Position numbers and translations under genes: made by a program
DNA from: a virus
Virus record (IMG/VR): IMGVR_UViG_3300035101_000063
Length of the DNA stretch: 64,000 nucleotides
Strand: one strand, 5' to 3'
Part shown: positions 1 to 64,000 of the stretch, one piece after another
How positions within the stretch are numbered: the first letter of the stretch is position 1
Layout of the letters: each line of letters opens with the position of its first letter
The notes under the pieces: model-generated
The model's input: only the letters and a program-made list of their open reading frames with translations
Database searches by the model: none
Told to the model about the DNA's origin: nothing

Positions 1-18
1 ATAATCAATACCTCCTAA

Positions 19-90
19 AGCCGATGAGAGGACTTGAACCTCCAACAAACTGATTACAGGTCAGTTACTCTACCATTAAGTTACATCGGC
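19..90 (-). tRNA. tRNA, anticodon UGU (Thr) most likely
   Basis: Reverse complement folds as a cloverleaf: acceptor GCCGATG/CATCGGC, T-arm GGAGG-TTCAAGT-CCTCT, anticodon stem ACTGA/TCAGT with loop CCTGTAA. Position 33 is C rather than U, so isotype is uncertain. Confidence 0.6.
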
Positions 91-103
91 TTAAACTAAA
101 TTT

Positions 104-178
104 TTGCGGAGAAGGGATTCGAACCCTTGACTGACCTGGCGTATGAAACCAGCGAGCTAAACCACTGCTCTACTCCGC
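104..178 (-). tRNA. tRNA with CAU anticodon (Met or lysidine-Ile)
   Basis: Reverse complement: acceptor TGCGGAG/CTCCGCA, anticodon stem CTGGT/GCCAG with loop TTCATAC (U33, CAU), T-arm AAGGG-TTCGAAT-CCCTT. Confidence 0.7.
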
Positions 179-180
179 AT

Positions 181-462
181 CTATAATCTAACTCCTGTCT
201 TTCTCTCTTTAAACCCTCTATCCCATTCTCTTGCATATCCCAAAACAGACAATTCATCATTAGTAGCAAAAGTATTCGCCCTTAATCCTCTATCATAAGC
301 AAGTTGCAACACATATTCTCTATGACGTTTTTCACATATATCGTCATGTTTAAAACTATTTACACAAACCCATCTTCCATTAATCCATTCATGGTATGTT
401 GTCTCCAAACAAGAATCACACCATAACTCTTTAATTGTTGACTCTTCCATATATGGATTCAT
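181..462 (-). CDS. hypothetical small Cys/His-rich protein
   Basis: 93-aa ORF directly downstream of promoter motif at 520-549; several Cys/His. Confidence 0.5.
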   Translation of the reverse strand: MNPYMEESTIKELWCDSCLETTYHEWINGRWVCVNSFKHDDICEKRHREYVLQLAYDRGLRANTFATNDELSVLGYAREWDRGFKERKTGVRL

Positions 463-519
463 ATCTAACTCTCCTTTTTGTTTCTCCTTTCCTAAGCATC
501 TTGCTCAGTATCTATCCTC

Positions 520-549
520 TATTCTAACCCTACAAAACCGTTTGTCAAC
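520..549 (-). promoter_or_regulatory. sigma70-like promoter (minus strand): GTTGACAAAC -35, TAGAAT -10
   Basis: Plus-strand tttgtcaac at 541-549 reads GTTGACAAA on minus; TAGAAT lies 16 bp downstream on minus (plus 521-526). Confidence 0.55.
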
Positions 550-554
550 AAAAA

Positions 555-791
555 TCAGCCATAAACATTAAAATAAACAAAACCTGAACTTTTTCTCGCT
601 ACACTATAATTATTTGTAACACATGTCTCTTTCAAAAGAAATTCAACATTGTCTAATTCAGATCTTAACTTCGCCAAACGGCCATGAATGTATTCAATAA
701 CATCCTTAGAAACATCCTCTTTTAATATGTCTAAAAAAGAACCTATCTCTCCTAAAATACTGATTTTCTTCTCTTTTAACTCTTTAACCAT
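555..791 (-). CDS. hypothetical protein
   Basis: 78-aa ORF downstream of the promoter/inverted repeat at 846-879. Confidence 0.45.
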   Translation of the reverse strand: MVKELKEKKISILGEIGSFLDILKEDVSKDVIEYIHGRLAKLRSELDNVEFLLKETCVTNNYSVARKSSGFVYFNVYG

Positions 792-845
792 GTCAATCTC
801 CCACCTGTTTAGAACATATATATTCTATATATCCTCTCCTTGTTC

Positions 846-879
846 TAGTGTAATATAGATTGACAAATTTTTGTCAACT
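846..879 (-). promoter_or_regulatory. promoter with palindromic -35 region TTGACAAATTTTTGTCAA
   Basis: 18-bp inverted repeat at 860-877 holds a TTGACA hexamer on each strand; AT-rich -10 candidates on the minus side (tattac/tatatt). Confidence 0.45.
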
Positions 880-891
880 GTTTTTTTACTT

Positions 892-907
892 GCGAACTCG
901 AGTTCGC
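892..907. repeat. palindrome GCGAACTCGAGTTCGC (copy 1 of 10)
   Basis: Perfect 16-bp palindrome with a central XhoI-like CTCGAG; sits 13 bp upstream (minus sense) of the -35 at 872-877. Confidence 0.9.
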
Positions 908-917
908 TAATTTATTC

Positions 918-945
918 GTTTGTTTGTTTGTTTGTTTGTTTGTTT
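918..945. repeat. (GTTT)7 microsatellite abutting the distal CRISPR repeat
   Basis: Seven tandem gttt units; the last unit is the first four bases of the CRISPR repeat at 942. Confidence 0.85.
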
Positions 946-1413
946 CAATCCACGCCCCCTTTAAGGGGACGACACAGGCTCGCCAGACCACCGTCCCAAA
1001 TTCCCCAGGTCCGTTTCAATCCACGCCCCCTTTAAGGGGGCGACACAGCCCCGTGTACACATCCGGCGACGCGGAGTTGGATATGGTTTCAATCCACGCC
1101 CCCATGAAGGGGGCGAAACAGGCTCTTGCTTTTCCTCCTTTTTTCCCACCTCGTTTGCGTTTCAATCCACGCCCCCATGAAGGGGGCGAAACAGCCGGAT
1201 AATGGAATCCTTCTGTCCATATGCCCGAATCCGTTTCAATCCACGCCACCATGAAGGGGGCGAAACAGGGCTGTTGGAGGCCCGACAAGTAAAAAACAAA
1301 CTATGTTTCAATCCACGCCCCCATGAAGGGGGCGAAACAGTTCTCTTTTTTTGCCTGGTTTATCATAATTTTCTCCTGTTTCAATCCACGCCCCCATGAA
1401 GGGGGCGAAACAG
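942..1413 (-). CRISPR. CRISPR array 1: 7 repeats x 36 bp, 6 spacers (35-38 bp), type I-C-like repeat
   Basis: Repeats at 942, 1013, 1086, 1159, 1233, 1305, 1378 read GTTTCAATCCACGCCCCCATGAAGGGGGCGAAACAG. The reverse complement ...GCCCCCTTCATGGGGGCGTGGATTGAAAC matches the canonical I-C repeat end GTGGATTGAAA(C/T), so transcription is on the minus strand. The two leftmost repeats are variants (CCCCCTTTAAGGGG-CGACACAG). Confidence 0.93.
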
Positions 1414-1622
1414 AGACCATATAAAATAATATGTAATTACAATAACTTCCATCATTATTTTCGAGCGCCTATCATTTTTATATCTTATTATATATATCAC
1501 TGTTTTAATCAATACTCATTCATAAAACAACACATTACGTAACATTATGATATCATATAATAAAAACTAATTATATATTTTTCGAGCGGTCACAACTTTT
1601 TTACCACCATATAACCGCTCGA
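1414..1622 (-). promoter_or_regulatory. AT-rich leader-like region between the two arrays
   Basis: ~200 bp, very AT-rich, next to the most conserved repeat of array 1. Contains duplicated ttttcgagcg motifs (1461-1470, 1580-1589) and an inverted repeat cgagcggt...accgctcg (1583-1621). Confidence 0.45.
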
Positions 1623-1876
1623 TTTTCAATCCACACCCCCTTAAAGGGAACGACACAGAGCTCGGCGAATGCACGACCAAGACTGCTTAATGATGTTTCA
1701 ATCCACGCCCCCTTAAAGGGTGCGACACAGACGACTAAAAATATCAAGCATTCCTTTCCCATCATTCGTTTCAATCCACACCCCCTTAAAGAGGGCGACA
1801 CAGACTTTCTTATTTTTACTTCCCCCCTCTATTTCTTCACGTTTCAATCCACGCCCCCTTAAAGGGGGCGACATAA
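1623..1876 (-). CRISPR. CRISPR array 2: 4 repeats, 3 spacers, repeat variant CCCCCTTAAAGGGGG-CGACACAG
   Basis: Repeats at 1623 (degenerate), 1695, 1768, 1841 (3' end degenerate, ...gacat). Spacers 1659-1694, 1731-1767, 1804-1840. Same orientation as array 1; lies immediately 3' of the cas7 stop. Confidence 0.9.
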
Positions 1877-1913
1877 TATATTAAATTGTCAAAGAACACT
1901 ATCTCACTATCTA

Positions 1914-2798
1914 TTACAGCCCATCAATCTTTTCAGTCATCTCCACATTACTTGGCAAATCATCTCTATTTGCCACTATATCATAATCATTAAATGAACG
2001 TATTGGTTCATTAGGACTAACAATCCTATTTATTTTTATCAAATCAAACAATTTATGAGAAGGTGCATTACCTAACTTACTATTATGTTTAAAAACATAT
2101 AATTTCCTAGCAACCATCTTTCCTCTACCTGCAGAATGGTCATGCTCAAACATATTAATCATTGCTTCCCATAACAACTCAAGATCTTCTTCTGAAAAAC
2201 CAGTTTTCTCAGCAAAATAAGCAGATATATATCCTTCACATCTATACAACCCATAAGGTACAATGAATTTTTTACCCATCGTACGTTCTTTTTCTAGGTC
2301 CTCTTCCTTAGTAACAGCCATTCTAGTAATAGTTAACTCACCAGGAAGAACAGGATCAATACTTTTTGAAAAATTCATCTGAACTGGACCACGTACTTGT
2401 CCTGCATTAACAGCATTAGTCATTACAGCACCAAAAGTCCTAATATCAAAAAAATTATTACACATCCAGTTAGTTATCATAACTGATTCTTTTTCATCTT
2501 TTGGAAGCTTATTTGTTTCTGGCTTCAAATCATACTCTTTATAAGCCAATTCATGCTGTCTATTTAAAACAGCCTTCTCTTTAACATAAATCTTAAATCC
2601 TACTTCTTCTTCTTTTGTAACTTCGATATAATTTCTTATTTTTCTCTTTATACAAACATCAGAAACTAATCCATGAGACGTTTCCGAATCAAGCCTTGGC
2701 ATACCTCCAGCATCTGGATCTCCATTTGGATTTCCATTTTCAACGTCAAACAAAAAAACAAACTCATAACGATTTTTTATAACAGCCATTTTCATCAT
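1914..2798 (-). CDS. cas7c: Cas7c (Csd2) backbone subunit of type I-C Cascade
   Basis: 294 aa; N-terminal NRYEFVFLFDVENGNPNGDPDAGGMPRLD...GLVSDVCIKRKIRNY is the Csd2/DevR-family hallmark. Confidence 0.9.
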   Translation of the reverse strand: MMKMAVIKNRYEFVFLFDVENGNPNGDPDAGGMPRLDSETSHGLVSDVCIKRKIRNYIEVTKEEEVGFKIYVKEKAVLNRQHELAYKEYDLKPETNKLPKDEKESVMITNWMCNNFFDIRTFGAVMTNAVNAGQVRGPVQMNFSKSIDPVLPGELTITRMAVTKEEDLEKERTMGKKFIVPYGLYRCEGYISAYFAEKTGFSEEDLELLWEAMINMFEHDHSAGRGKMVARKLYVFKHNSKLGNAPSHKLFDLIKINRIVSPNEPIRSFNDYDIVANRDDLPSNVEMTEKIDGL

Positions 2799-4582
2799 CC
2801 TTTCATCTCACCAACAACTTCGTTGTCAATTCTATCTTCTTCGTTTTCATTATCAACTTTTTTTACAAAAAAATCATTCCATTGATGATAATATCCTATA
2901 ACAAATAAACCTTGATCTTCCAAACTCAAATAAGTTGGAAACTTATCAATATCATTATCATAAATAATAGAACCTAATTCTTTAGAATAATAAACCCAAA
3001 GTCCATATTTTTTATTCTTCAACTTCCTCTGATGATGAGTACTCAAGTGAAGTATTTTAGGAAATGCAACAGATGGCTTAACAGATGCAGATGTAAAATA
3101 ATTATCTTTTATTGTTGTTTTTATTTTTCTTTCTTCACTCTTTTCCTGTATTTTTTCCAATACAGCAAATAATCTTCCTAAATTATACGGCAAATCTTTT
3201 CTTTCTCTGTCTAAAGACACACTAACCTCCTTATTGAAATTTCTATTTAAAATTGCTTTTATTAAAGCACAATTATAACGATTTATCCTTTCATGTTCCT
3301 GCCTTTTATTATCTTTATTCTTCTTAGGAATAACCTTTAATCTATCTATCAATAAACTCATCAATGAAACAGGATATGGTATCCCATTTAAAATAGACAT
3401 CATAAATGGACCAACTATATTTGACGTTATATTTTTTTCGTCATACTGAAAAACTATTTCTGAAAAAAGTTTTTTAATACTTGGCATAAAATATTGTTCA
3501 TTTCTCCCTACAATATCTAAAAAATCAAAATGTTGAATTAATTTATTCGAGATACCTTCTATAGTATCTATATGCCAAAATTTAACAGACAAACGAGATA
3601 AATTTGGAACCAATCCTAAAATAAAAAATCTTTCATTACCATTAATATAATCTGGCATTCTCCTTTTTTTAACTGTATCCAAAAATTCTTCAGCTTCATC
3701 AACAAAATCAAAATCTTTTGATGGATTTAATAAAGTACCAAAAATATCATCCATCTTCGATTTTTTCTCAGACCAAAATACTATGGTCATATCGCCCAAT
3801 TCAATTTTATGTTTAGACTCTGAAATATAATTAAACGCAGTACTATATGCAAAAGCTTCATACTTTCCAATAGGAGCATTCAATCCTTGATCTTTGCTAT
3901 TATTTCCATAAGAACAAAATGAATCCATATTAAACGAAACAAAAGGAGCACTTTGCCCTTTCACTCTTATATTAGGATGAAGTCTAGCAATAGCAGTATT
4001 ATCTCCACTTATAATACAACGACCAAAACAATCACAATTACTTAAATATTTATCAGACCAATATCGTTGCAATTCATTTGATTCATGTAAATATTTCTCA
4101 TTACCCAACAATTTAACAACAACATTATTACATTTATCATCTAATACAATATCAAGATCTAAAAAAACATCAGGTTCCCATTTATCTAAGAAACGTATAA
4201 AAGCTTCTAAATCATCATTATTAATCATCTTAAAATGTTCACGATGATATTCTCTGAAAGCTTCAAATCTAGCCTTGCTTTTTTCAGTTATTTTCCAATC
4301 AGTATCATCACAAGCAATACCAAACATATATTCTAAATTCTCCCAACAAAAACCAGGACTTTTATTGATTCCATTAGTACGCTTAACCAAAGGAACCCTA
4401 ATAGATATTGGCCTTGGCTTTTTTTTGCTCTTGTCTTGTATATCTTCAAATCTAATAAAATTACCATAACTATCAATAACTAATGAATACTTTATTTTCT
4501 GGTTACCAAATCCTATTACAGGAATATCAGCACCAGATTCTTTTAAATATTCATAATAATTTACCAACTCTTCAAGAATCAT
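2795..4582 (-). CDS. cas8c: Cas8c (Csd1) large subunit of type I-C Cascade
   Basis: 595 aa; N-terminus MILEELVNYYEYL...RVPLVKRTNGINKSPGFCWENLEYMFGI is Cas8c-like; 4-bp overlaps with cas5 and cas7 indicate an operon. Confidence 0.85.
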   Translation of the reverse strand: MILEELVNYYEYLKESGADIPVIGFGNQKIKYSLVIDSYGNFIRFEDIQDKSKKKPRPISIRVPLVKRTNGINKSPGFCWENLEYMFGIACDDTDWKITEKSKARFEAFREYHREHFKMINNDDLEAFIRFLDKWEPDVFLDLDIVLDDKCNNVVVKLLGNEKYLHESNELQRYWSDKYLSNCDCFGRCIISGDNTAIARLHPNIRVKGQSAPFVSFNMDSFCSYGNNSKDQGLNAPIGKYEAFAYSTAFNYISESKHKIELGDMTIVFWSEKKSKMDDIFGTLLNPSKDFDFVDEAEEFLDTVKKRRMPDYINGNERFFILGLVPNLSRLSVKFWHIDTIEGISNKLIQHFDFLDIVGRNEQYFMPSIKKLFSEIVFQYDEKNITSNIVGPFMMSILNGIPYPVSLMSLLIDRLKVIPKKNKDNKRQEHERINRYNCALIKAILNRNFNKEVSVSLDRERKDLPYNLGRLFAVLEKIQEKSEERKIKTTIKDNYFTSASVKPSVAFPKILHLSTHHQRKLKNKKYGLWVYYSKELGSIIYDNDIDKFPTYLSLEDQGLFVIGYYHQWNDFFVKKVDNENEEDRIDNEVVGEMKG

Positions 4583-5250
4583 CTTTTAACCTCATCACTA
4601 TTCGGATGTGGAACACTTATGCATCCATTTTCTATTTTTGCACGAAAAAACATAGGCAAAATATTACATTTATCTTTTTTCTTCTTTATATCAAAACACA
4701 TATCATATAACATCCAACCAAGATCGCGTGTTTCATTTATAGCAACTGGCATCTTATTAGAAATGGGCTCAAAAAAAGCCGAGAATTCTCTACAACCCAA
4801 ATATGGCTGATTAAAACATTGACCATTTTCAATCCTTCGATTAAAAATACCAAAATGCTTTCCTTTGTTTTTTCCATCGTTTTCAACAGCCTCAAAATGA
4901 GCATCAATAACATAGCTTACATCTCGTAAAACCATAGAATTACGTTGTGTTCTATCAGATTCTATAAACAAAGATAATGGCCTTGAAATATTATTCATAG
5001 TAGATGTGATATTTTTTTTATAAATTGGAGAAGACACTTCATTTCTCCGAATATTACAAAAACGAATTGGATTCAAAACATAAATCTTATCAATTATCCA
5101 TCGAATAGATTTCTTCCAATAAATAGCCTCCAAAATTCCACGTGCAGCTGATGGTGTAATCACATCATAACTAACACGCTCAGCTTTCATTTCCGGCCTT
5201 GTAAAACACGCCAATTCACCCCAAACATGAACTTTTACTCCATAATCCAT
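4579..5250 (-). CDS. cas5c: Cas5c (Cas5d) subunit and pre-crRNA endoribonuclease of type I-C
   Basis: 223 aa; VHVWGELACFTRPEMKAERVSYDVITPSAARGILEAIYWKK matches the Cas5d N-terminal signature. Confidence 0.9.
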   Translation of the reverse strand: MDYGVKVHVWGELACFTRPEMKAERVSYDVITPSAARGILEAIYWKKSIRWIIDKIYVLNPIRFCNIRRNEVSSPIYKKNITSTMNNISRPLSLFIESDRTQRNSMVLRDVSYVIDAHFEAVENDGKNKGKHFGIFNRRIENGQCFNQPYLGCREFSAFFEPISNKMPVAINETRDLGWMLYDMCFDIKKKKDKCNILPMFFRAKIENGCISVPHPNSDEVKR

Positions 5251-5317
5251 AGTTTTCCCTTATATTTTTCAATATCTTATATCACATATTCTGCCAGCAC
5301 CATACTGACAATCTATC

Positions 5318-5350
5318 AAGACATTAATCAATTAATCATGTTTTGTCAAC
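5318..5350 (-). promoter_or_regulatory. promoter of the cas5-cas8-cas7 operon (GTTGACAAAA -35, TAATGT-like -10)
   Basis: tttgtcaac at 5342-5350 (minus GTTGACAAA); tandem 8-bp direct repeat attaatca x2 at 5323-5338 between -35 and -10 (possible operator); ~60-nt leader to the cas5 ATG at 5250. Confidence 0.55.
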
Positions 5351-5356
5351 ATTTTT

Positions 5357-5668
5357 CTACATTATCATTCCACACATATAAACTCTATCAATACGATGTT
5401 CACTAGCATCAAAAAAGGGTCCTTTCTTCCCTGAATATTTTACTTCATCTTTCAACCATTTACCGTTAGTCTCCTTATCTGGATCTTCACAATATATGTC
5501 TTCAGAAACAAAATCCAAAATCTCTGATACCGCTTCAGAATCCGAATCTGTATTTATATACTTACCATTTGCTTTATCTAGGATATCAAGATCTTCATCA
5601 GATACATTCTGAATAAAATATGCTTTCATATCTTCAGGAACCATCTCAAAAACTAAAAAAACATTCAT
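5357..5668 (-). CDS. hypothetical acidic protein upstream of the cas operon
   Basis: 103-aa ORF, RBS ggagataaaag, own promoter. Confidence 0.5.
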   Translation of the reverse strand: MNVFLVFEMVPEDMKAYFIQNVSDEDLDILDKANGKYINTDSDSEAVSEILDFVSEDIYCEDPDKETNGKWLKDEVKYSGKKGPFFDASEHRIDRVYMCGMIM

Positions 5669-5711
5669 CTTTTATCTCCTCTTTGTATACAACTAACCAA
5701 TTAGTTATGCC

Positions 5712-5743
5712 TTATATAACCACGTAACAACCAGTTTGTCAAC
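5712..5743 (-). promoter_or_regulatory. promoter GTTGACAAAC -35 / TATATA -10
   Basis: tttgtcaac at 5735-5743; tatata at 5713-5718. Confidence 0.5.
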
Positions 5744-5754
5744 TATTTTCAATT

Positions 5755-6273
5755 TCAGGCAATCGTATTATTGTTTTTTATATCTTCAAAATCATTTTCA
5801 TTCAAAACTGAAAATCTCTCAACCAAACCTGTCTCTTTATTTATATTAGCACATATACAACCAAATCCAGTTGTATCATCTTTACCAAATACACCATTCA
5901 AAATACCCAATATGCCTACTCTATATCCACCCTCTGGTCTCTTTCCAATTTGTATATTTGGTATATCTGCTAAATCCTTATTACAAATAACACGCATATT
6001 AATAAGTTGATTTATTGCATATGAATCTATAGCTAAAACCTTATTCAATATATCAACCACATCATTTGGTGTAACAATATCCTTTAACATCCATAATCCT
6101 TTTTTGGACGAACTCGAGTTCGTTTCACCTATATCATCCTGGTCACTAATTACCATCTTTTTGTAAAGCTCAAAATCTCGTCTCAAAACCTCAGATGGCT
6201 CTCTTGGATTCAATATGGCTTCTGCAAAAATAAGCGAATCTTCAGGAGACAACTCAAGTACTTCTATCTTCAT
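5755..6273 (-). CDS. hypothetical protein carrying palindrome copy 2 in-frame
   Basis: 172-aa ORF. The palindrome at 6108-6123 encodes ...ETNSSSS...; possibly two genes fused by read-through (internal Met MLKDIVTP just downstream). Confidence 0.45.
   Translation of the reverse strand: MKIEVLELSPEDSLIFAEAILNPREPSEVLRRDFELYKKMVISDQDDIGETNSSSSKKGLWMLKDIVTPNDVVDILNKVLAIDSYAINQLINMRVICNKDLADIPNIQIGKRPEGGYRVGILGILNGVFGKDDTTGFGCICANINKETGLVERFSVLNENDFEDIKNNNTIA
6108..6123. repeat. palindrome ACGAACTCGAGTTCGT (copy 2)
   Basis: Exact palindrome; intragenic. Confidence 0.9.
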
Positions 6274-6310
6274 ATTTTCAACACTTTATCAACTTTGTAT
6301 GGTCCAATAT

Positions 6311-6559
6311 CTATTCATCACTCAAATATCTATCCGTATCTTCAACAACCTTTAAAATAGTCCTATCTCTATATAATATAATCTTTCTAATTAACCTCCA
6401 AATCAATTCAATTCCAATTACAGCAATCGAAAATAAAAACAATAATCCATCTATTGATTCATCAAAATTGAATTCAAAAAGTTCTGCCCCACTTATTATA
6501 AACAACAACGCAAAAAATCTTAAATCAATTTTCCCTATATCTTTTTTTCGTATTGACAT
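6311..6559 (-). CDS. small hydrophobic (membrane) protein
   Basis: 82 aa with two hydrophobic stretches. Confidence 0.4.
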   Translation of the reverse strand: MSIRKKDIGKIDLRFFALLFIISGAELFEFNFDESIDGLLFLFSIAVIGIELIWRLIRKIILYRDRTILKVVEDTDRYLSDE

Positions 6560-6570
6560 TTTTCACCATA

Positions 6571-6897
6571 TTAATTGCATCTTTTAACCATACTAATTGC
6601 ATCTTTCATCTTCTTCACTTTTTTTGTAAGCCACCCAGTACCAGCACACCATTCGCAATCAACTGGGTCATCACATCCACATGCCACCACTTCGGCTTTA
6701 CATGGTCCAACAACAAACTCAGAACCTGGTTTACAAAACATATCTATTCCAGATTCGTTATAAAGTCCCCAATTTATTTGAACCAATTGCATCGCTCTTC
6801 CGAAACCAATAGTCTTCAAAGAAGACACTAATACTTTTTCAGAAGTTGTTTTTGGACCCAAAATATCATTAGCCTTATCATAATCATCAATCAACAT
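6571..6897 (-). CDS. hypothetical protein with a DnaJ-type CxxCxGxG zinc-finger motif
   Basis: 108 aa; CEWCAGTGW plus further Cys pairs. Confidence 0.45.
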   Translation of the reverse strand: MLIDDYDKANDILGPKTTSEKVLVSSLKTIGFGRAMQLVQINWGLYNESGIDMFCKPGSEFVVGPCKAEVVACGCDDPVDCEWCAGTGWLTKKVKKMKDAISMVKRCN

Positions 6898-6909
6898 ATC
6901 ACGTGCCTT

Positions 6910-7431
6910 TCATCTATATTTTTCATAACATTCATCACATAATTGGTTTATTGAACCGACCCTTATTCCTTCAATAAAATTTTTAATTCCATCAGGTTTA
7001 CCTATTAATCTTGCTCTATGTTTCTTTGTAATCATCCTTTCGACATGTTTCCCACAACATGGACATTTCCATTCCATCAAAATAACCTTATTAACATCAT
7101 CAAAAAAAGTAGATATCTCAACCAGAGATTCACTATTCCATCCAAACGCTAAATCAACAGGAAAAACTGGTATACTAACTCCATCATCCAACTTTTTTTT
7201 AAAATTAAAAAAAATATTCTTTTTGTTAGGCTTTTTAAAATGGACACTTGAAACATCCTGCTTCATTCTATCCTTTGCCTTTTTTTGTACTGAATCTAAA
7301 TATTCTTTTATTTTTTCCTCTATCTCAACTATCCTAAGTCTAGCATTCTCTCTTTCAAACAAAGACGATCCTTCATTCTCAACGATCTTTCTCAACTTCC
7401 TAATTAACTTATACTTTGCTACTACATCCAT
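6910..7431 (-). CDS. zinc-ribbon protein
   Basis: 173 aa; CPCCGKH ... CDECYEKY Cys pairs. Confidence 0.5.
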   Translation of the reverse strand: MDVVAKYKLIRKLRKIVENEGSSLFERENARLRIVEIEEKIKEYLDSVQKKAKDRMKQDVSSVHFKKPNKKNIFFNFKKKLDDGVSIPVFPVDLAFGWNSESLVEISTFFDDVNKVILMEWKCPCCGKHVERMITKKHRARLIGKPDGIKNFIEGIRVGSINQLCDECYEKYR

Positions 7432-7434
7432 ATA

Positions 7435-8433
7435 TTACTCACAAGCACATAATCTAGGGTCTACTGACCTACGATTTGACATGATTGCCCCACCATTACA
7501 AACAACCACAAGTATCTGATGAAAAACCATATCACTAGAATCATTGTGATATGTACACCCAGCTGCTCCAACATTCCATGTACGGTCTCCTATTCCACAA
7601 GAATCAATCGAAGCATACCAATATCCAGTTTCACCTTCTAACCCCAATCCTTGGACTATAGATATACAATTCTTATGATTATCCTTAATCACATTTTCAG
7701 TATCATCAGAATATTCAAGGCCAAAACTATGACATACACTTATACAATCTGACCTCTCCTCTGGAAGATCTGACCTATAATACCAACATATCCCAGAATC
7801 ATCAGGGAATTCATATCCATTATCCAAACATACTGATTCTTCTGTTTCAGTATCCATTAAACCATAAAAATCCGTATCAAAATCAGTATCCGTATCAGTA
7901 TCTGAGTCTGCATCCGTGTCCGCATCTGAGTCTGAATCTGAGTCTGCGTCCGTGTCCGTGTCCGCATCTGAGTCTGTATCAGCATCACTATCCACATACC
8001 CATTCATATTACAACATTTCAAACCTCTAGGACATGTACCACTAACAGGAATTCCACCTAAAGAAGAACAACTACTTAGACATTCACTTTCACATTCAAT
8101 ATTGATATCTGTATCAGTATCTATATACATATCAGAATCGCTATCTGTATTAGAATCGCTATCTGTATCAGTATCTGTATCAGAATCTGCATCAGTATCT
8201 GCATCTGTATCAGTATCGGTGTCCGCATCAGCGTCTGTATCGGCATCTGTATCACTATCAGAATCGGCATCTGCATCAACATACTCATTTCCAGTATCAA
8301 AAACATTACTGTTACTGTAAATATAAGCAGAATCTATCCAAATATATCCAGCATCGACGTCCAAAAATGCATCTGGTTCAGCAGCACACCCCAAAGATAT
8401 AAAATATACAAAAACCCATAAAATCTTTTCCAT
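7435..8433 (-). CDS. secreted Cys-rich protein with two long Asp-rich (D-A/S/T) dipeptide repeat tracts
   Basis: 332 aa; N-terminal signal-like MEKILWVFVYFISLGCAA; DADADSDSDTDADTD... tracts flank a Cys-rich core (CESECLSSCSSLGG...CPRGLKCC). Confidence 0.6.
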   Translation of the reverse strand: MEKILWVFVYFISLGCAAEPDAFLDVDAGYIWIDSAYIYSNSNVFDTGNEYVDADADSDSDTDADTDADADTDTDTDADTDADSDTDTDTDSDSNTDSDSDMYIDTDTDINIECESECLSSCSSLGGIPVSGTCPRGLKCCNMNGYVDSDADTDSDADTDTDADSDSDSDADTDADSDTDTDTDFDTDFYGLMDTETEESVCLDNGYEFPDDSGICWYYRSDLPEERSDCISVCHSFGLEYSDDTENVIKDNHKNCISIVQGLGLEGETGYWYASIDSCGIGDRTWNVGAAGCTYHNDSSDMVFHQILVVVCNGGAIMSNRRSVDPRLCACE

Positions 8434-8497
8434 AACAAACGCTCCTTTTCAAAAATACTATCTATACCTCGAATCCCTCGAGGCATCATCATATTAT

Positions 8498-8529
8498 ACA
8501 ATATATGAAAACAAAAAACGTTTGTCAAC
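8498..8529 (-). promoter_or_regulatory. promoter GTTGACAAAC -35 / TATATT-like -10
   Basis: tttgtcaac at 8521-8529; AT-rich -10 candidates at 8499-8506. Confidence 0.5.
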
Positions 8530-8546
8530 AAAATATAGAAAAAATC

Positions 8547-8933
8547 TTAAAAATTTCCATTTACATTAACAAAATTATCAGAATTTTTTATATTTCCGTT
8601 AACCTCTCCTCTCCTTTCGCTATCTGTCTGCCAAGCATCAGGAGAAAATGTTTTTATCTGTTTCGAAACTCCAAAAGGCAATATCAATCTGCCTATAATA
8701 GAAGGCTTATCATCGATACCATTATCTTGACAAAAACCATGAACAAGAATCTTTTTATTTGAAAAAACCTGATAAACTTCACTTTCTCCAAGCTTTAGGT
8801 CATATTTATCAGAGTAATAACTATTTAAAAGCTCTATCTTTTTATTCTCAAGCTCAACAAATTTTTCATATGCATCATAAGTATCCTTCCACACTCTTTC
8901 AATTTCTTCTTTCGATACCATATCATCCTCCAA
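8547..8933 (-). CDS. hypothetical protein
   Basis: 128-aa ORF. Confidence 0.5.
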   Translation of the reverse strand: MEDDMVSKEEIERVWKDTYDAYEKFVELENKKIELLNSYYSDKYDLKLGESEVYQVFSNKKILVHGFCQDNGIDDKPSIIGRLILPFGVSKQIKTFSPDAWQTDSERRGEVNGNIKNSDNFVNVNGNF

Positions 8934-8935
8934 AT

Positions 8936-9118
8936 TTACCCCGTTTCTACCCCCTTCAATTTATCCTCTTGCTCTTCCTCTTGCTCTTTAACATAATTAA
9001 TTCCATATACAATAGAATCATCTGTCTTATCAACAGCAATAATAGCAATATTATCAAACAATTTCTCTACCATACCTAACATATTTACAATTCTATTTCT
9101 ATCCTCTTTATCTAACAT
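8936..9118 (-). CDS. hypothetical small protein
   Basis: 60-aa ORF; start abuts the previous gene's stop. Confidence 0.35.
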   Translation of the reverse strand: MLDKEDRNRIVNMLGMVEKLFDNIAIIAVDKTDDSIVYGINYVKEQEEEQEDKLKGVETG

Positions 9119-9296
9119 TCAATACCCCCATAAAAAACCCCATAAGAAAAAAAGCATCCAAAACAGTCTTATCAGGATATCTCAACGCTGCTTCCCTGAC
9201 CACTTTAGGATCTAGTTTAATAGAAAAAGCAACTTTACATTTATCAATTTTCATTATCAAATCAACCTTTCTTTGGCATCTTGCCAACTATCTAGT

Positions 9297-9330
9297 CATA
9301 GATAATACACAAAAAAACTACATTGTCAAC
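9297..9330 (-). promoter_or_regulatory. promoter GTTGACAATG -35 / TATTAT -10
   Basis: attgtcaac at 9322-9330; tattat (minus) at 9302-9307, 16-bp spacer. Confidence 0.45.
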
Positions 9331-9610
9331 TATCTCGATTTTCATTACCCATAACAATTTCTTCTATAGCACACATATTTGCCATGAGTTCTCTATTAAT
9401 ACGAGATAATTTCTCTATCCTATTTTTGCATACAGGAATCACGTTACAAATTTTTTTAATATCAACTACAACTGAATCACTTTTTTCATTCGTAATATCT
9501 ACATTATTATCAGATAGAAAAATATTTAAAATACTTTCCAATGTTATATTCAATCGTTCCAATTCACCAATCAAATAATCATCACTTTTTTCTTCCATTT
9601 TAACCTCCAA
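9326..9610 (-). CDS. hypothetical protein
   Basis: 94-aa ORF; RBS ggagg. A second GTTGACAAAC motif (9614-9622) lies directly against its RBS. Confidence 0.45.
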   Translation of the reverse strand: MEVKMEEKSDDYLIGELERLNITLESILNIFLSDNNVDITNEKSDSVVVDIKKICNVIPVCKNRIEKLSRINRELMANMCAIEEIVMGNENRDS

Positions 9611-9671
9611 TAGTTTGTCAACACTATATACTTATTGACTCCCCATTATCTTAGCTCTTTTTTTGATGTAA

Positions 9672-9706
9672 AGAGAATATATATTATTGGAAATACAGTT
9701 GTCAAG
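9672..9706 (-). promoter_or_regulatory. promoter CTTGACAAC -35 / ATATAT -10
   Basis: ttgtcaag at 9699-9706; 17-bp spacer to atatat. Confidence 0.45.
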
Positions 9707-9832
9707 TACTTTTTTAAATAAAAAATATTCCAATAATTTCCTATCCATATCTTTCATACAAATAACTAAATAATAGATTCATATGTCGTATCAATCATTA
9801 TTTTAGAAATATCCATATTAATCTTCTTCTTT

Positions 9833-9848
9833 GCGAACTCGAGTTCGC
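9833..9848. repeat. palindrome GCGAACTCGAGTTCGC (copy 3)
   Basis: Exact palindrome 3 bp downstream of the stop of the small ORF at 9852-10022. Confidence 0.9.
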
Positions 9849-9851
9849 TGT

Positions 9852-10022
9852 CTATATATATCCAAGATACAATAACCACGATGGATATCCATGTGGACAT
9901 ATACCATCAGGTTCCACTACACATCCATCTGTTGCTTCACAAACCGAAGAAAAACCCCATCTCTCAATTTGCTCCAAATCAGGCTTAGGCATAGTTGGTT
10001 CAGGATATCTTTTCTTTTTCAT
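9852..10022 (-). CDS. small Cys-containing protein (56 aa), below the ORF-track length cutoff
   Basis: ATG at 10020-10022 preceded by RBS ggagagata; translates MKKKRYPEPTMPKPDLEQIERWGFSSVCEATDGCVVEPDGICPHGYPSWLLYLGYI. Confidence 0.3.
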   Translation of the reverse strand: MKKKRYPEPTMPKPDLEQIERWGFSSVCEATDGCVVEPDGICPHGYPSWLLYLGYI

Positions 10023-10053
10023 AATATCTCTCCTCTACTTAGTATATTTATTT

Positions 10054-10566
10054 TTATATCTTGGTTCCTTCGAGGTTGGCCCCTTCGAAGCCAGCCCATT
10101 TGAACTTGACCTCTTTAAGGTTGGCACTTTCAAGATTGGCCCCTTTAAGGTTGGCACTTTCAAGATTGGCACTTTCAAGATTGGCATCTTTGAGATTGAC
10201 CCCTTCAAGGTAAGCCCATTTGAGGTTGGCATCTTTGAGATTGGCCCCTTCAAGATTGGCATCTTTAAGGTAGGCCCATTCTAGATTGGCATCTTCGAGG
10301 TCAACCCCTTTTAGGTCAACCCCTTCGAGGCCAACCCCTTTTAGGTTGACCCCTTTAAGGTTGGCACTTTCAAGATTGGCACTTTCAAGATTGGCACTTT
10401 CAAGATTGGCACTTTCAAGATTGGCCCCTTTGAGATTGGCCCCTTTGAGGTTAGCTTCTTCGAGGTCAACCCCTTCGAGGTCAGCCCCTTTTAGGTTGGC
10501 TCCTTCGAAGTTGACCCCTTTGAGGATGGCTCCCCGCAAATTTCTTCCACTTAAATCAATTTTCAT
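10054..10566 (-). CDS. pentapeptide-repeat protein, paralog 1
   Basis: 170 aa; MKIDLSGRNLRGA... then continuous A(N/D)L(K/E)G pentapeptide repeats. Confidence 0.8.
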   Translation of the reverse strand: MKIDLSGRNLRGAILKGVNFEGANLKGADLEGVDLEEANLKGANLKGANLESANLESANLESANLESANLKGVNLKGVGLEGVDLKGVDLEDANLEWAYLKDANLEGANLKDANLKWAYLEGVNLKDANLESANLESANLKGANLESANLKEVKFKWAGFEGANLEGTKI

Positions 10567-11194
10567 TTTTTATCCCTTCGAGGTTGGCCCCTTCTAGATC
10601 GACCTCTTCTAGATCGACATCTTTAAGATTGGCTCCTTTAAGATTGGCTCCTTTGAGGTAGGCCCCTTTAATTTTGGCCCCTTCGAGGTTGGCTCCTTCT
10701 AGATTGGCTCCTTCTAGATTGACTCCTTCAAGGTTGGCACATTTAAGGATGGCCCCTTCTAGATTGGCCCTTTTTAGGTCTGCCATTTCTAAATTGGCCC
10801 TTTTGAGGTCTGCCATTTCAAGGTCTGCCCCTTCAAGGTTGGCCCCTGTAAAGTCTGACCCTTTAAAATTGGCATATCTTAGGTTGGCATCTTCGATGTT
10901 GGCCATTTTGAGGTTGACCCTTTCGAGATTGGCACCTCTTAGGTCTGCCCCTTTGAGGTCAGTACCTTCAAGGTTAGCACCTTCAAGATTGGCCCCTGTA
11001 AAGTCTGCCTTTTCAAGGTCTGCCCCTTCAAGATTGGCACATCTTAGGTATGTCCATTCGAGTTTGGCCCCTTTTAGGTTGGCTCCTTCGAGGTTAGCTT
11101 CTTCAAGGTTGGTCCTTTCTAGCTTAGCACCTCGCAAATCAATTCCTTCGAAGTTGGCTCCCCGCAAATTTCTTCCACTTAAATCAATTTTCAT
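10556..11194 (-). CDS. pentapeptide-repeat protein, paralog 2
   Basis: 212 aa; same N-terminus MKIDLSGRNLRGA; C-terminus ...EGIKNEN; 11-nt overlap with paralog 1. Confidence 0.8.
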   Translation of the reverse strand: MKIDLSGRNLRGANFEGIDLRGAKLERTNLEEANLEGANLKGAKLEWTYLRCANLEGADLEKADFTGANLEGANLEGTDLKGADLRGANLERVNLKMANIEDANLRYANFKGSDFTGANLEGADLEMADLKRANLEMADLKRANLEGAILKCANLEGVNLEGANLEGANLEGAKIKGAYLKGANLKGANLKDVDLEEVDLEGANLEGIKNEN

Positions 11195-11747
11195 TTTTTA
11201 TCCCTTCGAGGTTGGACCCTTTGAGATAGGCCCCTTCTAAATTTATCCCTCTCAAATCTGTCTTTTCCAGCTTGGCCCCTTCTAGGTAAGCCCCTTTAAA
11301 GTTGACTCCTTCCAAGTAAGCCCTTTTAAAATTGGCCCCTTTGAGGTTGGCTCCTTTGAAATTGGCCAAGTAGAGGTTGGCACATTCAAAATTGGCCCCT
11401 TCAAGGTTAGCATCTTTAAGGTCTGCCCCTTCAAAGTTGACCAATTTTAGGTTGGCTTCTTTGAGTTTGGCACCTTCTAGGTTGGCCCATTTAAGGATGG
11501 CCCCCTCAAGATTGGCCCCTTTTAGGTTGGCTTCTTTGAACTTAACCCCTTCGAGGTCAGCCCCTTCGAGGAAAGCCCCTTTTAGATTGGCCCCTTCAAG
11601 GTTGGCTTTTTTTAGATTGGCTCCTTTTAGGTAGGCATCTTTGAGGTTGGCCCCTTCAAGGTCAGCCCCTTTTAGGTAGGCACCTTCGAGGTCAGCCCCT
11701 TCCAAAATGGCTCCTCGCAAATTTCTTCCACTTAAATCAATTTTCAT
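11184..11747 (-). CDS. pentapeptide-repeat protein, paralog 3
   Basis: 187 aa; MKIDLSGRNLRGA ... EGIKNEN. Confidence 0.8.
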   Translation of the reverse strand: MKIDLSGRNLRGAILEGADLEGAYLKGADLEGANLKDAYLKGANLKKANLEGANLKGAFLEGADLEGVKFKEANLKGANLEGAILKWANLEGAKLKEANLKLVNFEGADLKDANLEGANFECANLYLANFKGANLKGANFKRAYLEGVNFKGAYLEGAKLEKTDLRGINLEGAYLKGSNLEGIKNEN

Positions 11748-12275
11748 TTATCTCTTAGCTCCTTCTAAGTTAGCTCCTTCTAAGTTGGCTCCTTTGAAAT
11801 TGGCTCCTTCTAGATTGGCCCCTTCGAGGTTAGCCCATTTAAAATTGGCTCCTTCGAGATTGGACCCTTCAATATTGGCCCATTTTAGGTCTGCCCTTTC
11901 GAGGATGGCCCCTTCGAGATTAGCCCCTTTGAGGATGGCCCCTTCGAGGATGGCCTCTTTGAGGTTAGCCCCTTTGAGATTTACCTCTTTGAGGTTAGCC
12001 CCTTCGAGGTTGGCCCTTTCGAGATTGGCCCCTTCGAGGTTAGTTCCTTCGAGGTTTGCCCTTTCAAGGTTGGCTCCTTTTAGGTTTGCCCTTTCAAGGT
12101 CTGCACCTTTGAGGTTAGCACATCTTAAACCTGTCCATTCAAGGTTGGACCCTTCGAGGTTAGTTCCTTCGAAGTTAGCTTCTTCAAGGTTGGTCCTTTC
12201 GAGGTCTGCCCCTCGCAAATCAATCCCTTTCAAAATAGCTCCTCGCAAATTTCTTTCACTTAAATCGATTTTCAT
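11748..12275 (-). CDS. pentapeptide-repeat protein, paralog 4
   Basis: 175 aa; MKIDLSERNLRGA...; its TAA stop overlaps the next ATG (taaATG). Confidence 0.8.
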   Translation of the reverse strand: MKIDLSERNLRGAILKGIDLRGADLERTNLEEANFEGTNLEGSNLEWTGLRCANLKGADLERANLKGANLERANLEGTNLEGANLERANLEGANLKEVNLKGANLKEAILEGAILKGANLEGAILERADLKWANIEGSNLEGANFKWANLEGANLEGANFKGANLEGANLEGAKR

Positions 12276-12708
12276 TTTTTATCCCTTCGAAGTTGGCCTC
12301 TTTGAGATAGGCCCCTTCCAAATTGGCCCCTTCCAAATTTACCCCTCGCAAGTTGACCTTGCTCAAATCAGTTCCTCTCATGTCAACCCTTTCCAAATTG
12401 GCACTTAGTAAGTCAGTCCCTTCCAAATTGGCCCCTCGCAAGTTAACCTTACTCAAGTTGGCCTCTCGTAAATCGGCCCCTTCCAAATCGGCCCCTCGCA
12501 AGTTTGCGTTACTTAAATTAGCCTTGCTCAAGTTGACCCCTCGCAAATTGGTCCATTCTAAGTTGGCCCCTTCCAGATTGACATTATTCAGATTAGCCTA
12601 TTCTAAGTTGGCCCATCGCAAGTTAATCCCTTCCAAATTGGCCTTGCTCAGATTAGCCTTTCGTAAATTGGCTTCTCGCAAAATTTTACCACTTAAATCG
12701 GTTTTCAT
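12256..12708 (-). pseudogene. pentapeptide-repeat paralog 5/6 interrupted by an in-frame TAG
   Basis: ATG at 12706-12708 gives MKTDLSGKILREANLRKANLSKANLEGINLRWANLE, then TAG (plus 12598-12600). The frame continues ANLNNVNLEGANLEWTNLRGVNLSKANLS... to the family C-terminus ...EGIKNENRFK at 12256. Confidence 0.6.
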
Positions 12709-12721
12709 TTTTTTTCCTTAT

Positions 12722-14929
12722 TCAATTCCAAATTCCATCAAACTTACCCACAAGTTGAGTCTTTCGATATCTCACAAGAATTCTTTCCAGCACTCTATAA
12801 ATATCATCTTCAGCCGTTTCAATATCTATAGAATTCATCCAATGCCCAATACAAGCATCAGGCTTATTGAATCCCATTCCATCCTTCAGAAAAGCCCCAT
12901 CACAAACACTACACAGATGGCCTAGAGCGCCCCTCAGTAGGCTCTTCCTTTCCTCGGTTAGTTCAGGTTCTGGCACATGAGAAACCCGCTCAGATTCCCG
13001 CTCAGCCACTCTCCTGATTTTCTGAGAGTAATACTCTCGATTGGCTTCATACTCAGCTTTGCGAATCCTTTCCGAGAGCTCTTCATCACTCTCCTCTTTG
13101 AGATCTACAAAATCAGACTTTTTACTAGAAACTTTTTGGCCACCCTTGAAAACATAATCATTATCAAGAGCCATATAGGCAAGTTTGACTTTGTACTCTA
13201 TAATATTTTGAATGTGAATATCAAGAGGATGAGAAGAAACCAGCCTTTTGATAGTCACATTGTTACTCTTCTGACCTATCCTGCAAATTCTGTCCTCTGC
13301 CTGAATATTCCAAGAGGGTGTCCAGTCAAGATCAACAAAAATCGCATTAGAAGCCCTTGTCAAAGTAAGACCAACACCCCCAGCCTTGATTGTCAGACCA
13401 ACACCTTTCAATTCGCCACATTGAAACCTCCTTACGACATTCTGTCTATCCTCTGCAGACGTATCACCGGTTATTACGTCCCATCCATCACGACTAGCCA
13501 ACTCATCTATAGGGGATCTATGAGCAGAAAAAACAACGACTGGCGTATCAGTTTCCTCATGCTCTTCAATTAAATTCAACATAGCAGGAATTTTAGCTTT
13601 AGCCAACAAAGCCCTTACTCGAGAAAAAGCATTAAAATCAGGGATTGTATCAAGGTCCAACATTGAAAAATCATCTGCATCAAAATTGATTCCTTGAGCA
13701 TCGGCAATTTCTTGAGCAAGTTCTTTCAATTCCTTATTGAGAGACCTACTAGAACAATCAACCTCAATCCTCTGATAAGTCTTAGGAGGAAGGTCTTTGA
13801 GAACGTCTTTTTTGAGTCTACGAATCATAACTCTCTTCATTCTCTCAACAACTTCCTGAGTGGGAAGACCAAACTCATACCCACCGTACTTACTACATGA
13901 ACCATTGAAAAGATTAACAAACTTGTTAAATCCACCCAAAGGATACATTCCAAACGCACACAAAACACCCCACAAATCAAATGGTCGATTCATCAACGGA
14001 GTTCCAGTCAAAACCCAAACCTTGGCAACATTTTTTGATAATTGTGTAACCTTTTGTGTCCTTTTAGCTTTGTAATTTTTTGCAAGATGACCTTCATCAA
14101 AAATAACAATTGTCTCGTTCAAACCAGAACGTTTGTCTGATGGAATATCAGCAACCAGAATCGGGTCACCCTTCTTATTTATTTTCCCACTATCAATTGT
14201 GGGCATCAACCATTTGGGCAGAATATCATAATTGACAATAACTATCTCACCCTCGTTAGGGACAATATTATCGTCTTTTTTACCCTTGACTATCCTAATA
14301 GAATAATCTGGTCTCCAAAGTTGAATCTCATCTCTCCAGTTGTATTTAACAGCAGAAGGGCAAGTAACTAAAACTCTTGATTTCTCAGGAATGGCAACAA
14401 GAGCCTGAACGGTTTTCCCGAGTCCCATATCATCAGCCATCAACGCATGATTATGAAGAGCAAGAAATCTAACTCCATCACGCTGAAAATCATAAAGAGG
14501 ACTTCCGTCAACCCTGACACGTTCAGCTCGTTTTTCAGCTTCTTGAGAGGCTACGGTACCGATTGAAGCACGCTTCCTTAGACTATCAGGAACATCGAGT
14601 TTTAGTTGGTCAGCAATCTCGATGACTCTATCCAAGTCCTCAGTCTTGACACTCACTGTCCAGTGCTTTTCGTCTGGATTCCATCGAGCCCCAGGCATAG
14701 AACGCAACAGAGTAATAGCATTTTTGTCATACCCCATGATGACCTTGCCATCCTCGGTCAATTTACGGACATTATCTCTATTCTGGTCTACGCCAAGTTT
14801 TCGATGACAAGCTGTTGATTTGCAAACTGTATGCCAAGTACCATTTTCAACGAAAGCAAAACCGTCACCCACGCCAACTTGCTCTCCACAACACTCACAA
14901 CGTTTCGAAAATTTGTTTTTTATAACCAT
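12722..14929 (-). CDS. SNF2-family (DEAD/H-like) helicase with N-terminal zinc ribbon
   Basis: 735 aa; CECCGEQ...CKSTACH Zn ribbon; ALMADDMGLGKTVQALV (motif I), FDEGHLAKN (DEGH box), C-terminal helicase lobe; G+C visibly higher than flanking phage DNA. Confidence 0.85.
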   Translation of the reverse strand: MVIKNKFSKRCECCGEQVGVGDGFAFVENGTWHTVCKSTACHRKLGVDQNRDNVRKLTEDGKVIMGYDKNAITLLRSMPGARWNPDEKHWTVSVKTEDLDRVIEIADQLKLDVPDSLRKRASIGTVASQEAEKRAERVRVDGSPLYDFQRDGVRFLALHNHALMADDMGLGKTVQALVAIPEKSRVLVTCPSAVKYNWRDEIQLWRPDYSIRIVKGKKDDNIVPNEGEIVIVNYDILPKWLMPTIDSGKINKKGDPILVADIPSDKRSGLNETIVIFDEGHLAKNYKAKRTQKVTQLSKNVAKVWVLTGTPLMNRPFDLWGVLCAFGMYPLGGFNKFVNLFNGSCSKYGGYEFGLPTQEVVERMKRVMIRRLKKDVLKDLPPKTYQRIEVDCSSRSLNKELKELAQEIADAQGINFDADDFSMLDLDTIPDFNAFSRVRALLAKAKIPAMLNLIEEHEETDTPVVVFSAHRSPIDELASRDGWDVITGDTSAEDRQNVVRRFQCGELKGVGLTIKAGGVGLTLTRASNAIFVDLDWTPSWNIQAEDRICRIGQKSNNVTIKRLVSSHPLDIHIQNIIEYKVKLAYMALDNDYVFKGGQKVSSKKSDFVDLKEESDEELSERIRKAEYEANREYYSQKIRRVAERESERVSHVPEPELTEERKSLLRGALGHLCSVCDGAFLKDGMGFNKPDACIGHWMNSIDIETAEDDIYRVLERILVRYRKTQLVGKFDGIWN

Positions 14930-14964
14930 AATTGTCTCCTCCTCAACATCTTGTTGAGTATCTA

Positions 14965-14999
14965 CATTGATTTTAAGACATTAAAAATAGTTTGTCAAC
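14965..14999 (-). promoter_or_regulatory. promoter GTTGACAAAC -35 / TAAAAT -10, followed by 5'UTR hairpin CTCAACATCTTGTTGAG (14942-14958)
   Basis: tttgtcaac at 14991-14999; 17-bp spacer; taaaat (minus). The ~70-bp cassette is duplicated at 16646-16714. Confidence 0.55.
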
Positions 15000-15016
15000 T
15001 TTTTTTTAAGTTTTCT

Positions 15017-15721
15017 CTAAAGTTTTTCTTTTTTAGTAATAGGTCTAGATATTTTACTGATTTTGGGTGTAGGTGATCTAAAAGCAACAGTATTTGTACC
15101 TCCAATACTACGTGGCTTTTCACTCCTCATGAAAACCTTTCCATCTTTTATAATGGCAACAGATGTAATTCTTTTTCCATTATCAAGAATTTTTATTTCA
15201 TACCCTCTACCAAGTTTTTCTATCCTAAAATTTTTCTTAACAACAAGTTTGTTAAGAATATCAATATCTTCATTTTCTGTAGCCATTATAATTTGATTTT
15301 GTATATCAAGAGTTTTTGGCTTCAAAAAATATATTTGTGATACTTTTTTTTGTGCAAAAATACGCCTAATCTTTTTTTCGTATTTTAAACTGTCATAATC
15401 ATCCGGTAATTTTTCCCATGGCAAAATTTTTGCCAACTCCGATGAAGACAACATCCACTTAGTTCCACAAACCTTAATATTTACATCTTTATCAGATATC
15501 AACTTCAACCATTTATCCCCTCTGGTATGAATATCCCATCCTGGTCCACTTGCTATATTAGCAATAAATTCCATACCGATTAGATTCAACGCCTTTACAA
15601 ATATTTTTTCAAAATATTTTCCACCAAGACCAGAATCCTCGATATCTGCAATTTTTTCTTCTAATCGATCAAGTAATTCTCTCATAAGAGAGATTATAAA
15701 TAAAAAATAAAATATCTTCAA
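15017..15721 (-). CDS. hypothetical protein
   Basis: 234-aa ORF; no confident family assignment (weak D..D.K pattern only). Confidence 0.5.
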   Translation of the reverse strand: MKIFYFLFIISLMRELLDRLEEKIADIEDSGLGGKYFEKIFVKALNLIGMEFIANIASGPGWDIHTRGDKWLKLISDKDVNIKVCGTKWMLSSSELAKILPWEKLPDDYDSLKYEKKIRRIFAQKKVSQIYFLKPKTLDIQNQIIMATENEDIDILNKLVVKKNFRIEKLGRGYEIKILDNGKRITSVAIIKDGKVFMRSEKPRSIGGTNTVAFRSPTPKISKISRPITKKEKL

Positions 15722-15764
15722 ATACTTTTTATTTACCCAATCCCAATAAAATTAATCATCTGGT

Positions 15765-16235
15765 TCATTGATATAAAAACTCTATAATATCCTCAAAGGA
15801 TACATCGCCATCGGACCATTCTGAGCATATGGATAAATCTATGAATGATGATTTCTCGCCGACTATAAGCTCGACATACTCGTAGCCGTACACATCGCTA
15901 CTGACACCTCGATACCTAACCAACGTCGTATTACGAGATCGACTCTCATACGCCTCATGTGCTCGCCATACTCGTCCCAGCGCATCATTTTTCACTGCCA
16001 TAATATCAGGAGCCATAACTAAATATGGTTTATTCTGCCATCCGCCGTCGGATGGAGAAGGCATTTTCTCTTCTATTAGAGAGGATTTTTCTTCATGTCC
16101 TATCATGTGCCAGTTATCGTCTCGACTCTTATACACACGCAGATACGCACGCGCGTAATCTGAACCGAATAGTAGCAAACCCTTAATCCAATCCTCTTCT
16201 ACGCTATATGTTGGCATTGTTGCATAAATTTTCAT
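15765..16235 (-). CDS. hypothetical protein (higher-GC island)
   Basis: 156-aa ORF; composition visibly GC-richer than the phage average. Confidence 0.5.
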   Translation of the reverse strand: MKIYATMPTYSVEEDWIKGLLLFGSDYARAYLRVYKSRDDNWHMIGHEEKSSLIEEKMPSPSDGGWQNKPYLVMAPDIMAVKNDALGRVWRAHEAYESRSRNTTLVRYRGVSSDVYGYEYVELIVGEKSSFIDLSICSEWSDGDVSFEDIIEFLYQ

Positions 16236-16319
16236 AGTTTATCTCCTTTGTTATGGCCGAATCGGCCTACATTCCACCGACATTCCACCGACATTGCTAA
16301 CGGGTAGACGGGATCAATT

Positions 16320-16676
16320 CTATCCATTCAATCGCGCAGCATGGGCTTCCGCGTCTTTGGGGTTTTTGAATACCCCGTTACAATTTCGCGCCCAACTCAA
16401 ATCATCATCCAGATCGACAGCGGCTACAGCCCAATGTCGAGGCGCATCCATATAAACTAGAAATTCCGTTGGCTTGACATAGATAAAGATGAGACTGGGG
16501 TCTTCGCTGGCGATTTCCTCAGCATCTGCTACTGAGATGTCATAACGCGCGTCTTCTATGGGGTCTGCATATTTGCAGAGCACTGAATCTGAATTACTAC
16601 GCTTGAAATCAATTGCCTCATACCCTATCAGGTTTTTCATCTTTCTTCTCCTTTCGCTCAACATCTTGTTGAGCAT
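16320..16676 (-). CDS. hypothetical protein (higher-GC island)
   Basis: 118-aa ORF preceded by the duplicated promoter/hairpin cassette. Confidence 0.5.
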   Translation of the reverse strand: MLNKMLSERRRKMKNLIGYEAIDFKRSNSDSVLCKYADPIEDARYDISVADAEEIASEDPSLIFIYVKPTEFLVYMDAPRHWAVAAVDLDDDLSWARNCNGVFKNPKDAEAHAARLNG

Positions 16677-16714
16677 CTATACTGATTTTAAGACATCAAA
16701 AATGCTTTGTCAAC
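16646..16714 (-). promoter_or_regulatory. second copy of the promoter + 5'UTR hairpin cassette (GCTCAACATCTTGTTGAGC at 16656-16674)
   Basis: Near-identical to 14931-14999: tttgtcaac at 16706-16714, taaaat -10, hairpin, then RBS aaggagaag and the ATG at 16676. Confidence 0.55.
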
Positions 16715-17739
16715 TTTTTTTTTAGGTTTTTATCCATCATGGCATGACGATCCTGTGACGTCATCACTTTCCACTGATATTCGCTAATGGTAATTTCATG
16801 CGCTATATATTCCTCATCATTATCATTCTGCACATCATGCACATCAGAAATGCGGCTACTAGGAATTTCTTTTATGGCATAAATATTAGTGTTTATACCA
16901 TCAAAAGTACTACGCCAAACTAAACCATCGCCTTCAAATGCCCACCCATGACACATCTCCCCGCCATCTATCATGCGAGGGTCCGATGAAAGAGTATGCT
17001 CTATCAAACCTTCTTTTCCAACTACAACCCACTGGTCATCTAAAACCTGATAAATACCTAAATTTTCCATCCACGTTGTTTGTGGCCTAGCAAGGCTGCC
17101 CAACCATTGATGAGTAGGAATGGTATATTCTTCCAAATTAAGAAATCTACTAATTGAAGGTCTTGAAGCAGTAGATTCCATCGTATATAAAGTACACTCA
17201 TAAGATACATCCACTAATTCGTTATTTTCGTTAGTATCGAAGCGTCGAGCTTCAAGCAATGGTGGTCGCTCAGGCACAAGCCAAGTAAATGGAATCTGTT
17301 TTGCGGTCAAACAATCATTCGACATTGCGACATCGAGACTTTGGATGAGGGAAGAAATGTTGCGTTGCACAAAATTCACTGGTAAAAACCATACTTTGTC
17401 TTTACGGTCTGATATAACTACTGGATAATTTTTATCTATCCCCTTGTGACCCCGAATTGGGATCCACATATAAAGACCATCCCCAATTGATGCAACATTA
17501 ACGGGAGATTGCCTAGGAATGTCTACGCGATACCATCCCAACTTTAAGACATCATTGGCAGGAACCCAACCCGCCCCAGATAACCCAGATTTTGACCGAT
17601 AATATAGTTGCCCTGCTATACAAAAATCATGCACGGCATCCGAGTCAAATTCATACGTCAGAATTTTCAGCGGATCATCATCCACCAAAATAATGACATC
17701 TGTATCACCCTCACTCCATGATAACTCTACTTTTTTCAT
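16696..17739 (-). CDS. hypothetical protein
   Basis: 347-aa ORF, no recognisable motif. Confidence 0.55.
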   Translation of the reverse strand: MKKVELSWSEGDTDVIILVDDDPLKILTYEFDSDAVHDFCIAGQLYYRSKSGLSGAGWVPANDVLKLGWYRVDIPRQSPVNVASIGDGLYMWIPIRGHKGIDKNYPVVISDRKDKVWFLPVNFVQRNISSLIQSLDVAMSNDCLTAKQIPFTWLVPERPPLLEARRFDTNENNELVDVSYECTLYTMESTASRPSISRFLNLEEYTIPTHQWLGSLARPQTTWMENLGIYQVLDDQWVVVGKEGLIEHTLSSDPRMIDGGEMCHGWAFEGDGLVWRSTFDGINTNIYAIKEIPSSRISDVHDVQNDNDEEYIAHEITISEYQWKVMTSQDRHAMMDKNLKKKLTKHF

Positions 17740-18038
17740 TGATCTTCTCCTCTTTCTTCTTTAGTTGACATCTCGTCAAACATCTTAGTAAGTTTTCTTT
17801 GACAATAATTTGATTTTTTTCCGAAAAGAAAATAAATTCTCCTGTCTATATCCTCAGCTTCAGAAATGGCTAAATTCTTGCATTGCTCTGAGCAGAATAC
17901 TCCTTCTAAAATCCTTTCTCCACAAAACATGCATTCATTTTTTTTAATATTCATAGAGAAAATCCTCATAGAGAAAATCCCATACAACCTATAACACATC
18001 CTTGTGTGTCTCGTAGTACCATACACGGCACTACACAA
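17736..18038 (-). CDS. hypothetical Cys-containing protein
   Basis: 100 aa; CMFCGE...CSEQC. Confidence 0.4.
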   Translation of the reverse strand: MCSAVYGTTRHTRMCYRLYGIFSMRIFSMNIKKNECMFCGERILEGVFCSEQCKNLAISEAEDIDRRIYFLFGKKSNYCQRKLTKMFDEMSTKEERGEDQ

Positions 18039-18448
18039 TCATCTCTGTACGGTACGGCTTGTTTAACAAGCCTTGATACAATAAATAGTACTCCTGGCAT
18101 GGGCTCAGGAAGCCCCTCTACGTTACCGTATGATGTTTCATAAATCAGCGGTGTCGCCGATTTACCATCATACCCATAGGCATCGTAATAGACGCCTATC
18201 TGATTGATTTTTTCTTGGCATCTTGCGATGCCTTCCGAAGGGTATTCTTCCACGACATGCGGATGATCCTGAGCATCAAGCCGTTCCCAATACGTTACCT
18301 TATGGGGGGTAAGATTGACAATACGGTGATGCGGTATAAGATTTGGATACGGATTCGCCTCCCCACAATGCGGACACTCTGGAAGATACGATGCATATCC
18401 TTCACTGTCATACCCGCAAGATGGGCATATTATTTTTTCTTCTTTCAT
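17966..18448 (-). CDS. zinc-ribbon protein
   Basis: 160 aa; CPSCGYDSEGYASYLPECPHCGE. Confidence 0.5.
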   Translation of the reverse strand: MKEEKIICPSCGYDSEGYASYLPECPHCGEANPYPNLIPHHRIVNLTPHKVTYWERLDAQDHPHVVEEYPSEGIARCQEKINQIGVYYDAYGYDGKSATPLIYETSYGNVEGLPEPMPGVLFIVSRLVKQAVPYRDDCVVPCMVLRDTQGCVIGCMGFSL

Positions 18449-18497
18449 CTTCTTACTCCTTTTTCTGGCCGTAAATCGGCCTTATTTCGGTCAATTA

Positions 18498-18692
18498 TTA
18501 GTCGACCTTTAGTTCTTCCTTACAGAGTGGGCAATAATCCCACTCTCCATCACATTTCCATCCATTTTTTCGGGCAAAAGACCTTGCCCCTCTGACATCA
18601 GCATACGGTGTTGAAATAGAAGCACAACACTGATTCTCTTCTTCGCCAATAAAATTGTCACAATATATCGTAACGCCTTTTTGATAACTCAT
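18498..18692 (-). CDS. small Cys-rich protein
   Basis: 64 aa; CDNF...QCCAS...CDGEWDYCPLC. Confidence 0.4.
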   Translation of the reverse strand: MSYQKGVTIYCDNFIGEEENQCCASISTPYADVRGARSFARKNGWKCDGEWDYCPLCKEELKVD

Positions 18693-18732
18693 AATTTATC
18701 CTTTCGTCATCAACTACTTAATATCTAAGAGC

Positions 18733-19005
18733 TTAATGAATTATAGATACAGGTAACAGTGTTGATTGATGAGTTCTCATCCGAAACAGTGTCTCCTGTC
18801 TGATTGCCGAAACAATAAACATCTCATGTTCAACAGTTCTACCCGTCGACTTTAGCACAGCTTTACTGCCAAACTTGATAGCAGTAGCTGTCAATTTGCT
18901 GAATTGTTTTTCTGAACATCTTATCCTGAAAACAGGATTTTCAATTTTAATGATTTCTTCAGCTTTCATCTTATCTATCATCCTTTCATCAGCAACTGCC
19001 AACAA
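18733..19005 (-). CDS. hypothetical protein
   Basis: 90-aa ORF. Confidence 0.4.
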   Translation of the reverse strand: MLAVADERMIDKMKAEEIIKIENPVFRIRCSEKQFSKLTATAIKFGSKAVLKSTGRTVEHEMFIVSAIRQETLFRMRTHQSTLLPVSIIH

Positions 19006-19181
19006 TAGGTTGCATTACGCGTGCCAACTTTCAAAACGCGAAATTATTAGTTTTTTTGCTGTATACTTTTTTCAGAATGGATACTTTTTGCGTGAAAAAA
19101 TTGCGTACTTTAAAAAACTCAATGATTTCAAATAGAAAAAATTGCGTACTTTATTTACCTTTTTTCATACAAAAAAGAAAA

Positions 19182-19685
19182 TTAGAGGATTTCACCGTAG
19201 ACATAAACATCGGCAGTTAATACACTAGCCACAGCTTCAGCCGTTGTACATTTCACATAAATAGTTGAATCAGCAGTAATTGCAGCTTTAGCTCCAGTAA
19301 ATGAGATTATCAACGTAGCCCCAAGCGTAGTAAGACTTGTTAAGGCAGTTGCAGTAACTAACTGAGTTCCACCCGTTGAAGTCCCAATAGTAATTTCTGC
19401 AGGTGTACTTGGTGTACCAGTAACTGTTTTTACCTTTACTACAGCAAAAGTTGGATGCCATGCATCAGATGCTGATCCTCCTAATGCTATAGATACCTCA
19501 TCATTCAAAGTATGAAGATCCAAGTCTTCTGCAACCGCACGCAGTCTACAACCGATTGTTGTATAAACTCCATCCAACGCATCATCCACATACTTCCCTG
19601 GATAGGTGGAATCATTCATTATCTGGGATGCATATGGAATTGCACTATCCACTCTTAATTCTTTTCCTGTCGGCACTTCTGACAT
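19182..19685 (-). CDS. hypothetical Ala/Thr-rich protein (possible virion component)
   Basis: 167-aa ORF, beta-rich TxTxT tracts. Confidence 0.45.
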   Translation of the reverse strand: MSEVPTGKELRVDSAIPYASQIMNDSTYPGKYVDDALDGVYTTIGCRLRAVAEDLDLHTLNDEVSIALGGSASDAWHPTFAVVKVKTVTGTPSTPAEITIGTSTGGTQLVTATALTSLTTLGATLIISFTGAKAAITADSTIYVKCTTAEAVASVLTADVYVYGEIL

Positions 19686-19725
19686 TTTGTCCTCCTTTAA
19701 ACAACTATATATTTAGTTGCTTTGT

Positions 19726-20058
19726 TTATTTTGTTGTATATGCAAACTTAGGAAATTTACTTCCTCTTCCCCATACTTTTTGAGATATACCATAAATAGC
19801 ATCCATATATCCTGTACGACTATCATTAACACTTTCTATATCTTTACCTATTCTATTAATAACATCATGCAATATTTTTTCATATTTACCCATACCACTT
19901 GCTGCATCTAATTCTTCTGCTGCTTTCCATAAATGTCCAATCGCTTGACCAAGAGCAATATCTCCTTTATTCAATTTCAAGGATGGGTCAAATCCTTTCA
20001 TACCTTCCTCTATTCCTTCTAAAATATCGCTCATTCTATTATTATCTTTATCGCTCAT
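19726..20058 (-). CDS. hypothetical protein
   Basis: 110 aa; conserved intergenic hairpin upstream. Confidence 0.45.
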   Translation of the reverse strand: MSDKDNNRMSDILEGIEEGMKGFDPSLKLNKGDIALGQAIGHLWKAAEELDAASGMGKYEKILHDVINRIGKDIESVNDSRTGYMDAIYGISQKVWGRGSKFPKFAYTTK

Positions 20059-20105
20059 TTTTTTGTCATCCTTTTAGCAACTGTATATTTAATTGCTTTA
20101 TTTTT

Positions 20106-20633
20106 TTATTTTATTTCAAATGCTGTATTTTTAATATCACTCGAAATTTTCTTAAATTTATTCTTATCCCTACCAGATGACAACAAAATACTTAACTCAT
20201 CACTTATATAAGATGTTTTTATCAATAATCCATAAATAAGTTTCTTCAAATCTTCCTTATTAAACTCACTCATTGAAGCGTATTTGTTTAATAACTTTTC
20301 AATATCTCTTATGGCTCCTTTTACCATATTAGCTGAATATTTATCTTTACTTTCCTCGATTCGCTCTAAAATATTACTCATTCTTGGTGCTGAACCTTCA
20401 TACATCTTGCTCAATTTTTTCTTTGCAGACTCGAGCTTGCTTCTGTCTTCATCGCTCAATTTTTTGCCAGCTCTATTGATATAGAAATTCAATCTACCCA
20501 TGGCAGTCTTTAAATCATTCGATGCTGTTTTTAATCCAGAAGCAATTTTTTCTGCACTCTGTTTAAAAAAACCTTCTGGTGGTTCCCATTTTGTAACAAC
20601 ATCAGCAGACCATTTCTCTTCAAATATATCCAT
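20106..20633 (-). CDS. hypothetical coiled-coil protein
   Basis: 175 aa, Lys/Glu-rich. Confidence 0.45.
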   Translation of the reverse strand: MDIFEEKWSADVVTKWEPPEGFFKQSAEKIASGLKTASNDLKTAMGRLNFYINRAGKKLSDEDRSKLESAKKKLSKMYEGSAPRMSNILERIEESKDKYSANMVKGAIRDIEKLLNKYASMSEFNKEDLKKLIYGLLIKTSYISDELSILLSSGRDKNKFKKISSDIKNTAFEIK

Positions 20634-20737
20634 TGCTTCCTCTCTTAATATTCAATGTTTCACGTGAAACACTTATTTCTTTTTCTTTCCGCCCTTGCCT
20701 TTTTTCTTACATCCCATTTTTAATATCATCCTTAATG

Positions 20738-20751
20738 CGAACTCGAGTTCG
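20738..20751. repeat. palindrome CGAACTCGAGTTCG (copy 4)
   Basis: Immediately 3' of the stop codon (20754-20756) of ORF 20754..21083. Confidence 0.9.
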
Positions 20752-20753
20752 TT

Positions 20754-21083
20754 CTATTTCTTTTTGTTTATTTTATTAATTTCGTCAACTACTACACTAA
20801 AACATTCATTCAAACTCAACAATTCATTTATTTTTATTAAAAAATCATGTGAAAAACCCTTCCACATAATCCTATCAATAGTAAGGTTGTCCTTTTCTAT
20901 AAGATCTTTAAGAGCATCAATATATTTATCAAACTTCTTCCTTATCATTGTTCCTGACCTAGATAATTCAGAAGCACTTCTTGGCATAAGTGTTTTATGT
21001 ATATTTTCAGACCTATTTTTCGCCCTTAATAAATCTGCATTATTACTCTCTATAATATTAAATATATCACTCATTTTTAACAT
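20754..21083 (-). CDS. hypothetical protein
   Basis: 109-aa ORF. Confidence 0.45.
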   Translation of the reverse strand: MLKMSDIFNIIESNNADLLRAKNRSENIHKTLMPRSASELSRSGTMIRKKFDKYIDALKDLIEKDNLTIDRIMWKGFSHDFLIKINELLSLNECFSVVVDEINKINKKK

Positions 21084-21448
21084 TATGACGTAACCATTCT
21101 TATAATAACTGGATTCGTCGGTCCAGTAGTACCCGCTGTTCCTCCAGATACAACAACAGCAAATGAAAGATTATTAAAAGGTAATCCACTTGGAACAGCT
21201 AAAGACATAGTTTGGCTAATCGCTGCCTTAAAAATAAAATCAGGTGCCGTTGTCCCAACAACTGGTGATGCATTGTCATATATTTTCAAGTAAGCAGGAT
21301 TATCAGAATTATTCGTATTATCAATTTCAAGCTGATAAATACTGCCTGATGCACCAGTTACAGAATTATTAGACGTTTCATCAGCATCATCATTAACAAT
21401 CAATTTAGTTCCTACTGGTGGAACCTGGTCACTAACGGATAAAGTCAT
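21083..21448 (-). CDS. hypothetical protein
   Basis: 121-aa ORF. Confidence 0.45.
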   Translation of the reverse strand: MTLSVSDQVPPVGTKLIVNDDADETSNNSVTGASGSIYQLEIDNTNNSDNPAYLKIYDNASPVVGTTAPDFIFKAAISQTMSLAVPSGLPFNNLSFAVVVSGGTAGTTGPTNPVIIRMVTS

Positions 21449-21479
21449 TTATTTCCCTCCAAAAATCTTATCTTTCAAA

Positions 21480-21767
21480 TTATCTACTACTAACATTATA
21501 CTTATTTATCTCAACAATGTCTTTTAAAACCTCTTTAGCAAACTCTATCATCATCATTGCATTTGAACCACTATCTTCAACAGCAGCCATAGTATCCTTC
21601 TTGCCTGGAAATTGTTTTTGACGGTCCATAGTTCTTCTTATAATTCCAACTTGTTTTTCTATTCTTTCCAAATTAGAATATACATCTTTAACTTTTCTAT
21701 CAGCTTTTTTTGCATCTTTATACCATTTTGCTTCAACTCTTTCTAATAAATCTTTCATGCAAATCAC
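21480..21767 (-). CDS. hypothetical protein
   Basis: 95-aa ORF. Confidence 0.45.
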   Translation of the reverse strand: MICMKDLLERVEAKWYKDAKKADRKVKDVYSNLERIEKQVGIIRRTMDRQKQFPGKKDTMAAVEDSGSNAMMMIEFAKEVLKDIVEINKYNVSSR

Positions 21768-21768
21768 C

Positions 21769-22386
21769 TTATTTGTTCTTCAAATTTATAATCACATCTG
21801 CAGTTACAGGAACCCATATTTCAGTCCTTCCGGAAGGCCATTTTCTTCTTGTTGGGTCCACCATTGGTGTCTCATATCGAATAGATTTAAATATTACATC
21901 ATCAATCTTATACTTATCTCTGTTATCCCAACCAACAATATGATGCAAAAAATTGTCTTTTTCCTTAAGCCATCTCGCAAAAGAATAATTCAGCTTTCTA
22001 GATTTTCTTTTTACAACTTCTAAAAAAGCTTTTCCTACAGCCTGAATAATTTTAGGTTCAGTACCCATCATATTAAAAAGATGATTTGATGCAGGTGCAT
22101 CTATTGATATTCCAGAACCACCACCTTTACCTGGCAATAAATGAATACGAGCACTATATTCCTTGCCTGTTTTTGTATCCTTTATCCTCTCTCTACTTAC
22201 AACAGGTTCGTTATCATATCCAAATCTAAAATTTAATGGTCTTCCCCAAGATGAACCATCAGGCAATATACCTTTTTTAAAAAAAGCAACTGCATCACCA
22301 TATTCTTTACCTTTTAATTTAGCAGATTCAATTAATGCTTCTTCAGATATAGATAGAATAGATTCAGCTAATTTCTTTAATCTCAT
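21769..22386 (-). CDS. hypothetical protein
   Basis: 205-aa ORF. Confidence 0.5.
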   Translation of the reverse strand: MRLKKLAESILSISEEALIESAKLKGKEYGDAVAFFKKGILPDGSSWGRPLNFRFGYDNEPVVSRERIKDTKTGKEYSARIHLLPGKGGGSGISIDAPASNHLFNMMGTEPKIIQAVGKAFLEVVKRKSRKLNYSFARWLKEKDNFLHHIVGWDNRDKYKIDDVIFKSIRYETPMVDPTRRKWPSGRTEIWVPVTADVIINLKNK

Positions 22387-22398
22387 ATTTACTACCTC

Positions 22399-22986
22399 TC
22401 AATAAATATAATCACCTAAACTAGTCCAAGAAGTTAATCCATAATATTTTTTTATAAAATTAATCAATCGTTGACCAGCTTCATATACTGGCTCTGCATC
22501 AGTTATACCTGTACTAATATATTTTTTATTATTTATAATAGGTTTAATATACTTACCCCAAACAACAGATAATTCCTTGCCTATCTTATCCATTCCATCA
22601 CTACTAGTAACATCAACATAATTATTCATCATCCATTTATTAAGACCAGACATCGCATTTCTCATACCTTTATTCAAATCTCTAACAACATTTGATGTCA
22701 ACTTTTTCTCTTCAGCATTCAATGGTTCCTCTAATTGCCATCCAGTATAATCTACAGGCAAAGACTCTCCAAAAAGCTCTAAACGATTCAAAATCATAGA
22801 CATATCTGATTCATTTTTAGGAGTACATTTATGCTTTGTACACATATTTTTATAAATAGTCATAACTATAGCATAAAATTTATTTTTATCCTTGCCTTTT
22901 AAACCAGGATATTGTTCCTCTGTTGTCTTCACAGCTCTAGCCCAAATAGCCTCAGACTCTGAACCTTTTATAACACCTGTTGGCAT
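22399..22986 (-). CDS. hypothetical protein
   Basis: 195-aa ORF. Confidence 0.5.
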   Translation of the reverse strand: MPTGVIKGSESEAIWARAVKTTEEQYPGLKGKDKNKFYAIVMTIYKNMCTKHKCTPKNESDMSMILNRLELFGESLPVDYTGWQLEEPLNAEEKKLTSNVVRDLNKGMRNAMSGLNKWMMNNYVDVTSSDGMDKIGKELSVVWGKYIKPIINNKKYISTGITDAEPVYEAGQRLINFIKKYYGLTSWTSLGDYIY

Positions 22987-23045
22987 CTAAGCCTCCCTTT
23001 GGTGAACAACCTTCAACTATTTTTAGCAAACAACTATGATACTAG

Positions 23046-23438
23046 TCAATTAAAACCGAGGACACCAGATATTATTGACTTGACTACAACACCAAGACTA
23101 TATCCAATTTTCGTAAAAAATTCTCTAACTTTCTTTTTGTCATCAGCTTCCATATTCTGAATAGCTGCCAAATAATCAGAACGGTCCTTTAAGGAAGCAA
23201 AAGATAAATCTGGCACTTCATCATTCATAATGTTTTCTATCAATGCCTCAAGCATCTTAATACCATCAATACCATGTTTTGCAAGCAAATCACCAGCAAT
23301 ATTTAAAATCGCTTTTTGCCATGGCTTCTTAGCTTCACTTTCTAACTCTGCAAGAGCTTTTTCAAGTTCTGAAACTCCAGCAACACCAACCGTTTTTATT
23401 ATACTACTAATCAATTCTTCCCATTTAGTACTCATCAT
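23046..23438 (-). CDS. hypothetical protein
   Basis: 130-aa ORF. Confidence 0.45.
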   Translation of the reverse strand: MMSTKWEELISSIIKTVGVAGVSELEKALAELESEAKKPWQKAILNIAGDLLAKHGIDGIKMLEALIENIMNDEVPDLSFASLKDRSDYLAAIQNMEADDKKKVREFFTKIGYSLGVVVKSIISGVLGFN

Positions 23439-23455
23439 ATTTCTCCTTTTTCAAC

Positions 23456-23806
23456 CTATGGACACAACGTATTAGTATCAGGAACCTCTGGTGGGTCCTC
23501 TGATGGCCTTTCTTCTATCAAGCCACTATTAAATCTCATCATATTAGTATGATACTTTACTCTTGCCTCAACAACAAGCACTGTTTCAGCAAGATTCTGA
23601 CATTCAGCAGTTGTAAACCCTTTTACACCTTCAATTTCAGAACATTCACACATACTTGCTATCAATGCTTTACCATTCACAACAGTTTCATCTGAAGCAG
23701 CATCAATAAAATTCAACTCCTCTCTATAAACCGATTTGTTTCTTACTACTGATTTATTACACCCAAACAACGACAAAACTAATACCAACAATACAAAAAA
23801 TCTCAT
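23456..23806 (-). CDS. putative lipoprotein
   Basis: 116 aa; MRFFVLLVLVLSLFGC lipobox-like signal peptide. Confidence 0.5.
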   Translation of the reverse strand: MRFFVLLVLVLSLFGCNKSVVRNKSVYREELNFIDAASDETVVNGKALIASMCECSEIEGVKGFTTAECQNLAETVLVVEARVKYHTNMMRFNSGLIEERPSEDPPEVPDTNTLCP

Positions 23807-23821
23807 CTCATCCTCCTTCTT

Positions 23822-23837
23822 GCGAACTCGAGTTCGC
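23822..23837. repeat. palindrome GCGAACTCGAGTTCGC (copy 5)
   Basis: Fills the 30-bp gap between the stop of 23837..24253 and the start of 23456..23806. Confidence 0.9.
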
Positions 23838-24253
23838 TATTCATTACTTAATATCAAATCCCTAGGAATAACTTCAATACTTTCTAAAAAACAACCATTA
23901 CAAGCAGCATCAATATCATTAACAAAATAATTTAACATTTTACAACCTTGCAATAAAAATGAAAAATTTTCTTTACCACCATTTATATTAATAAAATATA
24001 ATTTTATATCAAAATTATTACCATTAAAATATTCTTTAAAAACATAAAATAATGAATTAAAAAGATTACCTTCTTCATCTTTCTTCATTGCTGATTCAAT
24101 TGTAACATTACTACATATACATCCTCCTTTTTCCATTCCGTGTCCTATACTAATTCCAGATATCCTTGACACCTCATATTCATTCCCTGAAATTACCAAC
24201 ACAAATCTACATGATTGTATAAATTCAATTTTTCTTGTTTTCATTTCCCACAT
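23837..24253 (-). CDS. hypothetical protein
   Basis: 138-aa ORF. Confidence 0.45.
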   Translation of the reverse strand: MWEMKTRKIEFIQSCRFVLVISGNEYEVSRISGISIGHGMEKGGCICSNVTIESAMKKDEEGNLFNSLFYVFKEYFNGNNFDIKLYFININGGKENFSFLLQGCKMLNYFVNDIDAACNGCFLESIEVIPRDLILSNE

Positions 24254-24618
24254 TCCTCTACCTCTTCACAACTCTTTGCTTTAGCAACACATTCTGGTTC
24301 TATAGAAAAATCACCTTCATCCATTATCCTTTCGCAAACATCTTCACAAGCCACATCATCACTATTACCAAACTCCTCATCTGGTCCTGGAGACCCCTCA
24401 GAGCCATCACAACCCATATTCCTTAAATTATCACACGCTCTCTCACAAGGCGTCTTATCTCTCCTTTCATCACTATCAAAAGCTTCTGGAACAGGATTAA
24501 ACGTATCAATCTCACTATCATGAACAGGTAACTCAGGAATAACAGGACTTGGACTACACCATGAAACAAACATCATTGACCCAACAAAAACAAAACTTCT
24601 CATCTTAACATTCCCCAT
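24241..24618 (-). CDS. secreted Cys-rich acidic protein
   Basis: 125 aa; signal-like MRSFVFVGSMMFVSWCS; multiple Cys. Confidence 0.45.
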   Translation of the reverse strand: MGNVKMRSFVFVGSMMFVSWCSPSPVIPELPVHDSEIDTFNPVPEAFDSDERRDKTPCERACDNLRNMGCDGSEGSPGPDEEFGNSDDVACEDVCERIMDEGDFSIEPECVAKAKSCEEVEECGK

Positions 24619-25421
24619 CCTTTAATAATCGTAAAATCTCTAGTTTCATTCCATGTAATATATTCAGAATCTAACCAACAATACCCATAATCACGCCAAT
24701 ATTTACCCCAACTATTCATAACTCTAAATTGAATATCACTTCCAACTATCCTATATCCAACAATAACCATAGCATGATTTCCAACAATATTATCAGAATC
24801 ATCTGGCCTATATATTACTTCTCTACCGACCGCAGGCATAAATGACTTTGAAATCTTAGTACCAAAAACTACAGGATAACCATCACATATTGCTGTCCTT
24901 ATTGCATCAATCCTGTTTTTATCAGATTCAAAAATAGCAAAATATTTACCATTTTTACGTGAATCTGCTCTCATCCATGTTTTAAAAACAGGTTTTCTAT
25001 TAATATCTCGCTTTATAAATGGCCAATTAATCTCATCTGGAACACCATATTTAACCAAACCTTTACAACAAGCCCTAATATATGTTCCATCATCTTTTAA
25101 CGGGATAACATCATGTTGAACTCTTGAATTCCAATACAAAAACATTCTAGATGGATAACCATATTTAAAATTTGATTCATTGTGTCGTTTTTTGTTCTCA
25201 AGAATTCTTATCGCACCAGCTACAGCATTCCCTACACATGAATTGGTATTTAATTGATCAACAACTTCTGAATATTGTTCTAATGATTCAAACTCAGGAA
25301 AAACACCTTTTTTAGTTTTATAACTATAAACAAAATCTCTTTTATCATATGGATTTTGTTCACAACCCAATCCTCTTTCTCTCCAAAATTTCCTAACTAA
25401 AAACCGCTTTATACCACTCAT
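24600..25421 (-). CDS. papain-like (C1 family) cysteine peptidase
   Basis: 273 aa; NSCVGNAVAGA (catalytic Cys region), GNHAMVIVGY (His), VMNSWGKYWRDYGY (Asn-Ser-Trp-Gly) in the canonical order. Confidence 0.7.
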   Translation of the reverse strand: MSGIKRFLVRKFWRERGLGCEQNPYDKRDFVYSYKTKKGVFPEFESLEQYSEVVDQLNTNSCVGNAVAGAIRILENKKRHNESNFKYGYPSRMFLYWNSRVQHDVIPLKDDGTYIRACCKGLVKYGVPDEINWPFIKRDINRKPVFKTWMRADSRKNGKYFAIFESDKNRIDAIRTAICDGYPVVFGTKISKSFMPAVGREVIYRPDDSDNIVGNHAMVIVGYRIVGSDIQFRVMNSWGKYWRDYGYCWLDSEYITWNETRDFTIIKGWGMLR

Positions 25422-25649
25422 CTATCTACTTTCCTTCTTCTTCATCTCATCTTTCATCATCTCAAGTGCAACTGAAATAACTTCTCCTGTCTCAATTCCT
25501 ATCTTTTTGCTCATCTCCTGAACTTTATTCCACGTATCAATTGGAAATATTACCATAACAAAACCATCTGTATCATCACCAGTATACTTTTCATCAATAG
25601 AAATATTTTCAGAAAGTTTGTTACTTTTTGATATAGCCTTCATAACCAT
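25422..25649 (-). CDS. hypothetical protein
   Basis: 75-aa ORF. Confidence 0.4.
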   Translation of the reverse strand: MVMKAISKSNKLSENISIDEKYTGDDTDGFVMVIFPIDTWNKVQEMSKKIGIETGEVISVALEMMKDEMKKKESR

Positions 25650-25661
25650 TTTATCACCTTT

Positions 25662-26450
25662 TCATCTCACCATCGATGGGTCTATTCCATTAACTTCCCT
25701 CCCAGCACTCTTTCCTAATTCTTCATTATCATCAAATGAATATTTCGAAGGAGCATCTTTAAAGCCTTTAAACAAAATACCCTTTGCTGTTTGTACAATC
25801 TGTCTAAAAGTAACAGAAACTGTTGCTCTTCTTGGTGTTCCATCTCTAAATGCTAATGTATATGTTACATCACACCCAGTCATTATACAAAAAATAGCAT
25901 CTCCTCCAGATTCATTTAAACCAAAATTTGGAATATTTAAAATTACAATCGGTGGAGGATATGCCACCTTTACATTATCAATACTTTTATATGTTGGATA
26001 ACAAAATCCTCTCAAAAAATGAATCTGTTCTTTAATATCAACATTATATGGTCTATTGTCTCTTTCTTCTAATCTATTTGACCCAGGTTCTGAATATGAC
26101 AAAAATTGTTCTTTAGCCGTTCTAGTTTTGACTGGCATCATAAATCTAGATAGTTGAATATCAAAACTAATCGTTCTTCCATTATTTGATGACCATTGAG
26201 CAAGAGCGTGTGAAGCACCACCTATATCTTTCAAAGACCATCCTATATCAATACTATCCTGTATGGTTTCCGGCCAATACTGAAGTGCTCTTTCACTAAA
26301 ATCAAAATCATCTCCAGGATCAATACCAGCTTTGTATATTTTAGATGGGTCAGTAGGGTCAACTCCAGCAATTGTTAAAGATGCATATTGACCACCTTCT
26401 GGTCCATTCATAATTGCGTCAACAATACTTACTACTAATCCAATAGCCAT
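25662..26450 (-). CDS. hypothetical (likely virion) protein
   Basis: 262-aa ORF in the structural-gene run. Confidence 0.5.
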   Translation of the reverse strand: MAIGLVVSIVDAIMNGPEGGQYASLTIAGVDPTDPSKIYKAGIDPGDDFDFSERALQYWPETIQDSIDIGWSLKDIGGASHALAQWSSNNGRTISFDIQLSRFMMPVKTRTAKEQFLSYSEPGSNRLEERDNRPYNVDIKEQIHFLRGFCYPTYKSIDNVKVAYPPPIVILNIPNFGLNESGGDAIFCIMTGCDVTYTLAFRDGTPRRATVSVTFRQIVQTAKGILFKGFKDAPSKYSFDDNEELGKSAGREVNGIDPSMVR

Positions 26451-26452
26451 AA

Positions 26453-28912
26453 TTACTCCTTAGTAGTAATCTTAAAAATCCACATAACATCACCATATAA
26501 AGACGCAGAACCAGCAATAGCACGAACCGATGCATAATATGGAACTATTGGTGGACCAGGGTCTGATGGGTCATCAGGAAGAATTATTTCTTCATCTGTA
26601 ACAACATCAACCCATGTTTCATTATCACCAGCAGGAGTAACTGGATTCCAATTTAATAATTCCCAAACAGTACCGGTATCTTCACTATATACACGAAAAT
26701 CCAAATCTGTATTAGGTGTTCCAGAATCACTATCACCACGATATTTAACTGATAATAAAACTTTTGTATTATTTAAAAATTGCTCTCCAGTTAATGTATG
26801 AATAACTGTAGCACCATTTTCAACACCATAAAATTCTTCTTGAAATCGTCTTGTAATCTCCCATTCAATAATTCTAGTATGAATAGGCAAAAGATCACTC
26901 AATTTCATTTTTAATCTTGTAATTGCATACTCTATTTTTTCATATGTATCATAAAAATCATATGCTTCTTCTATAACGTCAATATAAGCACGCATACTAC
27001 TAGCTCTACAATAACAACAATCCATATCATCAAATAACGGAAAATATCTAACAGCAATATCATCAGATACTTGTATCGGAGAAGAAACACCAACTCCAAA
27101 TCTAATATCTACAGTCCAAACTCCAATATCTTCTTTTGGGTCTGATGATGGAGAAGATGTAAGAGTCCAAGTTGTATCTTCACGATCAATATAATAATAA
27201 ACATCATTTACATTAGGTGGAATACCATATTCTGGACCAACAGGATTATAATCATATACAGATAAAGCAAACAATTCCTTCGTCTGTATACCATTAGAAT
27301 CTAATATCATATTAAACGCTTCATACTGACATCTACGCATCTCTATTTCATATCTATACCCATTCTCCCATCTTCTTTCTTCAAGCTCTTCTTGGCTAAT
27401 CTGCGTAACAGACTGAACAGTTGCGGGTCCACGTAAGACTGCATTAACTTCTGATATTGGAGCATAATATCCCTGAGTCACATCTACAGCATATGCCTGA
27501 CCTATTGTCATGCCGTCCCATCTAGAAGAATCCAATGCAATAAGCATATTATCTATTATAGTAACCCATATCGGACTTCCACCAGAATCATAGTCATAAA
27601 ATAGTTCATCTACAGAAATATGGTCATACCGTATAAATGTTGGCATAACATCAGTATAAAAAGTTGTTCCTACTTCATAAACAGAATTGCTTGGAAGTTT
27701 AGACGCAAGTTCAGCACTACAAATTTTATACAAACCTTGCATATAAACATCAAAAAGACTTATTTCCCCTCTAATACGATACGAATCTTGTGTTGATTTA
27801 ATACCCCAAAATTTTGTTACATTAGCTATAGATGACCTCTGAACATCTTCTGGGTCATTCTCGTCATTATTAAATCCGTAATCATGCGCCAAATAATCAA
27901 TATTAGGTGGCGCATTAAATTTCATATAATATCCCCTAACTTGATATTTTGCTTTTATATCTAGTGCCGTCTGTGATGAAAATTCAGACAATATAGATAA
28001 ATCAAAATCTAATTTACCAGATAAATAATTAACATTTCCAACAACAGCACCACCTATTATTCCTCCACTTTCTGCATGTAATGTCCCTTCATTTTCACTT
28101 ATTGGCAAATCATAAAGTATTCTATATCCACCACCCTGTAATGGAATATAAATTCTTAACGTAGATGACTCAATCAAAGTTGATGGAGGAACAACATCAG
28201 ACCACCTATTCTCAAGCCTTATTGGAGTAACAGGAAATTCAACATATGGTCTCTGAGACCCATCAGTAATACCTATTTCTACAGTACCTTGAATTAGATC
28301 ATCTTCTATAGACTTATCCCATGACCTATTTGTTAAATAATCAAATAATAACGTTAAATCTCCACCCTTTACCCATATCTCATTTGCCAACGAAGTGTAT
28401 TGATTATATATTTCAACTTGGTCAAAATTTCTAGCCCTTACATTTACAACTTCATACTTCGCATCCATCCATTTAACTTGCCAAAATTTACCTACATCAG
28501 CTAATGGCTCATACGGATACCAAGGAAATTGTTCCGACATTACATCTTCATCAGTACTTGGCACTGATGACAAACTAGATCCTGGTAATCTATCTGGATT
28601 TTTCTCACCTATTAATCTAATTACATTTCCTTTATCTTTATCATAATAATTAAATGCTTCTGTTACATAAAACCATTTTACTATAGTATTTAACGTCCTA
28701 ACTTCATATGGGTCTCTTTGTTTAGGCAGAAGTTTAATATATTCAATTAAATTCTCACCTACATCCCCCCATGTATTAAGCAACATTTGCAAATAATTAT
28801 ACTGGTCTAAATTCCTCCATTGAGAAGGTACATTTAACCAAAATACTTTTCTTCCCCAATATCCCCTCCCAAAAAAACCAGTCCCACTTGGATAATTTAA
28901 AGTCGTTGTCAT
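26453..28912 (-). CDS. large hypothetical structural protein
   Basis: 819-aa ORF, tightly packed with neighbours. Confidence 0.55.
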   Translation of the reverse strand: MTTTLNYPSGTGFFGRGYWGRKVFWLNVPSQWRNLDQYNYLQMLLNTWGDVGENLIEYIKLLPKQRDPYEVRTLNTIVKWFYVTEAFNYYDKDKGNVIRLIGEKNPDRLPGSSLSSVPSTDEDVMSEQFPWYPYEPLADVGKFWQVKWMDAKYEVVNVRARNFDQVEIYNQYTSLANEIWVKGGDLTLLFDYLTNRSWDKSIEDDLIQGTVEIGITDGSQRPYVEFPVTPIRLENRWSDVVPPSTLIESSTLRIYIPLQGGGYRILYDLPISENEGTLHAESGGIIGGAVVGNVNYLSGKLDFDLSILSEFSSQTALDIKAKYQVRGYYMKFNAPPNIDYLAHDYGFNNDENDPEDVQRSSIANVTKFWGIKSTQDSYRIRGEISLFDVYMQGLYKICSAELASKLPSNSVYEVGTTFYTDVMPTFIRYDHISVDELFYDYDSGGSPIWVTIIDNMLIALDSSRWDGMTIGQAYAVDVTQGYYAPISEVNAVLRGPATVQSVTQISQEELEERRWENGYRYEIEMRRCQYEAFNMILDSNGIQTKELFALSVYDYNPVGPEYGIPPNVNDVYYYIDREDTTWTLTSSPSSDPKEDIGVWTVDIRFGVGVSSPIQVSDDIAVRYFPLFDDMDCCYCRASSMRAYIDVIEEAYDFYDTYEKIEYAITRLKMKLSDLLPIHTRIIEWEITRRFQEEFYGVENGATVIHTLTGEQFLNNTKVLLSVKYRGDSDSGTPNTDLDFRVYSEDTGTVWELLNWNPVTPAGDNETWVDVVTDEEIILPDDPSDPGPPIVPYYASVRAIAGSASLYGDVMWIFKITTKE

Positions 28913-28918
28913 ATTTTA

Positions 28919-31183
28919 TCATCCAAACAATTTTATTGTATAAACAGCTGTTACTTCACTTCCTAAATCAAAATTTGGTACATAATACGCTTTTTTCGTT
29001 CCTACAGATGTTGGAACATTATCAACACCACTATTAGTTTCTACGATACATGATGTATTATTTGTTGCACCACCCAACTCATAAACTTCTTTAACCAACC
29101 ATGATTTATTAACTCCATCACCTCTCAAACAAATATGAGAACCAGGATTTATTCCTAAATTCCATCCAATTAAATTTATTCTATCACTAACAAGAGTATA
29201 AATAGCTGCACCTTCTAAAGAATCAACTAAATATATAAGACCTCCAGCGGTAAATCCCCAACTAGTCGGAGCACTTACTACTATATCCGCATTAAGACCA
29301 CTTTTCTTTACTACTGAAAAATTGCCAGTTGAAGGTACAATTAATCTTTCACCTCTATAAAAAAGTTTTTTTCCTCTCTCAACACCGTCCCATCCTACAA
29401 ATTTTCCCATTGCCTTTATCAAATCATTTGATAAAACAACCCTAAAATCTACATCCCATTCTTCTTTTATTGAACCAACTAACTTAATCGGTGAAAAACT
29501 CGTATCATCTGAAAATGACCATGATACAGAAAAATCCGTTGAACTCCAACCAGTTGTCCAATTTGCATCATTACGATTTTTATTAAAAAAAACAAATCCA
29601 GACCTAGTAAAAGAATATAATACACTATTAAATTCTTGTGTACCTACTCTTTTCCATAAATTAACGGAGTCATCCCAATAACAACCACATGCAATTTCAA
29701 AAGATGCACCATCATCAGGATTTGTATAATAAACACGAACATGTTCTGCCAAACGAAGAATTTCTAAACGAAAATCTCTTCCTCCTTCATTAGGCAATGC
29801 TGCCATTTTTGCAGTTCCATACTCAAAAAAATTAAATAAACGTTGAACACCACTTGTTCCAAATGTAAAAAGGCCTGCTCCATATCTATCCCAAGAATCC
29901 CAATCTCCATCATAGCGTATATCTACAGAAGTAGGAGCACTTATAAATGACCTCACCATTTTATAAATTTTGTCATCATCTATAAATACTACAGAACAAT
30001 AACCAATTTCATTTATATGAAAATCATTGGTACCACTCATATACCCACCCTTGCATACAAGAATACCTTCACTAGAAAAATAAACCGATACAGTTTTTTC
30101 ATCTACATTAGAATCAAATATAACATTGTTTGACCTCCATAATAAAGTCCATGAAGATGAAACAGAATCTGGATGAATATCCTTAATCCTCTGTTGTATA
30201 TGATACAATAAACTACTAATCTGACTAGTTAATGAACCATTAGATAATTGTGCATCAGTATATGTTGTATTTTCTTTACAATAAACATTGTTTGCATGAG
30301 GATTTACATCTGTAGCAACAGCATCATCAGTATCAAGATTTTCAAACTCTACAAATTCCCAATAAACAACAGCAAACGTTCCAGTCCAATTAGATTCAGA
30401 AACATCAAGAAATGACATAGAAATCCATGGATCAGTATAACAACCATCTTCATCCAAATCTGATACAGTTATTGCACTACCACCAATTTCTTGTGTGTAC
30501 CATGACCCAGCAGATATCGCACCACCATTACTTCCAATCATCCCTGTATCATTACTTATTCCGACTACAAGTCTAACTTTCCCAGCCCAATTATACGTTT
30601 TATCAACAAATGATATCCTACCTGTAAGTTGAAATCTTGTTGCACTACTAGTAGTTTTTTCAATTTTTCTTCTTACAAGTATCCCTTTCTTACCTAAAAC
30701 CTTATCCCTATAACTACCATCAGTCCTAATTCTTGATTGCAATATAGAAATATCACCAGATTGCATCAATATATGAGCAAGAATAACTGCATCATCAGGA
30801 ACATTAGATGGAATATCAACCTCAAAAGCTCCAGTCGTATCCTGAAAATCCTGATAATTAACAACCATATAAACAACCCATTCAACATCTGAAGGAATAG
30901 GCCATGTTTGAGAACTCATATCTAATATGACTCTTGATTCCAATCTAACAACTGTGGCCATTCCATTTGTAATATTCTGATGAAGAATCAATGAATCATT
31001 TTCTGGTCCGAGCTCAATTCTAAAAGAAGTATCTGCTCCACCTTCAGATTCTAATACTTCTGCACCTCTATAAACACCAGGACTATTCACTCCTGTCTGA
31101 ATATTTGCTGCATCACTAGCATATCTTTCAGCAAAACGAAACTTTATCCTAGACTTATTTATACTACTAGAAACTAGAGACAT
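28919..31183 (-). CDS. large hypothetical structural protein
   Basis: 754-aa ORF. Confidence 0.55.
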   Translation of the reverse strand: MSLVSSSINKSRIKFRFAERYASDAANIQTGVNSPGVYRGAEVLESEGGADTSFRIELGPENDSLILHQNITNGMATVVRLESRVILDMSSQTWPIPSDVEWVVYMVVNYQDFQDTTGAFEVDIPSNVPDDAVILAHILMQSGDISILQSRIRTDGSYRDKVLGKKGILVRRKIEKTTSSATRFQLTGRISFVDKTYNWAGKVRLVVGISNDTGMIGSNGGAISAGSWYTQEIGGSAITVSDLDEDGCYTDPWISMSFLDVSESNWTGTFAVVYWEFVEFENLDTDDAVATDVNPHANNVYCKENTTYTDAQLSNGSLTSQISSLLYHIQQRIKDIHPDSVSSSWTLLWRSNNVIFDSNVDEKTVSVYFSSEGILVCKGGYMSGTNDFHINEIGYCSVVFIDDDKIYKMVRSFISAPTSVDIRYDGDWDSWDRYGAGLFTFGTSGVQRLFNFFEYGTAKMAALPNEGGRDFRLEILRLAEHVRVYYTNPDDGASFEIACGCYWDDSVNLWKRVGTQEFNSVLYSFTRSGFVFFNKNRNDANWTTGWSSTDFSVSWSFSDDTSFSPIKLVGSIKEEWDVDFRVVLSNDLIKAMGKFVGWDGVERGKKLFYRGERLIVPSTGNFSVVKKSGLNADIVVSAPTSWGFTAGGLIYLVDSLEGAAIYTLVSDRINLIGWNLGINPGSHICLRGDGVNKSWLVKEVYELGGATNNTSCIVETNSGVDNVPTSVGTKKAYYVPNFDLGSEVTAVYTIKLFG

Positions 31184-31201
31184 TTTTTACTTTACTCCCT
31201 A

Positions 31202-31768
31202 TTATTTCTTTCTTGCTCTTTTTTTCTGATTCCTAATATTTTTAAGTTTTGCATCTTCAGCTTCTTCAGCTTCTTCATCAGACATAGGTTCATTTACAAG
31301 ATTAAAATCCATTAATACAACAAGATCATTCCCATCAATTAAATCTCCACACCATTCATAATCAATTGGTTCAATATTAACTTCAACATCCTTATCAAGT
31401 AAAAGTTCTATATCTTTTTTTCTTTCTCTTTCCTTCTCTAAAAGATCTTTATTCTCTTCTTTTAAAATAGCAATTTCTTCATTAACTGGTCCCCAATTTT
31501 CAATCCTGTAACCCATTCCACCTTGACTAGAAACTGGCGTACCATGTTTTTCAAATATCTTATCTTGTTTCTCATAATAAGATTTCATCTCATCAGTTAC
31601 TTCACGCGCTATATCAATAGGTCCAATAATCTCCTTTAATACTTTTACACGTTTAGCATTTTCCCACCTTGGAATAACTTCAACTGTCTTAGCAAGCTTT
31701 TTAAAAATCTTCAACAACGCATCAACATCTCGATATTTCATACCTTTATAACCCTCTTCTTTCTTCAT
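31202..31768 (-). CDS. hypothetical Lys/Glu-rich protein
   Basis: 188-aa ORF. Confidence 0.5.
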   Translation of the reverse strand: MKKEEGYKGMKYRDVDALLKIFKKLAKTVEVIPRWENAKRVKVLKEIIGPIDIAREVTDEMKSYYEKQDKIFEKHGTPVSSQGGMGYRIENWGPVNEEIAILKEENKDLLEKERERKKDIELLLDKDVEVNIEPIDYEWCGDLIDGNDLVVLMDFNLVNEPMSDEEAEEAEDAKLKNIRNQKKRARKK

Positions 31769-31771
31769 CTA

Positions 31772-32653
31772 TCAATAAAATCTTTTCCCATGTCCTTCAT
31801 AATTACCAAGTAATGATTGCTTAGACAAAATAGAATGTCTTATTAAACCATCTTTTTTATCAGCAAAAGCTTTTATCTTTTCTTCACTTTCTATTTCCTT
31901 TGGAAAAATTGGTTTTATAGTCCTATAGTTATCTTTATTTGGAATTGAAAATGAAACACATTCCTTTTTCTTCCTTATAATATTTCCTTTATCATCTTTG
32001 TTCTCTTTAAATAATATACGCTTTTTAAAAACTATTTTTCTATCTCTTATTTTAATCTCTCTTATATTATTTAACATACTATCAAAACAACAAACAGGAA
32101 ATTGATAATCAGAAAGCCACATCATTGGTATTGTTGATTTTAAAAATAATTCAGCACCTCTTCTTGATATACAATATCCCATCAATGTCCTAGTTTTTCT
32201 AACTTGACCATCATCAAAAACGTATATCCGTCTATCTGGTCTTGTCCCACATAAATAAAACATATCAGCATCACTAGGAATAACTACTTTTTTTTCTATC
32301 AATTCTCCATCTTTAAAATAAGCTTTTGACTTTTCAACATCATCCTCCATAATAATTGCCCATTCATCATCAGTATTCAAAAACTCCTGAATAGCCTTTC
32401 TATGACTTAAATTACACGCAACATGAGTTGGTGGAAGAATACTATTTTCAAATAATATACCTTCATTAACAAATTTATCACGATACTCTAAATTCCATAC
32501 AGGAAACCCTCTAGTATCAAACGTATCTTCAATAGCCCATTCCATGCCATCTATAGCGGATATCCTTATTAATTTTTCATGCTCAAAAGATTTCTCCATT
32601 TTTTCTCTTCTATCTTCTGAACGGTCCAAATTTATATAATATATATTCATCAA
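31772..32653 (-). CDS. glycosyltransferase family 25 (LPS-biosynthesis type)
   Basis: 293 aa; N-terminal IYYINLDRSEDRREKM is the GT25 signature. Confidence 0.6.
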   Translation of the reverse strand: MMNIYYINLDRSEDRREKMEKSFEHEKLIRISAIDGMEWAIEDTFDTRGFPVWNLEYRDKFVNEGILFENSILPPTHVACNLSHRKAIQEFLNTDDEWAIIMEDDVEKSKAYFKDGELIEKKVVIPSDADMFYLCGTRPDRRIYVFDDGQVRKTRTLMGYCISRRGAELFLKSTIPMMWLSDYQFPVCCFDSMLNNIREIKIRDRKIVFKKRILFKENKDDKGNIIRKKKECVSFSIPNKDNYRTIKPIFPKEIESEEKIKAFADKKDGLIRHSILSKQSLLGNYEGHGKRFY

Positions 32654-32671
32654 ATACCTCTCATATTATTA

Positions 32672-35600
32672 CTACCCACCATATATTTCATCATAAGTAG
32701 TTTTAAGCTTAACTCCTCCCCATATATGAGCAAACCAATCAACTTCAAGAAGTTCACTACCTGTACCTTGAACTTCAAGTTCTAATGTATGATCCGTATC
32801 ATTTTTTTGCCAACTTGCATTCCCAACTCCACCACTTAAAGCAATATGATATCTCTCTGTTTCATGAAATTGTATACCATTCACAGAATTCCTCCACACC
32901 TCAACATCCCAAACCCAAATCTCAATTGCATCAACAGTAGCCCCATGTGCTGTACCAACTAAACGACATTCAAAACAATATAGATATTCTTCTTCTATCA
33001 CTAAAGGAGAAGTAGTTCCAGAACCAGTAGTAGTAAGAACCGTTGGTGTAGTATCAGTAGTTCTATACATCATTGGAATAGCTTTAAATGCTTGAGAACT
33101 ACCTAATGTAGAACCATCGAGTCTTCCAGCTGTAAAAAATTCACCATAATCAAAATCAGCCTTTGACCTTTGCCCTCTAACAACTACACCAGGATGCGTA
33201 TCACTATAACATCCATATCCAAGCATTAAACTATAACTACTGTTTTGACAAACATGCGCAGAACCAACAGCAATTGTATTACTACAGTTTTGAAAAGTAG
33301 AACTAGTACAAATAGCAATAGATTTTGTAATATTAGTTGGATTCGTACTAGTCAACAATAATAATGAATCTTGAACTGATGATATAGTATTAGAATTTCC
33401 TCTATAAATCAATCCTGAAGAAGTAGTGAAACTATTAGAATCACCAACAATTATAGAATCAGACAAATATGACCCATCAAAATCATTTCCACCACCAACA
33501 ACAAGATTACCACCCATATAAGAATCATCTAAAGTATTAACATCTTGAAATACAAATAAATTATTAGCTCTTATAACAAGTGATTCATGATCACCATCAT
33601 CACCTATATGCATGTGTACTGTTGAATATCCACTCGCTGTTAATAATTCACCACCCCTATAAATTACAACCGCTCTTTCAATACCAGTATCTCCAGCAAG
33701 AGATTGCCATAATTCTAGTTTTGCTCCTTCTGATGACCCAGACCATGGACTTGTAGCAACAGTCCTAAGTTCAAGAGCACTTGCAAACGATGTTCCATTT
33801 GATGCTTGAAAAACTATCTCACCTAATGCCGACCCATAAGAAACAGCACCATGATTCCCAATAGTATCAGTCTGAGATTTTCTTATCCTAACCATCGGTC
33901 GCTCACCTGTATAATCACTAAAAAACGACAAAGCTAATATATTATCATATGTATTATCTCCATTGCCAAATATCTCAAGAGCAGCCGTTGCTGCAGCAGA
34001 AGATGAATCCGTAATCGAAAGATATCCATTAGAATCAAGACGCATAGCCAATGCTGGAGTAGTAGTAGTTTTTTCTGTTATATAAAAACTTAAATCAGAC
34101 CCAGAATTTGTTCCAGAAAAAGTACTAGCAGCAGAAACTATAATACGAGCACCTTCAGCCCATGCACTTCCTGTAGATCCATAAAAATTAATCTCACCAA
34201 GATAACCATCTGCAGGAACAGCAGTATGAGAACCTACAGAAACATTATAACTTCTTATAAATGATAACGCTGATGAATCTGCTAATGTAGTTGTCCACTT
34301 TCCTGATGTTATTCCATCTTGAATTTCAGCCTTACTATCTAAAGATGTAGCTTGTCTAGTACCATTATGACCTACTATAAGAACACTATTTACAGTATCC
34401 CACATAAATATAGAAGAGGAATCAACACCAGCTCCTGTACCATATACAATCTGTCCAGCAGGCTCAGATACACTACCACCACCTGAAGTATATGCCACAT
34501 TTAATGCAGCCAATAATGATACTTCACCAAAATTTGAATTGTACGTTGTCCATTCTGATGGACTAATAGAAAAAGGAATTGCATCTTCAGACCATACACC
34601 ATGAATAGCAGATGAAGATACATCAGTAAAAGCAACTATATCTGTTGATATCGATCCAACATACACTATTCCACTAACATTTCCCTCTGCAGCAATATGA
34701 ACAAAAGCATTTGATGTTGCACTTGTAGCTAATATATCTACTTCTCCATCTCCAGTTACATTACCATCAGCATACAAATTTACTTCTGCCAATCCACTAC
34801 CTGTAGAAGTTGCTACAATATCAATTTTGGGAGTACCACCATTAGCATAAATCTCAATATCTGCTTTATCTGTAGTTTCATAATTATAACTATTTATAGT
34901 AAATCTAGACCCACCTGTTCCAGTGTCACCAATAACATTAAATTCAATCGCAGCTTCACTTGTTCCAGCATACTTCTTATGACTAAATTCTAATACAGAT
35001 AACGTATCATCTGGTTCAAAGGTACTAAACACTACTGTATCAGTAGAATGATAAACCTCTAGTTTATCTACATCTGCAAATTTAAAAAATACAGAATCAC
35101 TTACAGATAATATAACATCCTCAGTACTTGGAGCACCAATTACTACAGATGCATAACCTGCAACAGCATAACTTCTAACAACTACAGTTGCATCATCATA
35201 TGCATCTGCACCATTATTTAATGCTTTTATATCAAGTTCAGCATCAATATTTCCACCACCACCAGATTGTGAAATTATCTCCATACTTGATAACGAATCT
35301 GTTGATATAGCAAACAAATCTGTATATGCATAACCAGTACTTGGGTCTGTACCAAATTCTGCATTTGATTGAACAGTTCCTTCTGCTTTAATCGAAACAT
35401 CCGATACTGACCCACCATCAGATAATATCACTATCGATGTTGTATGTGCAGCCAAATCTTGAGCTCTAATTAAACAATTTACATCATTATATCCCTCTGC
35501 TAAAATTTGTACTTCAGCAGTACCAGATGTAGCACCTACTCCAGTTGATGCTTTTAATACAGACAAAGCATCCAATCCTGAAGCAATACTTTCAATTTCA

Positions 35601-36655
35601 ACAGTAGAAGTCTGAAGATGAGATGTATCATCATTAGTCATTGATTTTAAAATCAACTGAGAACCATCTGTATTTACTCCTCCTTCTACTTCAATATTAA
35701 AAACAACTAAATCTGATGCTGTACCTGGTACCATTCTTTTTCTTATTGTTGCATTATCATTTGTAGCTTCATCAACAAAAGAAATAACTTGTTCTGAAGT
35801 AGTATTATCATAATAAACTGACGCAACATCATTACCCTCTGAAACAAAATATATACTATCTTCATTACTACTAGATGGAGATTCTGTTACATCCCATCTA
35901 AACCCTGTATCAACATACGTTTTCGATGCAATACCTGGAACTGAAACACTACCATCTCCTATTCTCATAGCATCAGTATCTGTAGTTGGATACACATATG
36001 CTGGAACTGCATTTCTACTCCAATACCCACTAGTTGCAACTATTTCTAATTCTTCATCACCACCTGGATTTAAAACATTAATCGTAATATTTGAACCAGA
36101 AGTTATTTTACTACTTAGAAAATCAGCTGTAGTATCAGCATTGGTAACTTTTACTTTATTTGTATCAGCACCTGTAGATGCCAAAAAAGAAAAAATCTGT
36201 CTAGCATCTTCACCATCAGCAAATACTGAACCATTAAACCAATTTATTGAATAATCCGCTGTAACATATCCAAAAATATGAACGTCTGAATCTATTGGTG
36301 CTGTATTAAATAATTCGAACTCAACCGTGGTTTCTTCCACAGTTCCAGCAGTAAACGTTAATCCTATCAAATTATATGGAATCAGTACTAAATCACTTGA
36401 TGAATCAACCGTAACTTTCATATTATAAGTTCTTGAAATAAGAATCAAATCAGAAAGCATCTCAAGTTTATAAGTACCTGAATCATCATAAACTCTAGCA
36501 TTTGGAAGCTGATAAAATATACACTTAGATCCTTCCATATTTGAAAATACAGTAGAATCAATATCATTTGAAAGATCTTCAAATCTTTGCTGCCATGATT
36601 GCCAATCAGCATTCCATTGTGGAATAGGCCAATTATATCTTGGACTTTCTGACAT
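32672..36655 (-). CDS. very large tail-fibre / baseplate-associated protein
   Basis: 1327 aa, Ser/Thr/Gly-rich beta-rich repeats; directly downstream of the baseplate J-like gene. Confidence 0.6.
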   Translation of the reverse strand: MSESPRYNWPIPQWNADWQSWQQRFEDLSNDIDSTVFSNMEGSKCIFYQLPNARVYDDSGTYKLEMLSDLILISRTYNMKVTVDSSSDLVLIPYNLIGLTFTAGTVEETTVEFELFNTAPIDSDVHIFGYVTADYSINWFNGSVFADGEDARQIFSFLASTGADTNKVKVTNADTTADFLSSKITSGSNITINVLNPGGDEELEIVATSGYWSRNAVPAYVYPTTDTDAMRIGDGSVSVPGIASKTYVDTGFRWDVTESPSSSNEDSIYFVSEGNDVASVYYDNTTSEQVISFVDEATNDNATIRKRMVPGTASDLVVFNIEVEGGVNTDGSQLILKSMTNDDTSHLQTSTVEIESIASGLDALSVLKASTGVGATSGTAEVQILAEGYNDVNCLIRAQDLAAHTTSIVILSDGGSVSDVSIKAEGTVQSNAEFGTDPSTGYAYTDLFAISTDSLSSMEIISQSGGGGNIDAELDIKALNNGADAYDDATVVVRSYAVAGYASVVIGAPSTEDVILSVSDSVFFKFADVDKLEVYHSTDTVVFSTFEPDDTLSVLEFSHKKYAGTSEAAIEFNVIGDTGTGGSRFTINSYNYETTDKADIEIYANGGTPKIDIVATSTGSGLAEVNLYADGNVTGDGEVDILATSATSNAFVHIAAEGNVSGIVYVGSISTDIVAFTDVSSSAIHGVWSEDAIPFSISPSEWTTYNSNFGEVSLLAALNVAYTSGGGSVSEPAGQIVYGTGAGVDSSSIFMWDTVNSVLIVGHNGTRQATSLDSKAEIQDGITSGKWTTTLADSSALSFIRSYNVSVGSHTAVPADGYLGEINFYGSTGSAWAEGARIIVSAASTFSGTNSGSDLSFYITEKTTTTPALAMRLDSNGYLSITDSSSAAATAALEIFGNGDNTYDNILALSFFSDYTGERPMVRIRKSQTDTIGNHGAVSYGSALGEIVFQASNGTSFASALELRTVATSPWSGSSEGAKLELWQSLAGDTGIERAVVIYRGGELLTASGYSTVHMHIGDDGDHESLVIRANNLFVFQDVNTLDDSYMGGNLVVGGGNDFDGSYLSDSIIVGDSNSFTTSSGLIYRGNSNTISSVQDSLLLLTSTNPTNITKSIAICTSSTFQNCSNTIAVGSAHVCQNSSYSLMLGYGCYSDTHPGVVVRGQRSKADFDYGEFFTAGRLDGSTLGSSQAFKAIPMMYRTTDTTPTVLTTTGSGTTSPLVIEEEYLYCFECRLVGTAHGATVDAIEIWVWDVEVWRNSVNGIQFHETERYHIALSGGVGNASWQKNDTDHTLELEVQGTGSELLEVDWFAHIWGGVKLKTTYDEIYGG

Positions 36656-38835
36656 TATAATATTTCTCCTATTTCATTTTTTATAACAAGACTTCCCAAT
36701 ACTATCACTTGATTTGAATCTGGAATAAGATTTCCATCTACTAAATAATCAGTTGGTCCAGTTATAGAAATATTCACATAATTAATCCCAGCCGAAGATT
36801 CTGTAACAATATCATATAAATCAGACAAATATAATGGTTGATTAAACTCTCTTCCCTTTAAAAGACTTATAACAACAGATTCAATCTGAGATTTAACTTC
36901 AGAAATAACATATGCTTCAATAATCTTAACTTTTATAGAAATGTCAGCCAAAATAAGAACAGAAATTCCATCAACAACCTCTACAACTTGTGTAACTTCT
37001 TTTATTCCATCCAAATATTCTTGTAACGCAGACCTCAATCCAATAGATGGAGAAGAATAATTACCATCTAAATCTAATGACAAAATAGGAACCTGAACAT
37101 AATTTGACAAACAATCATCAGAAAATAAAACGCCTATTCTATCTTTCATATCTGACATAATTAAATTAATTTGAGAAGATAATGAATCAAAATTACCATC
37201 TATAGAAGATAAAGTACTTTGAATATTACTAATACGAATAGCCAAAGAAGATATTTGAGAAACTATATTATTAACTTCTATATCTACAGCCCCATCTGTA
37301 TTAGTAGCATTCATTATATTATTAGAATTTAACAATACAACATTTTCTATAGCAGAAGATGCAGAAGATGCGACACTTGCAGCTTGTGTAGATTCCTGAT
37401 GAGAACCCGTTATATCTACAAGCATATTATTAACTTCTGCCAAAATATGATCAATATTAGTATTTCCATCCTGAATATATTGAACTAATGCTTCACCAGT
37501 ATTTATTGCATCATTAGCTAAATTCATAGCCAATGTACTTCTAGAAGAAGCCTCATTCATTGAACTTCTAGCAGAAGAAGCACCAGCAGAAGCAGCCCCA
37601 GACCAACTATATATTTGTTGTCTTAATGTGTCTAATTCATCCACTGATGTCTCTATTGATGCTAAAGCTGTTGTCAAAGATGCAGCATCAATAATTACTG
37701 ACTCTTCCATTGCTCCAATAATACTAGAAAAAGATAAAAGCAACGTTTGAATATCAACAACTAATGCATTAAATACTGTATCACTATAAAAACTCCTTGG
37801 ATTAACAGCATATGCTTTTGCAACTGCCCCATATGCTGGATCTACAAAACTATTTGAAAGAGCCTCGTAATCTTGTTGTGTTATTGCAGCACCACGAGCA
37901 GCAAAACTTGAAGGAGCCAAACGTTTTGCTTTCTCAGCATCTTCTGGATCTAATCCACCTACAGCACGATTTGTATTGTTAACATCAAATAAAACAGGTT
38001 GCCCATTTATCGTCAAAGTATCAATAGAAGATTGTATTGTATTACTTCTTACATTACCATTTTTACCATCAATAATCAAAAAACGAATTTTTATCTCAGA
38101 ACCAGACGCAGGTATATTACCTGCCAATCCATCACCAAATCTAATAATCGGTGGATTAGCTAAATAACTAATCTCATAATGATTCGTTTTTTCATACTCT
38201 AAAAAATCCTTTTCTTCCCACAACTGACCATCAACCCATACTTCAGTAGCGTCTACAGCAAGAAAACGATCTTCTAAAATATTGGCTAATCTATATGTCT
38301 GATTCTTACTACCATTTGCAGTATAAGTTAATATCCTAGTATCACCTTGCCTTACATCTACATTTATTGTTGCACCTTCTGACAAAGCAGATGATTGCGT
38401 TATTTTAGCATAAGACTCAAAAGTCAATCCATTTGGTCCTTGAAATCTCCACCGATCTTTCATTATGAATCCTGATGTAGTTCCACCAGGAAAAGTCAAA
38501 ACCAACGTAGTTCCAGCAGGAGAAGCAGGTGTCATCTTATATGCAATTTGTTCTACAAGTCGTTCTACTGCGCTTCTGGTCCTTGCTGTAGATAAAAAAC
38601 AATCTGATGCAGTCCTATCCAAATACCATGTTAAAGCAGCATAAGCCCATGCCACAAGGTCTCTCAACATTATCCCCTGAGAAGTACTTGCATAATCATT
38701 ATATACGGTACCATATTCTATTTTTAATCTACGAAGCAAATCATCAGCAATAGAAACAAAATCTCGAGCAGCATATTTCACTTCATTCAAAAACGTTTGG
38801 TCTGGAACTAACGGACTATATTGGTCATCTGACAT
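36655..38835 (-). CDS. baseplate J-like (gp6/gp47-like) wedge protein
   Basis: 726 aa; follows the gp25/W-like gene in P2/Mu order; long Ser/Ala-rich coiled segment. Confidence 0.5.
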   Translation of the reverse strand: MSDDQYSPLVPDQTFLNEVKYAARDFVSIADDLLRRLKIEYGTVYNDYASTSQGIMLRDLVAWAYAALTWYLDRTASDCFLSTARTRSAVERLVEQIAYKMTPASPAGTTLVLTFPGGTTSGFIMKDRWRFQGPNGLTFESYAKITQSSALSEGATINVDVRQGDTRILTYTANGSKNQTYRLANILEDRFLAVDATEVWVDGQLWEEKDFLEYEKTNHYEISYLANPPIIRFGDGLAGNIPASGSEIKIRFLIIDGKNGNVRSNTIQSSIDTLTINGQPVLFDVNNTNRAVGGLDPEDAEKAKRLAPSSFAARGAAITQQDYEALSNSFVDPAYGAVAKAYAVNPRSFYSDTVFNALVVDIQTLLLSFSSIIGAMEESVIIDAASLTTALASIETSVDELDTLRQQIYSWSGAASAGASSARSSMNEASSRSTLAMNLANDAINTGEALVQYIQDGNTNIDHILAEVNNMLVDITGSHQESTQAASVASSASSAIENVVLLNSNNIMNATNTDGAVDIEVNNIVSQISSLAIRISNIQSTLSSIDGNFDSLSSQINLIMSDMKDRIGVLFSDDCLSNYVQVPILSLDLDGNYSSPSIGLRSALQEYLDGIKEVTQVVEVVDGISVLILADISIKVKIIEAYVISEVKSQIESVVISLLKGREFNQPLYLSDLYDIVTESSAGINYVNISITGPTDYLVDGNLIPDSNQVIVLGSLVIKNEIGEIL

Positions 38836-38836
38836 T

Positions 38837-39265
38837 TTAATACCCTTGTACAGTTGGTGGATAAATTATTTGTTGAGTACTGTCCTGTCCTCCAACAGAA
38901 TACGTAATATCAAACGTTATTTTAGAACCAATACCATCATCATACTTCAATTGACTAGGAATTACACTTATAACATTAACCCATGGTATAAATGTTTCTA
39001 TAGCAGTAGATACCATACTTGAAAGACGAACCTGTTGAATAGGTGTCATATTTGAAAACAAAAAATCATGAACATTCACCCCAAGGCCAACATTCATCAC
39101 CCTCTCTCCAACACCAGTCAAAAGCAATGCTACAATATTTGCAAAACTATATTTTGTTGGATCTTCCATTTCTGGAAAACCAACAGCACCAATTTGAAAT
39201 GGAAACTTGAACGTCTTAATAATATCCAAATCTTTTGCAGAAGGAACCGTATTAACAATACTCAT
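38837..39265 (-). CDS. baseplate wedge protein gp25/GPW-like
   Basis: 142 aa; LLTGVGERVMNVGLGVNVHDFLF resembles the gp25 GER motif region. Confidence 0.6.
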   Translation of the reverse strand: MSIVNTVPSAKDLDIIKTFKFPFQIGAVGFPEMEDPTKYSFANIVALLLTGVGERVMNVGLGVNVHDFLFSNMTPIQQVRLSSMVSTAIETFIPWVNVISVIPSQLKYDDGIGSKITFDITYSVGGQDSTQQIIYPPTVQGY

Positions 39266-39284
39266 ATTCTATACCCTATCACAA

Positions 39285-39298
39285 CGAACTCGAGTTCG
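39285..39298. repeat. palindrome CGAACTCGAGTTCG (copy 6)
   Basis: In the 36-bp gap between 39302..39655 and 38837..39265. Confidence 0.9.
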
Positions 39299-39301
39299 CA
39301 A

Positions 39302-39655
39302 TTAATCCAAAGGACATCTTGGCAATTTAGGAACATTAGGTATCTTTGGCCTTGCTGGCATACTAAATGGTGGTTGTGGTATAGGAACTGCCAATTTAAC
39401 AGAAAAATCCCTAACCGCAATACCAGGTACTTTACCGGGAATCCTAGGTATCTTAGGTATTGCCGGCATACTAAATGGTGGTTGCGGTATAGGTATCGCT
39501 AACTTTGGAATTTTAACCTCAATACTTATTCCAGGTATATTAGGAGTCTTTGGAATCCCAGGTATCTTTGGCCTTGACGGCATACTAAATGGTGGTTGTG
39601 GAATAGGTATCGCTAATCCAGGAACAGGTAATAATGCAATTTTACATTTACTCAT
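39302..39655 (-). CDS. proline-rich protein with three tandem ~35-aa repeats
   Basis: 117 aa; LA(I/V)PIPQPPFSMP(S/A/R)xPKIP repeated three times; inserted between the spike and W-like genes. Confidence 0.55.
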   Translation of the reverse strand: MSKCKIALLPVPGLAIPIPQPPFSMPSRPKIPGIPKTPNIPGISIEVKIPKLAIPIPQPPFSMPAIPKIPRIPGKVPGIAVRDFSVKLAVPIPQPPFSMPARPKIPNVPKLPRCPLD

Positions 39656-40602
39656 GATATAAAAACATTCTCACTTAATTCTCTATAAAGCATCACAGGA
39701 GGTGTTGCACCTGGTGTTGTAGGACTTCCTGGAGCAGTAGAAGTATGCTGATGCATAATTCCCCAACCAATAGCAAACTTATTGCCCCTAATTGCTGGCT
39801 CAGATGCACCTTTTCCAAGCATTACAGTACCAGCATTTGCAGAAAATTGTTTATTTGCATCTGCAACAACATTATCCCCTGTTAACACAATATCTTTCCC
39901 ATCTATACCTATTGCACCACCTGACTTTGTAGTCAAAGTAATCTTGTCATCACCTAGAAAAAGCATCGATAATACATTTCCATTAGAATCCAATGTCTGA
40001 AGTGTAGTTTCATTATCTTCGGCATTCATATATAATGAAGACCCATTACTATTCGTTATCAGTGTATGACCTTCTGTTGTCATACTTATGAATTGAGATG
40101 TTGGCTCTCCTTCACCATCTCCTCTAGCAATTGTAATTTCCAACTTATCTGGGTCATCATTGAATCTTAAAAAATGACCAGCTTTTGTCCTTATACCTCT
40201 CTTTGATGGCCCTTTTTTTTCAGCATCATCAGAAAAAAATGTATCTGAAGTATTTCTAGTTGTTAAAAATCCTCCCATATATAAAGGTTTTCTTGGGTCA
40301 CCAAATTCAAACTGAAGCCACACAAGAGAACCTTCTTCAGGAGGATGAAATATACCAGTCATTTTTCCATCAGAATCCTCTCCTAATCCTGGCATACATG
40401 GTAATATCCAATATCCACCTGGAACATCTTCAGCCTTTGGCATATTTATAGCTGGACATGTAGCTCTTATCCTTCCCCTGTTATCAGGGTCTGCTATATC
40501 AATTACCCTTCCCAAATAACTACCATAATATCTACCGCAGAACCTCTCTAGACCATGCGTAACATCTGCAAGATAATCCCTAAGCCATTCAATCCATTTC
40601 AT
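39652..40602 (-). CDS. baseplate central spike (gpV/Mu gp45/VgrG-N-like)
   Basis: 316 aa; GRVIDIADPDNRGRIRATCP...GSLVWLQFEFGDPRKPLYMGG matches the gpV OB-fold N-terminal signature. Confidence 0.65.
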   Translation of the reverse strand: MKWIEWLRDYLADVTHGLERFCGRYYGSYLGRVIDIADPDNRGRIRATCPAINMPKAEDVPGGYWILPCMPGLGEDSDGKMTGIFHPPEEGSLVWLQFEFGDPRKPLYMGGFLTTRNTSDTFFSDDAEKKGPSKRGIRTKAGHFLRFNDDPDKLEITIARGDGEGEPTSQFISMTTEGHTLITNSNGSSLYMNAEDNETTLQTLDSNGNVLSMLFLGDDKITLTTKSGGAIGIDGKDIVLTGDNVVADANKQFSANAGTVMLGKGASEPAIRGNKFAIGWGIMHQHTSTAPGSPTTPGATPPVMLYRELSENVFIS

Positions 40603-41927
40603 TTTGGAAGCTGACCTCCAGAAGATTCTTTCTGCTCTCCAGACACAGCCTTATATCCACGTCTATAAACATTCAATCGCATTTCCCATGAACCAGGACT
40701 CCACGAATGAACCATCTTCTCTATACAAAACGTACCATTAAATAACACACCAGCACCCCACAACTGACAAAGATTACCAACCATTTCACTAGGAACACCA
40801 ATACTGTTTATTTCCATATGCATACCAGGATCACCTTGACGTTGAAATTTTCTAACCTGATTTTTAAAAATTTCTGTTCCATATGGTAAAATTGGTGCAC
40901 TCATAAAAGTTCCAAGAGAACCATCATTTTTAAAAGCATCAGCTATATATTTTTCATATCCATCAGATGCTTTTATATCTTGTGGCTCAGTATTCTCAAC
41001 TTTACCATCTCTTGCATCTTCTTGATCTTCAGACCTAACATCATATTCAACATCTTCAGCAGTCTCAGAATCTATTCCCCTACCATTTGTTCCTGCTGAT
41101 GCAGAACTAGGTATCCTACTCAACCACACTGCCTCATCAGATTTAGGTGTAAATCCAAAACAAGGATATTGATTATTTAAAGGATCTACAATACCTCTTA
41201 TTACATATTTATTTACATAATCAGTTTCATTCAAATTACCACTCGTTATATCTTTTTCAGTATGAACAATTATTGTCTTCTCACCCTTATATTTCTTAAT
41301 AAAAAATGAACAATCATTATCTTTACAAACAGTTATAAAAATTTGCCAAATACTCATACCTTCAAGACCAGCATAGAAATTAGCCTTTTCTTTATAAGAA
41401 ATCGTTCTTGGTTCAGCAAGCTTCCATGCATTCATATTTGATAAAGCATTTGATGTTATATCAACTTCACAACCTATCTCTTCCCCTAGTAATTTTAATA
41501 ATTTTTCAACATCATATCCAGCATTCTTCAAGATATCTTTCGAAACTGTATATCCCGATAGCTTCATCGGTACATGACTAACTTCTAAATTACCAGATAA
41601 ACCATCTGGTCCTATTGATAATCCTTTTCCTCCAACAGCTAATACACCATGAGCCCATTCTGTCCATTCCCCTGATGCATATCCCATTCTAACTCTCACA
41701 AGATTATCTTTTTTAAATGGCGTTTTTGATGCGTCAAGCGCAGTCATAGCATAATCATAAGGCATATCTACACCTATAACTATACCAGTTATAACCATAT
41801 CACCTTCCCATATCATAGTCAGAGAAGTCAAAAAAGGATGTGATGGAGACCCCCAATGCCATTCCTCACCACTTTCATGGTCTTTGATTATTACTTGTGC
41901 AACAGGATCTATAAATCTAACTGTCAT
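40599..41927 (-). CDS. baseplate hub protein (gpD/Mu gp44-like)
   Basis: 442 aa; sits between the LysM X-like and spike genes in the P2/Mu arrangement. Confidence 0.5.
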   Translation of the reverse strand: MTVRFIDPVAQVIIKDHESGEEWHWGSPSHPFLTSLTMIWEGDMVITGIVIGVDMPYDYAMTALDASKTPFKKDNLVRVRMGYASGEWTEWAHGVLAVGGKGLSIGPDGLSGNLEVSHVPMKLSGYTVSKDILKNAGYDVEKLLKLLGEEIGCEVDITSNALSNMNAWKLAEPRTISYKEKANFYAGLEGMSIWQIFITVCKDNDCSFFIKKYKGEKTIIVHTEKDITSGNLNETDYVNKYVIRGIVDPLNNQYPCFGFTPKSDEAVWLSRIPSSASAGTNGRGIDSETAEDVEYDVRSEDQEDARDGKVENTEPQDIKASDGYEKYIADAFKNDGSLGTFMSAPILPYGTEIFKNQVRKFQRQGDPGMHMEINSIGVPSEMVGNLCQLWGAGVLFNGTFCIEKMVHSWSPGSWEMRLNVYRRGYKAVSGEQKESSGGQLPK

Positions 41928-42325
41928 CTTTCAATATAATTCTGTGTTTGAGGTAACAAATATGTATCTATCCAACTTTTAGATGGAATTTTTATTGTCC
42001 TACCTTGATAAAGTTGAACATCTGGAAGATCCAAATTGTTTCTTGCTGCAATTACCCAATAAAGTTCCTGTCTATCAATTCCCCAAAATTTAGCAGCTAT
42101 TTTATCCAAACGTTCATTTTGCCCACTAATAACATAACTAAATTCTCCATCCTCCACACCATCCCAATTAGGCATTTCAAACATAGATCTAAATCTAATC
42201 AAATTATTCTTTTCCTTATCATAAATCAACTGCTCAGGCATAAAATTCATATAAGAAAATGTACTAGCTCTCAATAAATTCTTCTTTGGATTTGGGTCTG
42301 TTCCAATACTCATTTTATATCTCAA
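41924..42325 (-). CDS. LysM-domain tail protein (P2 gpX-like)
   Basis: 133 aa; YVISGQNERLDKIAAKFWG...GRTIKIP LysM-like motif; just after the tape measure gene. Confidence 0.55.
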   Translation of the reverse strand: MRYKMSIGTDPNPKKNLLRASTFSYMNFMPEQLIYDKEKNNLIRFRSMFEMPNWDGVEDGEFSYVISGQNERLDKIAAKFWGIDRQELYWVIAARNNLDLPDVQLYQGRTIKIPSKSWIDTYLLPQTQNYIER

Positions 42326-45300
42326 CTTGGTGGTGGAGTAGTAGTTCCTGTCACAGGAATACTCACACCACCACTCATTACACTAGTTTGACGTATATTT
42401 TCTTCTAAAATACGTTTTAATAATTTCCTTGTTTGAGCACCTTCATTTGAAACAGCCAAAACAACACTAGCAAGACCAGGTAAATTCATAGCAGCTTCAA
42501 AATTCTTTTTCACATTTATATCAGATTCGGAATCAATAGATGTTTCTATATTTCCACCTAAATCTTTTACCATTGCTTTAGCAACAGATGCCAAAAACAT
42601 CTTTTGTTTAGCAAGGTCTCTCATTTTAGCAGCATATGTATCTATAGTAAGTATAACAGAATCATTAAGAGTTGTTTCAATTGCTCTCCTAATAATATCA
42701 GTACTATCTGTAATACCTAAAGCAAACTGTTCCATCGTAAAATATCCACCACGATATGCAGCGTTAGACTCTCCTTCACCAGCAAGAGGACCAGATTTTA
42801 TTGGAGAATGTGCTATCATTCCATCTGCTATAAAATCAAGACCATCATCAACAGATTGCCTACCTTCTTCTAATCCTGATGTTAGACCATTTATAAATTG
42901 CTCTGCTGTCGTCTTTCCACCCAAAGTATATTTTTCAACATTCGATTCCGTCTTATCAAGAATAAGCTCACTTTGGGCATCTGTTAATAAAGATATAGCT
43001 TTTTCAAGAATTTTAACATCATCACTATCAGGAAACCAACTTTCCTTTTCCGCTTTAAGAGCAGCTCTTAATCTGCCCAATTGACCTGCCATCTCTTCCG
43101 GTTTACGCTGCCATGCCAACTTATACATTCCAAATTTATCAGCACTTCCACCAGCTATTACCTCAGCTTCAGCTATTGCATTACTAACAGATTTTGGCCC
43201 AAAAATAGACTCTGCCATTTTCCACCCAGCATAAGCAGCTAAACCAGCAAGACCTGTAGCACCAGCAGCAGTTGGATGAGATGCAACAGCTTTCAAAAAA
43301 GCTATTCCAGCTTGAGTACCAGCTCCGACCATTCCTGGTCCAAAACCAGCCAACATAGCTCCACCTATAACACCTGCCTGACCAGTAGTTCCTGTCATCT
43401 CTCCTAATTTATTCCAAGCCCACTTAATTCCATCCCATATTGCCATCCCCAATTTAGGAATATTTTCTTTCAAAAAAGGAATAAAATCTTCATTCCAAAA
43501 ATCAATCATTGCTGGTTTCATATCATATTTCCAAAATACTTTAATCCTAGGAACAACTTTATTATCCCAAATACCTATAAAATAATCCCATATTTTTGCA
43601 GCCTTATTTTTTAAATCATTAAAAATTTTATAAAATGGACCTAAAATTTGTCTAACAGACGAATCATCCATAAATAATAAAGCACCAATACCTCCAGCAG
43701 CAATTAATGGAGCAAGAGGACCTGCCATACCCAACATATGCATTATTGGAGCAAGTTCACTTCCAAACTGACTAACTGTATCAAATACTAATCCAATTTT
43801 AGATCCAAATTTTGCCGCGTTTTTAGCACCAACCCCTGTATATTCAGCCATAGATGCAAATACACCACTAATACCCATCTGACGAAATTGAGATAATGCA
43901 TTTACCCATGGTCCCCAAGTTTTATCAGAACCAAGTTCTTTTATTTCTTTTCCTGCTTCACGCATACCAGCAATTTGTTTTCCAACAAGATTTCTTACAT
44001 TTTGTCTAGCTATACTTCTAACAGTTGTATCAAATGACTCTTTTGCTCTATCATATGTTTCTTGTAAGGTTAACCCGGAACTATATGCATCTTTTCCAAA
44101 TTTCTTTAATGCACCAGACCCATCAACAGCCATTTTTGCCATTTTATCTAATGCAGCAGTTCCTTGTTTTGTATTAGTCGCCAAATATGATAATCCAGCA
44201 GCTCCTTCCCCAAGAGCACCACTTAATCCAGATAAAGCTCTTTGAACTTGTGGAGACACATCAGTTCCAAAACGTGCATAAACATTATTAACCATCTTCA
44301 TACCAGCAACTACATCACGACTACCAGTTTCAATAATCTTTCTGGCCGAATCAAATCCAATACCAAGTCTCATAAGATACTTAAGCAATGGATTATCCAT
44401 AAGAGCACGGTCATCACCAATATTTAAAGCTTTTCTAATAGCTACATCCTGTTCAGCAAACATTCTTGCTACAGTATTTGCCTTTGTTATAGCTTCTTCT
44501 TGCGTATCTCCCATCTCTCTAAATACACCAGACATTCTAGCTGATGATTGCATTAAACTCATTATCTCGTCAGAAGTTCTTGCCATAGAAGGAGGCAATG
44601 TTTTAAAAACTTCCCCTAATTCATCCAACTGAACTTTTGCATTCTTTACAGCACCAGTTCCAGTTCCAGCAGCCTTTCCTATTGCCATAAGGCTGTCAAT
44701 CATATTAGCGGCCTCTTTTGGTGAAGCTTGCCAACTTGTTGTCATATCACCAAGAATAGCTGTATATTCAGACATAGGAACGTTAGTTGTTTGAACAACT
44801 TTTACCCAATCTTTTGTAGACAATCCCAATTCATTCATAGCCTCTGTTGCTCCCTTATTAGCTACATGAATTGACCTCATTGTCTCTGCAACAGCATCAG
44901 CCGATGTATTCATACTATAGGCCATACTTGCCGCTTGACTTGCAAACTTCCTCATCTCCTTTCCTGATAAATTCAATGATGCAGCAACTGGTTTAGTAGA
45001 CTGAAGCATACTCACCATTGTAGCTTCCAAACTATTTGTAAGATTACCAGTCTCTCCAGTTAATGTTCTAACATTTGATGCCATATCAGCAATATTAAAT
45101 TGCATCACAGAATTTCTTATTTTATCAAAAGATGATTTTATTTTATTTGCAGATTTTGACCCAATATTGCCAAGCTCTTTAAATGTCTTAGATAAAATAC
45201 CTACTTTATTAGATGCTTTACCGGCATTTTTTTCTGTATCTTCAAAAAAATTCTCTTTCTTGATTTTCTTGATAACACTATCCTGGTCTATTAACATTTT

Positions 45301-45396
45301 GTTAACATCATCAAGTGCTTTTGCAGCCTTTATAATGCCATCCTTCATCCCAGCATCAACAGCTGCCATCTCCAATGATATACCAAGAAAACTCAT
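42322..45396 (-). CDS. tail tape measure protein
   Basis: 1024 aa, Ala/Gly/Met-rich and helical, lying between the tube genes and the baseplate hub. Confidence 0.7.
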   Translation of the reverse strand: MSFLGISLEMAAVDAGMKDGIIKAAKALDDVNKMLIDQDSVIKKIKKENFFEDTEKNAGKASNKVGILSKTFKELGNIGSKSANKIKSSFDKIRNSVMQFNIADMASNVRTLTGETGNLTNSLEATMVSMLQSTKPVAASLNLSGKEMRKFASQAASMAYSMNTSADAVAETMRSIHVANKGATEAMNELGLSTKDWVKVVQTTNVPMSEYTAILGDMTTSWQASPKEAANMIDSLMAIGKAAGTGTGAVKNAKVQLDELGEVFKTLPPSMARTSDEIMSLMQSSARMSGVFREMGDTQEEAITKANTVARMFAEQDVAIRKALNIGDDRALMDNPLLKYLMRLGIGFDSARKIIETGSRDVVAGMKMVNNVYARFGTDVSPQVQRALSGLSGALGEGAAGLSYLATNTKQGTAALDKMAKMAVDGSGALKKFGKDAYSSGLTLQETYDRAKESFDTTVRSIARQNVRNLVGKQIAGMREAGKEIKELGSDKTWGPWVNALSQFRQMGISGVFASMAEYTGVGAKNAAKFGSKIGLVFDTVSQFGSELAPIMHMLGMAGPLAPLIAAGGIGALLFMDDSSVRQILGPFYKIFNDLKNKAAKIWDYFIGIWDNKVVPRIKVFWKYDMKPAMIDFWNEDFIPFLKENIPKLGMAIWDGIKWAWNKLGEMTGTTGQAGVIGGAMLAGFGPGMVGAGTQAGIAFLKAVASHPTAAGATGLAGLAAYAGWKMAESIFGPKSVSNAIAEAEVIAGGSADKFGMYKLAWQRKPEEMAGQLGRLRAALKAEKESWFPDSDDVKILEKAISLLTDAQSELILDKTESNVEKYTLGGKTTAEQFINGLTSGLEEGRQSVDDGLDFIADGMIAHSPIKSGPLAGEGESNAAYRGGYFTMEQFALGITDSTDIIRRAIETTLNDSVILTIDTYAAKMRDLAKQKMFLASVAKAMVKDLGGNIETSIDSESDINVKKNFEAAMNLPGLASVVLAVSNEGAQTRKLLKRILEENIRQTSVMSGGVSIPVTGTTTPPPS

Positions 45397-45406
45397 TATT
45401 TACCTC

Positions 45407-45422
45407 ACGAACTCGAGTTCGT
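45407..45422. repeat. palindrome ACGAACTCGAGTTCGT (copy 7)
   Basis: 10 bp upstream of the tape-measure start codon. Confidence 0.9.
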
Positions 45423-45603
45423 TACCTTCTTCGTCTTGGTCTGCTATAACTTTGCTGATTCTTTTTAACATTCATAGCAGATCTATCTAATGAAGATTTT
45501 TTTTCTACAAACCGCTTTCTTCTTGAATATGGCATATTCATAATGGTCAAATAACTCTGTCCTTGTCTTTCCATTAAATAAAACATTTCATCCTCAAGGA
45601 CAT

Positions 45604-46431
45604 CTATTTGACCGATGGGAAGAAAAAACTTGGCTGACCAACATCCAACTTACCTTCCCATTCATGTCCACACCTCTCACACATAAACTGCACCAACGTA
45701 TCTATATTATCTTCTTTTTTATCAAAAAGATCTCTCAAAGTAGCTCTATCCCTTATCGGTAAATCCATCAACAAATCAATAGCTTCTTTATACTTATTCT
45801 TTCTATCTACTTCAATATCATCAATCGAATCAACACGAGACAATAAATGTAATGTTAAAAGTTCTTTATCTCTTTTTCTTTTACGCTGCTCTGTAAGCCA
45901 TTCTTCATCTTCTATCCTTATCACATGCCATTTTACTTCTCTTCCACTAGGAAGAACATTAACCATTTCTCTTTCCATCCTATTTGGCATTGGTGAAATT
46001 TCAATTTCTGATAAATTTACCGTAACATGCTGACTCACATTACACTCTGGACATGTAACTGTACAATCATAAAAATCACCAAGTGATATTCTACGAAGAG
46101 CCAAAAGAATAGCCATTCTATCTTGAGCTATCAGATTACAAGCTATTTTTCTTAATAAAGACTTATCACTAATAGACCCTATTTGCTCTAAACAATTCCC
46201 AATTATAACATTCAATCTAGAAACTATTGAACCTTTACTAGCCAACAATTCTTCTTCTGGTCCCTTCATCTCACGTAATACAGCATGCACGTGAAGATCT
46301 CCATCCTCATGAATATATCCTGCTGGCAACTCAATAGTAATACAACCTGGCCCTATATCAAGAACATGACCTTTTGTCTTACCTAATACAATTTTATCAT
46401 CGATAACCTTTTCATCATTCATCTCATTCAT
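45604..46431 (-). CDS. hypothetical protein with CxxC pairs
   Basis: 275 aa; CPECN...CERCGHEW. Confidence 0.5.
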   Translation of the reverse strand: MNEMNDEKVIDDKIVLGKTKGHVLDIGPGCITIELPAGYIHEDGDLHVHAVLREMKGPEEELLASKGSIVSRLNVIIGNCLEQIGSISDKSLLRKIACNLIAQDRMAILLALRRISLGDFYDCTVTCPECNVSQHVTVNLSEIEISPMPNRMEREMVNVLPSGREVKWHVIRIEDEEWLTEQRKRKRDKELLTLHLLSRVDSIDDIEVDRKNKYKEAIDLLMDLPIRDRATLRDLFDKKEDNIDTLVQFMCERCGHEWEGKLDVGQPSFFFPSVK

Positions 46432-46600
46432 CTGTAACTTCTTTCTCTATTTTAGCAATCCTAAATTTTTCCCTAACTCTTCTCTCCACATAATCTAAAA
46501 TCAACTCTCTAACAACATCACTAGCACTTCTACCATCCTCCTTACATTGATCAAGAAACCTCTTATATACACCACTTTTTATTTCAACATTCAACCTTGG
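46424..46600 (-). CDS. ribbon-helix-helix (CopG/Arc-like) DNA-binding protein, 58 aa (below ORF-track cutoff)
   Basis: MPRLNVEIKSGVYKRFLDQCKEDGRSASDVVRELILDYVERR...: beta-strand RLNVEI followed by helices; stop overlaps the next ATG; divergent from the plus-strand operon. Confidence 0.55.
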   Translation of the reverse strand, partial: PRLNVEIKSGVYKRFLDQCKEDGRSASDVVRELILDYVERRVREKFRIAKIEKEVTDE

Positions 46601-46692
46601 CATATAACAACCTTCCTAAAACACTACTTGAGTAAATAATACCACTTTTATGCTATCATTATCAACACTTTTGCATTTTTTTATCAAAAAAG

Positions 46693-46720
46693 TTGACAAA
46701 CTTTATCATAATGTTAATAT
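46693..46720 (+). promoter_or_regulatory. plus-strand promoter AGTTGACAAAC -35 / TAATAT -10
   Basis: ttgaca at 46693-46698, 16-bp spacer, taatat at 46715-46720; ~45 bp upstream of the ATG at 46765. Confidence 0.6.
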
Positions 46721-46764
46721 TCATATAGATAGTCGATAAGATTTCGACAGAAAGGAACAAACTA

Positions 46765-46974
46765 ATGAAAGCCTCAGAAATTTATATCTATCAAAAAAAT
46801 GACCCAAATAATACAATTACAGGAATAGTCGACAACAGAGGTTATCTCTATTGTACAGAATGTGCTAAACGACTAGAAAAAGAAGGAACTGCTATTTTTA
46901 TTATGAATTCACATCTCTCCAAATCAAACACTGAACATTGTGATTCATGCAAAAAACAAATAGCCGTATGGTAA
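46765..46974 (+). CDS. zinc-ribbon protein
   Basis: 69 aa; CTECAKR...CDSCKKQ. Confidence 0.5.
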   Translation: MKASEIYIYQKNDPNNTITGIVDNRGYLYCTECAKRLEKEGTAIFIMNSHLSKSNTEHCDSCKKQIAVW

Positions 46975-46981
46975 AAAAACA

Positions 46982-47332
46982 ATGAAAAACCTGAATTTAC
47001 TAATCATTGATGATGATGAACAAATTACTCGTATGCTTTCCAGAGTAATGAAAAATACTTGGAAAAGTATAACAGTCAAACATTCCTGTGATGATGGACT
47101 AATAGCTCTTCAAGACGGAAATTTTGACATAATCCTTAGCGATTGGGATTGCCCAAACAAATCAGACGGACTAAAAATAGTTCAACATTCAACAATACCA
47201 TTCGTAATATATACAGCAAACTATACACTCAAATATGATATGCCCAATATACATATTCTTACTAAACCATGCGATGTCTGTGAAATCTATGATGCTCTCA
47301 TTACTGAATGGATCAATAAGTGTTTGACATAA
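46982..47332 (+). CDS. stand-alone response-regulator receiver (CheY-like REC) domain protein
   Basis: 116 aa; LLIIDDDEQITRML...DGLIAL...FDIILSDWDCPNKSDGLKIV...IPFVIYTA...LTKP carries the conserved acidic pocket, phospho-acceptor Asp, Thr and Lys in canonical spacing. Confidence 0.7.
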   Translation: MKNLNLLIIDDDEQITRMLSRVMKNTWKSITVKHSCDDGLIALQDGNFDIILSDWDCPNKSDGLKIVQHSTIPFVIYTANYTLKYDMPNIHILTKPCDVCEIYDALITEWINKCLT

Positions 47333-47342
47333 AACACAATTA

Positions 47343-47642
47343 TTACCCTTTTACTATCTTTTTATTTCCACTTTCATCATCAACTAAAATAACAACATCT
47401 GGAACAAAACAAATAGCTTCTGCAACATTATCACCTTGCTGTGTAGAAACTTGTATTATACATCCTCTTCCGGGAATCTCCATAGCCTTTGTTGACTTCA
47501 TCCATCCTTCATTTTTGGAACTTGCCTTACAAATTAACTGAAAAGTATCTGGATTACCAAATATCTCAACATCAGAAACTTTCTTCCTCAAATCATCAGA
47601 ATTCACAACATTTACAGTCTTCTTTTTACACATCTTACACAT
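47343..47642 (-). CDS. hypothetical protein
   Basis: 99-aa ORF. Confidence 0.45.
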   Translation of the reverse strand: MCKMCKKKTVNVVNSDDLRKKVSDVEIFGNPDTFQLICKASSKNEGWMKSTKAMEIPGRGCIIQVSTQQGDNVAEAICFVPDVVILVDDESGNKKIVKG

Positions 47643-47676
47643 CCTCTCTGTTTCACGTGAAACATCAATTTTTTTA

Positions 47677-47886
47677 TTATCTCTTAAAATAATTTATTAG
47701 AAATCTAACTAGAGCATCTTTCAATCTAGTAATATCCTCAGATGCCTCAACACCATATCTATCCAACATAGCTACACTTCTAGGATTTTTTATCATATTA
47801 TCTGCTAACTTCTCAGCAGCACCATATGAAATACCCTCCATAATTTCTGAACCACTAGACTCTATAATATCCTTCATAATAACCAT
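47677..47886 (-). CDS. hypothetical protein
   Basis: 69-aa ORF. Confidence 0.4.
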   Translation of the reverse strand: MVIMKDIIESSGSEIMEGISYGAAEKLADNMIKNPRSVAMLDRYGVEASEDITRLKDALVRFLINYFKR

Positions 47887-47888
47887 TA

Positions 47889-48188
47889 TTAACCCTTAAT
47901 TGGAGGAATAACACCTGATTTATCATCCGGAAAAAAATAATGTCTTCCTCTTATTGTGCGCCATATTCCACGTTTACCGTTCACAATATGACGTTTTTCT
48001 CTTGCTTCTTCAAGCATAGTATGACCATCAATATTCAATATCTCATACACACTAATCTTTCTCTTCTTCTTTTTATTAACTGGAATTTCTTCAATTTTAC
48101 AAATTCTACCACTACATGGACACCACGGTAATTTTAACATTCCAATAGGTTTTATCACACCAGCAATATTACCAGAAGATATTGTCAT
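47889..48188 (-). CDS. hypothetical protein
   Basis: 99-aa ORF. Confidence 0.45.
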   Translation of the reverse strand: MTISSGNIAGVIKPIGMLKLPWCPCSGRICKIEEIPVNKKKKRKISVYEILNIDGHTMLEEAREKRHIVNGKRGIWRTIRGRHYFFPDDKSGVIPPIKG

Positions 48189-48595
48189 TCTTTTTCCATT
48201 TTATCTTCTTCAATTTCTTTCAAAAAATCGCCACCAAATTCTTCTAATATTTTAGCCTTAACACCTTTTATCTTTTTCATATATAATTTATTAAATTCCA
48301 TCTCTTTTTTGCTATCCATTCTGTCTATTTCTTTTTCCATCTCATTATCAATATCAGATAATTTTCCTTGAAATTTAGAAAGAGCACTGCCTTTCATTCG
48401 CTTTACTATCGACAATGACAACGCAACCAAAGCTTTTACCGAAACAAAATTAGACATATAGTCTTCAATCTTCCAAGCCTCATCAATCTTTTCATCATCA
48501 TTACCTAACTCAGATGATTCACTCATTACATCAGCATCAACCCTATTAACCAGTAACTCATCTATACTATCAGAATATATCTTTAATTTTCCCAT
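48185..48595 (-). CDS. hypothetical acidic coiled-coil protein
   Basis: 136-aa ORF. Confidence 0.45.
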   Translation of the reverse strand: MGKLKIYSDSIDELLVNRVDADVMSESSELGNDDEKIDEAWKIEDYMSNFVSVKALVALSLSIVKRMKGSALSKFQGKLSDIDNEMEKEIDRMDSKKEMEFNKLYMKKIKGVKAKILEEFGGDFLKEIEEDKMEKE

Positions 48596-48604
48596 TTTAC
48601 TCTC

Positions 48605-48928
48605 CTACTCTCCAATAGAACGAAGTACAATCTTCGCACCATTTTTTGTTTTCACAACATCAACGAACTCGAGTTCGTCCATATTTGAAAGTCCTTTTGC
48701 TATCTGATTACTAATAGATAAAGCATGTCTACCTTCGATAAGCATTCTTAATGTTTCTACACCATTTTTATATACAACTTCAAAAATATATTTATCAACA
48801 TCACGTCCTTTAATGGAACGTTCTCCCAAGGATTTTAATGCCCTAAAAAGACGTTTACCTTTGTAAGATAATACATGTTCCTCTTTAACCGGCTTATCAA
48901 TAATAAAATCAGATAATCTATTCCTCAT
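48605..48928 (-). CDS. hypothetical protein carrying palindrome copy 8 in-frame
   Basis: 107 aa; palindrome 48663-48678 encodes ...DELEFVD... Confidence 0.45.
   Translation of the reverse strand: MRNRLSDFIIDKPVKEEHVLSYKGKRLFRALKSLGERSIKGRDVDKYIFEVVYKNGVETLRMLIEGRHALSISNQIAKGLSNMDELEFVDVVKTKNGAKIVLRSIGE
48663..48678. repeat. palindrome ACGAACTCGAGTTCGT (copy 8)
   Basis: Intragenic, near the 3' end of 48605..48928. Confidence 0.9.
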
Positions 48929-48940
48929 TTTACCAATTCC

Positions 48941-49420
48941 TTATCCCATTACCATTCCAACTCTGACTGCTTTGTCACGAGCAGATGTTTTCTTTATTTT
49001 TCTAAACATACGATTCATTGACAAAACCTTAACCGTCCCATCTGCTGTAACAGAAAACCATTTTGAAATGTCTCTTATTTTTGAATACAAATCAACTATT
49101 ACATTATCTTTATCAAATAATCTATTATCGTATCTATACCAAAAACCAAATGCATTTCTTGTCCATTCTGATCTTATAAGAATTGGTATATTTTCATCTT
49201 CTGAAACATAGATATAAATCCTTATTTCACCAACATTTTCACCTTTTTTATTATATAACGGAGACAACATAACCATTACATGACCACCAGGAAAAGATCT
49301 TGGAACAGGAGAAATAAAAGCTCTCTTTGTGAATCTTTTATTGAACCCTTCACGTAAAACATTCATTAGTTTTACAGCAAGTTCTCTTCTCGTCATTGTT
49401 GAAGTATATTGAAATTCCAT
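48941..49420 (-). CDS. hypothetical protein
   Basis: 159-aa ORF. Confidence 0.5.
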   Translation of the reverse strand: MEFQYTSTMTRRELAVKLMNVLREGFNKRFTKRAFISPVPRSFPGGHVMVMLSPLYNKKGENVGEIRIYIYVSEDENIPILIRSEWTRNAFGFWYRYDNRLFDKDNVIVDLYSKIRDISKWFSVTADGTVKVLSMNRMFRKIKKTSARDKAVRVGMVMG

Positions 49421-49433
49421 TATCTATAAATTA

Positions 49434-49991
49434 TCATACAGGATCTAACAATGTAAATTCTGTTATAGCTTCTGGCTGAACCTCTAATTCAGCCAAACTA
49501 ACTTCACCACTTTTGCCATCAAAATCTGATCCAGCTTTATACCGTATTGGAATAGAATTCCAAAGAAGCCATGCTTTACCAGGAAGAAAAATTCCAGCAG
49601 TCATCGGAAATTGAAATCCTTCAGCCACATTTGGAAAAGGACTATCAGATAATCTAATATTCGTAAAATGAAGCAATAACAAATGTCTATTTGTAACCTC
49701 TAGACCAGTTATTGCCCTATACATCCATTCCCACATAGTATCATCAAAACCACGAACACCTCTTGTTAATACTATTGGATCAACTTGTCCTCCAGAATAA
49801 GCATATTTCCGAAACATAGAATTGATCTGTTTTATATTATCAACTTCAGCAGTATATTGTGGTGCTGTAATACTCGAAAAACCTAAAAAGGGTGTCCCTA
49901 AAACCCAAAAAGGAGGCGACAAACTTGGAACTACATCGAATAGCCAAAATTTATGAGTTTGCATAAAATCCAATAAACGATTTCTTGCCAT
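49434..49991 (-). CDS. tail tube protein paralog (gp19-like fold)
   Basis: 185 aa; HKFWLFDV...GFSSITAPQYTAEV...LTRGV...DTMWEW fits the contractile-tail tube pattern. Confidence 0.5.
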   Translation of the reverse strand: MARNRLLDFMQTHKFWLFDVVPSLSPPFWVLGTPFLGFSSITAPQYTAEVDNIKQINSMFRKYAYSGGQVDPIVLTRGVRGFDDTMWEWMYRAITGLEVTNRHLLLLHFTNIRLSDSPFPNVAEGFQFPMTAGIFLPGKAWLLWNSIPIRYKAGSDFDGKSGEVSLAELEVQPEAITEFTLLDPV

Positions 49992-50012
49992 TTATGCACC
50001 TTCATAAAAATA

Positions 50013-50540
50013 TTAAGAATATTTTACTTCAAATTTTTCCACTGCAAGATCTACTTCACCTAAAGAAACATCTCCAGCCGTAGAATCCAAATCTCCATTT
50101 GGTTTAGCACGAATAGCAAAACATTCTCCACACTCAATCCTACGAATATCATCACCAACTGTAGCTGATGTAGCTAAAGCCATCTCAGACCTCTGATAAT
50201 GATATATTATTACATCTGCTCGATATTCCGCACCTTCAACAGATGCCATTACCATATCATAAAATGTAGTATCACGCTTTGTAATACCTCTCATCATAGT
50301 CAATTCTGATACAGTAGGTGGACCAGGAAATTTTTCTGTCCATTTAAAAATACCTTCTCTATATTCAGCTGCTTCCACCGAAATTTCTGGAATTGTAACC
50401 GATTGAAAACCAGCTTGACCATTTGTATCATGACCATCACGATCAGATTGAACTGATGGTTGAAGTGGATCGCCCTCCCCATTATTTGCCACAACATGAT
50501 ATCTAAAACCTTGCATGAAATCTGTATTTGCTGCTCGCAT
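50013..50540 (-). CDS. tail tube protein (T4 gp19/Hcp-like)
   Basis: 175 aa; GFRYHVV...FQSVTIPEISVEAAEYREGIFKWTEKFPGPPTVSELTMMRGITKRDTTFYDM matches the conserved EYREG...PG...L.RG tube signature. Confidence 0.65.
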   Translation of the reverse strand: MRAANTDFMQGFRYHVVANNGEGDPLQPSVQSDRDGHDTNGQAGFQSVTIPEISVEAAEYREGIFKWTEKFPGPPTVSELTMMRGITKRDTTFYDMVMASVEGAEYRADVIIYHYQRSEMALATSATVGDDIRRIECGECFAIRAKPNGDLDSTAGDVSLGEVDLAVEKFEVKYS

Positions 50541-50552
50541 TTCATTAACTCC

Positions 50553-51281
50553 TTATGGCCTATCCATACCAGGAGGCCGACTTTCCCTGCCTATCGATGG
50601 TGCAAAATCAAATACACTTGCTCCCCATCCATTATCAAGAATAAACATTATTCTTCCAGCATCAGTTAATGTACCTGTGCCAACTACTTTAAATTTACAT
50701 CCTGGAGCAACAAGTAAACCAGGTTCTATCCATTCATTAAAACCATTCCCTGTTGTAACAGTTGCACTACCAGCACATACAGCATTCGAATCCCTATCAA
50801 CAACATAAAAAATAACCGCAGTAATACCAGGTGCACTAATCAAAACATCTTTTACTCTGAAACCATTTATTGCAACAGATTCTTCAATATCTATCAATCC
50901 ACCATCTGCCAAATTACAATATCTTCTATAACGCCCTCTCTTTATAGTCTCATTAGAATCACAATCACCCACTAATGTTACAACACCATCAACATCACAA
51001 GTAGCACCAGACGGTGCCCCTGTAATAGTCAAACCATCAGTTGGTACAACTCCACTTATCAATACAATAGTCATACTTCCCGTAGTACCATTATCTACTA
51101 AATCTGCTAAAAGACCCGTTCCACCAGTCCAAGATAATGCGTCACCAACTACAAATGGTCCACTAGCTTCATTATCATAATCAAATGAATATTCTACATT
51201 GACTGGAGCAACACCTGATAAAGAAGCTCCAGTCAAAAACTCATGAATGAGCACATTTGGAATTACCTTTATTAGAGCCAT
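50553..51281 (-). CDS. hypothetical tail protein between sheath and tube
   Basis: 242-aa ORF. Confidence 0.5.
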   Translation of the reverse strand: MALIKVIPNVLIHEFLTGASLSGVAPVNVEYSFDYDNEASGPFVVGDALSWTGGTGLLADLVDNGTTGSMTIVLISGVVPTDGLTITGAPSGATCDVDGVVTLVGDCDSNETIKRGRYRRYCNLADGGLIDIEESVAINGFRVKDVLISAPGITAVIFYVVDRDSNAVCAGSATVTTGNGFNEWIEPGLLVAPGCKFKVVGTGTLTDAGRIMFILDNGWGASVFDFAPSIGRESRPPGMDRP

Positions 51282-51293
51282 TTTAAACCCCTA

Positions 51294-54089
51294 TTAACTA
51301 GTGAGTGCCTTTTGCTGAAATCTGAACACTATGAATTCCGCTGGCTTATTAGGTGCAATCCCTACATCACAAAACACGATACCTTGGTCCACTGTATTCT
51401 GAGGATTATTTGACCGGTCACAAATCACAAAGAATGACTCATCTGGACTATTTCCAGCAAAATATCCTGATTGGTGCAAACCTAACAAGAAAGAAACGAC
51501 CTGAGTTCTTATTGCACTCCATAATGAAGAACCATTGTTTTTAAATACATGCAAATGAGTACTATTAAACACTGATTTTTCAACAAACATGAAAAGCCTA
51601 CGCATCTGAATATATGGCCATTCACCTCCAGAAATATCTAATGTTCTAGCACCCCATACAACACGTCCAGTATTAGCCCATGCTACTAAAGCATTTATCT
51701 TTTCTGGATATATAATACCAACCTGTGTATCAGTCAACTCAACTTCAAGACCAGTTGACCAATTCAAAACACCTTTTTCGGTACCAGCAGGAGCTTCACC
51801 AACATTTCTTATAGTATCAGTCCTTGCGTAAACCCCAGCTACATGTCCACCAACAGGAATATCCTGATTTACTCCACTCACAGGGTCCTTAATCTTGATA
51901 TGCGGATAATACAAAGCAGCATATGAAGTATATTTATTAAGTTGAAATTTCTTCCAATTAACAGCCTCTTGATAACTAAGACCATGAGGAACCGTCAAAA
52001 TAACAAATTTATCCTTCACCAATTCAGCATATGTAATAAGTGCATCAGCAACATTTGTATCTGTCTGAAAATCAGCAGCTACAAGTTGCATCAAGGCATT
52101 TACTTTTCCAAAAGCATATATGCCTTCCTGGTCAACTGCCAAATCTGCACCTACAACATCATCACTAGAAACAGAAGAACCATCAGACCCTCCTGTTAAT
52201 ACCGTTGCTATCTCATCATCTGGATTTGTATAATAATCTGCTGTTTCAGAATATACTCCTGCTGGACCTGCAACTGGATTACCCTCAATTTTCCATGTTA
52301 AATCAACAACACCAGTTGTATAATTAACAGTATTTACACCAGAAACAAGATTAAGCGAAAACTTAGCAGGATACCCAGTTGCTTGGGTATCTGACATTAC
52401 CATATTCCCATCCGCATCATCCTCCAATGCAATTGGAACTGCATATATACAACCAAATTTAATTTCGCTACCAACAGCAACTGTGTCACTTGCCCATGCT
52501 GTAACACTCTGTATCGTAATAAGATCATCAGTTGTAGGACTTATACCTGTAATCTGACCAGTTGTATAATCAATTGTTGCCAACGATCCACCAGAACCAT
52601 CCCATAAATTACCAGATCCATCATCTATAACATGAACAGTTGTAGGTCCAGTAAGAGTCAATTCCATCACAACTGAACCAGGAACAATCTGAACAGGATT
52701 TGATGTATTACCAGGTGATATTACAGATTCTTGACCACTTGCTTGAGCAGTTCCTGTTCCTATCTTTGTTGATGCCTCAATAACAGCATACAAATCACCT
52801 GTTAACCATGTTACAGCCCCACCTGTTAATACACCTGTTATTGTCGTTGCATCATTTGCAGTTATTACTGCAGATGCTCCCTTTGATATATTTACAACAA
52901 TCTTACCAGCTAAATTATCTGCTGCCCCACCACCAGTAAAATTTGCTCCAGAATCTGTAAGAACTACATTATCCGCTGTGGCTGCACCAGTAAAAGATAC
53001 TAAGCCATCAGCCATCTGAAAATCCATATTCAAAGTCTTCTGAAATGGAGCATTTGCCAATGTATATTCCCAAGCCTTTGTTGTTCCGTCATATGCAACA
53101 GGAGGAGTAGAAGTGCTGCCTTGTGGTAATTGAGTATCAGAAATATCCTCAGACGTAATTTGTGTTCCTGCAAGCGCTGCAGGATTCATTCCGTTTCCAT
53201 AATCAACTACTTCGATATAATCAGACCCAGCACCATCAGCATTTATTACTGTAGCAACAAAATTTGGATCCTCTGAATCATCAAATACAAGATCTGCCCA
53301 TGTCTCAACAATTGACCATGAACGATTTGTTGCATCATAATTTACATCTTCTTCAACGATTACTGTAAATCTTGTCCACCTAGCTTCAGCCTGAACAAGA
53401 TAATCATCACTTCCTGGAATTATCCTTACTCTAAAATAATTCCCAGCCAATCCTGGCCATGCCATTCTAAACCTGAATATCGTATAATTATATTCAGCTA
53501 CAATATAATCAGTACTTCCTGTAAATTGACCAGGTGTAGTCAATTCTACATGAATCTCCCCTGTTTCCATATCAACAGAACCAGTACCACCATCAGCTGA
53601 AACACCCGATGCTGTTGTATCTAACGTTAACACACCACTAGCATCAGCAACAAATACGTTTTGATTTGCTGGTGTACCAGAATTTGTAAAAGTCAATGTC
53701 AATGTAGCAGGAACAACCGGAGAATGATCTAATTCCAAATCATAAATCCCTGTTCCTTCAGCAGTATTTGATACATTTTCACTTGATACTGTTGCAGCAA
53801 AATCCCAATAAGCTGTTGCAGCATCACTAGCCACAACCCTAACAAAATACAAAACTTGTCCACCATTAGAGAAAAAAGCAAACGCTTCATGAGCAGATAA
53901 ACCCTTCTCTGTAAAACTTCCAAATCTGTTCGAAAATTCCTGAAAACTTGTCGATATAATTGGTTCATTAACTGGACCTTTGGTAGAAAAACCAATAAGA
54001 CCCAAATTAGATGTTGAAACACCAGTAATCGGACCAGGACCACTAGGAACCTCTTGAATATAGACCCCAGGATATGTGTAATCAGTCAT
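51294..54089 (-). CDS. tail sheath protein
   Basis: 931 aa; N-terminus MTDYTYPGVYIQEVPSGPGPITGVSTSNLGLIGFSTKGP is the contractile sheath signature; lies upstream of the tube genes. Confidence 0.75.
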   Translation of the reverse strand: MTDYTYPGVYIQEVPSGPGPITGVSTSNLGLIGFSTKGPVNEPIISTSFQEFSNRFGSFTEKGLSAHEAFAFFSNGGQVLYFVRVVASDAATAYWDFAATVSSENVSNTAEGTGIYDLELDHSPVVPATLTLTFTNSGTPANQNVFVADASGVLTLDTTASGVSADGGTGSVDMETGEIHVELTTPGQFTGSTDYIVAEYNYTIFRFRMAWPGLAGNYFRVRIIPGSDDYLVQAEARWTRFTVIVEEDVNYDATNRSWSIVETWADLVFDDSEDPNFVATVINADGAGSDYIEVVDYGNGMNPAALAGTQITSEDISDTQLPQGSTSTPPVAYDGTTKAWEYTLANAPFQKTLNMDFQMADGLVSFTGAATADNVVLTDSGANFTGGGAADNLAGKIVVNISKGASAVITANDATTITGVLTGGAVTWLTGDLYAVIEASTKIGTGTAQASGQESVISPGNTSNPVQIVPGSVVMELTLTGPTTVHVIDDGSGNLWDGSGGSLATIDYTTGQITGISPTTDDLITIQSVTAWASDTVAVGSEIKFGCIYAVPIALEDDADGNMVMSDTQATGYPAKFSLNLVSGVNTVNYTTGVVDLTWKIEGNPVAGPAGVYSETADYYTNPDDEIATVLTGGSDGSSVSSDDVVGADLAVDQEGIYAFGKVNALMQLVAADFQTDTNVADALITYAELVKDKFVILTVPHGLSYQEAVNWKKFQLNKYTSYAALYYPHIKIKDPVSGVNQDIPVGGHVAGVYARTDTIRNVGEAPAGTEKGVLNWSTGLEVELTDTQVGIIYPEKINALVAWANTGRVVWGARTLDISGGEWPYIQMRRLFMFVEKSVFNSTHLHVFKNNGSSLWSAIRTQVVSFLLGLHQSGYFAGNSPDESFFVICDRSNNPQNTVDQGIVFCDVGIAPNKPAEFIVFRFQQKALTS

Positions 54090-54115
54090 TTTTTACTCCA
54101 TGTTGCCAAGCCGAC

Positions 54116-54592
54116 CTAACGGCGTTTCTTCTTTTTTTCTTCTTTTTTTATTTCAATATTCGGCAACGCTTCACCCTGGTCAACATCTAAAAAATCACAT
54201 ATATCAACTTTCTTCTCTTCACTCATTTCATCCAATGAAATATTCTCCATTTCACCTTCAGTTAATTCAACTTTAACTTTCGATACTGGAGGAACATCCA
54301 TAGCTATTGTAACACCTTTTTCAGCAATAAGCCTTGCCATTTTTGATTTCTTAATAACATCTTTAAATGTTTTATCAGAAATATTCTTTTTATCTACATT
54401 TAAATCTTTTGGTCTACTCGTCCTACGAAAAAAACCTCTTCTACAAAGCGATTTAAATTCAATCGTAGATTCATCTATAATTTCAACCTTTGTATTAGGT
54501 CTAACAGAAACAGATCGTCCTTTCTCAACCATAACGGGCCTAACAACTCTTCCTGAATAATAATACCAAGACATATCAATTCTCCATTTCAA
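54116..54592 (-). CDS. hypothetical protein
   Basis: 158-aa ORF, Lys-rich C-terminus. Confidence 0.45.
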   Translation of the reverse strand: MKWRIDMSWYYYSGRVVRPVMVEKGRSVSVRPNTKVEIIDESTIEFKSLCRRGFFRRTSRPKDLNVDKKNISDKTFKDVIKKSKMARLIAEKGVTIAMDVPPVSKVKVELTEGEMENISLDEMSEEKKVDICDFLDVDQGEALPNIEIKKEEKKKKRR

Positions 54593-55274
54593 CGCCCATT
54601 TGAACGCTAGAATAAGGATCTGTCATAGCTGGAGAACAAATCCCATCAAATGTGTCAATTTCACCACGCACAGTAAAAGACAACGTCCAAGCAGCAATTC
54701 TGTCAGCAATATCAGCCAATTCTGATGCGTTAGAATATGACATATCTCCTGCATCATATTCTCTCACATCTCCCAAACTGTCAACAACTTTAAAATTAAA
54801 GTATGGCGGTCTCATCTTTTTCATTACATGAGATACCATTCTATTTAATTCTTGTTTCCTTCGTGCATAAATCATAAGGTCAAAACCTATATCATATGGG
54901 TCTGGCCTAATCTGCTCTTCATATTTATTATAACCTATTATGATACCATTATCTCCATATATTGGAATCGCATCCTTAGAAGGAGCACGCCCAACAGTAC
55001 CAGCATATGGTTGCCTATTAAAAGCATCATTCATACTGTTAGATTTAAACACAAAACATGGAAGAATATAATCTTGATAGGCATCTTCAGGAGAATCAAA
55101 AAAAGCAGGAACCTTGTTTTGAAACCTATCTATATCTGTATTTACACCATCAACATCAACTACATATTGCGCTCTAAAATCACCGTCAATAGAATAATAT
55201 ACAATTTCAGCACCAATGGTAAGCATACACCCCAAATCAAAATCCCTAACATCCAAAGTGCCTATTACTGTCAT
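54576..55274 (-). CDS. hypothetical (tail/neck) protein
   Basis: 232-aa ORF. Confidence 0.5.
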   Translation of the reverse strand: MTVIGTLDVRDFDLGCMLTIGAEIVYYSIDGDFRAQYVVDVDGVNTDIDRFQNKVPAFFDSPEDAYQDYILPCFVFKSNSMNDAFNRQPYAGTVGRAPSKDAIPIYGDNGIIIGYNKYEEQIRPDPYDIGFDLMIYARRKQELNRMVSHVMKKMRPPYFNFKVVDSLGDVREYDAGDMSYSNASELADIADRIAAWTLSFTVRGEIDTFDGICSPAMTDPYSSVQMGVEMEN

Positions 55275-55285
55275 TTAATCCTCTT

Positions 55286-55301
55286 GCGAACTCGAGTTCG
55301 C
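55286..55301. repeat. palindrome GCGAACTCGAGTTCGC (copy 9)
   Basis: In the 31-bp gap between 55309..55605 and 54576..55274. Confidence 0.9.
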
Positions 55302-55308
55302 CAAAAAA

Positions 55309-55605
55309 TTAATCAGATGGCTCTTTAACAGGCTCATTATTCTTATCTTTATCTTCATCACTGGATGATTGTACAATATTAGATTCATCATCACAACCAT
55401 CACAATCTATTTCTATCACATCATTCTCTGCAGCTTTATTTATAAAATCATATGCTCTTTCTACTTCATCTCTACTTCTATCCAAAGCTCTACCCATCAA
55501 ATCATTCTCTACTCCCATCAAAGTAATATTCAAATCATCTAACCTACTAACCTTACTACTATTCTTATCAACATTATTAGGATTTATATCAACCGATTTT
55601 GTCAT
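55309..55605 (-). CDS. hypothetical acidic protein
   Basis: 98-aa ORF. Confidence 0.45.
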   Translation of the reverse strand: MTKSVDINPNNVDKNSSKVSRLDDLNITLMGVENDLMGRALDRSRDEVERAYDFINKAAENDVIEIDCDGCDDESNIVQSSSDEDKDKNNEPVKEPSD

Positions 55606-55622
55606 CTTTCACCTCTCAACTC

Positions 55623-56474
55623 TTATTTCAAAAAAGGAGCTAGTTCTTTTGCAAAACCCTCTCCTGATTTAACTACAGACGAATTAATTTTATCAGCTTT
55701 TAATGATAAATTAAATATATTTTTATCACCAGTCTGTATATATTCTACAACCTTTTCCATGCACTTCATAGCATATTTTTTTGTTTCCTTAAAAGCTGGC
55801 CTCCAATGCGCTCTTCCTTTTTCACCATCAAACCCAAATTCCTTTCTAAGTACATTATATCCCAAATCTTCATGAACTTTAAGCCCTATTCCATTTGTTG
55901 TTTCACCAATATCAACATTTGGAATTCCTGACCGTAAAAAATCCAATTCAATCTTACCTCTATTCTTAAATATTCTCTCTTGTAATGCTAAAATTTCATC
56001 TTTTCTTGCCAATCTCGAAACAATTCTAGCATGTGTCGAATTAACTTCAATAGGAACCATATTTGATGGCCAAGGACCATATCTATTTAATACAGATATC
56101 CATTCAGGTGAACCATTATGTGAATTAAAATATAATACTGTTTTTGTAGCATATTCTTCTGTTACTTCTGCATTTTCACCATCTAAATAAATAGCAATTA
56201 CATCATTTTCTTCTTCACTATCTACTATCCCTATTCTCAAATCTTCTGCATATAATTTATCTTTTCCGTCAATACTAATTGATACATTCGCCTTTTTAAC
56301 TTCCTCTACTAAAAAATTTGCTACATCTAGTAAAAAAAAGAAACGAGATTCCTTTAATCTTTTAGGCCATTCATTCTCAATTTCTTTCATTAATTTTATT
56401 GTCTTACTACTTAATGAAAACTGACACAACGTAGATGGCCCATTAGTACATTTATATTTTCTTATTCGTCTCAA
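55623..56474 (-). CDS. hypothetical protein
   Basis: 283-aa ORF. Confidence 0.5.
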   Translation of the reverse strand: MRRIRKYKCTNGPSTLCQFSLSSKTIKLMKEIENEWPKRLKESRFFFLLDVANFLVEEVKKANVSISIDGKDKLYAEDLRIGIVDSEEENDVIAIYLDGENAEVTEEYATKTVLYFNSHNGSPEWISVLNRYGPWPSNMVPIEVNSTHARIVSRLARKDEILALQERIFKNRGKIELDFLRSGIPNVDIGETTNGIGLKVHEDLGYNVLRKEFGFDGEKGRAHWRPAFKETKKYAMKCMEKVVEYIQTGDKNIFNLSLKADKINSSVVKSGEGFAKELAPFLK

Positions 56475-56476
56475 AA

Positions 56477-56803
56477 CTAACCAAACAAATCCGTTACTTG
56501 GAATGTTGCTGTATTACCCCTACCAGTCCAACCAGGCATCTCAACATATGCTTGAATTCTATATGGACCTGCCTGGTCAAAATCACCAACCTGAACAACA
56601 TATTTAATACTTGTTGTTCCATAAATAGAACCAACCCATATTTCAACTGTCCTATCTGGCTTTTCAACAATCAAATTTGTAACTGTAGCTCCAGCTTCAA
56701 CTAAATCAACACAAGTATCTACAATTATCTCAGTACCTATATCTCCTATATAATATTTACCATCAAGATCACAATTAGAACAAACTGTAGCCATTATGTG
56801 CAC
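56477..56803 (-). CDS. hypothetical protein
   Basis: 108-aa ORF. Confidence 0.45.
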   Translation of the reverse strand: MHIMATVCSNCDLDGKYYIGDIGTEIIVDTCVDLVEAGATVTNLIVEKPDRTVEIWVGSIYGTTSIKYVVQVGDFDQAGPYRIQAYVEMPGWTGRGNTATFQVTDLFG

Positions 56804-57112
56804 TCCTCTAAATGAAATGCTGATGTCAAAATCAATCCTGGAGATATCATAGAAACCTCCTCTATCACCAATCCTATATTTGATACAATATTGACAGATA
56901 TGTTAAGATTAGATGTTAAATCTACTTCTTTAGTAATTTTTGATACTAAACACAATCTTTCTTCTGACATTGTGATACTAATCCCAATCTAGTAGTAACT
57001 TTTGATACTAATCTTAAAATTTCTCTATAAATTTTTACTATTGCACCAGTAAACCCATAACCTCGAGTAATCAATAATTGCGTTGGACCTAATCCTCTTG
57101 TAACAATCCTAT

Positions 57113-57379
57113 TCATATATTAGATCTTTTCTCTAAATATCCATAAACAATATCATGCATTATTTCTGTTAATTCATCAGCAACTTTTCTAAATTCCTTC
57201 CTTTTTTTTTCTAATTCTTTATTATTAATTCCAGCTCTCAAAATAGACTTTGAAAAATGAAAAATAACAGTATCAAGTTCAGAAGTATCACTTAATTGTT
57301 TAAAAATTTTATTCCATGATATTTTTAATTTTGAATCAATATTTGTTTTTTCTATCAATTCTCTCATATCTTTTGGCAT
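57113..57379 (-). CDS. hypothetical protein
   Basis: 88-aa ORF. Confidence 0.45.
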   Translation of the reverse strand: MPKDMRELIEKTNIDSKLKISWNKIFKQLSDTSELDTVIFHFSKSILRAGINNKELEKKRKEFRKVADELTEIMHDIVYGYLEKRSNI

Positions 57380-57396
57380 ATCAATTCTCCTTTAAC

Positions 57397-57981
57397 TCAC
57401 GAACTCGAGTTCGTTTCTGTTTCTATTGGCGAAATTGGCGGATTAGGAACAATAATTTTATCATCATAAAACATTTTAGTAGTAATAATAGTAGCTAATA
57501 CAATACCTACTACAAAAACAAGAATCATCCAAGGTAACATTTTTATCAACAAAAGCTTAACAGGTATTTGATTAAGCATCGCATCATCAACAGCTTTCTT
57601 CATCCTCAATGCATGAATATCTAAAACTCCACTATCTTCATTTGTTTTAGACAAAATCATATCTTTAAAAGCTATAAGACGATTCAACTGTTTCTTTATT
57701 CCACTAATATCATCTGATGCATTACACAAATCCTGTTTTCTCTCAACACTTCTTATTCTAACATCATGATCTTTTATCGTTTTCTTATTATCATCAACCT
57801 TCTCTCCTTGTGCTTCTAGAAAAGTCTGTGTCTCTATAGCAATTCTCTCTAATGACTGAAGAGTAATAGTTTGACGTTTAGTAACTTCTGATAAATCCTC
57901 ATATAGAGTTCCTAAATATCGGATATCATATTCATCACTCTTTTTCGACATCTTTTTGTTCTCTCCAAGATGACGTTTCAC
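57397..57981 (-). CDS. coiled-coil membrane protein; C-terminus encoded by palindrome copy 10
   Basis: 194 aa; one TM segment; ends ...ETETNSSS, translated from the palindrome at 57399-57414. Confidence 0.5.
   Translation of the reverse strand: MKRHLGENKKMSKKSDEYDIRYLGTLYEDLSEVTKRQTITLQSLERIAIETQTFLEAQGEKVDDNKKTIKDHDVRIRSVERKQDLCNASDDISGIKKQLNRLIAFKDMILSKTNEDSGVLDIHALRMKKAVDDAMLNQIPVKLLLIKMLPWMILVFVVGIVLATIITTKMFYDDKIIVPNPPISPIETETNSSS
57399..57414. repeat. palindrome ACGAACTCGAGTTCGT (copy 10)
   Basis: Overlaps the last codons of 57397..57981; 20 bp upstream of the start of 57113..57379. Confidence 0.9.
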
Positions 57982-58264
57982 TAACTAAATTACTTAAAAT
58001 TTCACAAATCTGACTCTGTTGCTCATTCATTTCTTTAATTAAAACAACCATATTATTTTGGCTATCAGTAATTTGCTTTTGAATATCAAAAAAATTAGTA
58101 GGTACCATCCAGGCATAAGAGCCATCAGAATTCCTAACATCATGCATCTTATATATTTTATAAACAATTACTAAAGTAGAAATACTAACAACCGTTAAAA
58201 TAAATACAGATATAATCAAAATTACTGGGTCAACAAAAATTACAGTTTCAAAATTTTTAGTCAT
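57935..58264 (-). CDS. small membrane protein
   Basis: 109 aa with one TM. Confidence 0.45.
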   Translation of the reverse strand: MTKNFETVIFVDPVILIISVFILTVVSISTLVIVYKIYKMHDVRNSDGSYAWMVPTNFFDIQKQITDSQNNMVVLIKEMNEQQSQICEILSNLVSETSSWREQKDVEKE

Positions 58265-58356
58265 GATATTCTCCTGATTTTTAAATATATTACAAACATA
58301 TACAAAATACTACATATACAAATATACTACAATTTCAAAATTACCATGTCCAAAAA

Positions 58357-58977
58357 CTATGTTACACGCTTTCTATAATATACTGATTCCATTGATGGAT
58401 TTCCATTTTCATCAAATAAATCAAATCTTACTACCTCTGTAACACCGTCTGTTTCAAAAAAAATCATCTGATTATTTATTATTCGCCAATCACCCTCCTC
58501 TATATTTAAAACTTTTGTTAAATATTCACCAAGAGGTGTATCATTCCAAACACCTTCCGGAATACTCTCATCAAGACCCGTCATCAACTTATCATGTTCA
58601 TCCTGAGTAAGTGCCGTACCTCCTGTTTGTACTATCGTCGAAGAAACAGCTTGAAGAACCATAACCTGAACATTAGGAGTATATGCAATAGGATCACCAT
58701 CTAATCCACCAGTAAGATTTCCACCCTTAACTACAGCAACATAAGCACCATCCCAAAATCTTAATTGCCATGGAGAATATAAAGTCAATGTTATACCAGT
58801 AGTAATATCTTCATCCAATAAATCTTTCCCAGTAGCAAAACATATTTCATCATAATTCATACCAACAGGAGACTGCATAATATCACTAAGAAAATCATAT
58901 AAATCCTGGACAATAACCTCAACTTGAGGAGCCAAAATATGAATCAAATGATTATGCCAGTCTACATAATAAGACAT
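58357..58977 (-). CDS. hypothetical protein
   Basis: 206-aa ORF. Confidence 0.5.
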   Translation of the reverse strand: MSYYVDWHNHLIHILAPQVEVIVQDLYDFLSDIMQSPVGMNYDEICFATGKDLLDEDITTGITLTLYSPWQLRFWDGAYVAVVKGGNLTGGLDGDPIAYTPNVQVMVLQAVSSTIVQTGGTALTQDEHDKLMTGLDESIPEGVWNDTPLGEYLTKVLNIEEGDWRIINNQMIFFETDGVTEVVRFDLFDENGNPSMESVYYRKRVT

Positions 58978-59363
58978 TATTTTTTGCTTACCTTGCCATT
59001 ATCTTTTATCTTTCCAGTTAAAGAATTACTTCCAGTCAAACTTTTTAATATATCCTCACTAGCTTCTATTAATAAATCATATGATTCAATTAAATTTTCA
59101 AATCGCTCTTTATTAACTTCAATTTTATCCATTATATCATCTCTATTATCCTTATCTATTTCTCCATCATAATAAATCTGGTCAACATATTCATACTGAA
59201 TAGAACACGCTTCACGCATTTCAATATATTTCAAACGTTCTTTTTTAAGAGATCTAACCTCTTCTATACTTTGTTCAATAGTATCAGTTTTATCAATATT
59301 AGAAGCTCTTAATTTTTTTCTAATATTCTCATCCTTATCTTTATTTTTTATTTTTATTCTCAT
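58977..59363 (-). CDS. hypothetical coiled-coil protein
   Basis: 128-aa ORF. Confidence 0.45.
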   Translation of the reverse strand: MRIKIKNKDKDENIRKKLRASNIDKTDTIEQSIEEVRSLKKERLKYIEMREACSIQYEYVDQIYYDGEIDKDNRDDIMDKIEVNKERFENLIESYDLLIEASEDILKSLTGSNSLTGKIKDNGKVSKK

Positions 59364-59365
59364 AA

Positions 59366-59692
59366 CTATACTATAGATGTCAATCTTTTCATTGCATTAC
59401 TATATATCGTCATTTTCCTTCTGTTCTCACACATCAAATCATCAACTTTTCGTTCTTCAACCGGAATCATTTCAAGTTGAGATTTCAATGCAGTTTTGTC
59501 ATATTCACTACCATTCAAAAGACGATTTAAATTATCTCTTCGTCTAGATAAATGATGTTTTACCTTTTCCAACTCTAAAAAATCATTTTCTAGACATGAC
59601 AAAACAGATGCAACTCTTTTTATCTCTACAATATTTATATTTTTATCCATTATAAACCGTATCAGGATTCCTAACAGCAACAGTTTCACCAC
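59366..59692 (-). CDS. hypothetical protein (true start possibly the ATG at 59650)
   Basis: 108-aa ORF; the upstream 14 codons overlap the preceding gene, and the internal ATG at 59648-59650 gives an ATGGATAA overlap. Confidence 0.45.
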   Translation of the reverse strand: MVKLLLLGILIRFIMDKNINIVEIKRVASVLSCLENDFLELEKVKHHLSRRRDNLNRLLNGSEYDKTALKSQLEMIPVEERKVDDLMCENRRKMTIYSNAMKRLTSIV

Positions 59693-62114
59693 CAGTAGCA
59701 GGAATCGTTACCTCTGATGTAAATGGCTCAATTTTAACTGATGCACCAGATGTATTTCTAACTCTTGTTCTTCCATAAATAGGAGAAACAAAAACCATCG
59801 AAGCACTTACTGTTGTACCAGATGTAACAAACGTTAAAATAATAGGAACAAATATATAATCACTAGATGTAACCGTTATAGGAACAGCATTAACCTCAAA
59901 TGAATCTCCAGTAGTCTGTCCAACTATTGGATAATTTGGGTCAAGTTGAACTTCATCATTACTTGTAACCTCTGATATATAAGATACTTCGTCTCTAGTA
60001 ACATTATAAATCAAGTCTCCAACTTCAGAAGATGAAAATGCACCAACAGCAACAATCGTTGTTGAATTGGTTCCTGCTTCTGCTGTATCAGCAAAATTTG
60101 CCAAAATAAATTGCGAACCAGACCAAGAAGAATATCTTAATATATATTCAGCATTATTTTCACTAGCATCAATAAGAACCAATCTTCCTCCAGCTGTTTT
60201 CCCTGGAGTATCAACGGTTACAGACCCACTCACATCTAATGTACTATCACCAGGTGTTTCCCCTCCAGCAGCGGAATACTCTGTTTTGTTTATATTTCCA
60301 CCTTGAGATAACAACCTGTAAACTCCAACCCAATCATATGGTGCAACATTCGAAACAGTCATAGATGTAGAAGTTGGCCTTGATCTAGTTACTCCATTTG
60401 AATCTTTTAGCTGAAAATAATTCTCTTCTGAACTTTTATAATCAGAAATTAAAACCCCAACAGACCCAAAGAAAATACCACCAGCTAATGTTCCAAACGG
60501 ACATTCAGAAATAGGAGTAATTGTTGAAACAGTAGTTCCACTTGCTGGTATATAATTACCTACATCAACCTGAATTTGCTCTCCATCTATAAAAGTACCC
60601 CTTGTATTTCTAAGAAGTATAACCTTATTAGTTGTATCATGAGATAGAACTAAACCAATAGCACCAGAAGTAACTCCAGTTACTGAATCCCCTTCGTCTA
60701 CAGTACCTGTAACTGTTCCAGTATAATTTACTCTATATGTGACACCAATATACTCTTGACCATCAAGATCATCCAAATTATATGTGGAACCTCTTCTGCA
60801 TACATATTTCATATACTCATAAAATTGAGCTAAACTTGCTTGATTTAAATCCCATGTTATACTATATGGCTCATCTGAACCATCATCATCAATATCGGCT
60901 GTAACCGCAGTAAAAGCAACTGTTGGTAAAACATTTCCATCAAACCAAGTGGTTAATGCTGGACCTTGATTAGCAACAGATCCAGACCCAGTTGCTGCAC
61001 CAGTATCATCCTCATTTGTAATTGCTTCAGACCCATTAAAGGCTATAAATGGGTCTCCTACATAATAAAAATGCAACGTTGGGGTAGGATTAGTACCTGA
61101 AACAAGAGTTATTATACCTCTTGCACCTGATGTATCTCCTGAAATTTCATCTCCAATATTCCAATTACCAGACCCTCCAGAAAGAGTAATACTTGCATAT
61201 CCAGTAGAATTATTAGAATCTGTGCTAGAAGACAATGGAGCAGAAACATTACCTCCTGAAGTTGTATTCATTCTAATTTCAACAAATGAATATCCACTTG
61301 TGTAACATCTAGCATAAACCGTCAAATAACCACTATCTATAACTGGAAAATTATCTGTAGTATAATCTGTTATGGGAATAGCTCTATCCAAATGACCATC
61401 TTCCCACCAATCTTGATTTGTCTGATCAAAAGATGTAACACGCTCACCATTTTGATAAAGGTAAATATGAGTATCAGATAAAATTCCACCCTGCGTATAT
61501 ACATTTCCCCAAATCATCTCTCCTGTAACAGAAACCGCCGATTGAGTTGCTGTATGTGCATTACAAGTCAAAGTTCCACTACTACTGTCAAAATTATTCG
61601 CAGCAGCGCTAGAATCAGGTCTTACAAACAAATAATCTGTTGTACCACCTGGAACAACAACATCTAATAATATACCAGCATCTCCATCTGTATGAGTTAT
61701 TGCATTTCCAACATCACCTAATACTATATTATTACTAGCATTTGTAACAGGAACAACAACTATACCAGTATTACTATCAACTATTCTTTTCCATCCTGAT
61801 GTCTTTAAAGCACATCCAGTAAAATTCTCATAATCACCTATTATATGCTGCATAGTTCTCAAATCTATAAACCATGGCTCAGCATCTGCAGCATCAATTT
61901 TACCAATTGTATATTCACCAGGTGTTTCAGCTGAAAAAATAACCCCATCATCCATTTGAGGAGCAGAAGAAAATAAATCCTGCATCGCAGAATAAATATC
62001 AATCATCTTCTGTGTATCTGCTTTAGTACTACCACCACTCCATGTAATCTGTTTTCTTCTATTTTCAGACAAATAATAAATTGTTAAATCACCTGACAAA
62101 ATTGTATTACTCAT
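59643..62114 (-). CDS. large Thr/Ser/Gly-rich structural (fibre-like) protein
   Basis: 823-aa ORF. Confidence 0.55.
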   Translation of the reverse strand: MSNTILSGDLTIYYLSENRRKQITWSGGSTKADTQKMIDIYSAMQDLFSSAPQMDDGVIFSAETPGEYTIGKIDAADAEPWFIDLRTMQHIIGDYENFTGCALKTSGWKRIVDSNTGIVVVPVTNASNNIVLGDVGNAITHTDGDAGILLDVVVPGGTTDYLFVRPDSSAAANNFDSSSGTLTCNAHTATQSAVSVTGEMIWGNVYTQGGILSDTHIYLYQNGERVTSFDQTNQDWWEDGHLDRAIPITDYTTDNFPVIDSGYLTVYARCYTSGYSFVEIRMNTTSGGNVSAPLSSSTDSNNSTGYASITLSGGSGNWNIGDEISGDTSGARGIITLVSGTNPTPTLHFYYVGDPFIAFNGSEAITNEDDTGAATGSGSVANQGPALTTWFDGNVLPTVAFTAVTADIDDDGSDEPYSITWDLNQASLAQFYEYMKYVCRRGSTYNLDDLDGQEYIGVTYRVNYTGTVTGTVDEGDSVTGVTSGAIGLVLSHDTTNKVILLRNTRGTFIDGEQIQVDVGNYIPASGTTVSTITPISECPFGTLAGGIFFGSVGVLISDYKSSEENYFQLKDSNGVTRSRPTSTSMTVSNVAPYDWVGVYRLLSQGGNINKTEYSAAGGETPGDSTLDVSGSVTVDTPGKTAGGRLVLIDASENNAEYILRYSSWSGSQFILANFADTAEAGTNSTTIVAVGAFSSSEVGDLIYNVTRDEVSYISEVTSNDEVQLDPNYPIVGQTTGDSFEVNAVPITVTSSDYIFVPIILTFVTSGTTVSASMVFVSPIYGRTRVRNTSGASVKIEPFTSEVTIPATGGETVAVRNPDTVYNG

Positions 62115-62123
62115 ATATGTCTC

Positions 62124-64000
62124 CTAATTCAGGACAAGACTTTCTTGAATTGTCACTTTTAAATCAAAACCAGTAGACCTAATTGTACCAGTAGTACTAA
62201 ATGGCTTATATCTAGGGTCATCTATATCTTCTGATTTTCTGCATCTAATTATTATCGCAATATCTGATGAATACACAAATTCTTCGGTTGCAACACCTAA
62301 TACATTGGTATCTTTATTCATTAACTGCTGACCATTATCCTGTCTAAAAATAGCAGTTTGTACACCACTTATTGGGTCTTGATTCTTATCAACAACCGTT
62401 ATTGTCAAATCAACTACTGTCTGGTCAATAGAATATAAATTAGCTTCTTGTACGGCAATACTAGTAGTAGTTTCTGTGATAAACAGAAACATATCCGTTA
62501 CGTCATTCGTAGCAGTAAATCTATATTTCAATTTTATTCCGCTTGAAATGCCGCTTATTCCGGTCCAATTGCCTACTGTTCTTGCATTCAACCAACTTCC
62601 ACTCCAACCGCTTCCTGTGTCGTATTGAAATTCTACTGTAACGTCCGTCCATTCATCTGTTCCCCAAGAAATAGCTCCTGAACCTAACATGGATGTTATA
62701 TTACCGGTAAACGAAATATGGCCTTTTGAAAAATAACTTTGTTCTACTTCTATCACATCTCCATTGGACATATTCAAAGAACCATCACCATTGAATTCGG
62801 GATTACCACTAACTATAGTTATATAATTATTATCATCAGAAGGTGGTATTAATGCACAAACAATAAATCCCGATGTATCAGATTTAAATCCATCGTGAAT
62901 TTGTACACCAATATCGCCAGGATAAGATGCGTTTATGCCGCCTGGCGCTCCAATGCTTCCAGAACCAGCATGTAAACCTTTTACAACCGTATCCACCCCA
63001 GCAATATCGAATGTTTGGTCATAATCGTAACTACAATTACCAATCAAAGTTCCTATTGCTGTTGTTGGAAGAGGGGCTGAAAAATTATAATTAGAATTTT
63101 CAGCCCATATCCTAGATATATCTATGTCAACACAACTTCCTACAAGAGTAAATAATTCCCGACTTTTATTATTCATATCATCAGGAGAGTCTATTCTTCC
63201 TAAACACCTAAATTTTATTCTATTACAATCGGTGAAATAAAATACTCTATAACCTGCTGGTCCCAATGTTTTCCAACCACACAAATATACGTCTTTAGCG
63301 TTTTCCATTGCGATTGCGTTAGTTGTTAAAGTGGGATTTTGGTAATCTTGGGAAGACGCAGCAATAATATTTGTTACCGTGGCATCATTCGTATCTCTAA
63401 GAACTAAAACCTTAGCATTAGAATGTATATCTGCAGATATTCCAACGCAATTATCTATAGTAAAATTTTCACACCTTCCAGCGTAATAACAAAATAAATA
63501 CGTATTCGCTCCATAAGCATTTCCGCCCAATACGGAAATACAATTCTTTATTAATATATTAGATGAAGTATTTGCTCCAAGGTACATCCAATAAGCATAT
63601 GCTTGTACAGCTAAACAATCTATTATATCAGCACCATTACCGCAATCAACAACGCCTATTGCGGAATTTGAATTTGACGCCAATGCAAACGGATCATTTA
63701 TTACAACACAATTATTATATATGGATTTTTGTAAACACGCAGCAGAACCTAAAGATACAGATGCCCCAACATAATCAGCATAGTAATAATAAGCACCAGA
63801 AGTACCAAAAAAAGAACTGCCAATATTACAAATACTCAATTCAACCTTTCCAGCTCCTGACATAATTATTTCATATCTGTTATTTTCGAAATTACTCCCA
63901 TCTTGATAAGTATTTCCACTTGTATAATTTGCAATATCTGATGTAGAAAAATGTACGTTTGGTACCTTTACATCACATCCACTGGGAGGAACAAATCCAC
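62124..64000 (-). CDS. beta-helix (pectin-lyase-fold) tailspike/depolymerase-like protein, N-terminus beyond window end
   Basis: Repetitive NCxxI/NIxxAS beta-helix-rung segments. The frame stays open upstream of the annotated Met (63863) to position 64000, so the gene likely starts outside the window. Confidence 0.55.
   Translation of the reverse strand, partial: GFVPPSGCDVKVPNVHFSTSDIANYTSGNTYQDGSNFENNRYEIIMSGAGKVELSICNIGSSFFGTSGAYYYYADYVGASVSLGSAACLQKSIYNNCVVINDPFALASNSNSAIGVVDCGNGADIIDCLAVQAYAYWMYLGANTSSNILIKNCISVLGGNAYGANTYLFCYYAGRCENFTIDNCVGISADIHSNAKVLVLRDTNDATVTNIIAASSQDYQNPTLTTNAIAMENAKDVYLCGWKTLGPAGYRVFYFTDCNRIKFRCLGRIDSPDDMNNKSRELFTLVGSCVDIDISRIWAENSNYNFSAPLPTTAIGTLIGNCSYDYDQTFDIAGVDTVVKGLHAGSGSIGAPGGINASYPGDIGVQIHDGFKSDTSGFIVCALIPPSDDNNYITIVSGNPEFNGDGSLNMSNGDVIEVEQSYFSKGHISFTGNITSMLGSGAISWGTDEWTDVTVEFQYDTGSGWSGSWLNARTVGNWTGISGISSGIKLKYRFTATNDVTDMFLFITETTTSIAVQEANLYSIDQTVVDLTITVVDKNQDPISGVQTAIFRQDNGQQLMNKDTNVLGVATEEFVYSSDIAIIIRCRKSEDIDDPRYKPFSTTGTIRSTGFDLKVTIQESLVLN

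What the first reader, a model, noticed from the sequence alone, without database searches (positions are those of the whole stretch)
978..1694. Several spacers are far more GC-rich than the phage itself
The spacers at 978-1012, 1049-1085 and 1659-1694 are visibly GC-rich against an AT-rich genome whose cas genes are also AT-rich. Others, such as 1341-1377 and 1804-1840, are AT-rich like the phage. The GC-rich spacers therefore probably derive from a different replicon, either the host chromosome or a high-GC plasmid or phage. With no Cas1/Cas2 on board they must have been captured by a host adaptation complex sharing the I-C repeat. Their targets would reveal what this element silences.
Basis: partly seen in the sequence, partly recalled or inferred. 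Interest (0 to 1): 0.65.

Follow-up and report, generated by a model that had tools for sequence, protein, structure and literature searches.

The report
Old GC-rich spacers in phage CRISPR
A soil phage carries a cut-down type I-C CRISPR system whose newest spacers match a rival phage, while its two oldest spacers are unusually GC-rich and come from a source I could not find; this is a well-documented but ordinary example of a known kind.

Summary
Partly confirmed. Spacers 978-1012 (66% GC) and 1049-1085 (62%) are real outliers in a 35% GC myovirus. At most 0.03% of its 36-mers reach that GC. The third cited spacer (1659-1694) is only 50%.

There are two minus-strand type I-C arrays downstream of cas5c-cas8c-cas7. 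The window holds no cas1, cas2, cas4 or cas3.

Related contigs show that array B (1623-1876) never varies. Array A (942-1413) differs at its leader end between strains, one lineage carries 12 different spacers, and some strains lack the whole 4.5-kb cassette. The GC-rich pair are the two trailer-end, oldest spacers of one lineage.

Eight of 23 spacers, including the window's two newest, match a co-occurring 39% GC rival phage. They hit its replication initiator, terminase and baseplate hub, with TTC-like PAMs. Mapped spacers average 38% GC and unmapped ones 48%.

I found no target for the GC-rich pair in the window, its flanks, the rival phage, GenBank phages, plasmids, IMG/VR, GTDB genomes or JGI contigs. 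A compositionally different source is likely, but it is unidentified. Capture by a host complex is plausible, not shown: no sequenced genome carries this 36-nt repeat.

This is a new member of a known kind.

The parts
978..1012 (-). Spacer S1, the trailer-end and oldest spacer of array A. 35 nt, 65.7% GC. Target unknown.
   Evidence: Present in every contig of this lineage that reaches the trailer. No match in any search.
1049..1085 (-). Spacer S2, second oldest in array A. 37 nt, 62.2% GC. Target unknown.
   Evidence: No match.
1122..1232 (-). Spacers S3 (1122-1158, 48.6% GC) and S4 (1195-1232, 50% GC) with the repeat between them. Both unmapped.
1269..1304 (-). Spacer S5, 44% GC. It matches a terminator hairpin just upstream of the rival phage's replication-initiator gene.
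   Evidence: 22/22 plus the other arm of the hairpin, with an indel and a flipped loop; 26/36 in the variant L090.
1341..1377 (-). Spacer S6, the newest spacer of the window's array A. 30% GC. It matches the RBS and start codon of the rival phage's replication-initiator gene, with a TTC PAM.
   Evidence: 32/37 at L090 10870-10906; phrog_270, replication initiation protein.
942..1413 (-). Array A, the active array. Seven 36-nt repeats: five of the leader-proximal type CTGTTTCGCCCCCTTCATGGGGGCGTGGATTGAAAC, and two of the older type with a TTAAAG loop that flank S1 and S2.
   Evidence: Leader-end differences between strains.
1414..1622 (-). Leader of array A. 209 nt, 25% GC.
   Evidence: Identical in related contigs, with new spacers appearing next to it.
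1623..1876 (-). Array B, next to the cas genes and invariant between strains. Four degenerate repeats and three spacers: 1659-1694 (50% GC), 1731-1767 (35%) and 1804-1840 (35%). All three unmapped.
1877..1897 (-). Promoter-like motif GTTCTTTGACAATTTAATATA, directly abutting the first repeat of array B. The same motif lies about 75 nt upstream of repeat 1 in bacterial I-C leaders.
1914..2798 (-). cas7 (Csd2), type I-C.
   Evidence: 7.6e-114. 68% identical to the Cas7 of a bacterial I-C operon.
2795..4582 (-). cas8c (Csd1).
   Evidence: 3.2e-120.
4579..5250 (-). cas5c, the pre-crRNA endonuclease of type I-C.
   Evidence: 1.2e-57.
918..941 (-). (AAAC)6 trailer directly after the last repeat of array A. 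It is shared by lineages whose spacer content is entirely different.
889..5358 (-). The whole CRISPR-Cas cassette (cas5c-cas8c-cas7, both arrays, trailer, palindrome). It is a 4.47-kb presence/absence polymorphism among strains that are 98-99% identical in the flanks.

Best explanation
The GC-rich pair (978-1012 and 1049-1085) are the two oldest memories in the active array of a phage-borne type I-C cassette. The cassette is effector-only: Cas5c-Cas8c-Cas7, two arrays, no adaptation genes and no Cas3 in view.

Shown:
- The array differs between strains only at its leader end. Each added unit is a copy of the leader-proximal 36-nt repeat plus a 35-40-nt spacer.
- The newest spacers were taken from, and point at, core genes of a co-occurring rival phage of 39% GC. 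Their PAMs are TTC or one step from TTC.
- Mapped spacers have the rival's GC. Unmapped, mostly older spacers are GC-richer.

Inferred:
- S1 and S2 entered by the same polarised integration, earlier, from a different and GC-richer DNA. That could be another mobile element or the host chromosome. This DNA is not in any collection I could search.
- Sitting side by side, they may come from one replicon, as primed type I adaptation would give.
- Integration is done by a type I-C Cas1-Cas2-Cas4 supplied in trans, by the host or a co-resident element. Any target degradation needs a Cas3 from elsewhere. Otherwise the complex only binds and blocks.
For: - Outlier GC: at most 0.03% of window 36-mers; z = 3.15 and 2.67 against the other 21 spacers.
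- Not self.
- Polarity. The window reads leader-S6-S5-S4-S3-S2-S1. L003 reads leader-N1-N2-S5-S4-S3-S2-S1. The added repeats are all of the leader-proximal type, while S1 and S2 sit between an older repeat variant.
- Rival-phage protospacers for S5, S6, N1 and X1-X5, with 28-36 matching positions for the seven that align full length. They fall in the replication initiator, large terminase and baseplate hub.
- All 7 PAMs are within one substitution of TTC (p = 6e-6 given composition).
- Mapped spacers average 0.379 GC, equal to the rival's 0.388. Unmapped ones average 0.478 (Mann-Whitney p = 0.007).
- In 26 bacterial I-C arrays, spacer GC tracks genome GC (r = 0.82, mean offset -0.01). GC-rich spacers therefore normally indicate a GC-rich source.
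- Only 0.8% of the rival phage's 36-mers reach 62% GC, giving P(2 or more of 23) = 0.014.
- No cas1, cas2, cas4 or cas3 in the window or in about 10 kb to its left.
- Precedents: huge-phage systems without adaptation genes (PMC7162821) and in-trans acquisition by type IV-A3 (10.1101/2023.06.23.546257).
Against: - No protospacer was found for S1 or S2, so the source is inferred from composition alone.
- The outlier statistics are post hoc.
- AT-rich phages do contain GC-rich patches. L082 has 36-mers up to 78% GC.
- Only about 30 of about 38 kb of the rival clade, and 64 of at least 158 kb of this phage, could be read.
- Some array variants come from short-read assemblies that can collapse repeats (the two-spacer L005 array, and L055).
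- A second lineage (L056) has a different trailer-end spacer, so S1 and S2 are not founder spacers of all cassettes. Their history (acquired versus recombined in) is open.
- No candidate host with this repeat was found.
Confidence: 0.5

Rival explanations
1. No separate replicon is needed. S1 and S2 were taken from locally GC-rich patches, such as Pro/Ala/Gly-rich coding repeats or hairpins, of an otherwise AT-rich rival phage like the one the newer spacers target.
For: The rival phage's 36-mers have mean 0.388 and sd 0.093. 1.45% reach 60% GC, with a maximum of 78% in a Pro-rich repeat inside the very replication gene that four spacers target. S5 itself comes from a GC-rich hairpin. More than half of the rival genome is unread.
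Against: Only 0.78% of its 36-mers reach 62% GC, so P(2 or more of 23 spacers) = 0.014. The best ungapped match of S1 or S2 in about 30 kb of that clade is 18-22 of 35-37 positions, which is background. The unmapped spacers as a group are GC-richer than the mapped ones even without S1 and S2 (0.453 against 0.379, p = 0.015).
Confidence: 0.2
2. S1 and S2 were not acquired in this phage. They arrived ready-made, either with the 4.5-kb cassette from its donor, or by recombination between repeats with another I-C array belonging to a host or a co-infecting element. On this reading they record that donor's enemies.
For: The cassette is a discrete indel among genomes 98-99% identical in the flanks, so it is mobile or recently gained or lost. 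S1 and S2 are flanked by an older repeat variant that differs at 3 positions from the repeat now at the leader, as a recombination junction would look. The same core repeat family is common in bacteria of 55-67% GC, whose spacers are 55-70% GC.
Against: The cas genes are 30% GC, so the cassette has not recently left a GC-rich genome. No array in 185,579 species genomes has the phage's loop variants or the CTGT-extended 36-nt unit. The L056 lineage has the same trailer and the old repeat type, yet 12 other spacers with none above 53% GC.
Confidence: 0.15
3. This is a specific sub-case of the best explanation. The GC-richer unmapped spacers, perhaps including the invariant array B, are taken from the host chromosome. 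They guide a Cas3-less Cascade to bind and silence host genes during infection.
For: No Cas3 in view. Array B is fixed across all strains despite degenerate repeats, as expected for guides under selection. Unmapped spacers average 0.45-0.48 GC, near the 0.49-0.50 of the bacteria with the closest Cas8c. Huge phages are reported to target host transcription and translation genes (PMC7162821).
Against: The host is unknown and no bacterial match was found. Phage and host GC usually agree, which would predict a host near 35% GC. S1 and S2 would still be about 2 sd outliers for a 45-48% GC genome.
Confidence: 0.12

Closest known systems
CRISPR-Cas systems of huge phages that lack adaptation genes, including the type I-C variant without Cas1, Cas2 and Cas3 (Al-Shayeb et al. 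2020, PMC7162821)
   Same: Phage-borne. Cas5d-type processing with no Cas6. No Cas1, Cas2 or Cas4, and no Cas3 next to the effector genes. Compact arrays (7 and 4 repeats here; the median reported is 6). [quoted passage not shown] No bacterial spacer targeting the CRISPR-bearing phage was found among the I-C arrays fetched.
   Different: The published I-C variant has a helicase in place of Cas3 inside the locus, and a second CasPhi system. Here no helicase is adjacent: the nearest is an SNF2 protein 7.5 kb away, whose role was not examined. No second effector was seen. The published cases with host-like repeats could be linked to hosts. Here no genome shares the repeat.
Viral CRISPR mini-arrays used for competition between related viruses (reviewed in PMC11656645)
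   Same: Spacers target a related, co-occurring virus. The function is exclusion of a competitor in co-infected cells.
   Different: Mini-arrays have 1-2 spacers, repeats identical to the host's, and rely entirely on host Cas proteins. This element brings its own Cascade genes and larger, growing arrays.
Plasmid type IV-A3 systems that acquire spacers in trans with host type I-E Cas1-Cas2 (Benz et al., 10.1101/2023.06.23.546257)
   Same: A mobile-element system without an adaptation module whose arrays nevertheless vary. Used in conflicts between elements. May act by binding rather than cutting.
   Different: A different type (IV-A, with DinG), on plasmids. In-trans acquisition was shown experimentally there. 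Here it is inferred from array polarity and PAMs.
Vibrio phage ICP1 type I-F system (Seed et al. 2013, reference 26 of PMC7162821; my own knowledge for details)
   Same: A phage-encoded class 1 system with arrays that change in natural isolates.
   Different: ICP1 carries a complete system with Cas1 and Cas2-3, and targets a host defence island rather than another phage.
Canonical bacterial type I-C loci, such as the operons on L007 and L008 (cas3-cas5-cas8c-cas7-cas4-cas1-cas2-array)
   Same: Same order for cas5c-cas8c-cas7. Cas7 is 68% identical. The repeat has the GTCGCCCCC hairpin and the TGGATTGAAAC handle. TTC-like PAM.
   Different: No cas3, cas4, cas1 or cas2. The repeat unit is 36 nt rather than 32 nt. 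Spacers are 35-40 nt (mean 37.0) rather than mean 34.1. There are two arrays, one with a truncated leader.

Membership tests
Type I-C CRISPR-Cas | Cas5c, Cas8c (Csd1) and Cas7 (Csd2) genes in that order, with no Cas6 | tested here: met
   NCBIfam equivalog and exception models, all far above cut-off. The Pfam scan of all 75 ORFs shows no other Cas family.
Type I-C CRISPR-Cas | Cas3 helicase-nuclease for interference | tested here: not met
   No hit in the window by tblastn with two bacterial I-C Cas3 proteins or by Pfam or PADLOC. The rest of the phage genome is unseen.
Type I-C CRISPR-Cas | Cas1-Cas2-Cas4 adaptation module | tested here: not met
   for the window. The gene table for about 10 kb to the left of the window shows none.
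Type I-C CRISPR-Cas | Repeat with a G+C-rich hairpin followed by the 11-nt handle ending ATTGAAAC | tested here: met
   Sub-threshold Rfam CRISPR-DR9 hits on the minus strand. The fold is -16.3 kcal/mol.
Type I-C CRISPR-Cas | 32-nt repeat with spacers of about 33-36 nt | tested here: not met
   The unit is 36 nt, with a conserved CTGT at the 5' end. Protospacer 3' flanks are not CTGT, so CTGT belongs to the repeat. Spacers are 35-40 nt with mean 37.0, against 34.1 in 655 bacterial spacers.
Type I-C CRISPR-Cas | 5'-TTC PAM upstream of the protospacer | tested here: inconclusive
   One of the 7 mapped protospacers has TTC. The other six have single-step variants (TTG twice, CTC twice, TTA, TCC). 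7 of 7 within one mismatch gives p = 6e-6. The targets are imperfect variants, so escape mutation and a relaxed PAM cannot be told apart.
Phage-encoded CRISPR-Cas lacking adaptation (huge-phage class, PMC7162821) | Located on a phage genome | tested here: met
   Tail sheath, baseplate wedge, tape measure, T4-type tube and baseplate families. A tRNA cluster.
Phage-encoded CRISPR-Cas lacking adaptation (huge-phage class, PMC7162821) | Spacers target other phages from the same samples | tested here: met
   8 of 23 spacers map to IMGVR_UViG_3300035136_000034 and its variant Ga0665431_0000107. N1 and its target come from the same sample.
Phage-encoded CRISPR-Cas lacking adaptation (huge-phage class, PMC7162821) | Repeat shared with a host CRISPR locus | tested here: not met
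   The 42 genome loci with the core repeat all have the TTCACG loop, a 32-nt unit and a 65-68 nt period. The host may simply be unsequenced.
In-trans spacer acquisition (as shown for type IV-A3) | Polarised, leader-end gain of repeat-spacer units in an element without Cas1-Cas2 | tested here: met
   The window and L003 share S5-S1 and differ next to the leader. The new repeats copy the leader-proximal variant. Caveat: these are metagenome assemblies.
In-trans spacer acquisition (as shown for type IV-A3) | A compatible adaptation module present in the same cell | not testable with these tools
   The host is unknown. The only indirect hint is three solitary I-C-like repeats in the phage's tRNA region.

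The most novel reading that the evidence does not exclude
The GC-richer, unmapped spacers, including the strain-invariant array B, are host-directed guides. On this reading, a Cas3-less Cascade carrying an unusually long guide region (36-nt repeat; spacer plus CUGU is about 41 nt, one Cas7 step longer than canonical) binds host genes and silences them. The same machine is reloaded, through a borrowed adaptation complex, against rival phages. The solitary I-C repeats in the phage's tRNA cluster would then disarm the host's own type I-C system.
Probability: 0.1. Interest if true: 0.7.

Novelty: new member of a known kind. Interest (0 to 1): 0.4.

Why it matters
It gives a clean natural example of a phage using a borrowed-and-trimmed CRISPR system against another phage. 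The array history can be read across strains. The rival genome is in hand and carries PAM and seed changes that look like escape. Some strains have lost or never had the cassette.

The GC content of spacers turns out to be a usable tracer. Spacers that map have the rival's composition, and those that do not are GC-richer. That points to at least one further, unidentified target pool. Identifying it would show whether such phage systems are aimed only at competitors or also at the host.

None of this changes what is known in kind. The GC-rich pair itself remains unexplained.

Tried and rejected
- **Self-targeting.** blastn-short of all spacers against the window (array masked), against L003-L006 and L062-L066 (about 20 kb off-window) and against the alternative cassette. 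Only chance matches of 16 nt or fewer.
- **The 12.7-18.7 kb island as a source.** No match.
- **GenBank phages and PLSDB plasmids.** Word-11 blastn of concatenated spacers gave one marginal A-rich hit for S6 (E = 0.1) and nothing else.
- **Exact-seed scans.** I used the 5' 26-29 nt with every sixth base free. No hit for S1 in IMG/VR, GTDB genomes, or JGI metagenomes with a TC PAM prefix. No hit for S2 in IMG/VR or in metagenomes without a PAM. No hit for B3, N2 or S4 in IMG/VR. The S2 metagenome scan did not even find the phage's own array, so that collection lacks the source samples.
- **Host link through spacers.** 655 plus 177 spacers from 45 bacterial I-C arrays were compared with the window and all phage loci. 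Only chance partial matches.
- **rRNA or tRNA origin of the spacers.** Rfam at E up to 10 shows only CRISPR repeat models and chance-level hits (E about 1 or more) to unrelated small-RNA families.
- **Cas7 relatives in IMG/VR.** None. There is no close known phage.
- **Walking the genome.** Look-ups are allowed only for window proteins. The right end gave no new sequence. The attempt to reach the rest of the rival genome through its tape-measure protein failed. A second related large phage (L092/L093, 40 kb) holds no protospacer.
- **Codon-phase GC of S1 and S2.** Too short to interpret.

Full report
**What is in the window**

The window is 34.9% GC with nearly all genes on the minus strand. 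It is a contractile-tailed phage. It has a tail sheath, baseplate wedge, tape measure, and T4-type tube and baseplate proteins, plus tRNA genes at its left edge. It has no close relative among 50,697 deposited phages.

ORFs 4579-5250, 2795-4582 and 1914-2798 are Cas5c, Cas8c and Cas7 of type I-C, far above the curated cut-offs. Two arrays follow on the same strand.

- **Array B** spans 1623-1876, with four degenerate repeats and three spacers.
- **A 209-nt, 25% GC leader** follows at 1414-1622.
- **Array A** spans 942-1413, with seven repeats and six spacers. It ends in an (AAAC)6 trailer.

The repeats carry the type I-C hairpin and the TGGATTGAAAC handle on the minus strand.

**The observation**

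Spacers 978-1012 (S1) and 1049-1085 (S2) are 65.7% and 62.2% GC. No window 36-mer reaches the first value and 0.03% reach the second. Spacer 1659-1694 is 50% GC, a value that 6% of window 36-mers reach, so it is not remarkable.

The whole repertoire is also shifted. The nine window spacers average 0.468 GC. The 23 distinct spacers I recovered from the phage population average 0.443. Without S1 and S2 the mean is still 0.425, against 0.347 for the genome (p about 1e-5).

**Array history from related contigs**

The identical Cas8c and neighbouring proteins occur on contigs from several JGI and SRA samples. One of these samples is listed among the largest soil metagenomes in IMG.

Array B is the same everywhere. 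Array A is not.

| Source | Array A, leader to trailer |
|---|---|
| Window | leader-S6-S5-S4-S3-S2-S1 |
| L003 (JGI 3300035136) | leader-N1-N2-S5-S4-S3-S2-S1 |
| L005 | only S2-S1 (possibly an assembly collapse) |
| L056 (JGI 3300077075) | same trailer, 12 entirely different spacers (30-53% GC) |

Every added unit copies the repeat variant that sits at the leader. S1 and S2 lie between an older variant that differs at three positions. The array therefore grows at the leader end within the phage population, and the GC-rich pair are the two oldest spacers of one lineage.

Three further strains are 98-99% identical in the flanks but lack window 889-5358 altogether. The CRISPR-Cas cassette is thus an accessory module that is gained or lost.

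**What the system targets**

The phage has a 14-nt palindrome, CGAACTCGAGTTCG, ten times in the window, mostly just upstream of genes. L003's newest spacer, N1, contains it.

A scan of IMG/VR for the 16-nt form of that palindrome retrieved IMGVR_UViG_3300035136_000034. This is a 38-kb phage contig of 37-39% GC from the same sample as L003. It shares only two short patches of 84-87% identity with the window. A variant of this phage (L090, JGI 3300077082) was reached through a shared small protein.

Eight of the 23 spacers map to this clade.

| Spacer | Match | Location |
|---|---|---|
| N1 | 36/38 and 33/38 | 3' end of the replication-initiator gene |
| X5 | 35/37 | an unannotated 318-aa ORF |
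| X3 | 35/37 | baseplate hub |
| X4 | 34/39 | large terminase |
| X1 | 32/37 | inside the replication-initiator gene |
| S6 | 32/37 | RBS and start codon of the replication-initiator gene |
| X2 | 28/37 | inside the replication-initiator gene |
| S5 | 22/22 plus the other hairpin arm | terminator hairpin just upstream of that gene |

The window has no homologue of the replication-initiator gene.

All seven scorable PAMs are TTC or one substitution from it (TTC, TTG twice, CTC twice, TTA, TCC). That gives p = 6e-6 given the sequence composition. It fits type I-C spacer selection followed by escape in the surviving rival genomes, but a relaxed PAM is not excluded.

The 3' flanks of the protospacers are not CTGT. 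The conserved CTGT therefore belongs to the repeat, which is really 36 nt.

**Back to the GC-rich spacers**

Mapped spacers average 0.379 GC, the same as the rival phage (0.388). The 15 unmapped ones average 0.478 (Mann-Whitney p = 0.007). Without S1 and S2 they still average 0.453 (p = 0.015).

In 26 bacterial I-C arrays with the related repeat, mean spacer GC follows genome GC (r = 0.82, offset -0.01 +/- 0.05). Only 1.2% of spacers lie 0.20 or more above their array's mean. In the rival clade, 0.78% of 36-mers reach 62% GC, which gives P(2 or more of 23) = 0.014.

Composition therefore argues for at least one further, GC-richer source, with S1 and S2 as its extreme or as a source of their own.

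That source was not found. There was no match in any of the following:
- the window, its flanks, the rival clade (about 30 kb) or a second related large phage (40 kb);
- GenBank phages and PLSDB plasmids;
- exact-seed scans of IMG/VR, GTDB species genomes and JGI metagenome contigs.

These negatives are weak. The scans need an exact seed of 20-24 bases, and the metagenome collection lacks this phage's own samples.

**How spacers get in**

No Cas1, Cas2, Cas4 or Cas3 is encoded in the window or in the 10 kb to its left. The Cas7 positive control scored 3e-142.

Polarised growth, duplication of the leader-proximal repeat, and TTC-like PAMs are what a type I-C Cas1-Cas2-Cas4 integrase would produce. 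Supply in trans is therefore the most economical reading. It has precedents in huge phages and in type IV-A3 plasmids.

It remains an inference for four reasons:
- At least 90 kb of the phage is unseen.
- None of 185,579 species genomes has the phage's loop variants or its 36-nt unit. All 42 loci found have the TTCACG loop, a 32-nt unit and a 65-68 nt period.
- The phage's spacers are about 3 nt longer than those of these bacterial arrays.
- Recombination between arrays could also move spacers.

One indirect hint of a host type I-C system exists. Three solitary I-C-like repeats sit in the phage's tRNA cluster, and they are present even in strains without the cassette. Elements of this kind are known as RNA anti-CRISPRs (PMC10651486).

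**Comparison with known systems, and verdict**

This is a phage-borne, adaptation-less, Cas3-less type I-C system used against a competing phage. It belongs to the class described for huge phages (PMC7162821) and relates to viral mini-arrays (PMC11656645). It meets the effector, repeat-handle and phage-targeting criteria. It fails the Cas3, adaptation-module and canonical repeat-length criteria for a complete type I-C locus.

The inference of a foreign source is reasonable, but no target was found to confirm it. The claim that a host complex sharing the repeat must have captured them is not established.

My ranking of explanations for S1 and S2:
1. Old acquisitions from an unidentified, GC-richer replicon (about 0.5).
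2. GC-rich patches of an AT-rich rival phage (0.2).
3. Inherited or recombined in with the cassette (0.15).
4. Host-directed silencing guides (about 0.1), a specific and more interesting sub-case of the first.

Noticed in passing
window 889-5358 (compared with L064, L065, L066): The whole cas5c-cas8c-cas7 plus arrays cassette is absent from three related contigs whose flanks are 98-99% identical. In its place are about 100-500 nt of unrelated sequence. The CRISPR system is a strain-variable accessory island.
   Followed up: partly
window about 6279-6322 (L064 3840-7135): The cassette-less strains carry an extra 3.3 kb here. It encodes a 962-aa protein with P22_AR_N/Bro-N domains and a 107-aa VVA0879-family protein. 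This may be an alternative accessory or defence module.
   Followed up: no
L063 about 12043-12078, 14203-14238 and 18349-18384 (off-window, left of window position 1): Three solitary type I-C-like repeat units (hairpin plus TGGATTGAAAC/T handle) lie among 13 tRNA genes on the array strand. One ends 4 nt before tRNA-Gln. The second and third are also present in cassette-less strains. They could be RNA anti-CRISPR decoys against a host I-C system, or Cas5c processing sites.
   Followed up: partly
window 942-1876 (all repeats): Every repeat except the first repeat of array B (1841-1876, which reads TTAT there) has a conserved 4-nt 5' extension, CTGT, making a 36-nt unit. Protospacer flanks show that CTGT is not acquired with the spacer. 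Spacer plus CUGU is about 41 nt, one 6-nt Cas7 step longer than the canonical guide of about 35 nt. Bacterial leaders of the same repeat family often end in ACT just before GTCGCC.
   Followed up: partly
window 1623-1897: Array B is identical in all strains. Its repeats are degenerate and its leader is truncated: a promoter-like motif that sits about 75 nt upstream of repeat 1 in bacterial I-C leaders here abuts repeat 1. It looks like a frozen array that is transcribed but no longer acquires spacers.
   Followed up: partly
window 894, 6110, 9835, 20739, 23824, 39286, 45409, 48665, 55288, 57401: The palindrome CGAACTCGAGTTCG occurs ten times, mostly just upstream of minus-strand genes. It also occurs in the rival phage, where spacer N1 covers a copy. 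It is probably a shared operator or terminator-like regulatory element.
   Followed up: partly
window 10054-11747: Three tandem paralogous ORFs (170, 212 and 187 aa, about 73% nt identity to each other) are pentapeptide-repeat proteins. They lie in a region of 46% GC with strong AT skew. Proteins of this family can mimic DNA, so an anti-restriction or anti-CRISPR role is conceivable.
   Followed up: no
window 12722-14929: A 735-aa SNF2-family helicase with DpdE- and ZorD-like matches lies 7.5 kb from cas5c. I did not examine whether it stands in for Cas3, as a helicase does in the published huge-phage I-C variant.
   Followed up: no
window 6622-6816 and 16487-16714 (compared with L082 5418-5612 and 315-535): These short patches are 84-87% identical to the rival phage. 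The second lies next to the rival's targeted replication gene. The two phages exchange small genes, which suggests a shared host.
   Followed up: partly
L001 2164-2195; L002 5-36: Two GC-rich IMG/VR viral contigs each carry a single, solitary copy of nearly the same I-C repeat. These are further candidate repeat decoys in unrelated phages.
   Followed up: no
L055 1-120: This contig joins the third repeat of array B directly to spacer N1 of array A, skipping spacer B3 and the 209-nt leader. It is either a real recombination between the arrays or an assembly collapse across repeats.
   Followed up: no
L018 and L038 (Spirochaetales MAG 128-326_metabat1_scaf2bin.014): This is the only AT-rich genome (flanks 32-36% GC) among the 42 loci with the core repeat. 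Its period is 67-68 nt, and it has one repeat with the phage's TTCATG loop. It is a weak lead to the host lineage, but none of its spacers matches either phage.
   Followed up: partly

Follow-up and report, generated by a model that had tools for sequence, protein, structure and literature searches.

Five back-to-back genes for pentapeptide-repeat proteins, here called P1 to P5, occupy positions 12708..10054 (minus strand) of the window, that is, of the whole stretch of 64,000 nucleotides of viral DNA that was analysed (IMG/VR record IMGVR_UViG_3300035101_000063). Their products belong to a known, uncharacterised class, the phage pentapeptide-repeat proteins, and the locus is read here, with a probability of about one half, as a copy-number-variable early accessory slot of an uncultivated myovirus, encoding pentapeptide-repeat binder proteins. 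This reading joins what was observed of the anatomy of the array, its predicted fold, purifying selection, allele and copy-number variation and mosaicism with an early expression, a binding role and targets that are proposed. Near-identical phages with zero, one, two or five copies of very different surface charge, kept under purifying selection, constitute a natural experiment: if the products inhibit host defences or host enzymes, they would represent a new, widespread class of phage effector, and if they do not, the locus would be an ordinary lineage-specific gene-family expansion and a useful warning that this fold does not by itself amount to DNA mimicry.

Anatomy of the array and of its five genes

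The boundaries proposed in a preliminary description of this DNA proved exact, 12708 being the A of the P1 ATG and 10054 the final base of the P5 stop codon. The tandem array announced there was recovered as well, with five genes in place of six, the "sixth" being the portion of P1 beyond an in-frame TAG. As had been said of the A(N/D)L(E/K)G pentapeptides, all five genes encode unbroken repeats from Met1 to the stop: the five-residue register is perfect in every protein, starting at residue 1 and breaking off 2-7 residues before the end, the intact proteins comprise 28-43 contiguous pentapeptides (140-212 aa), and P1 would comprise 30 if its TAG were read through. The Pfam family PF00805 matches all five (E 1.9e-32 to 1.3e-78; cut-off 20.2 bits), and the array proteins have the eight or more A(D/N)LXX pentapeptides in succession that characterise this superfamily. 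Neither a signal peptide nor a hydrophobic segment was found in their sequences, and no further gene of this kind came to light when the window was scanned in all six frames.

The start motif ATGAAAATYGATTTAAGTG occurs five times at no more than two mismatches, as compared with 0.05 times in shuffled sequence, and each of the five ATG starts is preceded by a Shine-Dalgarno-like AAGGG or AAGGAG. A start common to all genes, as first assumed, is found in P3, P4 and P5, which begin with MKIDLSGRNLRGA, and not in P2 (MKIDLSERNLRGA) or P1 (MKTDLSGKILREA). Likewise, the ending EGIKNEN, attributed to most copies, is that of P3 and P4, and is extended to EGIKNENRFK in P1 and replaced by EGAKR in P2 and EGTKI in P5. 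The genes had been called partly overlapping, and the overlaps amount to 20 nt for P1/P2 and 11 nt for each of P3/P4 and P4/P5; for P2/P3 the value is 0 nt, the stop codon of P2 directly abutting the ATG of P3. The reading frame is intact across the 2.6 kb of the array, with zero frameshifts, and Tandem Repeats Finder reports a 15-nt period at 10067-12213 with 143 copies. Long mirror ORFs lie on the strand opposite the array. In codon usage the array stands out as foreign within the phage (GC3 0.41-0.51 vs 0.18), and no donor of these foreign-looking genes is identifiable, the best database matches (60% identity over 64% of the protein) being uninformative in this respect because they are driven by the repeat consensus. 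No exact copy of the array proteins is on record, and no match was obtained by megablast against cultured phages or by a search of IMG/VR for the array junction or N-terminal motif.

P1 (12708..12256, minus strand; 150 codons) is the first and most divergent copy. Its in-frame TAG at 12600-12598 probably truncates the product to 36 aa, which would make P1, as judged from its sequence, a recent pseudogene; the part beyond the TAG is a 96-aa ORF with a TTG start and without a ribosome-binding site. Past the first 45 nt, the ungapped nucleotide identity between P1 and P2 is 37-57%, and the codon set of P1 (TTG/TTA for Leu, CGA for Arg) is unlike that of the other copies. Rescue of P1 by stop-codon reassignment or amber suppression was considered and rejected, since TAG is an ordinary stop in this phage, where 16 of 74 ORFs terminate with it, the 1327-aa and 579-aa genes among them, and since no suppressor tRNA was found in the window. 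A search of positions 1-13000 with Rfam returned two tRNAs and nothing else.

P2 (12275..11748, minus strand) encodes 175 aa in 35 pentapeptides (PF00805 E 4e-68); over the first 45 nt it shares 95% identity with the allele of the sister phage L012, and a relationship to P4 and to the allele of the sister phage L021 extends over the N-terminal 65 codons. P3 (11747..11184, minus strand; 187 aa, 38 pentapeptides) is the ortholog of the single gene in the sister phages L009 and L022 (92% and 91% nucleotide identity over 507 nt). P4 (11194..10556, minus strand; 212 aa, 42 pentapeptides and two terminal residues) is a mosaic, of which the first 270 nt match the L021 allele (86-97% in 45-nt windows) and the remainder is unrelated. 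P5 (10566..10054, minus strand; 170 aa, 34 pentapeptides), the last copy, has a 3′ end of the "terminal" type (EGTKI and stop), followed by a flank that is conserved in the sister phages. Inside P5, at 10366..10425 (minus strand), the 15-nt unit GCCAATCTTGAAAGT is repeated four times exactly in tandem (ANLES x4), an apparent sign of recent repeat-unit gain.

At the type-A gene junction, GAAGGGATAAAAAATGAAAATTGATTTAAGTG, located at 10548..10579 (minus strand), the stop of one gene overlaps the start of the one that follows; a second instance lies at 11176-11207, and a third, differing by one change, at 12257-12288. The P3/P4 and P4/P5 junctions are identical to each other over about 60 nt, and the A-run of the junctions matches the A-run upstream of P1. 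Fusion of paralogs by +1 frameshifting on the A6 run of the type-A junctions was considered too; an AAA-to-AAA slip is mechanically possible, but such a fusion is unlikely, because it would shift the pentapeptide register by one residue (EGIK + MKIDL) and because each ATG has its own Shine-Dalgarno-like AAGGG.

Predicted fold and relation to characterised families

The AlphaFold2 model of P4 (pLDDT 97.2, pTM 0.89), with a strand residue at every fifth position and no helix according to DSSP, is a pure quadrilateral beta-helix, in keeping with the right-handed solenoid of four pentapeptides per coil that is typical of the superfamily; for P4, the protein modelled, the fold foreseen in the preliminary description is thus the one predicted. 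The top 50 PDB matches of this model in Foldseek are all pentapeptide-repeat structures, and the structure matches obtained with phmmer are exclusively pentapeptide-repeat proteins. The best matches to the array are the cyanobacterial proteins Np275/Np276 (Nostoc punctiforme), HetL/All3740 and Alr5209 and the synthetic "beta1" solenoids derived from them (PDB 4YC5, 4YFO), with E-values of 1e-45 to 1e-27 in phmmer and of 3e-15 to 2.5e-13 in Foldseek. Near-ideal A(N/D)LxG repeats are common to the array and the consensus-type cyanobacterial proteins, and Np275 and Np276 are encoded by adjacent genes too. However, the cyanobacterial proteins are cellular and those of the array viral, and the role of HetL in heterocyst patterning has no counterpart in this phage. 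With the Alr5209 model NF052603 (cut-off 125 bits), P4 scores 151 and P2 139 bits, values above the cut-off that say nothing on orthology, each being added up from three overlapping matches of repeats to a model of 113 positions, and P3 (119), P5 (112) and the P1 fragment (92.5) stay below the cut-off; with the HetL model, 100-132 bits were obtained, the cut-off being 260. No relationship between the array and the cyanobacterial proteins could be demonstrated beyond the repeat consensus.

A quadrilateral, right-handed beta-helix with 8-10 coils and localisation to the cytoplasm are common to Qnr, MfpA, AlbG, McbG, EfsQnr and the array proteins, some alleles of which are also acidic. That the array proteins are modulators of type II topoisomerases like Qnr, MfpA and AlbG, protecting the gyrase of host or phage from a toxin or reversibly inhibiting that of the host during takeover, is suggested by this fold, by a weak yet significant similarity to the three proteins, by the frequency with which HHpred annotates phage pentapeptide-repeat proteins in this way and by the small gyrase inhibitors known from phages, but is considered very unlikely. 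Scores of 59-77 bits with the Qnr family NF033086 and of 56-77 bits with MfpA NF000349 lie far under the cut-offs of 240 and 360 bits, the cyanobacterial and synthetic solenoids are much nearer (E 1e-45 vs 1e-10 to 1e-16), and no topoisomerase gene was found in the window region examined. Loop insertions are lacking in the array proteins, as is the C-terminal alpha-helix that provides the functional dimer in every solved gyrase-targeting member and has been described for MfpA, EfsQnr, QnrB1, AhQnr, AlbG and PENT (PMC8145042); the repeats run to 2-7 residues before the stop, and the P4 model is helix-free. The hallmarks of gyrase-targeting DNA mimics, to which the preliminary description had likened the family, were accordingly absent, and the charge of the array proteins, unlike that of the characterised ones, is not conserved.

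The net charge is +1 for P1, -7 for P2, 0 for P3, -12 for P4 and -9 for P5, and +3, +9, -15, -11 and 0 for the sister alleles. With a range of -15 to +9 and with neutral or basic alleles in P1, P3, L009, L012a and L022, a DNA-like charge is, contrary to the initial supposition, not a property of the family, and one markedly acidic face is present only in P4 (-11) and in the L021 allele (-8). These two faces are among the arguments for regarding the paralogs as mimics of B-DNA that form an anti-defence arsenal, in which each would neutralise a DNA-binding defence protein of its own (restriction-modification, CRISPR-Cas, BREX or others); further arguments are the quadrilateral beta-helix, as in proteins proposed to imitate DNA, and the location in an early, hypervariable accessory region, where alleles differ between near-identical phages. 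The variable charge argues against such an arsenal, which is regarded as unlikely, and so does the comparison with established mimics. Ocr, ArdA and Arn are uniformly and strongly acidic, and Ocr and ArdA are far more acidic than even the acidic array alleles, in which about 18% of the residues are acidic and 13% basic. Their folds are unrelated to those of the array proteins, and the analogy, if any, would be a functional one between early small proteins of variable regions. No dimerisation helix is available for building a rod of DNA length. McbG and QnrB, both pentapeptide-repeat proteins, neither inhibited BREX nor substituted for Ocr in the single direct test that was found, and no anti-defence role of a phage pentapeptide-repeat protein was found in the literature searched. 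The PADLOC defence models gave no match for the array proteins.

Genomic neighbourhood and variation among sister phages

Tail sheath, baseplate and tape measure genes are present in the window, and from its gene content the source appears to be a novel uncultivated myovirus that carries the array in its non-structural part. The tail genes extend from about 36.7 kb on (baseplate 36.7-38.8, tape measure 42.3-45.4 and sheath 51.3-54.1 kb). The array proteins do not resemble virion structural proteins, as they are encoded at 10-12.7 kb, in a region with early-type promoters, and have no non-repeat (anchoring) domain. Immediately upstream of the array lies a gene for an SNF2-family helicase with a HARP-like N-terminal region (12722..14929, minus strand), which is matched by PF00176 (E 1e-32), by PF00271 (E 6e-14) and, under the gathering score, by PF07443 (E 2.7e-4). 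A consensus match to a sigma-70-like promoter (TTGACA-17 nt-TAAAAT) at 14970..14998 (minus strand), 41 nt upstream of the helicase start, is likely to mark the start of a helicase-array operon. No terminator-like site was found on the minus strand between the helicase and the end of P5, and strong sigma-70-like matches on the coding strand are confined to 548-16713. Directly downstream of the array, a conserved 56-aa gene (9852..10022, minus strand), for which neither Pfam nor PHROG gave a match, delimits the variable slot on its right-hand side in every sister phage. Annotation of the flanking small genes with Pfam and PHROG yielded nothing informative, and the CRISPR spacers of the window's own arrays, compared with the window and the fetched loci, gave chance matches of 12-16 nt only.

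The sister phages, with helicases that are 94-97% identical, carry one allele each in the slot, and the alleles differ between them: the P3 type is present in L009 and L022, the P4 type (at the 5′ end) in L021 and the P2 type (at the 5′ end) in L012. In L011 (helicase 77%) the slot is occupied by an unrelated 456-aa ORF, and in relatives at 52-55% helicase identity it holds no pentapeptide-repeat gene. An extra copy is located at a second site in L012/L008, and the L021 and L022 alleles co-occur in one sample (Ga0316579). The comparison of copy numbers in related phages, which the preliminary description had called for, thus revealed 0, 1, 2 or 5 copies with different alleles in each, on sister contigs from short-read metagenomes for which the identical junction of about 60 nt leaves some possibility that assemblies were collapsed or chimeric.

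Translational coupling is implied by four sister contigs, where 3 nt separate the helicase stop from the ATG of the pentapeptide-repeat gene (TGA ATA ATG). This spacing, together with the apparent single operon of helicase and array, would suit proteins acting as accessory partners of the SNF2/HARP helicase next to them, for instance as a regulator resembling nucleic acid or as a specificity factor of the translocase. Such a partnership is nonetheless held to be quite unlikely, because the helicase occurs without a pentapeptide-repeat gene in all 52-55% relatives and in L011, with the unrelated gene in its slot, because the further copy in L012 is at a site unrelated to the helicase, and because very different allele surfaces are found beside nearly identical helicases.

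Between P3 and the L009 allele, dN/dS is 0.16 at a dS of 0.25, with 0.13 at a dS of 0.255 for the helicase; the ratio is 0.13 for P3 vs L022 and 0.44 for P4 vs L021, with 0.09-0.13 for the helicase. By these estimates the orthologous pentapeptide-repeat copies are under purifying selection and evolve at the same pace as the adjoining helicase. The structural constraint of the repeat itself may account for part of the purifying selection. A rapidly duplicating arms-race locus had been envisaged initially, and a variable accessory locus was indeed found, but not fast point substitution, as dN/dS is close to that of the helicase. Diversity appears to be generated by allele swapping, mosaic recombination and changes in repeat number rather than by fast point substitution. 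Programmed inversion was rejected as a source of diversity, all copies being direct repeats; in a survey of inversions, pentapeptide-repeat proteins had a ratio of only 0.225 among the families statistically associated with predicted inversions.

The 15-nt period over more than 2 kb with its 143 copies, the mirror ORFs, the disruption of one copy (P1), the identical junctions of about 60 nt and the instability of the repeat number could also be expected of a self-propagating 15-nt coding minisatellite, or of an assembly artefact, that is open in one frame by chance and has no protein function. This is highly improbable in view of the dN/dS of 0.13-0.44 between orthologous segments with the same dS as the helicase, the five precise ATG starts with their Shine-Dalgarno-like sequences and the lack of any frameshift. 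Since the bodies of the paralogs differ by about 30%, an artefact of collapsed or duplicated reads is excluded, and the junction sequence is possible only with two copies truly adjacent.

Proposed history and role of the slot, and related genes in other phages

Under the preferred reading of a copy-number-variable accessory slot, the ancestral state would have been one pentapeptide-repeat gene per genome, with different alleles circulating in the phage population and being exchanged via two conserved parts, a 5′ segment of 42 nt and the 3′ end. The 5′ segment has phage-like codons and is common to all alleles except the disrupted P1, and the 3′ end is conserved among several alleles. Illegitimate and unequal recombination at the A-run may have piled diverged alleles into the array of five, P1 being knocked out after the array had formed. 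Conservation of the 5′ segment could alternatively be caused by selection for efficient translation initiation and not by recombination.

The array is probably co-transcribed with the SNF2/HARP helicase from a host-type early promoter. Each protein would form a rigid, cytoplasmic quadrilateral beta-helix rod of 7.5-10.8 coils, in which the core Ala and Leu/Phe positions are invariant and the exposed positions vary (Glu, Lys, Arg, Asp, Asn and occasional Trp, Cys or Tyr). Made early, the proteins may serve as stoichiometric binders (decoys or inhibitors) of host or competitor macromolecules, with a specificity set by length and surface charge pattern, and an array would thereby provide a wider range of targets. 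Imitation of nucleic acid is conceivable for acidic alleles such as P4, DNA mimicry not being family-wide.

More speculatively, and with a low probability, the slot may be a cassette-capture locus at which co-infecting relatives swap, and here also stack, the bodies of the genes, resulting in a multi-specificity library of rigid charged rods. Each rod might block a different target of the host or of a rival phage, in analogy to integrons or to the clustering of anti-defence genes. Mobility of the cassettes as whole units would be in keeping with the foreign codon usage and with the second insertion site in L012/L008.

PF00805 matches are found in about 480 of 50,697 phage records (~1%). Nine PHROG families match the array proteins, all of them annotated as "unknown function", and no report of an experimentally tested function of a phage pentapeptide-repeat protein was found in the literature searched. 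In cultured phages, PF00805 genes include orf232 of the P22-like phages L and ST64T, gp56 of mycobacteriophage Goku (Kostyavirus), gp016 of Caulobacter phage RW and gp041/gp043 of Rheinheimera Barbavirus, and such genes are also present in Silviavirus and in P100-like phages; they are located within early operons or among small genes without assigned function. The cultured phages inspected have one such gene or two non-adjacent ones, whereas this phage has five in tandem with stop/start overlaps, and its proteins, unlike their cultured-phage counterparts, consist of repeats only (140-212 aa). For cultured phages, no description was found of a shared 42-nt 5′ segment or of allele replacement between sister genomes. 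In-frame insertions or deletions of whole pentapeptides do distinguish otherwise near-identical cultured phages, with 15 bp between L and ST64T and 375 bp between RW and GB2A.

Anatomy and predicted fold of the array

The minus strand carries five tandem pentapeptide-repeat genes, numbered in transcription order: P1 (12708..12256, 150 codons with an in-frame TAG at 12600-12598), P2 (12275..11748, 175 aa), P3 (11747..11184, 187 aa), P4 (11194..10556, 212 aa) and P5 (10566..10054, 170 aa). The 19-nt start motif ATGAAAATYGATTTAAGTG was found at exactly five sites in the window when up to two mismatches were allowed (0.05 sites in shuffled sequences), and a six-frame scan of the 64-kb window revealed no further pentapeptide-repeat genes. 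The boundaries 10054-12708 in the preliminary description were exact; its count of six paralogs has to be reduced to five, the supposed sixth being the part of P1 behind the TAG. The common start that it reported, MKIDLSGRNLRGA, is exact in P3, P4 and P5 and differs in the other copies, and the reported ending EGIKNEN is exact in P3 and P4 only, P1 having EGIKNENRFK.

All array proteins matched Pfam PF00805 (E 1.9e-32 to 1.3e-78), and the locus is clearly a member of the pentapeptide-repeat superfamily. The register of five-residue blocks is unbroken from Met1 to 2-7 residues before the stop. Once blocks 1 and 2 and the C-terminal tail are excluded, the inward-facing positions are 74% Ala and 87% Leu, and the first exposed position of the repeats is nearly exclusively Glu, Lys or Arg. 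The AlphaFold2 model of P4, computed from an input alignment of 44 sequences, reached a mean pLDDT of 97.2 and a pTM of 0.89, with a beta residue at each fifth position and no helix. Foldseek comparison of this model with the PDB returned pentapeptide-repeat structures exclusively; the best matches were the synthetic consensus solenoids 4YFO, 4YC5 and 4YEI, HetL and Np275/276, while QnrB1, MfpA and AlbG ranked lower. A PDB sequence search ranked them alike, with E-values of 1e-45 for the synthetic solenoids and of 1e-16 to 1e-7 for Qnr, MfpA and AlbG. The array proteins are predicted to be quadrilateral beta-helices of 7.5 to 10.8 coils; on account of the P4 model and the PDB searches, the fold proposed in the preliminary description withstood structure prediction.

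TAG is the stop of 16 of the 74 ORFs, genes of 1327 aa and 579 aa among them, and is an ordinary stop codon in this phage. The only tRNAs detected in the window by ARAGORN were tRNA-Thr(TGT) and tRNA-Met(CAT) at its left end (18-179), and no Shine-Dalgarno sequence was found for the TTG ORF downstream of the TAG. P1 is disrupted by its TAG, probably since recently, as its 150 codons contain no other in-frame stop. None of the other copies is as divergent: past the first 45 nt, P1 and P2 agree at 37-57% of nucleotides in ungapped comparison, and the codon set of P1 is unlike that of the other copies.

Constraint, allelic exchange and origin of the array

For P3 and its ortholog in the related contig L009 a dN/dS of 0.16 was determined (dS 0.25), next to 0.13 (dS 0.255) for the adjacent helicase in the like comparison, and other comparable array segments gave values of 0.13 to 0.44. 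Because of these values, the pentapeptide-repeat genes appear to be translated and constrained, which argues against the alternative that the array is functionless repeat DNA, i.e., a meaningless minisatellite, and likewise against fast adaptive point substitution.

The codon usage of the array genes is set apart from that of the phage, with a GC3 of 0.41-0.51 vs 0.18, a GCC share of Ala codons of 44-83% vs 3% and a GGG share of Gly codons of 48-85% vs 11%. The first 42 nt consist of A+T-rich, phage-like codons and are 86-100% identical across all alleles except P1. Horizontal acquisition of the gene bodies would be the simplest reading; no donor was identifiable in the database search. The role of the conserved 5' segment may lie in recombination, in translation initiation or in both.

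Relatives were found by scanning metagenome contigs with the helicase, and four close ones (L009, L012, L021 and L022; helicase 94-97% identical to that of the window) include the downstream region. Each carries a single pentapeptide-repeat gene, which starts with an ATG 3 nt past the helicase stop, ends in GIKR or GTKR before its stop codon and has behind it the flank and the small gene that also follow the array in the window. The slot genes of L009 and L022 are P3 orthologs (92% and 91% nucleotide identity over 507 nt), the L021 allele matches P4 over the first 270 nt (86-97% identity in 45-nt windows) and is unrelated beyond, and the L012 allele has only the first 45 nt in common with P2. 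Since L021 and L022 originate from one sample, the alleles co-circulate. In the contig L011 (helicase 77% identical) an unrelated 456-aa ORF (L011 12313-13683) is located there instead, which shows that the position behind the helicase is a general cargo slot. No pentapeptide-repeat gene was found near the helicase in relatives with 52-55% identity, including a 392-kb IMG/VR contig.

A second pentapeptide-repeat copy of 171 aa, followed by a G+C-rich hairpin, is present at another site in L012 (8882-9545) and in L008 (1363-1911), a species-representative MAG contig of the same phage type. On either side of this copy, ~50 nt of the upstream leader occur as direct repeats (GTTGGCAYGCGTAATGCAACCTATTGTTGGCAGTTGC...GAAAGGAT); at the equivalent site of the window (18733-18969) an unrelated 78-aa gene is located, and L009 is similar to the window. 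It is a further cassette hot spot. From the contents of both sites, copy numbers of 0, 1, 2 or 5 follow for the lineage, the five-gene array being specific to the window genome among the relatives compared, with copy numbers resting on short-read metagenome assemblies.

Over ~60 nt, the P3/P4 junction does not differ from P4/P5, and P1/P2 deviates from them at a few positions. All three read GAAGGGATAAAAAATGAAAATYGA; here the usual 3' end (GGGATAAAGAGATAA) is truncated at GGGATAAA and fused to the A-run in front of the P1 ATG, an A-run that among the genomes compared exists in the window genome only. P2 and P3 meet differently, with an intact 3' end and the ATG immediately behind it. These two junction types indicate two or more illegitimate joinings in the lineage, with unequal crossing-over thereafter. 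As the paralog bodies are mutually only ~60-80% identical and two of them have nearer relatives in other genomes than inside the array, the array is a collection of diverged alleles, not of fresh duplicates. Repeat units are also gained and lost within genes: P5 contains four exact 15-nt copies (10366-10425), and Tandem Repeats Finder detected periods of 15, 30, 60 and 90 nt in the array. Such changes are also documented for cultured phages: L and ST64T differ in only two places, one being a 15-bp deletion in orf232, and Caulobacter phage GB2A is set apart from RW by a 375-bp deletion.

Transcriptional setting and candidate functions

No megablast match of the window was obtained among 50,697 phage records, and PHROG matches comprised tail sheath, baseplate wedge and tape-measure proteins; we assign the window to a novel tailed phage. 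Its G+C content is ~33%, and nearly all ORFs of at least 120 aa are on the minus strand. On the coding strand, six sigma-70-like sites that match 11/12 consensus positions and have TTGACA intact were found at 548, 8528, 9329, 9705, 14998 and 16713 (shuffles ~2 per strand). All belong to the non-structural part, and the part holding recognisable tail genes has none on this strand. This distribution suggests a bacterial host and an early region. The site at 14998-14970 (-) lies 41 nt before the start of the gene upstream of the array, whose product is a helicase of the SNF2 family that matches HARP weakly. Because of this site, and as no terminator-like site was found on the minus strand from the helicase to the P5 end, we infer from consensus matches a helicase-array operon that would be read early by host polymerase. 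As a less likely, rival reading, the array proteins would be partners of the translationally coupled helicase. The small flanking genes matched no recognisable family in Pfam or PHROG.

In the preliminary description the array was read as a possible anti-defence arsenal of DNA mimics. This idea is weakened by the net charges, which are +1 in P1, -7 in P2, 0 in P3, -12 in P4 and -9 in P5, and +3, +9, -15, -11 and 0 in the sister alleles; a strongly acidic face, one in each case, is found in P4 and L021 only. McbG and QnrB were no substitute for Ocr in a BREX test, and PADLOC yielded no match for the pentapeptide-repeat proteins. Nucleic-acid mimicry limited to the acidic alleles is possible. 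A role as gyrase modulators is opposed by scores far below the cut-offs of the Qnr model (59-77 bits vs 240) and the MfpA model (56-77 bits vs 360), and by the lack of the C-terminal helix that forms the functional dimer in every solved gyrase-type member. The best inference is that the array proteins are early-made, cytoplasmic, rigid binding proteins; we propose that the target may be set by the variable Glu/Lys surface and the length, and that the array may broaden the target range. Pentapeptide repeats act as ligand-recognition surfaces in other settings, such as the sensor arms of NACHT proteins from bacteria.

The locus belongs to a known, widespread and uncharacterised class of phage pentapeptide-repeat genes, with matches in ~480 of 50,697 phage records. 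The array proteins matched nine PHROG families, all annotated as unknown function, and the literature searched contained no experimentally established role for any pentapeptide-repeat protein of a phage. In the cultured phages inspected, such genes are located in early operons or amid small genes of unknown function. Unusual here are the five-gene tandem layout, the allele replacement between near-identical phages and the 5' segment common to the alleles. Pentapeptide-repeat-like translated matches were also seen at the unannotated extreme ends of several cultured-phage records (LT992259.1, Yersinia phage fEV-1; OR850760.1; MT497271.1), a single record having as many as 20 of them; a terminal repeat or a peculiarity of the assembly could account for this.

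Other genes of the phage and its relatives

The phage encodes a type I-C Cascade, composed of Cas5d (5250..4579, -; Pfam E 8e-42), Cas8c/Csd1 (4582..2795, -; E 3e-142) and Cas7/Csd2 (2798..1914, -; E 1e-109), adjoined by two CRISPR mini-arrays of seven (942-1413) and four repeats (1623-1876). The repeats are 36 nt long with the coding-strand end ATTGAAAC, and the spacers (35-38 nt) matched neither the window nor the fetched loci. Of the ORFs scanned within the first 8.4 kb, none was recognised as cas3, cas1, cas2 or cas4. Among named Cas7 homologs, those of Desulfobacterota, Candidatus Moduliflexus, Sediminispirochaeta and Omnitrophica are nearest (65-69% identity) and give a weak hint to the host.

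L008 (CAYUTF010000016.1) is a 53-kb contig with 81-93% nucleotide identity to the window over aligned blocks, and its MAG is labelled 'uncultured archaeon'. In view of the Shine-Dalgarno sites, sigma-70-like promoters and bacterial-type I-C cas genes, it is probably a mis-binned bacteriophage contig.

The helicase (12722-14929) has an N-terminal Cys-rich segment, and its sub-threshold HARP match would suggest an annealing helicase; it also matches the PADLOC SNF2 helicase models DpdE, ZorD and DrmD of defence systems. A papain-like protein of 273 aa (Peptidase_C1, E 2e-7) is encoded at 25421..24600. In the 392-kb relative L001 (9914-13318) and the 196-kb contig L016, the helicase match is 52-53% identical and spans ~3.3 kb. 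The 1134-aa ORF of L001 contains an insertion of ~400 aa after the GLGK motif, which looks like an intein, and cas5-cas8-cas7 homologs are located near this helicase, too.

Follow-up and report, generated by a model that had tools for sequence, protein, structure and literature searches.

Why should two genes of a single island in a viral genome be preceded by almost the same stretch of DNA? The window analyzed here, that is, the whole stretch of 64,000 nucleotides in IMG/VR record IMGVR_UViG_3300035101_000063, belongs to a large, myovirus-like phage, to which a contig of 173 kb is related. A sequence-only reading had described a duplicated promoter with a leader hairpin in front of a SNF2 helicase gene and of a second, short ORF. 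The near-identity is real, with 14942-15014 and 16657-16729 sharing 89% identity over 73 nt (the top direct repeat within 13-19 kb in a repeat search), and a 17-nt core, CTCAACAAGATGTTGAG, is identical in both copies, for a chance expectation of 0.27 matches at three mismatches or fewer. To judge from their sequence, the two segments are paralogues, each a copy of a promoter and leader-hairpin cassette specific to the lineage of this large phage, and they are the youngest and most similar pair of a larger cassette family.

Organization of the Island Cassettes

The sense strand of the island pair is the coding strand, here the minus strand, on which both copies present the same order of elements: A8-9, G-TTGACA-AA, 17 nt, TAAAAT, 5-6 nt, AGAT(A/G), hairpin, Shine-Dalgarno, and ATG. 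The promoter that had been described fits this sequence, with an A-tract preceding a consensus -35 (GTTGACAAA), a spacer of 17 nt, and a good -10 (TAAAAT), and the hairpin indeed follows the predicted +1 and precedes the ribosome binding site. The 8-bp stem attributed to both copies holds for copy 2, but the fold of copy 1 has 7 bp, and the UCU loop was a plus-strand reading, given that the loop of the transcript is AGA, or AAGAU when the A-U pair is left out. For the second ORF, the start had been misplaced at 16676, where the ATG falls within the loop of the hairpin and lacks a Shine-Dalgarno; the ATG at 16640, preceded by GAAAGGAG, is almost certainly the start. The loop ATG was rejected as a start codon in general, as it is also out of frame for the SNF2 gene. 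Upstream of copy 2, a 347-aa ORF (16696-17739) terminates within the promoter spacer of this copy.

A number of other identities were considered and rejected. An intrinsic terminator is contradicted by the lack of a T-run or U-tract after either hairpin, where GAGGAG or CGAAAGG is found instead, and by the absence of both from the terminator scan list. Copy 2 fits the integron attC pattern RYYYAAC/GTTRRRY, but its arms are only 5 nt apart, the pattern fails in the other members, and an integrase is lacking. Hairpin promoters of the N4 type were set aside, as the cassettes already carry consensus sigma-70 promoters.

The genes behind the cassettes are ORFans or accessory genes, and the Pfam and PHROG searches assigned a function to the SNF2 gene only, with no match for the 106-, 156-, and 222-aa ORFans. 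Nearly all genes share one strand. A CRISPR module lacking Cas3 lies nearby, the phage encodes Cas5c, and a second hairpin family is located between cistrons.

The Cassette Family

The sequence-only reading had counted two copies and suggested a search for others. Both copies are real, but they belong to a larger family, with no fewer than 13 independent members, each a promoter and RNA-hairpin unit placed before accessory genes of the uncultivated phage, found in the window, in sibling strains, and in a related phage (Table 1). In the window, a covariance-model search recovered five full copies along with a degenerate one, and the sibling strains and the one related phage add seven further members. 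Sibling strain L045 contributes four more members, and the related phage, found within a GTDB MAG, has four, of which one is new and three are orthologues. Relatives L014, L015, L017, and L029 retain a leader orthologous to that at 46693..46764, with an altered stem or loop.

Apart from the island pair, the full cassettes are 41-66% identical to each other. They are AT-rich, with a GC content of 27-33%, and the genes behind them have 31-47%. A consensus promoter and an AT-rich upstream tract are present in most of the members, and only two, at 17753-17791 and at L045 15563, have no recognizable promoter. The first of these, the degenerate copy, sits within the upstream ORF's 3' end and at the far edge of a 2.8-kb gene block, and is followed by a purine-rich Shine-Dalgarno and the ATG at 17739.

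Table 1. Cassettes, their component parts, and the associated genes in the window.
Feature	Position	Strand	Details
Cassette copy 1	14930..15007	-	covariance model 43.7 bits; promoter scan 11/12
Copy 1, A8 tract	15000-15007	-	
Copy 1, -35 TTGACA	14993-14998	-	
Copy 1, -10 TAAAAT	14970-14975	-	
Copy 1, predicted 5' end AGAUA	14959-14963	-	
Copy 1, hairpin CUCAAC-AAGAU-GUUGAG	14942-14958	-	part of minimum-energy fold
Copy 1, Shine-Dalgarno GAGGAG	14936-14941	-	unpaired in fold
Cassette copy 2	16641..16723	-	covariance model 47.8 bits; fold z-score -4.0; promoter scan 11/12
Copy 2, A9 tract	16715-16723	-	
Copy 2, -35	16708-16713	-	
Copy 2, -10 TAAAAT	16685-16690	-	
Copy 2, AGAUG	16674-16678	-	
Copy 2, hairpin GCUCAAC-AAGAU-GUUGAGC	16656-16674	-	fold
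Copy 2, Shine-Dalgarno GAAAGGAG	16648-16655	-	
Family member	481..548	-	TTGACA-16 nt-TAGAAT, UAGAUA, stem CUGAGC/GCUUAG, GAAAGGAG; 46.9 bits
Genes behind 481..548	181-462 (ORF)	-	93-aa zinc-ribbon ORF, tRNA-Met, tRNA-Thr
Family member	9261..9329	-	TTGACA-16 nt-TATTAT, UAGAUA, stem (G)UUGGC/GCCAA, GAAAGG; 42 bits
Gene behind 9261..9329	9108-9254	-	48-aa ORF
Family member	46693..46764	+	TTGACA-16 nt-TAATAT, UAGAUA, stem GUCGA/UCGAC, GAAAGGA; 46.4 bits
Genes behind 46693..46764		+	69-aa zinc-ribbon ORF (46765-46974), 116-aa receiver-domain ORF
Degenerate member	17753..17791	-	UAAGAUG-UUGAC-GAGAU-GUCAA; covariance model 27.4 bits, E 0.002
SNF2-family helicase gene, behind copy 1	12722..14929	-	Pfam SNF2-rel_dom 1e-32, Helicase_C 6e-14; PHROG 62 DNA helicase 5e-89
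Five tandem pentapeptide-repeat ORFs, after SNF2 gene	10054-12546		
106-aa ORFan, behind copy 2	16320..16640	-	start revised to ATG 16640
156-aa ORFan, after 106-aa ORFan	15765-16235		
222-aa ORFan, after 106-aa ORFan	15017-15685		
2.8-kb four-gene block (347, 106, 156, 222 aa)	15000..17778	-	between copy 1 and degenerate hairpin; copy 2 inside

The Leader Hairpin in the Transcript

Pairing is maintained throughout the family by changes on both sides of the stem. In an alignment of 12 members, 94.4% of the 72 cells are paired, a count biased toward structure because the model that recovered several of the members takes structure into account, and two-sided changes are seen in five of the six pairs (23 such cells). 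None of 500 shuffles equaled the covariation score, and slid controls paired at only 25-50%. Similar changes separate orthologues, including U-A to C-G between L045_16475 and L155, G.U to C-G between w548 and L153, and, in other cases, G.U to A-U and C-G to U.G. On the sense strand, G.U pairs are seen several times and A.C pairs never; the G.U pairs are restricted to this strand, and the loop is on the coding strand in every member, including the lone plus-strand copy.

The apex and the 5' flank follow a different pattern from the stem, given that C-AAGAU-G and AGAUR are nearly invariant while the stem sequence varies. The apex AAGAU is found in 9 of the 12 aligned sequences and CAAGAUG in 8, with one extra copy of the latter, in L171, beyond the alignment; in more distant relatives, the loop of the orthologous leader is GAGAU or AAAAU. 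Given stems that vary yet remain complementary, G.U pairs on the sense strand only, and a near-invariant apex and flank, this pattern of variation identifies the element as an RNA leader hairpin. The earlier suggestion of a shared transcript-level element of a co-regulated gene set is thus supported by the covariation and by the compensatory changes between orthologues.

The position of the hairpin is equally regular. It is present in all of the minimum-energy folds, the Shine-Dalgarno is unpaired in eight of eight folds and starts 0-2 nt past the stem (as GAGGAG or GAAAGGAG), and the distance from the hairpin to the ATG is 8-29 nt, with the hairpin always attached to the first gene's Shine-Dalgarno. 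The alignment places the A of AGAU 7 nt past the -10 in four of the eight promoter-bearing copies, and the predicted +1 lies approximately 5 nt upstream of the stem. Outside the hairpin context, CAAGATG is not enriched (14 found, 10.4 expected), so that nothing points to a complementary antisense partner. Elsewhere in the window, other strong promoters have different leader hairpins or none, so the apex may be dispensable for early expression.

In Rfam, the whole window at the gathering score returned two tRNAs only, and 14850-17850 returned no match at E up to 1. A megablast of 12-20 kb against GenBank phages gave no match, and exact-pattern scans of IMG/VR (TAGATA-N6-AAGAT-N6-GAAAGG, and the specific hairpin) gave either none or chance matches in coding sequence. 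Scans of IMG/VR and metagenome contigs for AGAT-7N-CAAGATG, a pattern that cannot match members with 6-bp stems (6 N between AGAT and CAAGATG), recovered 73 loci, of which 5 pass the stem filter, where some 5 are expected by chance; one full look-alike (L069/L133) lies on a contig of 62% GC and was not counted as family evidence. A scan of IMG/VR for relatives of a 556-aa early protein found none, and the exact CRISPR repeat GTCGCCCCCTTTAAGGGGGCGTGGATTGAAAC gave no match in GTDB genomes.

Possible Functions of the Hairpin

We propose, with a probability of about 0.5, that the hairpin is a shared operator and protective element in the 5' UTR of early genes, carried within a lineage-specific early promoter-leader cassette. 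At the DNA level, the cassette would act as a promoter for the host RNA polymerase, of the sigma-70/sigma-A type, with the A-tract resembling an UP element. The transcript would start at or beside the conserved AGAU(A/G), and approximately 5 nt downstream would fold into a hairpin of 6-8 bp, in which the stem is free to vary and the C-AAGAU-G apex is constant, and which would end 0-2 nt ahead of a strong, unpaired Shine-Dalgarno. As a class-specific module, this hairpin may cap the 5' end and insulate the ribosome binding site, and may also present its invariant loop and 5' flank to a putative trans-acting factor, through which the early accessory genes would share a post-transcriptional fate in stability or translation, such as shut-off. 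We infer where transcription starts, that it is early, that such a factor exists, and in which direction this factor acts. In the model systems E. coli and B. subtilis, a single-stranded 5' tail of 5 nt is borderline for the protection of the mRNA, and the length of the tail counts against the protective part of the proposal. If this reading is correct, the phage lineage tags accessory genes that depend on the host polymerase with one small RNA handle, which would represent a simple instance, in an uncultivated phage, of a whole gene class under shared post-transcriptional control.

A passive role is possible, if rather doubtful. Here, the hairpin would block decay dependent on the 5' end (by RNase J1/Y or RNase E/RppH) and free the Shine-Dalgarno, with no dedicated factor, and the loop would be constant through common descent or folding preference. 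The predicted hairpin, some 5 nt from the 5' end and abutting a strong polypurine Shine-Dalgarno that is unpaired, matches the architecture of the known 5'-terminal stem-loop and polypurine stabilizers of E. coli ompA, the B. subtilis aprE leader, and the early RNA of phage SP82, which block such decay (PMC3997798). Three other early leaders in the window (-8528, -5742, and -5349) also have 5'-proximal hairpins, of unrelated sequence. The known stabilizers serve single genes and have no common loop, however, whereas a whole gene class shares a near-invariant loop and flank here. Within the genome, the stems have turned over at five of six positions and the spacers are only about 50% identical, yet AAGAU and AGAUR hardly vary, and the loop shifts to GAGAU or AAAAU in the orthologous leader of more distant relatives, a pattern suggestive of sequence-specific recognition that evolves together with the lineage.

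Antitermination, one of the mechanisms originally suggested for the hairpin, finds no specific support and is improbable. In such a scheme, AGAUR would act like boxA and the pentaloop hairpin like boxB in loading an arginine-rich, N-like phage protein for terminator read-through, and the layout does recall the nut sites of lambda, with a conserved linear element, a stem of 5-6 bp, and a conserved 5-nt loop near the start of an early transcript; the location of nearly all the genes on one strand would make long read-through transcripts plausible. The nut consensus of lambda, P22, and phi21 consists of a boxB with a GNRA-like pentaloop and a boxA a few nt upstream, but AAGAU (or GAGAU and AAAAU in the relatives) lacks the G...A frame of a GNRA-like loop, and AGAUR is not a boxA consensus. 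The many copies, one per small operon, are also fixed relative to the Shine-Dalgarno of the first gene, two of them lie inside polycistronic stretches with no promoter, and terminator-like sites in 8-21 kb are no more frequent than expected (8 found, 8.1 expected). The direct repeats AGAT(G/A)...AAGATG, about 12 bp apart and directly past the -10, might instead bind a phage or host transcription regulator as DNA and shut the early promoters, with the stem complementarity being incidental. These motifs have a fixed spacing over the predicted +1 to +20 in every promoter-bearing copy, the usual place for a repressor, but this explanation is highly improbable, as it accounts neither for the two-sided changes that keep the 6-nt flanks of the second repeat complementary, nor for the tolerance of G.U but not A.C on the sense strand. 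A palindromic operator would, moreover, keep the sequence of its half-sites, which vary here, and there are copies with no promoter.

Cleavage of the leader by an endoribonuclease specific for double strands or hairpins is scarcely credible. RNase III had been put forward for the hairpin, and Cas5c, a nuclease that recognizes hairpins in pre-crRNA, is encoded by the phage, which also has the second hairpin family between its cistrons. RNase III requires approximately two helical turns of double-stranded RNA, which may be imperfect but should reach about 20 bp, and is an unlikely candidate because the stem has only 7-8 bp; for a Cas5c/Cas6-like enzyme, the hairpin has no similarity to the CRISPR repeat, and sibling strains lacking the cas module keep the cassettes. 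It is similarly hard to accept that the inverted repeat is a functionless passenger of a segmental duplication in which the promoter alone matters. The island pair is recent, at 89% identity, and is associated with a block indel, but compensatory changes preserve the pairing in 13 independent members, and the hairpin persists in orthologues from phages whose tail sheaths are only 59-81% identical, which would not be expected in the absence of selection.

Two other phage systems offer partial parallels to the proposed operator. The start-associated sequence (SAS) of Cluster K mycobacteriophages is lineage-specific, with 11-19 copies in one orientation, directly before the start codons of some of the non-structural genes, where a translational role is suspected, and about half of the copies have an adjacent inverted repeat with a variable spacer, the extended SAS or ESAS (Pope et al. 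2011, PMC3203893). The likeness is conceptual only, in that lineage-specific repeats and an inverted repeat lie next to gene starts. The SAS is a 13-bp sequence, GGGATAGGAGCCC, that differs from the present one, includes the ribosome binding site, and is not fused to a sigma-70 consensus promoter, as the present hairpin is, and the arms of the ESAS are 17-bp imperfect repeats of conserved sequence, whereas the present stems covary. In T4, the phage factors RegB and RegA shut off early mRNAs through a short feature that these share in their translation-initiation regions (PMC3014915), much as is proposed here. RegB, however, cuts unpaired GGAG and is inhibited by structure, RegA binds AU-rich single-stranded sites, and neither uses a hairpin with a conserved loop.

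Gene-Block Gain and Loss at the Cassettes

The cassette units also appear to mark the points where related phages have gained or lost gene blocks, and the island duplication is tied to the indel of the 2.8-kb block, a DNA-level aspect that goes beyond the sequence-only reading. In the related phage contig L147, a single cassette precedes the SNF2 gene and the four-gene block is missing. In blastn, positions 1-894 of L147 correspond to 14121-14999 of the window and 892-1060 to 17779-17945, with the junction sequence at the cassette, although the junction lies on a MAG contig that may be misassembled; the lone cassette differs from each window copy at 6 of 57 positions. Other indels likewise have their ends at cassettes or at parts of the cassette promoter. 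L155 lacks a 108-aa gene, with the junction within the hairpin/Shine-Dalgarno region, and one further junction of L155 was left out of the comparison due to a run of 100 N. Since the cassette is repeated as DNA, it would offer homology for the insertion, deletion, or duplication of gene blocks, and the island pair would be the outcome of one such event.

The closest known analogue is the PeSL (promoter-early stem-loop) cassette of T4-type phages, in which a stem-loop upstream of the promoter, often with polyG/polyC, terminates transcription (Arbiol et al. 2010, PMC2839356; Comeau et al. 2014, PMC4122927). Both are repeated units of approximately 70 bp in which a stem-loop accompanies a consensus sigma-70 promoter preceded by an AT-rich tract, both are concentrated in hyperplastic regions, preferentially before ORFans, as with the members found here, and in both, indel or replacement junctions of related phages fall at the cassettes, as in L147, L155, and the cas module. 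The present hairpin differs in lying downstream of the -10, in the 5' UTR, with no U-tract, in the covariation of its stem, and in the near-invariant AAGAU apex abutting the Shine-Dalgarno. The cassette also belongs to another phage lineage. PeSLs form encapsidated mini-circles through recombination between cassettes. The present case would extend the idea of regulatory cassettes as recombination modules beyond the T4-type phages, to a design in which the promoter precedes the hairpin.

A bolder reading, which is unlikely, would make the C-AAGAU-G apex and the AGAUR flank the recognition site of an undescribed phage regulator of early genes, and the cassette a portable expression adaptor. The regulator could be a translational repressor or decay trigger, or an N-like factor. 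Foreign ORFs of higher GC content could be captured by recombination behind ready-made promoter-leader units, a form of gene capture that could be integron-like and free of integrase, with an architecture unlike that of the PeSLs.

In metagenomic genomes of related phages, the motif could serve as a marker of early genes and of hyperplastic regions, and the cassette, as a compact promoter and 5'-UTR part, is a candidate for synthetic biology. The same 70-bp unit appears to be a seam for swaps of accessory genes, both in the island of the SNF2 helicase and pentapeptide-repeat genes and in the nearby CRISPR module. The cas module is flanked on both sides by an A-tract and GTTGACAAAA, and the cassettes are retained in the sibling strains that lack it.

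The Phage and the Island Pair

The window has a GC content of 35%, a strongly negative GC skew and nearly all of its genes on the minus strand. Its genes include those for a tail sheath, baseplate wedge and tape-measure protein, and it is therefore from a large myovirus-like phage, with relatives in IMG/VR on contigs of 157-176 kb and one sibling strain on a JGI contig of 172,915 bp. The island at 10-20 kb, which contains the SNF2 helicase gene, five tandem pentapeptide-repeat ORFs and ORFans, has, taken as a whole, 99.6% identity in the strains seen. Gene GC is 31-47%, in contrast with 27-33% in the cassettes. The number of pentapeptide-repeat ORFs is variable, two of them (11749-12711) being missing from strain L051, and the related phage L147 has a pentapeptide gene at another location.

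As the sequence-only reading had noted, near-identical promoter and hairpin segments lie upstream of two island genes. The repeat search aligned 14942-15014 with 16657-16729 over 73 nt at 89% identity, and both copies scored 11/12 in the consensus promoter scan. When both strands are read, the coding strand of the two copies is the minus, as for the genes of the region. The 17-nt hairpin core matches exactly between them, where 0.27 near-matches would be expected by chance, and the 347-aa upstream ORF has its 3' end within the spacer of the copy 2 promoter. Other details of that reading require amendment: the loop described as UCU is AGA or AAGAU in the transcript; the 8-bp stem applies in the predicted fold to copy 2, copy 1 having 7 bp; and the second ORF, placed at 16676, almost certainly starts at 16640, the ATG at 16676 lying in the loop with no Shine-Dalgarno sequence.

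Features of the window, with the two cassette copies written on their coding strand
Feature	Position	Strand	Description
Copy 1	ATG 14929	minus	A8-G-TTGACA-AACTATTTTTAATGTCT-TAAAAT-CAATGT-AGATA-CTCAAC-AAGAT-GTTGAG-GAGGAG-ACAATT-ATG; ATG is the SNF2 helicase start
Copy 2	ATG 16640	minus	A9-G-TTGACA-AAGCATTTTTGATGTCT-TAAAAT-CAGTAT-AGATG-CTCAAC-AAGAT-GTTGAG-C-GAAAGGAG-AAGAAAG-ATG
Cas5c	4579-5250	minus	above NCBIfam cut-off; type I-C Cascade
Cas8c	2795-4582	minus	above NCBIfam cut-off; type I-C Cascade
Cas7	1914-2798	minus	above NCBIfam cut-off; type I-C Cascade
CRISPR array	942-1872	minus	11 repeats
Palindrome CGAACTCGAGTTCG	893, 6109, 9834, 20738, 23823, 39285, 45408, 48664, 55287, 57400		
tRNA-Thr(UGU) and tRNA-Met(CAU)	18-179	minus	immediately downstream of the 93-aa ORF behind the 481-548 cassette
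332-aa ORF	7435-8433	minus	
Pentapeptide-repeat ORFs, five	10054-12546	minus	directly downstream of SNF2 helicase
Plus-strand operon	46765-47332	plus	amid structural genes

A Family of Cassettes

A search for more copies had also been proposed, and further members were found in the window, in a sibling strain and in metagenome-assembled genome (MAG) contigs. Three independent scans, for consensus promoters, for hairpins around AAGAT and for the pattern TAGAT...ARAGG, recovered the same five window sites, named by strand and -35 position (-548, -9329, -14998, -16713 and +46693). All five have one layout, namely TTGACA, a good -10, (U)AGAU(A/G), a 6-nt arm and its complement on either side of AAGAU, then (G)AAAGG(AG), with arm sequences that vary by site (CUGAGC/GCUUAG, UUGGC/GCCAA, CUCAAC/GUUGAG, GUCGA/UCGAC). 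The island pair is 77% identical over the whole cassette and 89% in the core; all other comparisons between cassettes give 41-66%.

A covariance model built on the five window sites and two orthologues recovered its founding sites at 42-48 bits, together with a weaker copy, lacking a promoter, at 17753-17791. Sibling-strain DNA reaching ~10 kb past the window start has four more members (GCCAGC/GUUGGC, UCAAAC/GUUUGG, GUCGGC/GCCGAU and CCUAAC/GUUAGG), immediately in front of four small genes in succession. The pattern scan of GTDB genomes returned 44 loci, 40 of them chance-like and the other four all in one MAG, CAYUTF01 ("uncultured archaeon binchicken_co196_315"), on three contigs of 53, 15 and 65 kb. 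Three of these cassettes are orthologous and one is a new member (GUUGAC/GUCAGC). Identity to this phage was put at 82-93% for the MAG contigs, with a range of 82-99% for two of the cassette-bearing ones; by blastn, the locus L171 resembles neither the window nor sibling strain L045. The promoters and Shine-Dalgarno sequences of these phage contigs are of the bacterial type, which probably means that the contigs were mis-binned and do not point to an archaeal host.

The two tRNA genes are probably co-transcribed from the predicted early promoter of the 481-548 cassette. The only clear plus-strand operon, with genes for a 69-aa CxxC...CxxC zinc-ribbon protein and for a 116-aa protein with a stand-alone receiver (CheY-like) domain, has a family cassette as its predicted promoter; relatives as distant as 59% sheath identity still have the leader hairpin of this cassette. 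The 332-aa ORF begins with a hydrophobic N-terminus and carries long repeats of an Asp/Thr/Ser dipeptide-like kind (DADTDADTDSDS...); its predicted promoter is -8528, the leader of which contains another hairpin, with UAGAUA after it.

The Hairpin as an RNA Structure

In the 12-sequence alignment (the earlier covariation set had 7), 94.4% of the cells are paired and two-sided changes affect five of the six stem pairs, in 23 cells, the model-found members being biased towards the structure of the model and the five founding sites having been found without reference to pairing. The covariation score was reached by none of 500 shuffles, and sliding the 3' arm reduced pairing to 25-50%. Orthologues show changes from U-A to C-G (L045_16475, a cassette of strain L045, versus the MAG locus L155), from G.U to C-G (w548, the window cassette at 481-548, versus the MAG locus L153), from G.U to A-U, and from C-G to U.G. 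On the coding strand, G.U pairs occur several times and A.C pairs never, and this strand carries the asymmetric loop in all copies, including the single plus-strand one, a pattern better explained by a sense-transcript hairpin than by a DNA cruciform or a palindromic site for a protein. For each of the eight leaders folded, the hairpin is within the minimum-energy structure and the Shine-Dalgarno sequence is unpaired. An intrinsic terminator was rejected because no U-tract follows the hairpin, and no Rfam family matches it.

Among the 12 aligned sequences, 9 have the loop AAGAU, 8 have the heptamer C-AAGAU-G and 11 have AGAU(A/G) as the 5' flank; outside hairpins, the heptamer is not enriched. 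In relatives that are more distant, the stem of the orthologous leader is fully replaced and the loop reads GAGAU at 81% sheath identity or AAAAU at 59%. The A of AGAU is the seventh nucleotide after the -10 in four of the eight promoter-bearing copies, and the transcript probably starts at this A, ~5 nt before the stem.

Function and Likeness to Known Systems

The preferred reading, to which we assign a probability of roughly 0.5, combines a protective hairpin with sequence-specific recognition. The observed features point to the fusion of a host-polymerase promoter with a class-specific 5'-UTR hairpin. This hairpin would protect or insulate from near the 5' end, and its constant apex and flank would be read by a putative trans-acting factor. 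The protective or insulating role is likely, given that a 5'-proximal hairpin with a strong ribosome binding site is a stabilizer architecture of bacterial and phage mRNAs, according to references in PMC3997798, and that three other early leaders of this phage have unrelated 5' hairpins. Both observations also suit a purely passive hairpin, with no role beyond protection or insulation, which is rather unlikely. The invariance of the apex and flank, next to stems that covary freely, argues further for sequence-specific recognition by a factor. The logic would resemble that of T4, whose early mRNAs have RegB and RegA targets in common (PMC3014915). A nut-like antitermination site, a DNA operator, a nuclease site and a duplication without function are each highly improbable.

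The closest known system is the promoter-early stem-loop (PeSL) cassette of T4-type phages, which has in common with this cassette a consensus sigma-70 promoter, an AT-rich tract and a stem-loop, as well as an association with ORFans and recombination junctions (PMC2839356, PMC4122927). The defining PeSL stem-loop, however, is a terminator upstream of the promoter (PMC2839356, PMC4122927), and a test of the present cassette for this element was negative, so the cassette is PeSL-like at the DNA level, yet not a PeSL. The start-associated and extended start-associated sequences (SAS/ESAS) of Cluster K mycobacteriophages, repeats of unknown function, are a second analogue (PMC3203893).

A Second Hairpin Family

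The 14-nt palindrome CGAACTCGAGTTCG has ten exact copies in the window, against 0.02 expected, and represents a second, distinct hairpin family adjoining Shine-Dalgarno sequences. In seven cases the copy falls in the gap that separates a stop codon from the Shine-Dalgarno sequence of the next gene, mostly a structural one, 11-21 nt from the ATG; among the other three, the copy at 893 closely precedes the A-tract and -35 element of the -877 promoter, a PeSL-like order. The palindrome is invariant, with zero covariation, and is also present in the close relatives L014, L015 and L017 and in the MAG contigs, and absent from more distant relatives.

Indels at the Cassettes and the CRISPR Module

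On the MAG contig of L147, the stretch homologous to the window starts in the SNF2 gene, spans the cassette as far as 14999 and resumes at 17779; L147 therefore has a single cassette, before SNF2, and lacks a 2.8-kb block that contains copy 2, the degenerate hairpin and the ORFs of 222, 156, 106 and 347 aa. Its cassette differs from each window copy at 6 of 57 positions, and copies 1 and 2 likewise differ at 6. L155 lacks the 108-aa gene and promoter-less hairpin of L045, with the junction in the hairpin/Shine-Dalgarno region. One further junction was left out of the comparison because of a run of N. The cas5-cas8-cas7 and CRISPR module (889-5358) is an indel between sibling strains that starts with AAAAATGTTGACAAAA and stops just before AAAAACAGTTGACAAAA, both promoter parts of related cassettes.

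The window has no cas3, cas1, cas2 or cas4, and the exact CRISPR repeat is absent from GTDB genomes. Spacer 1 (1800-1840) matches, at 35 of 37 nt, the inside of a 962-aa Bro-N/P22_AR_N gene found in L046-L049, sibling strains that have no cas module, and the system thus seems to be aimed at a sibling phage variant. A 213-nt AT-rich stretch (1410-1622) divides the array into two blocks, whose repeats are of separate variants (GTCGCC..TTTAA.. in contrast to TTCGCC..TTCAT..), and the last repeat of the array is followed by an (AAAC)6 microsatellite at 905-941.
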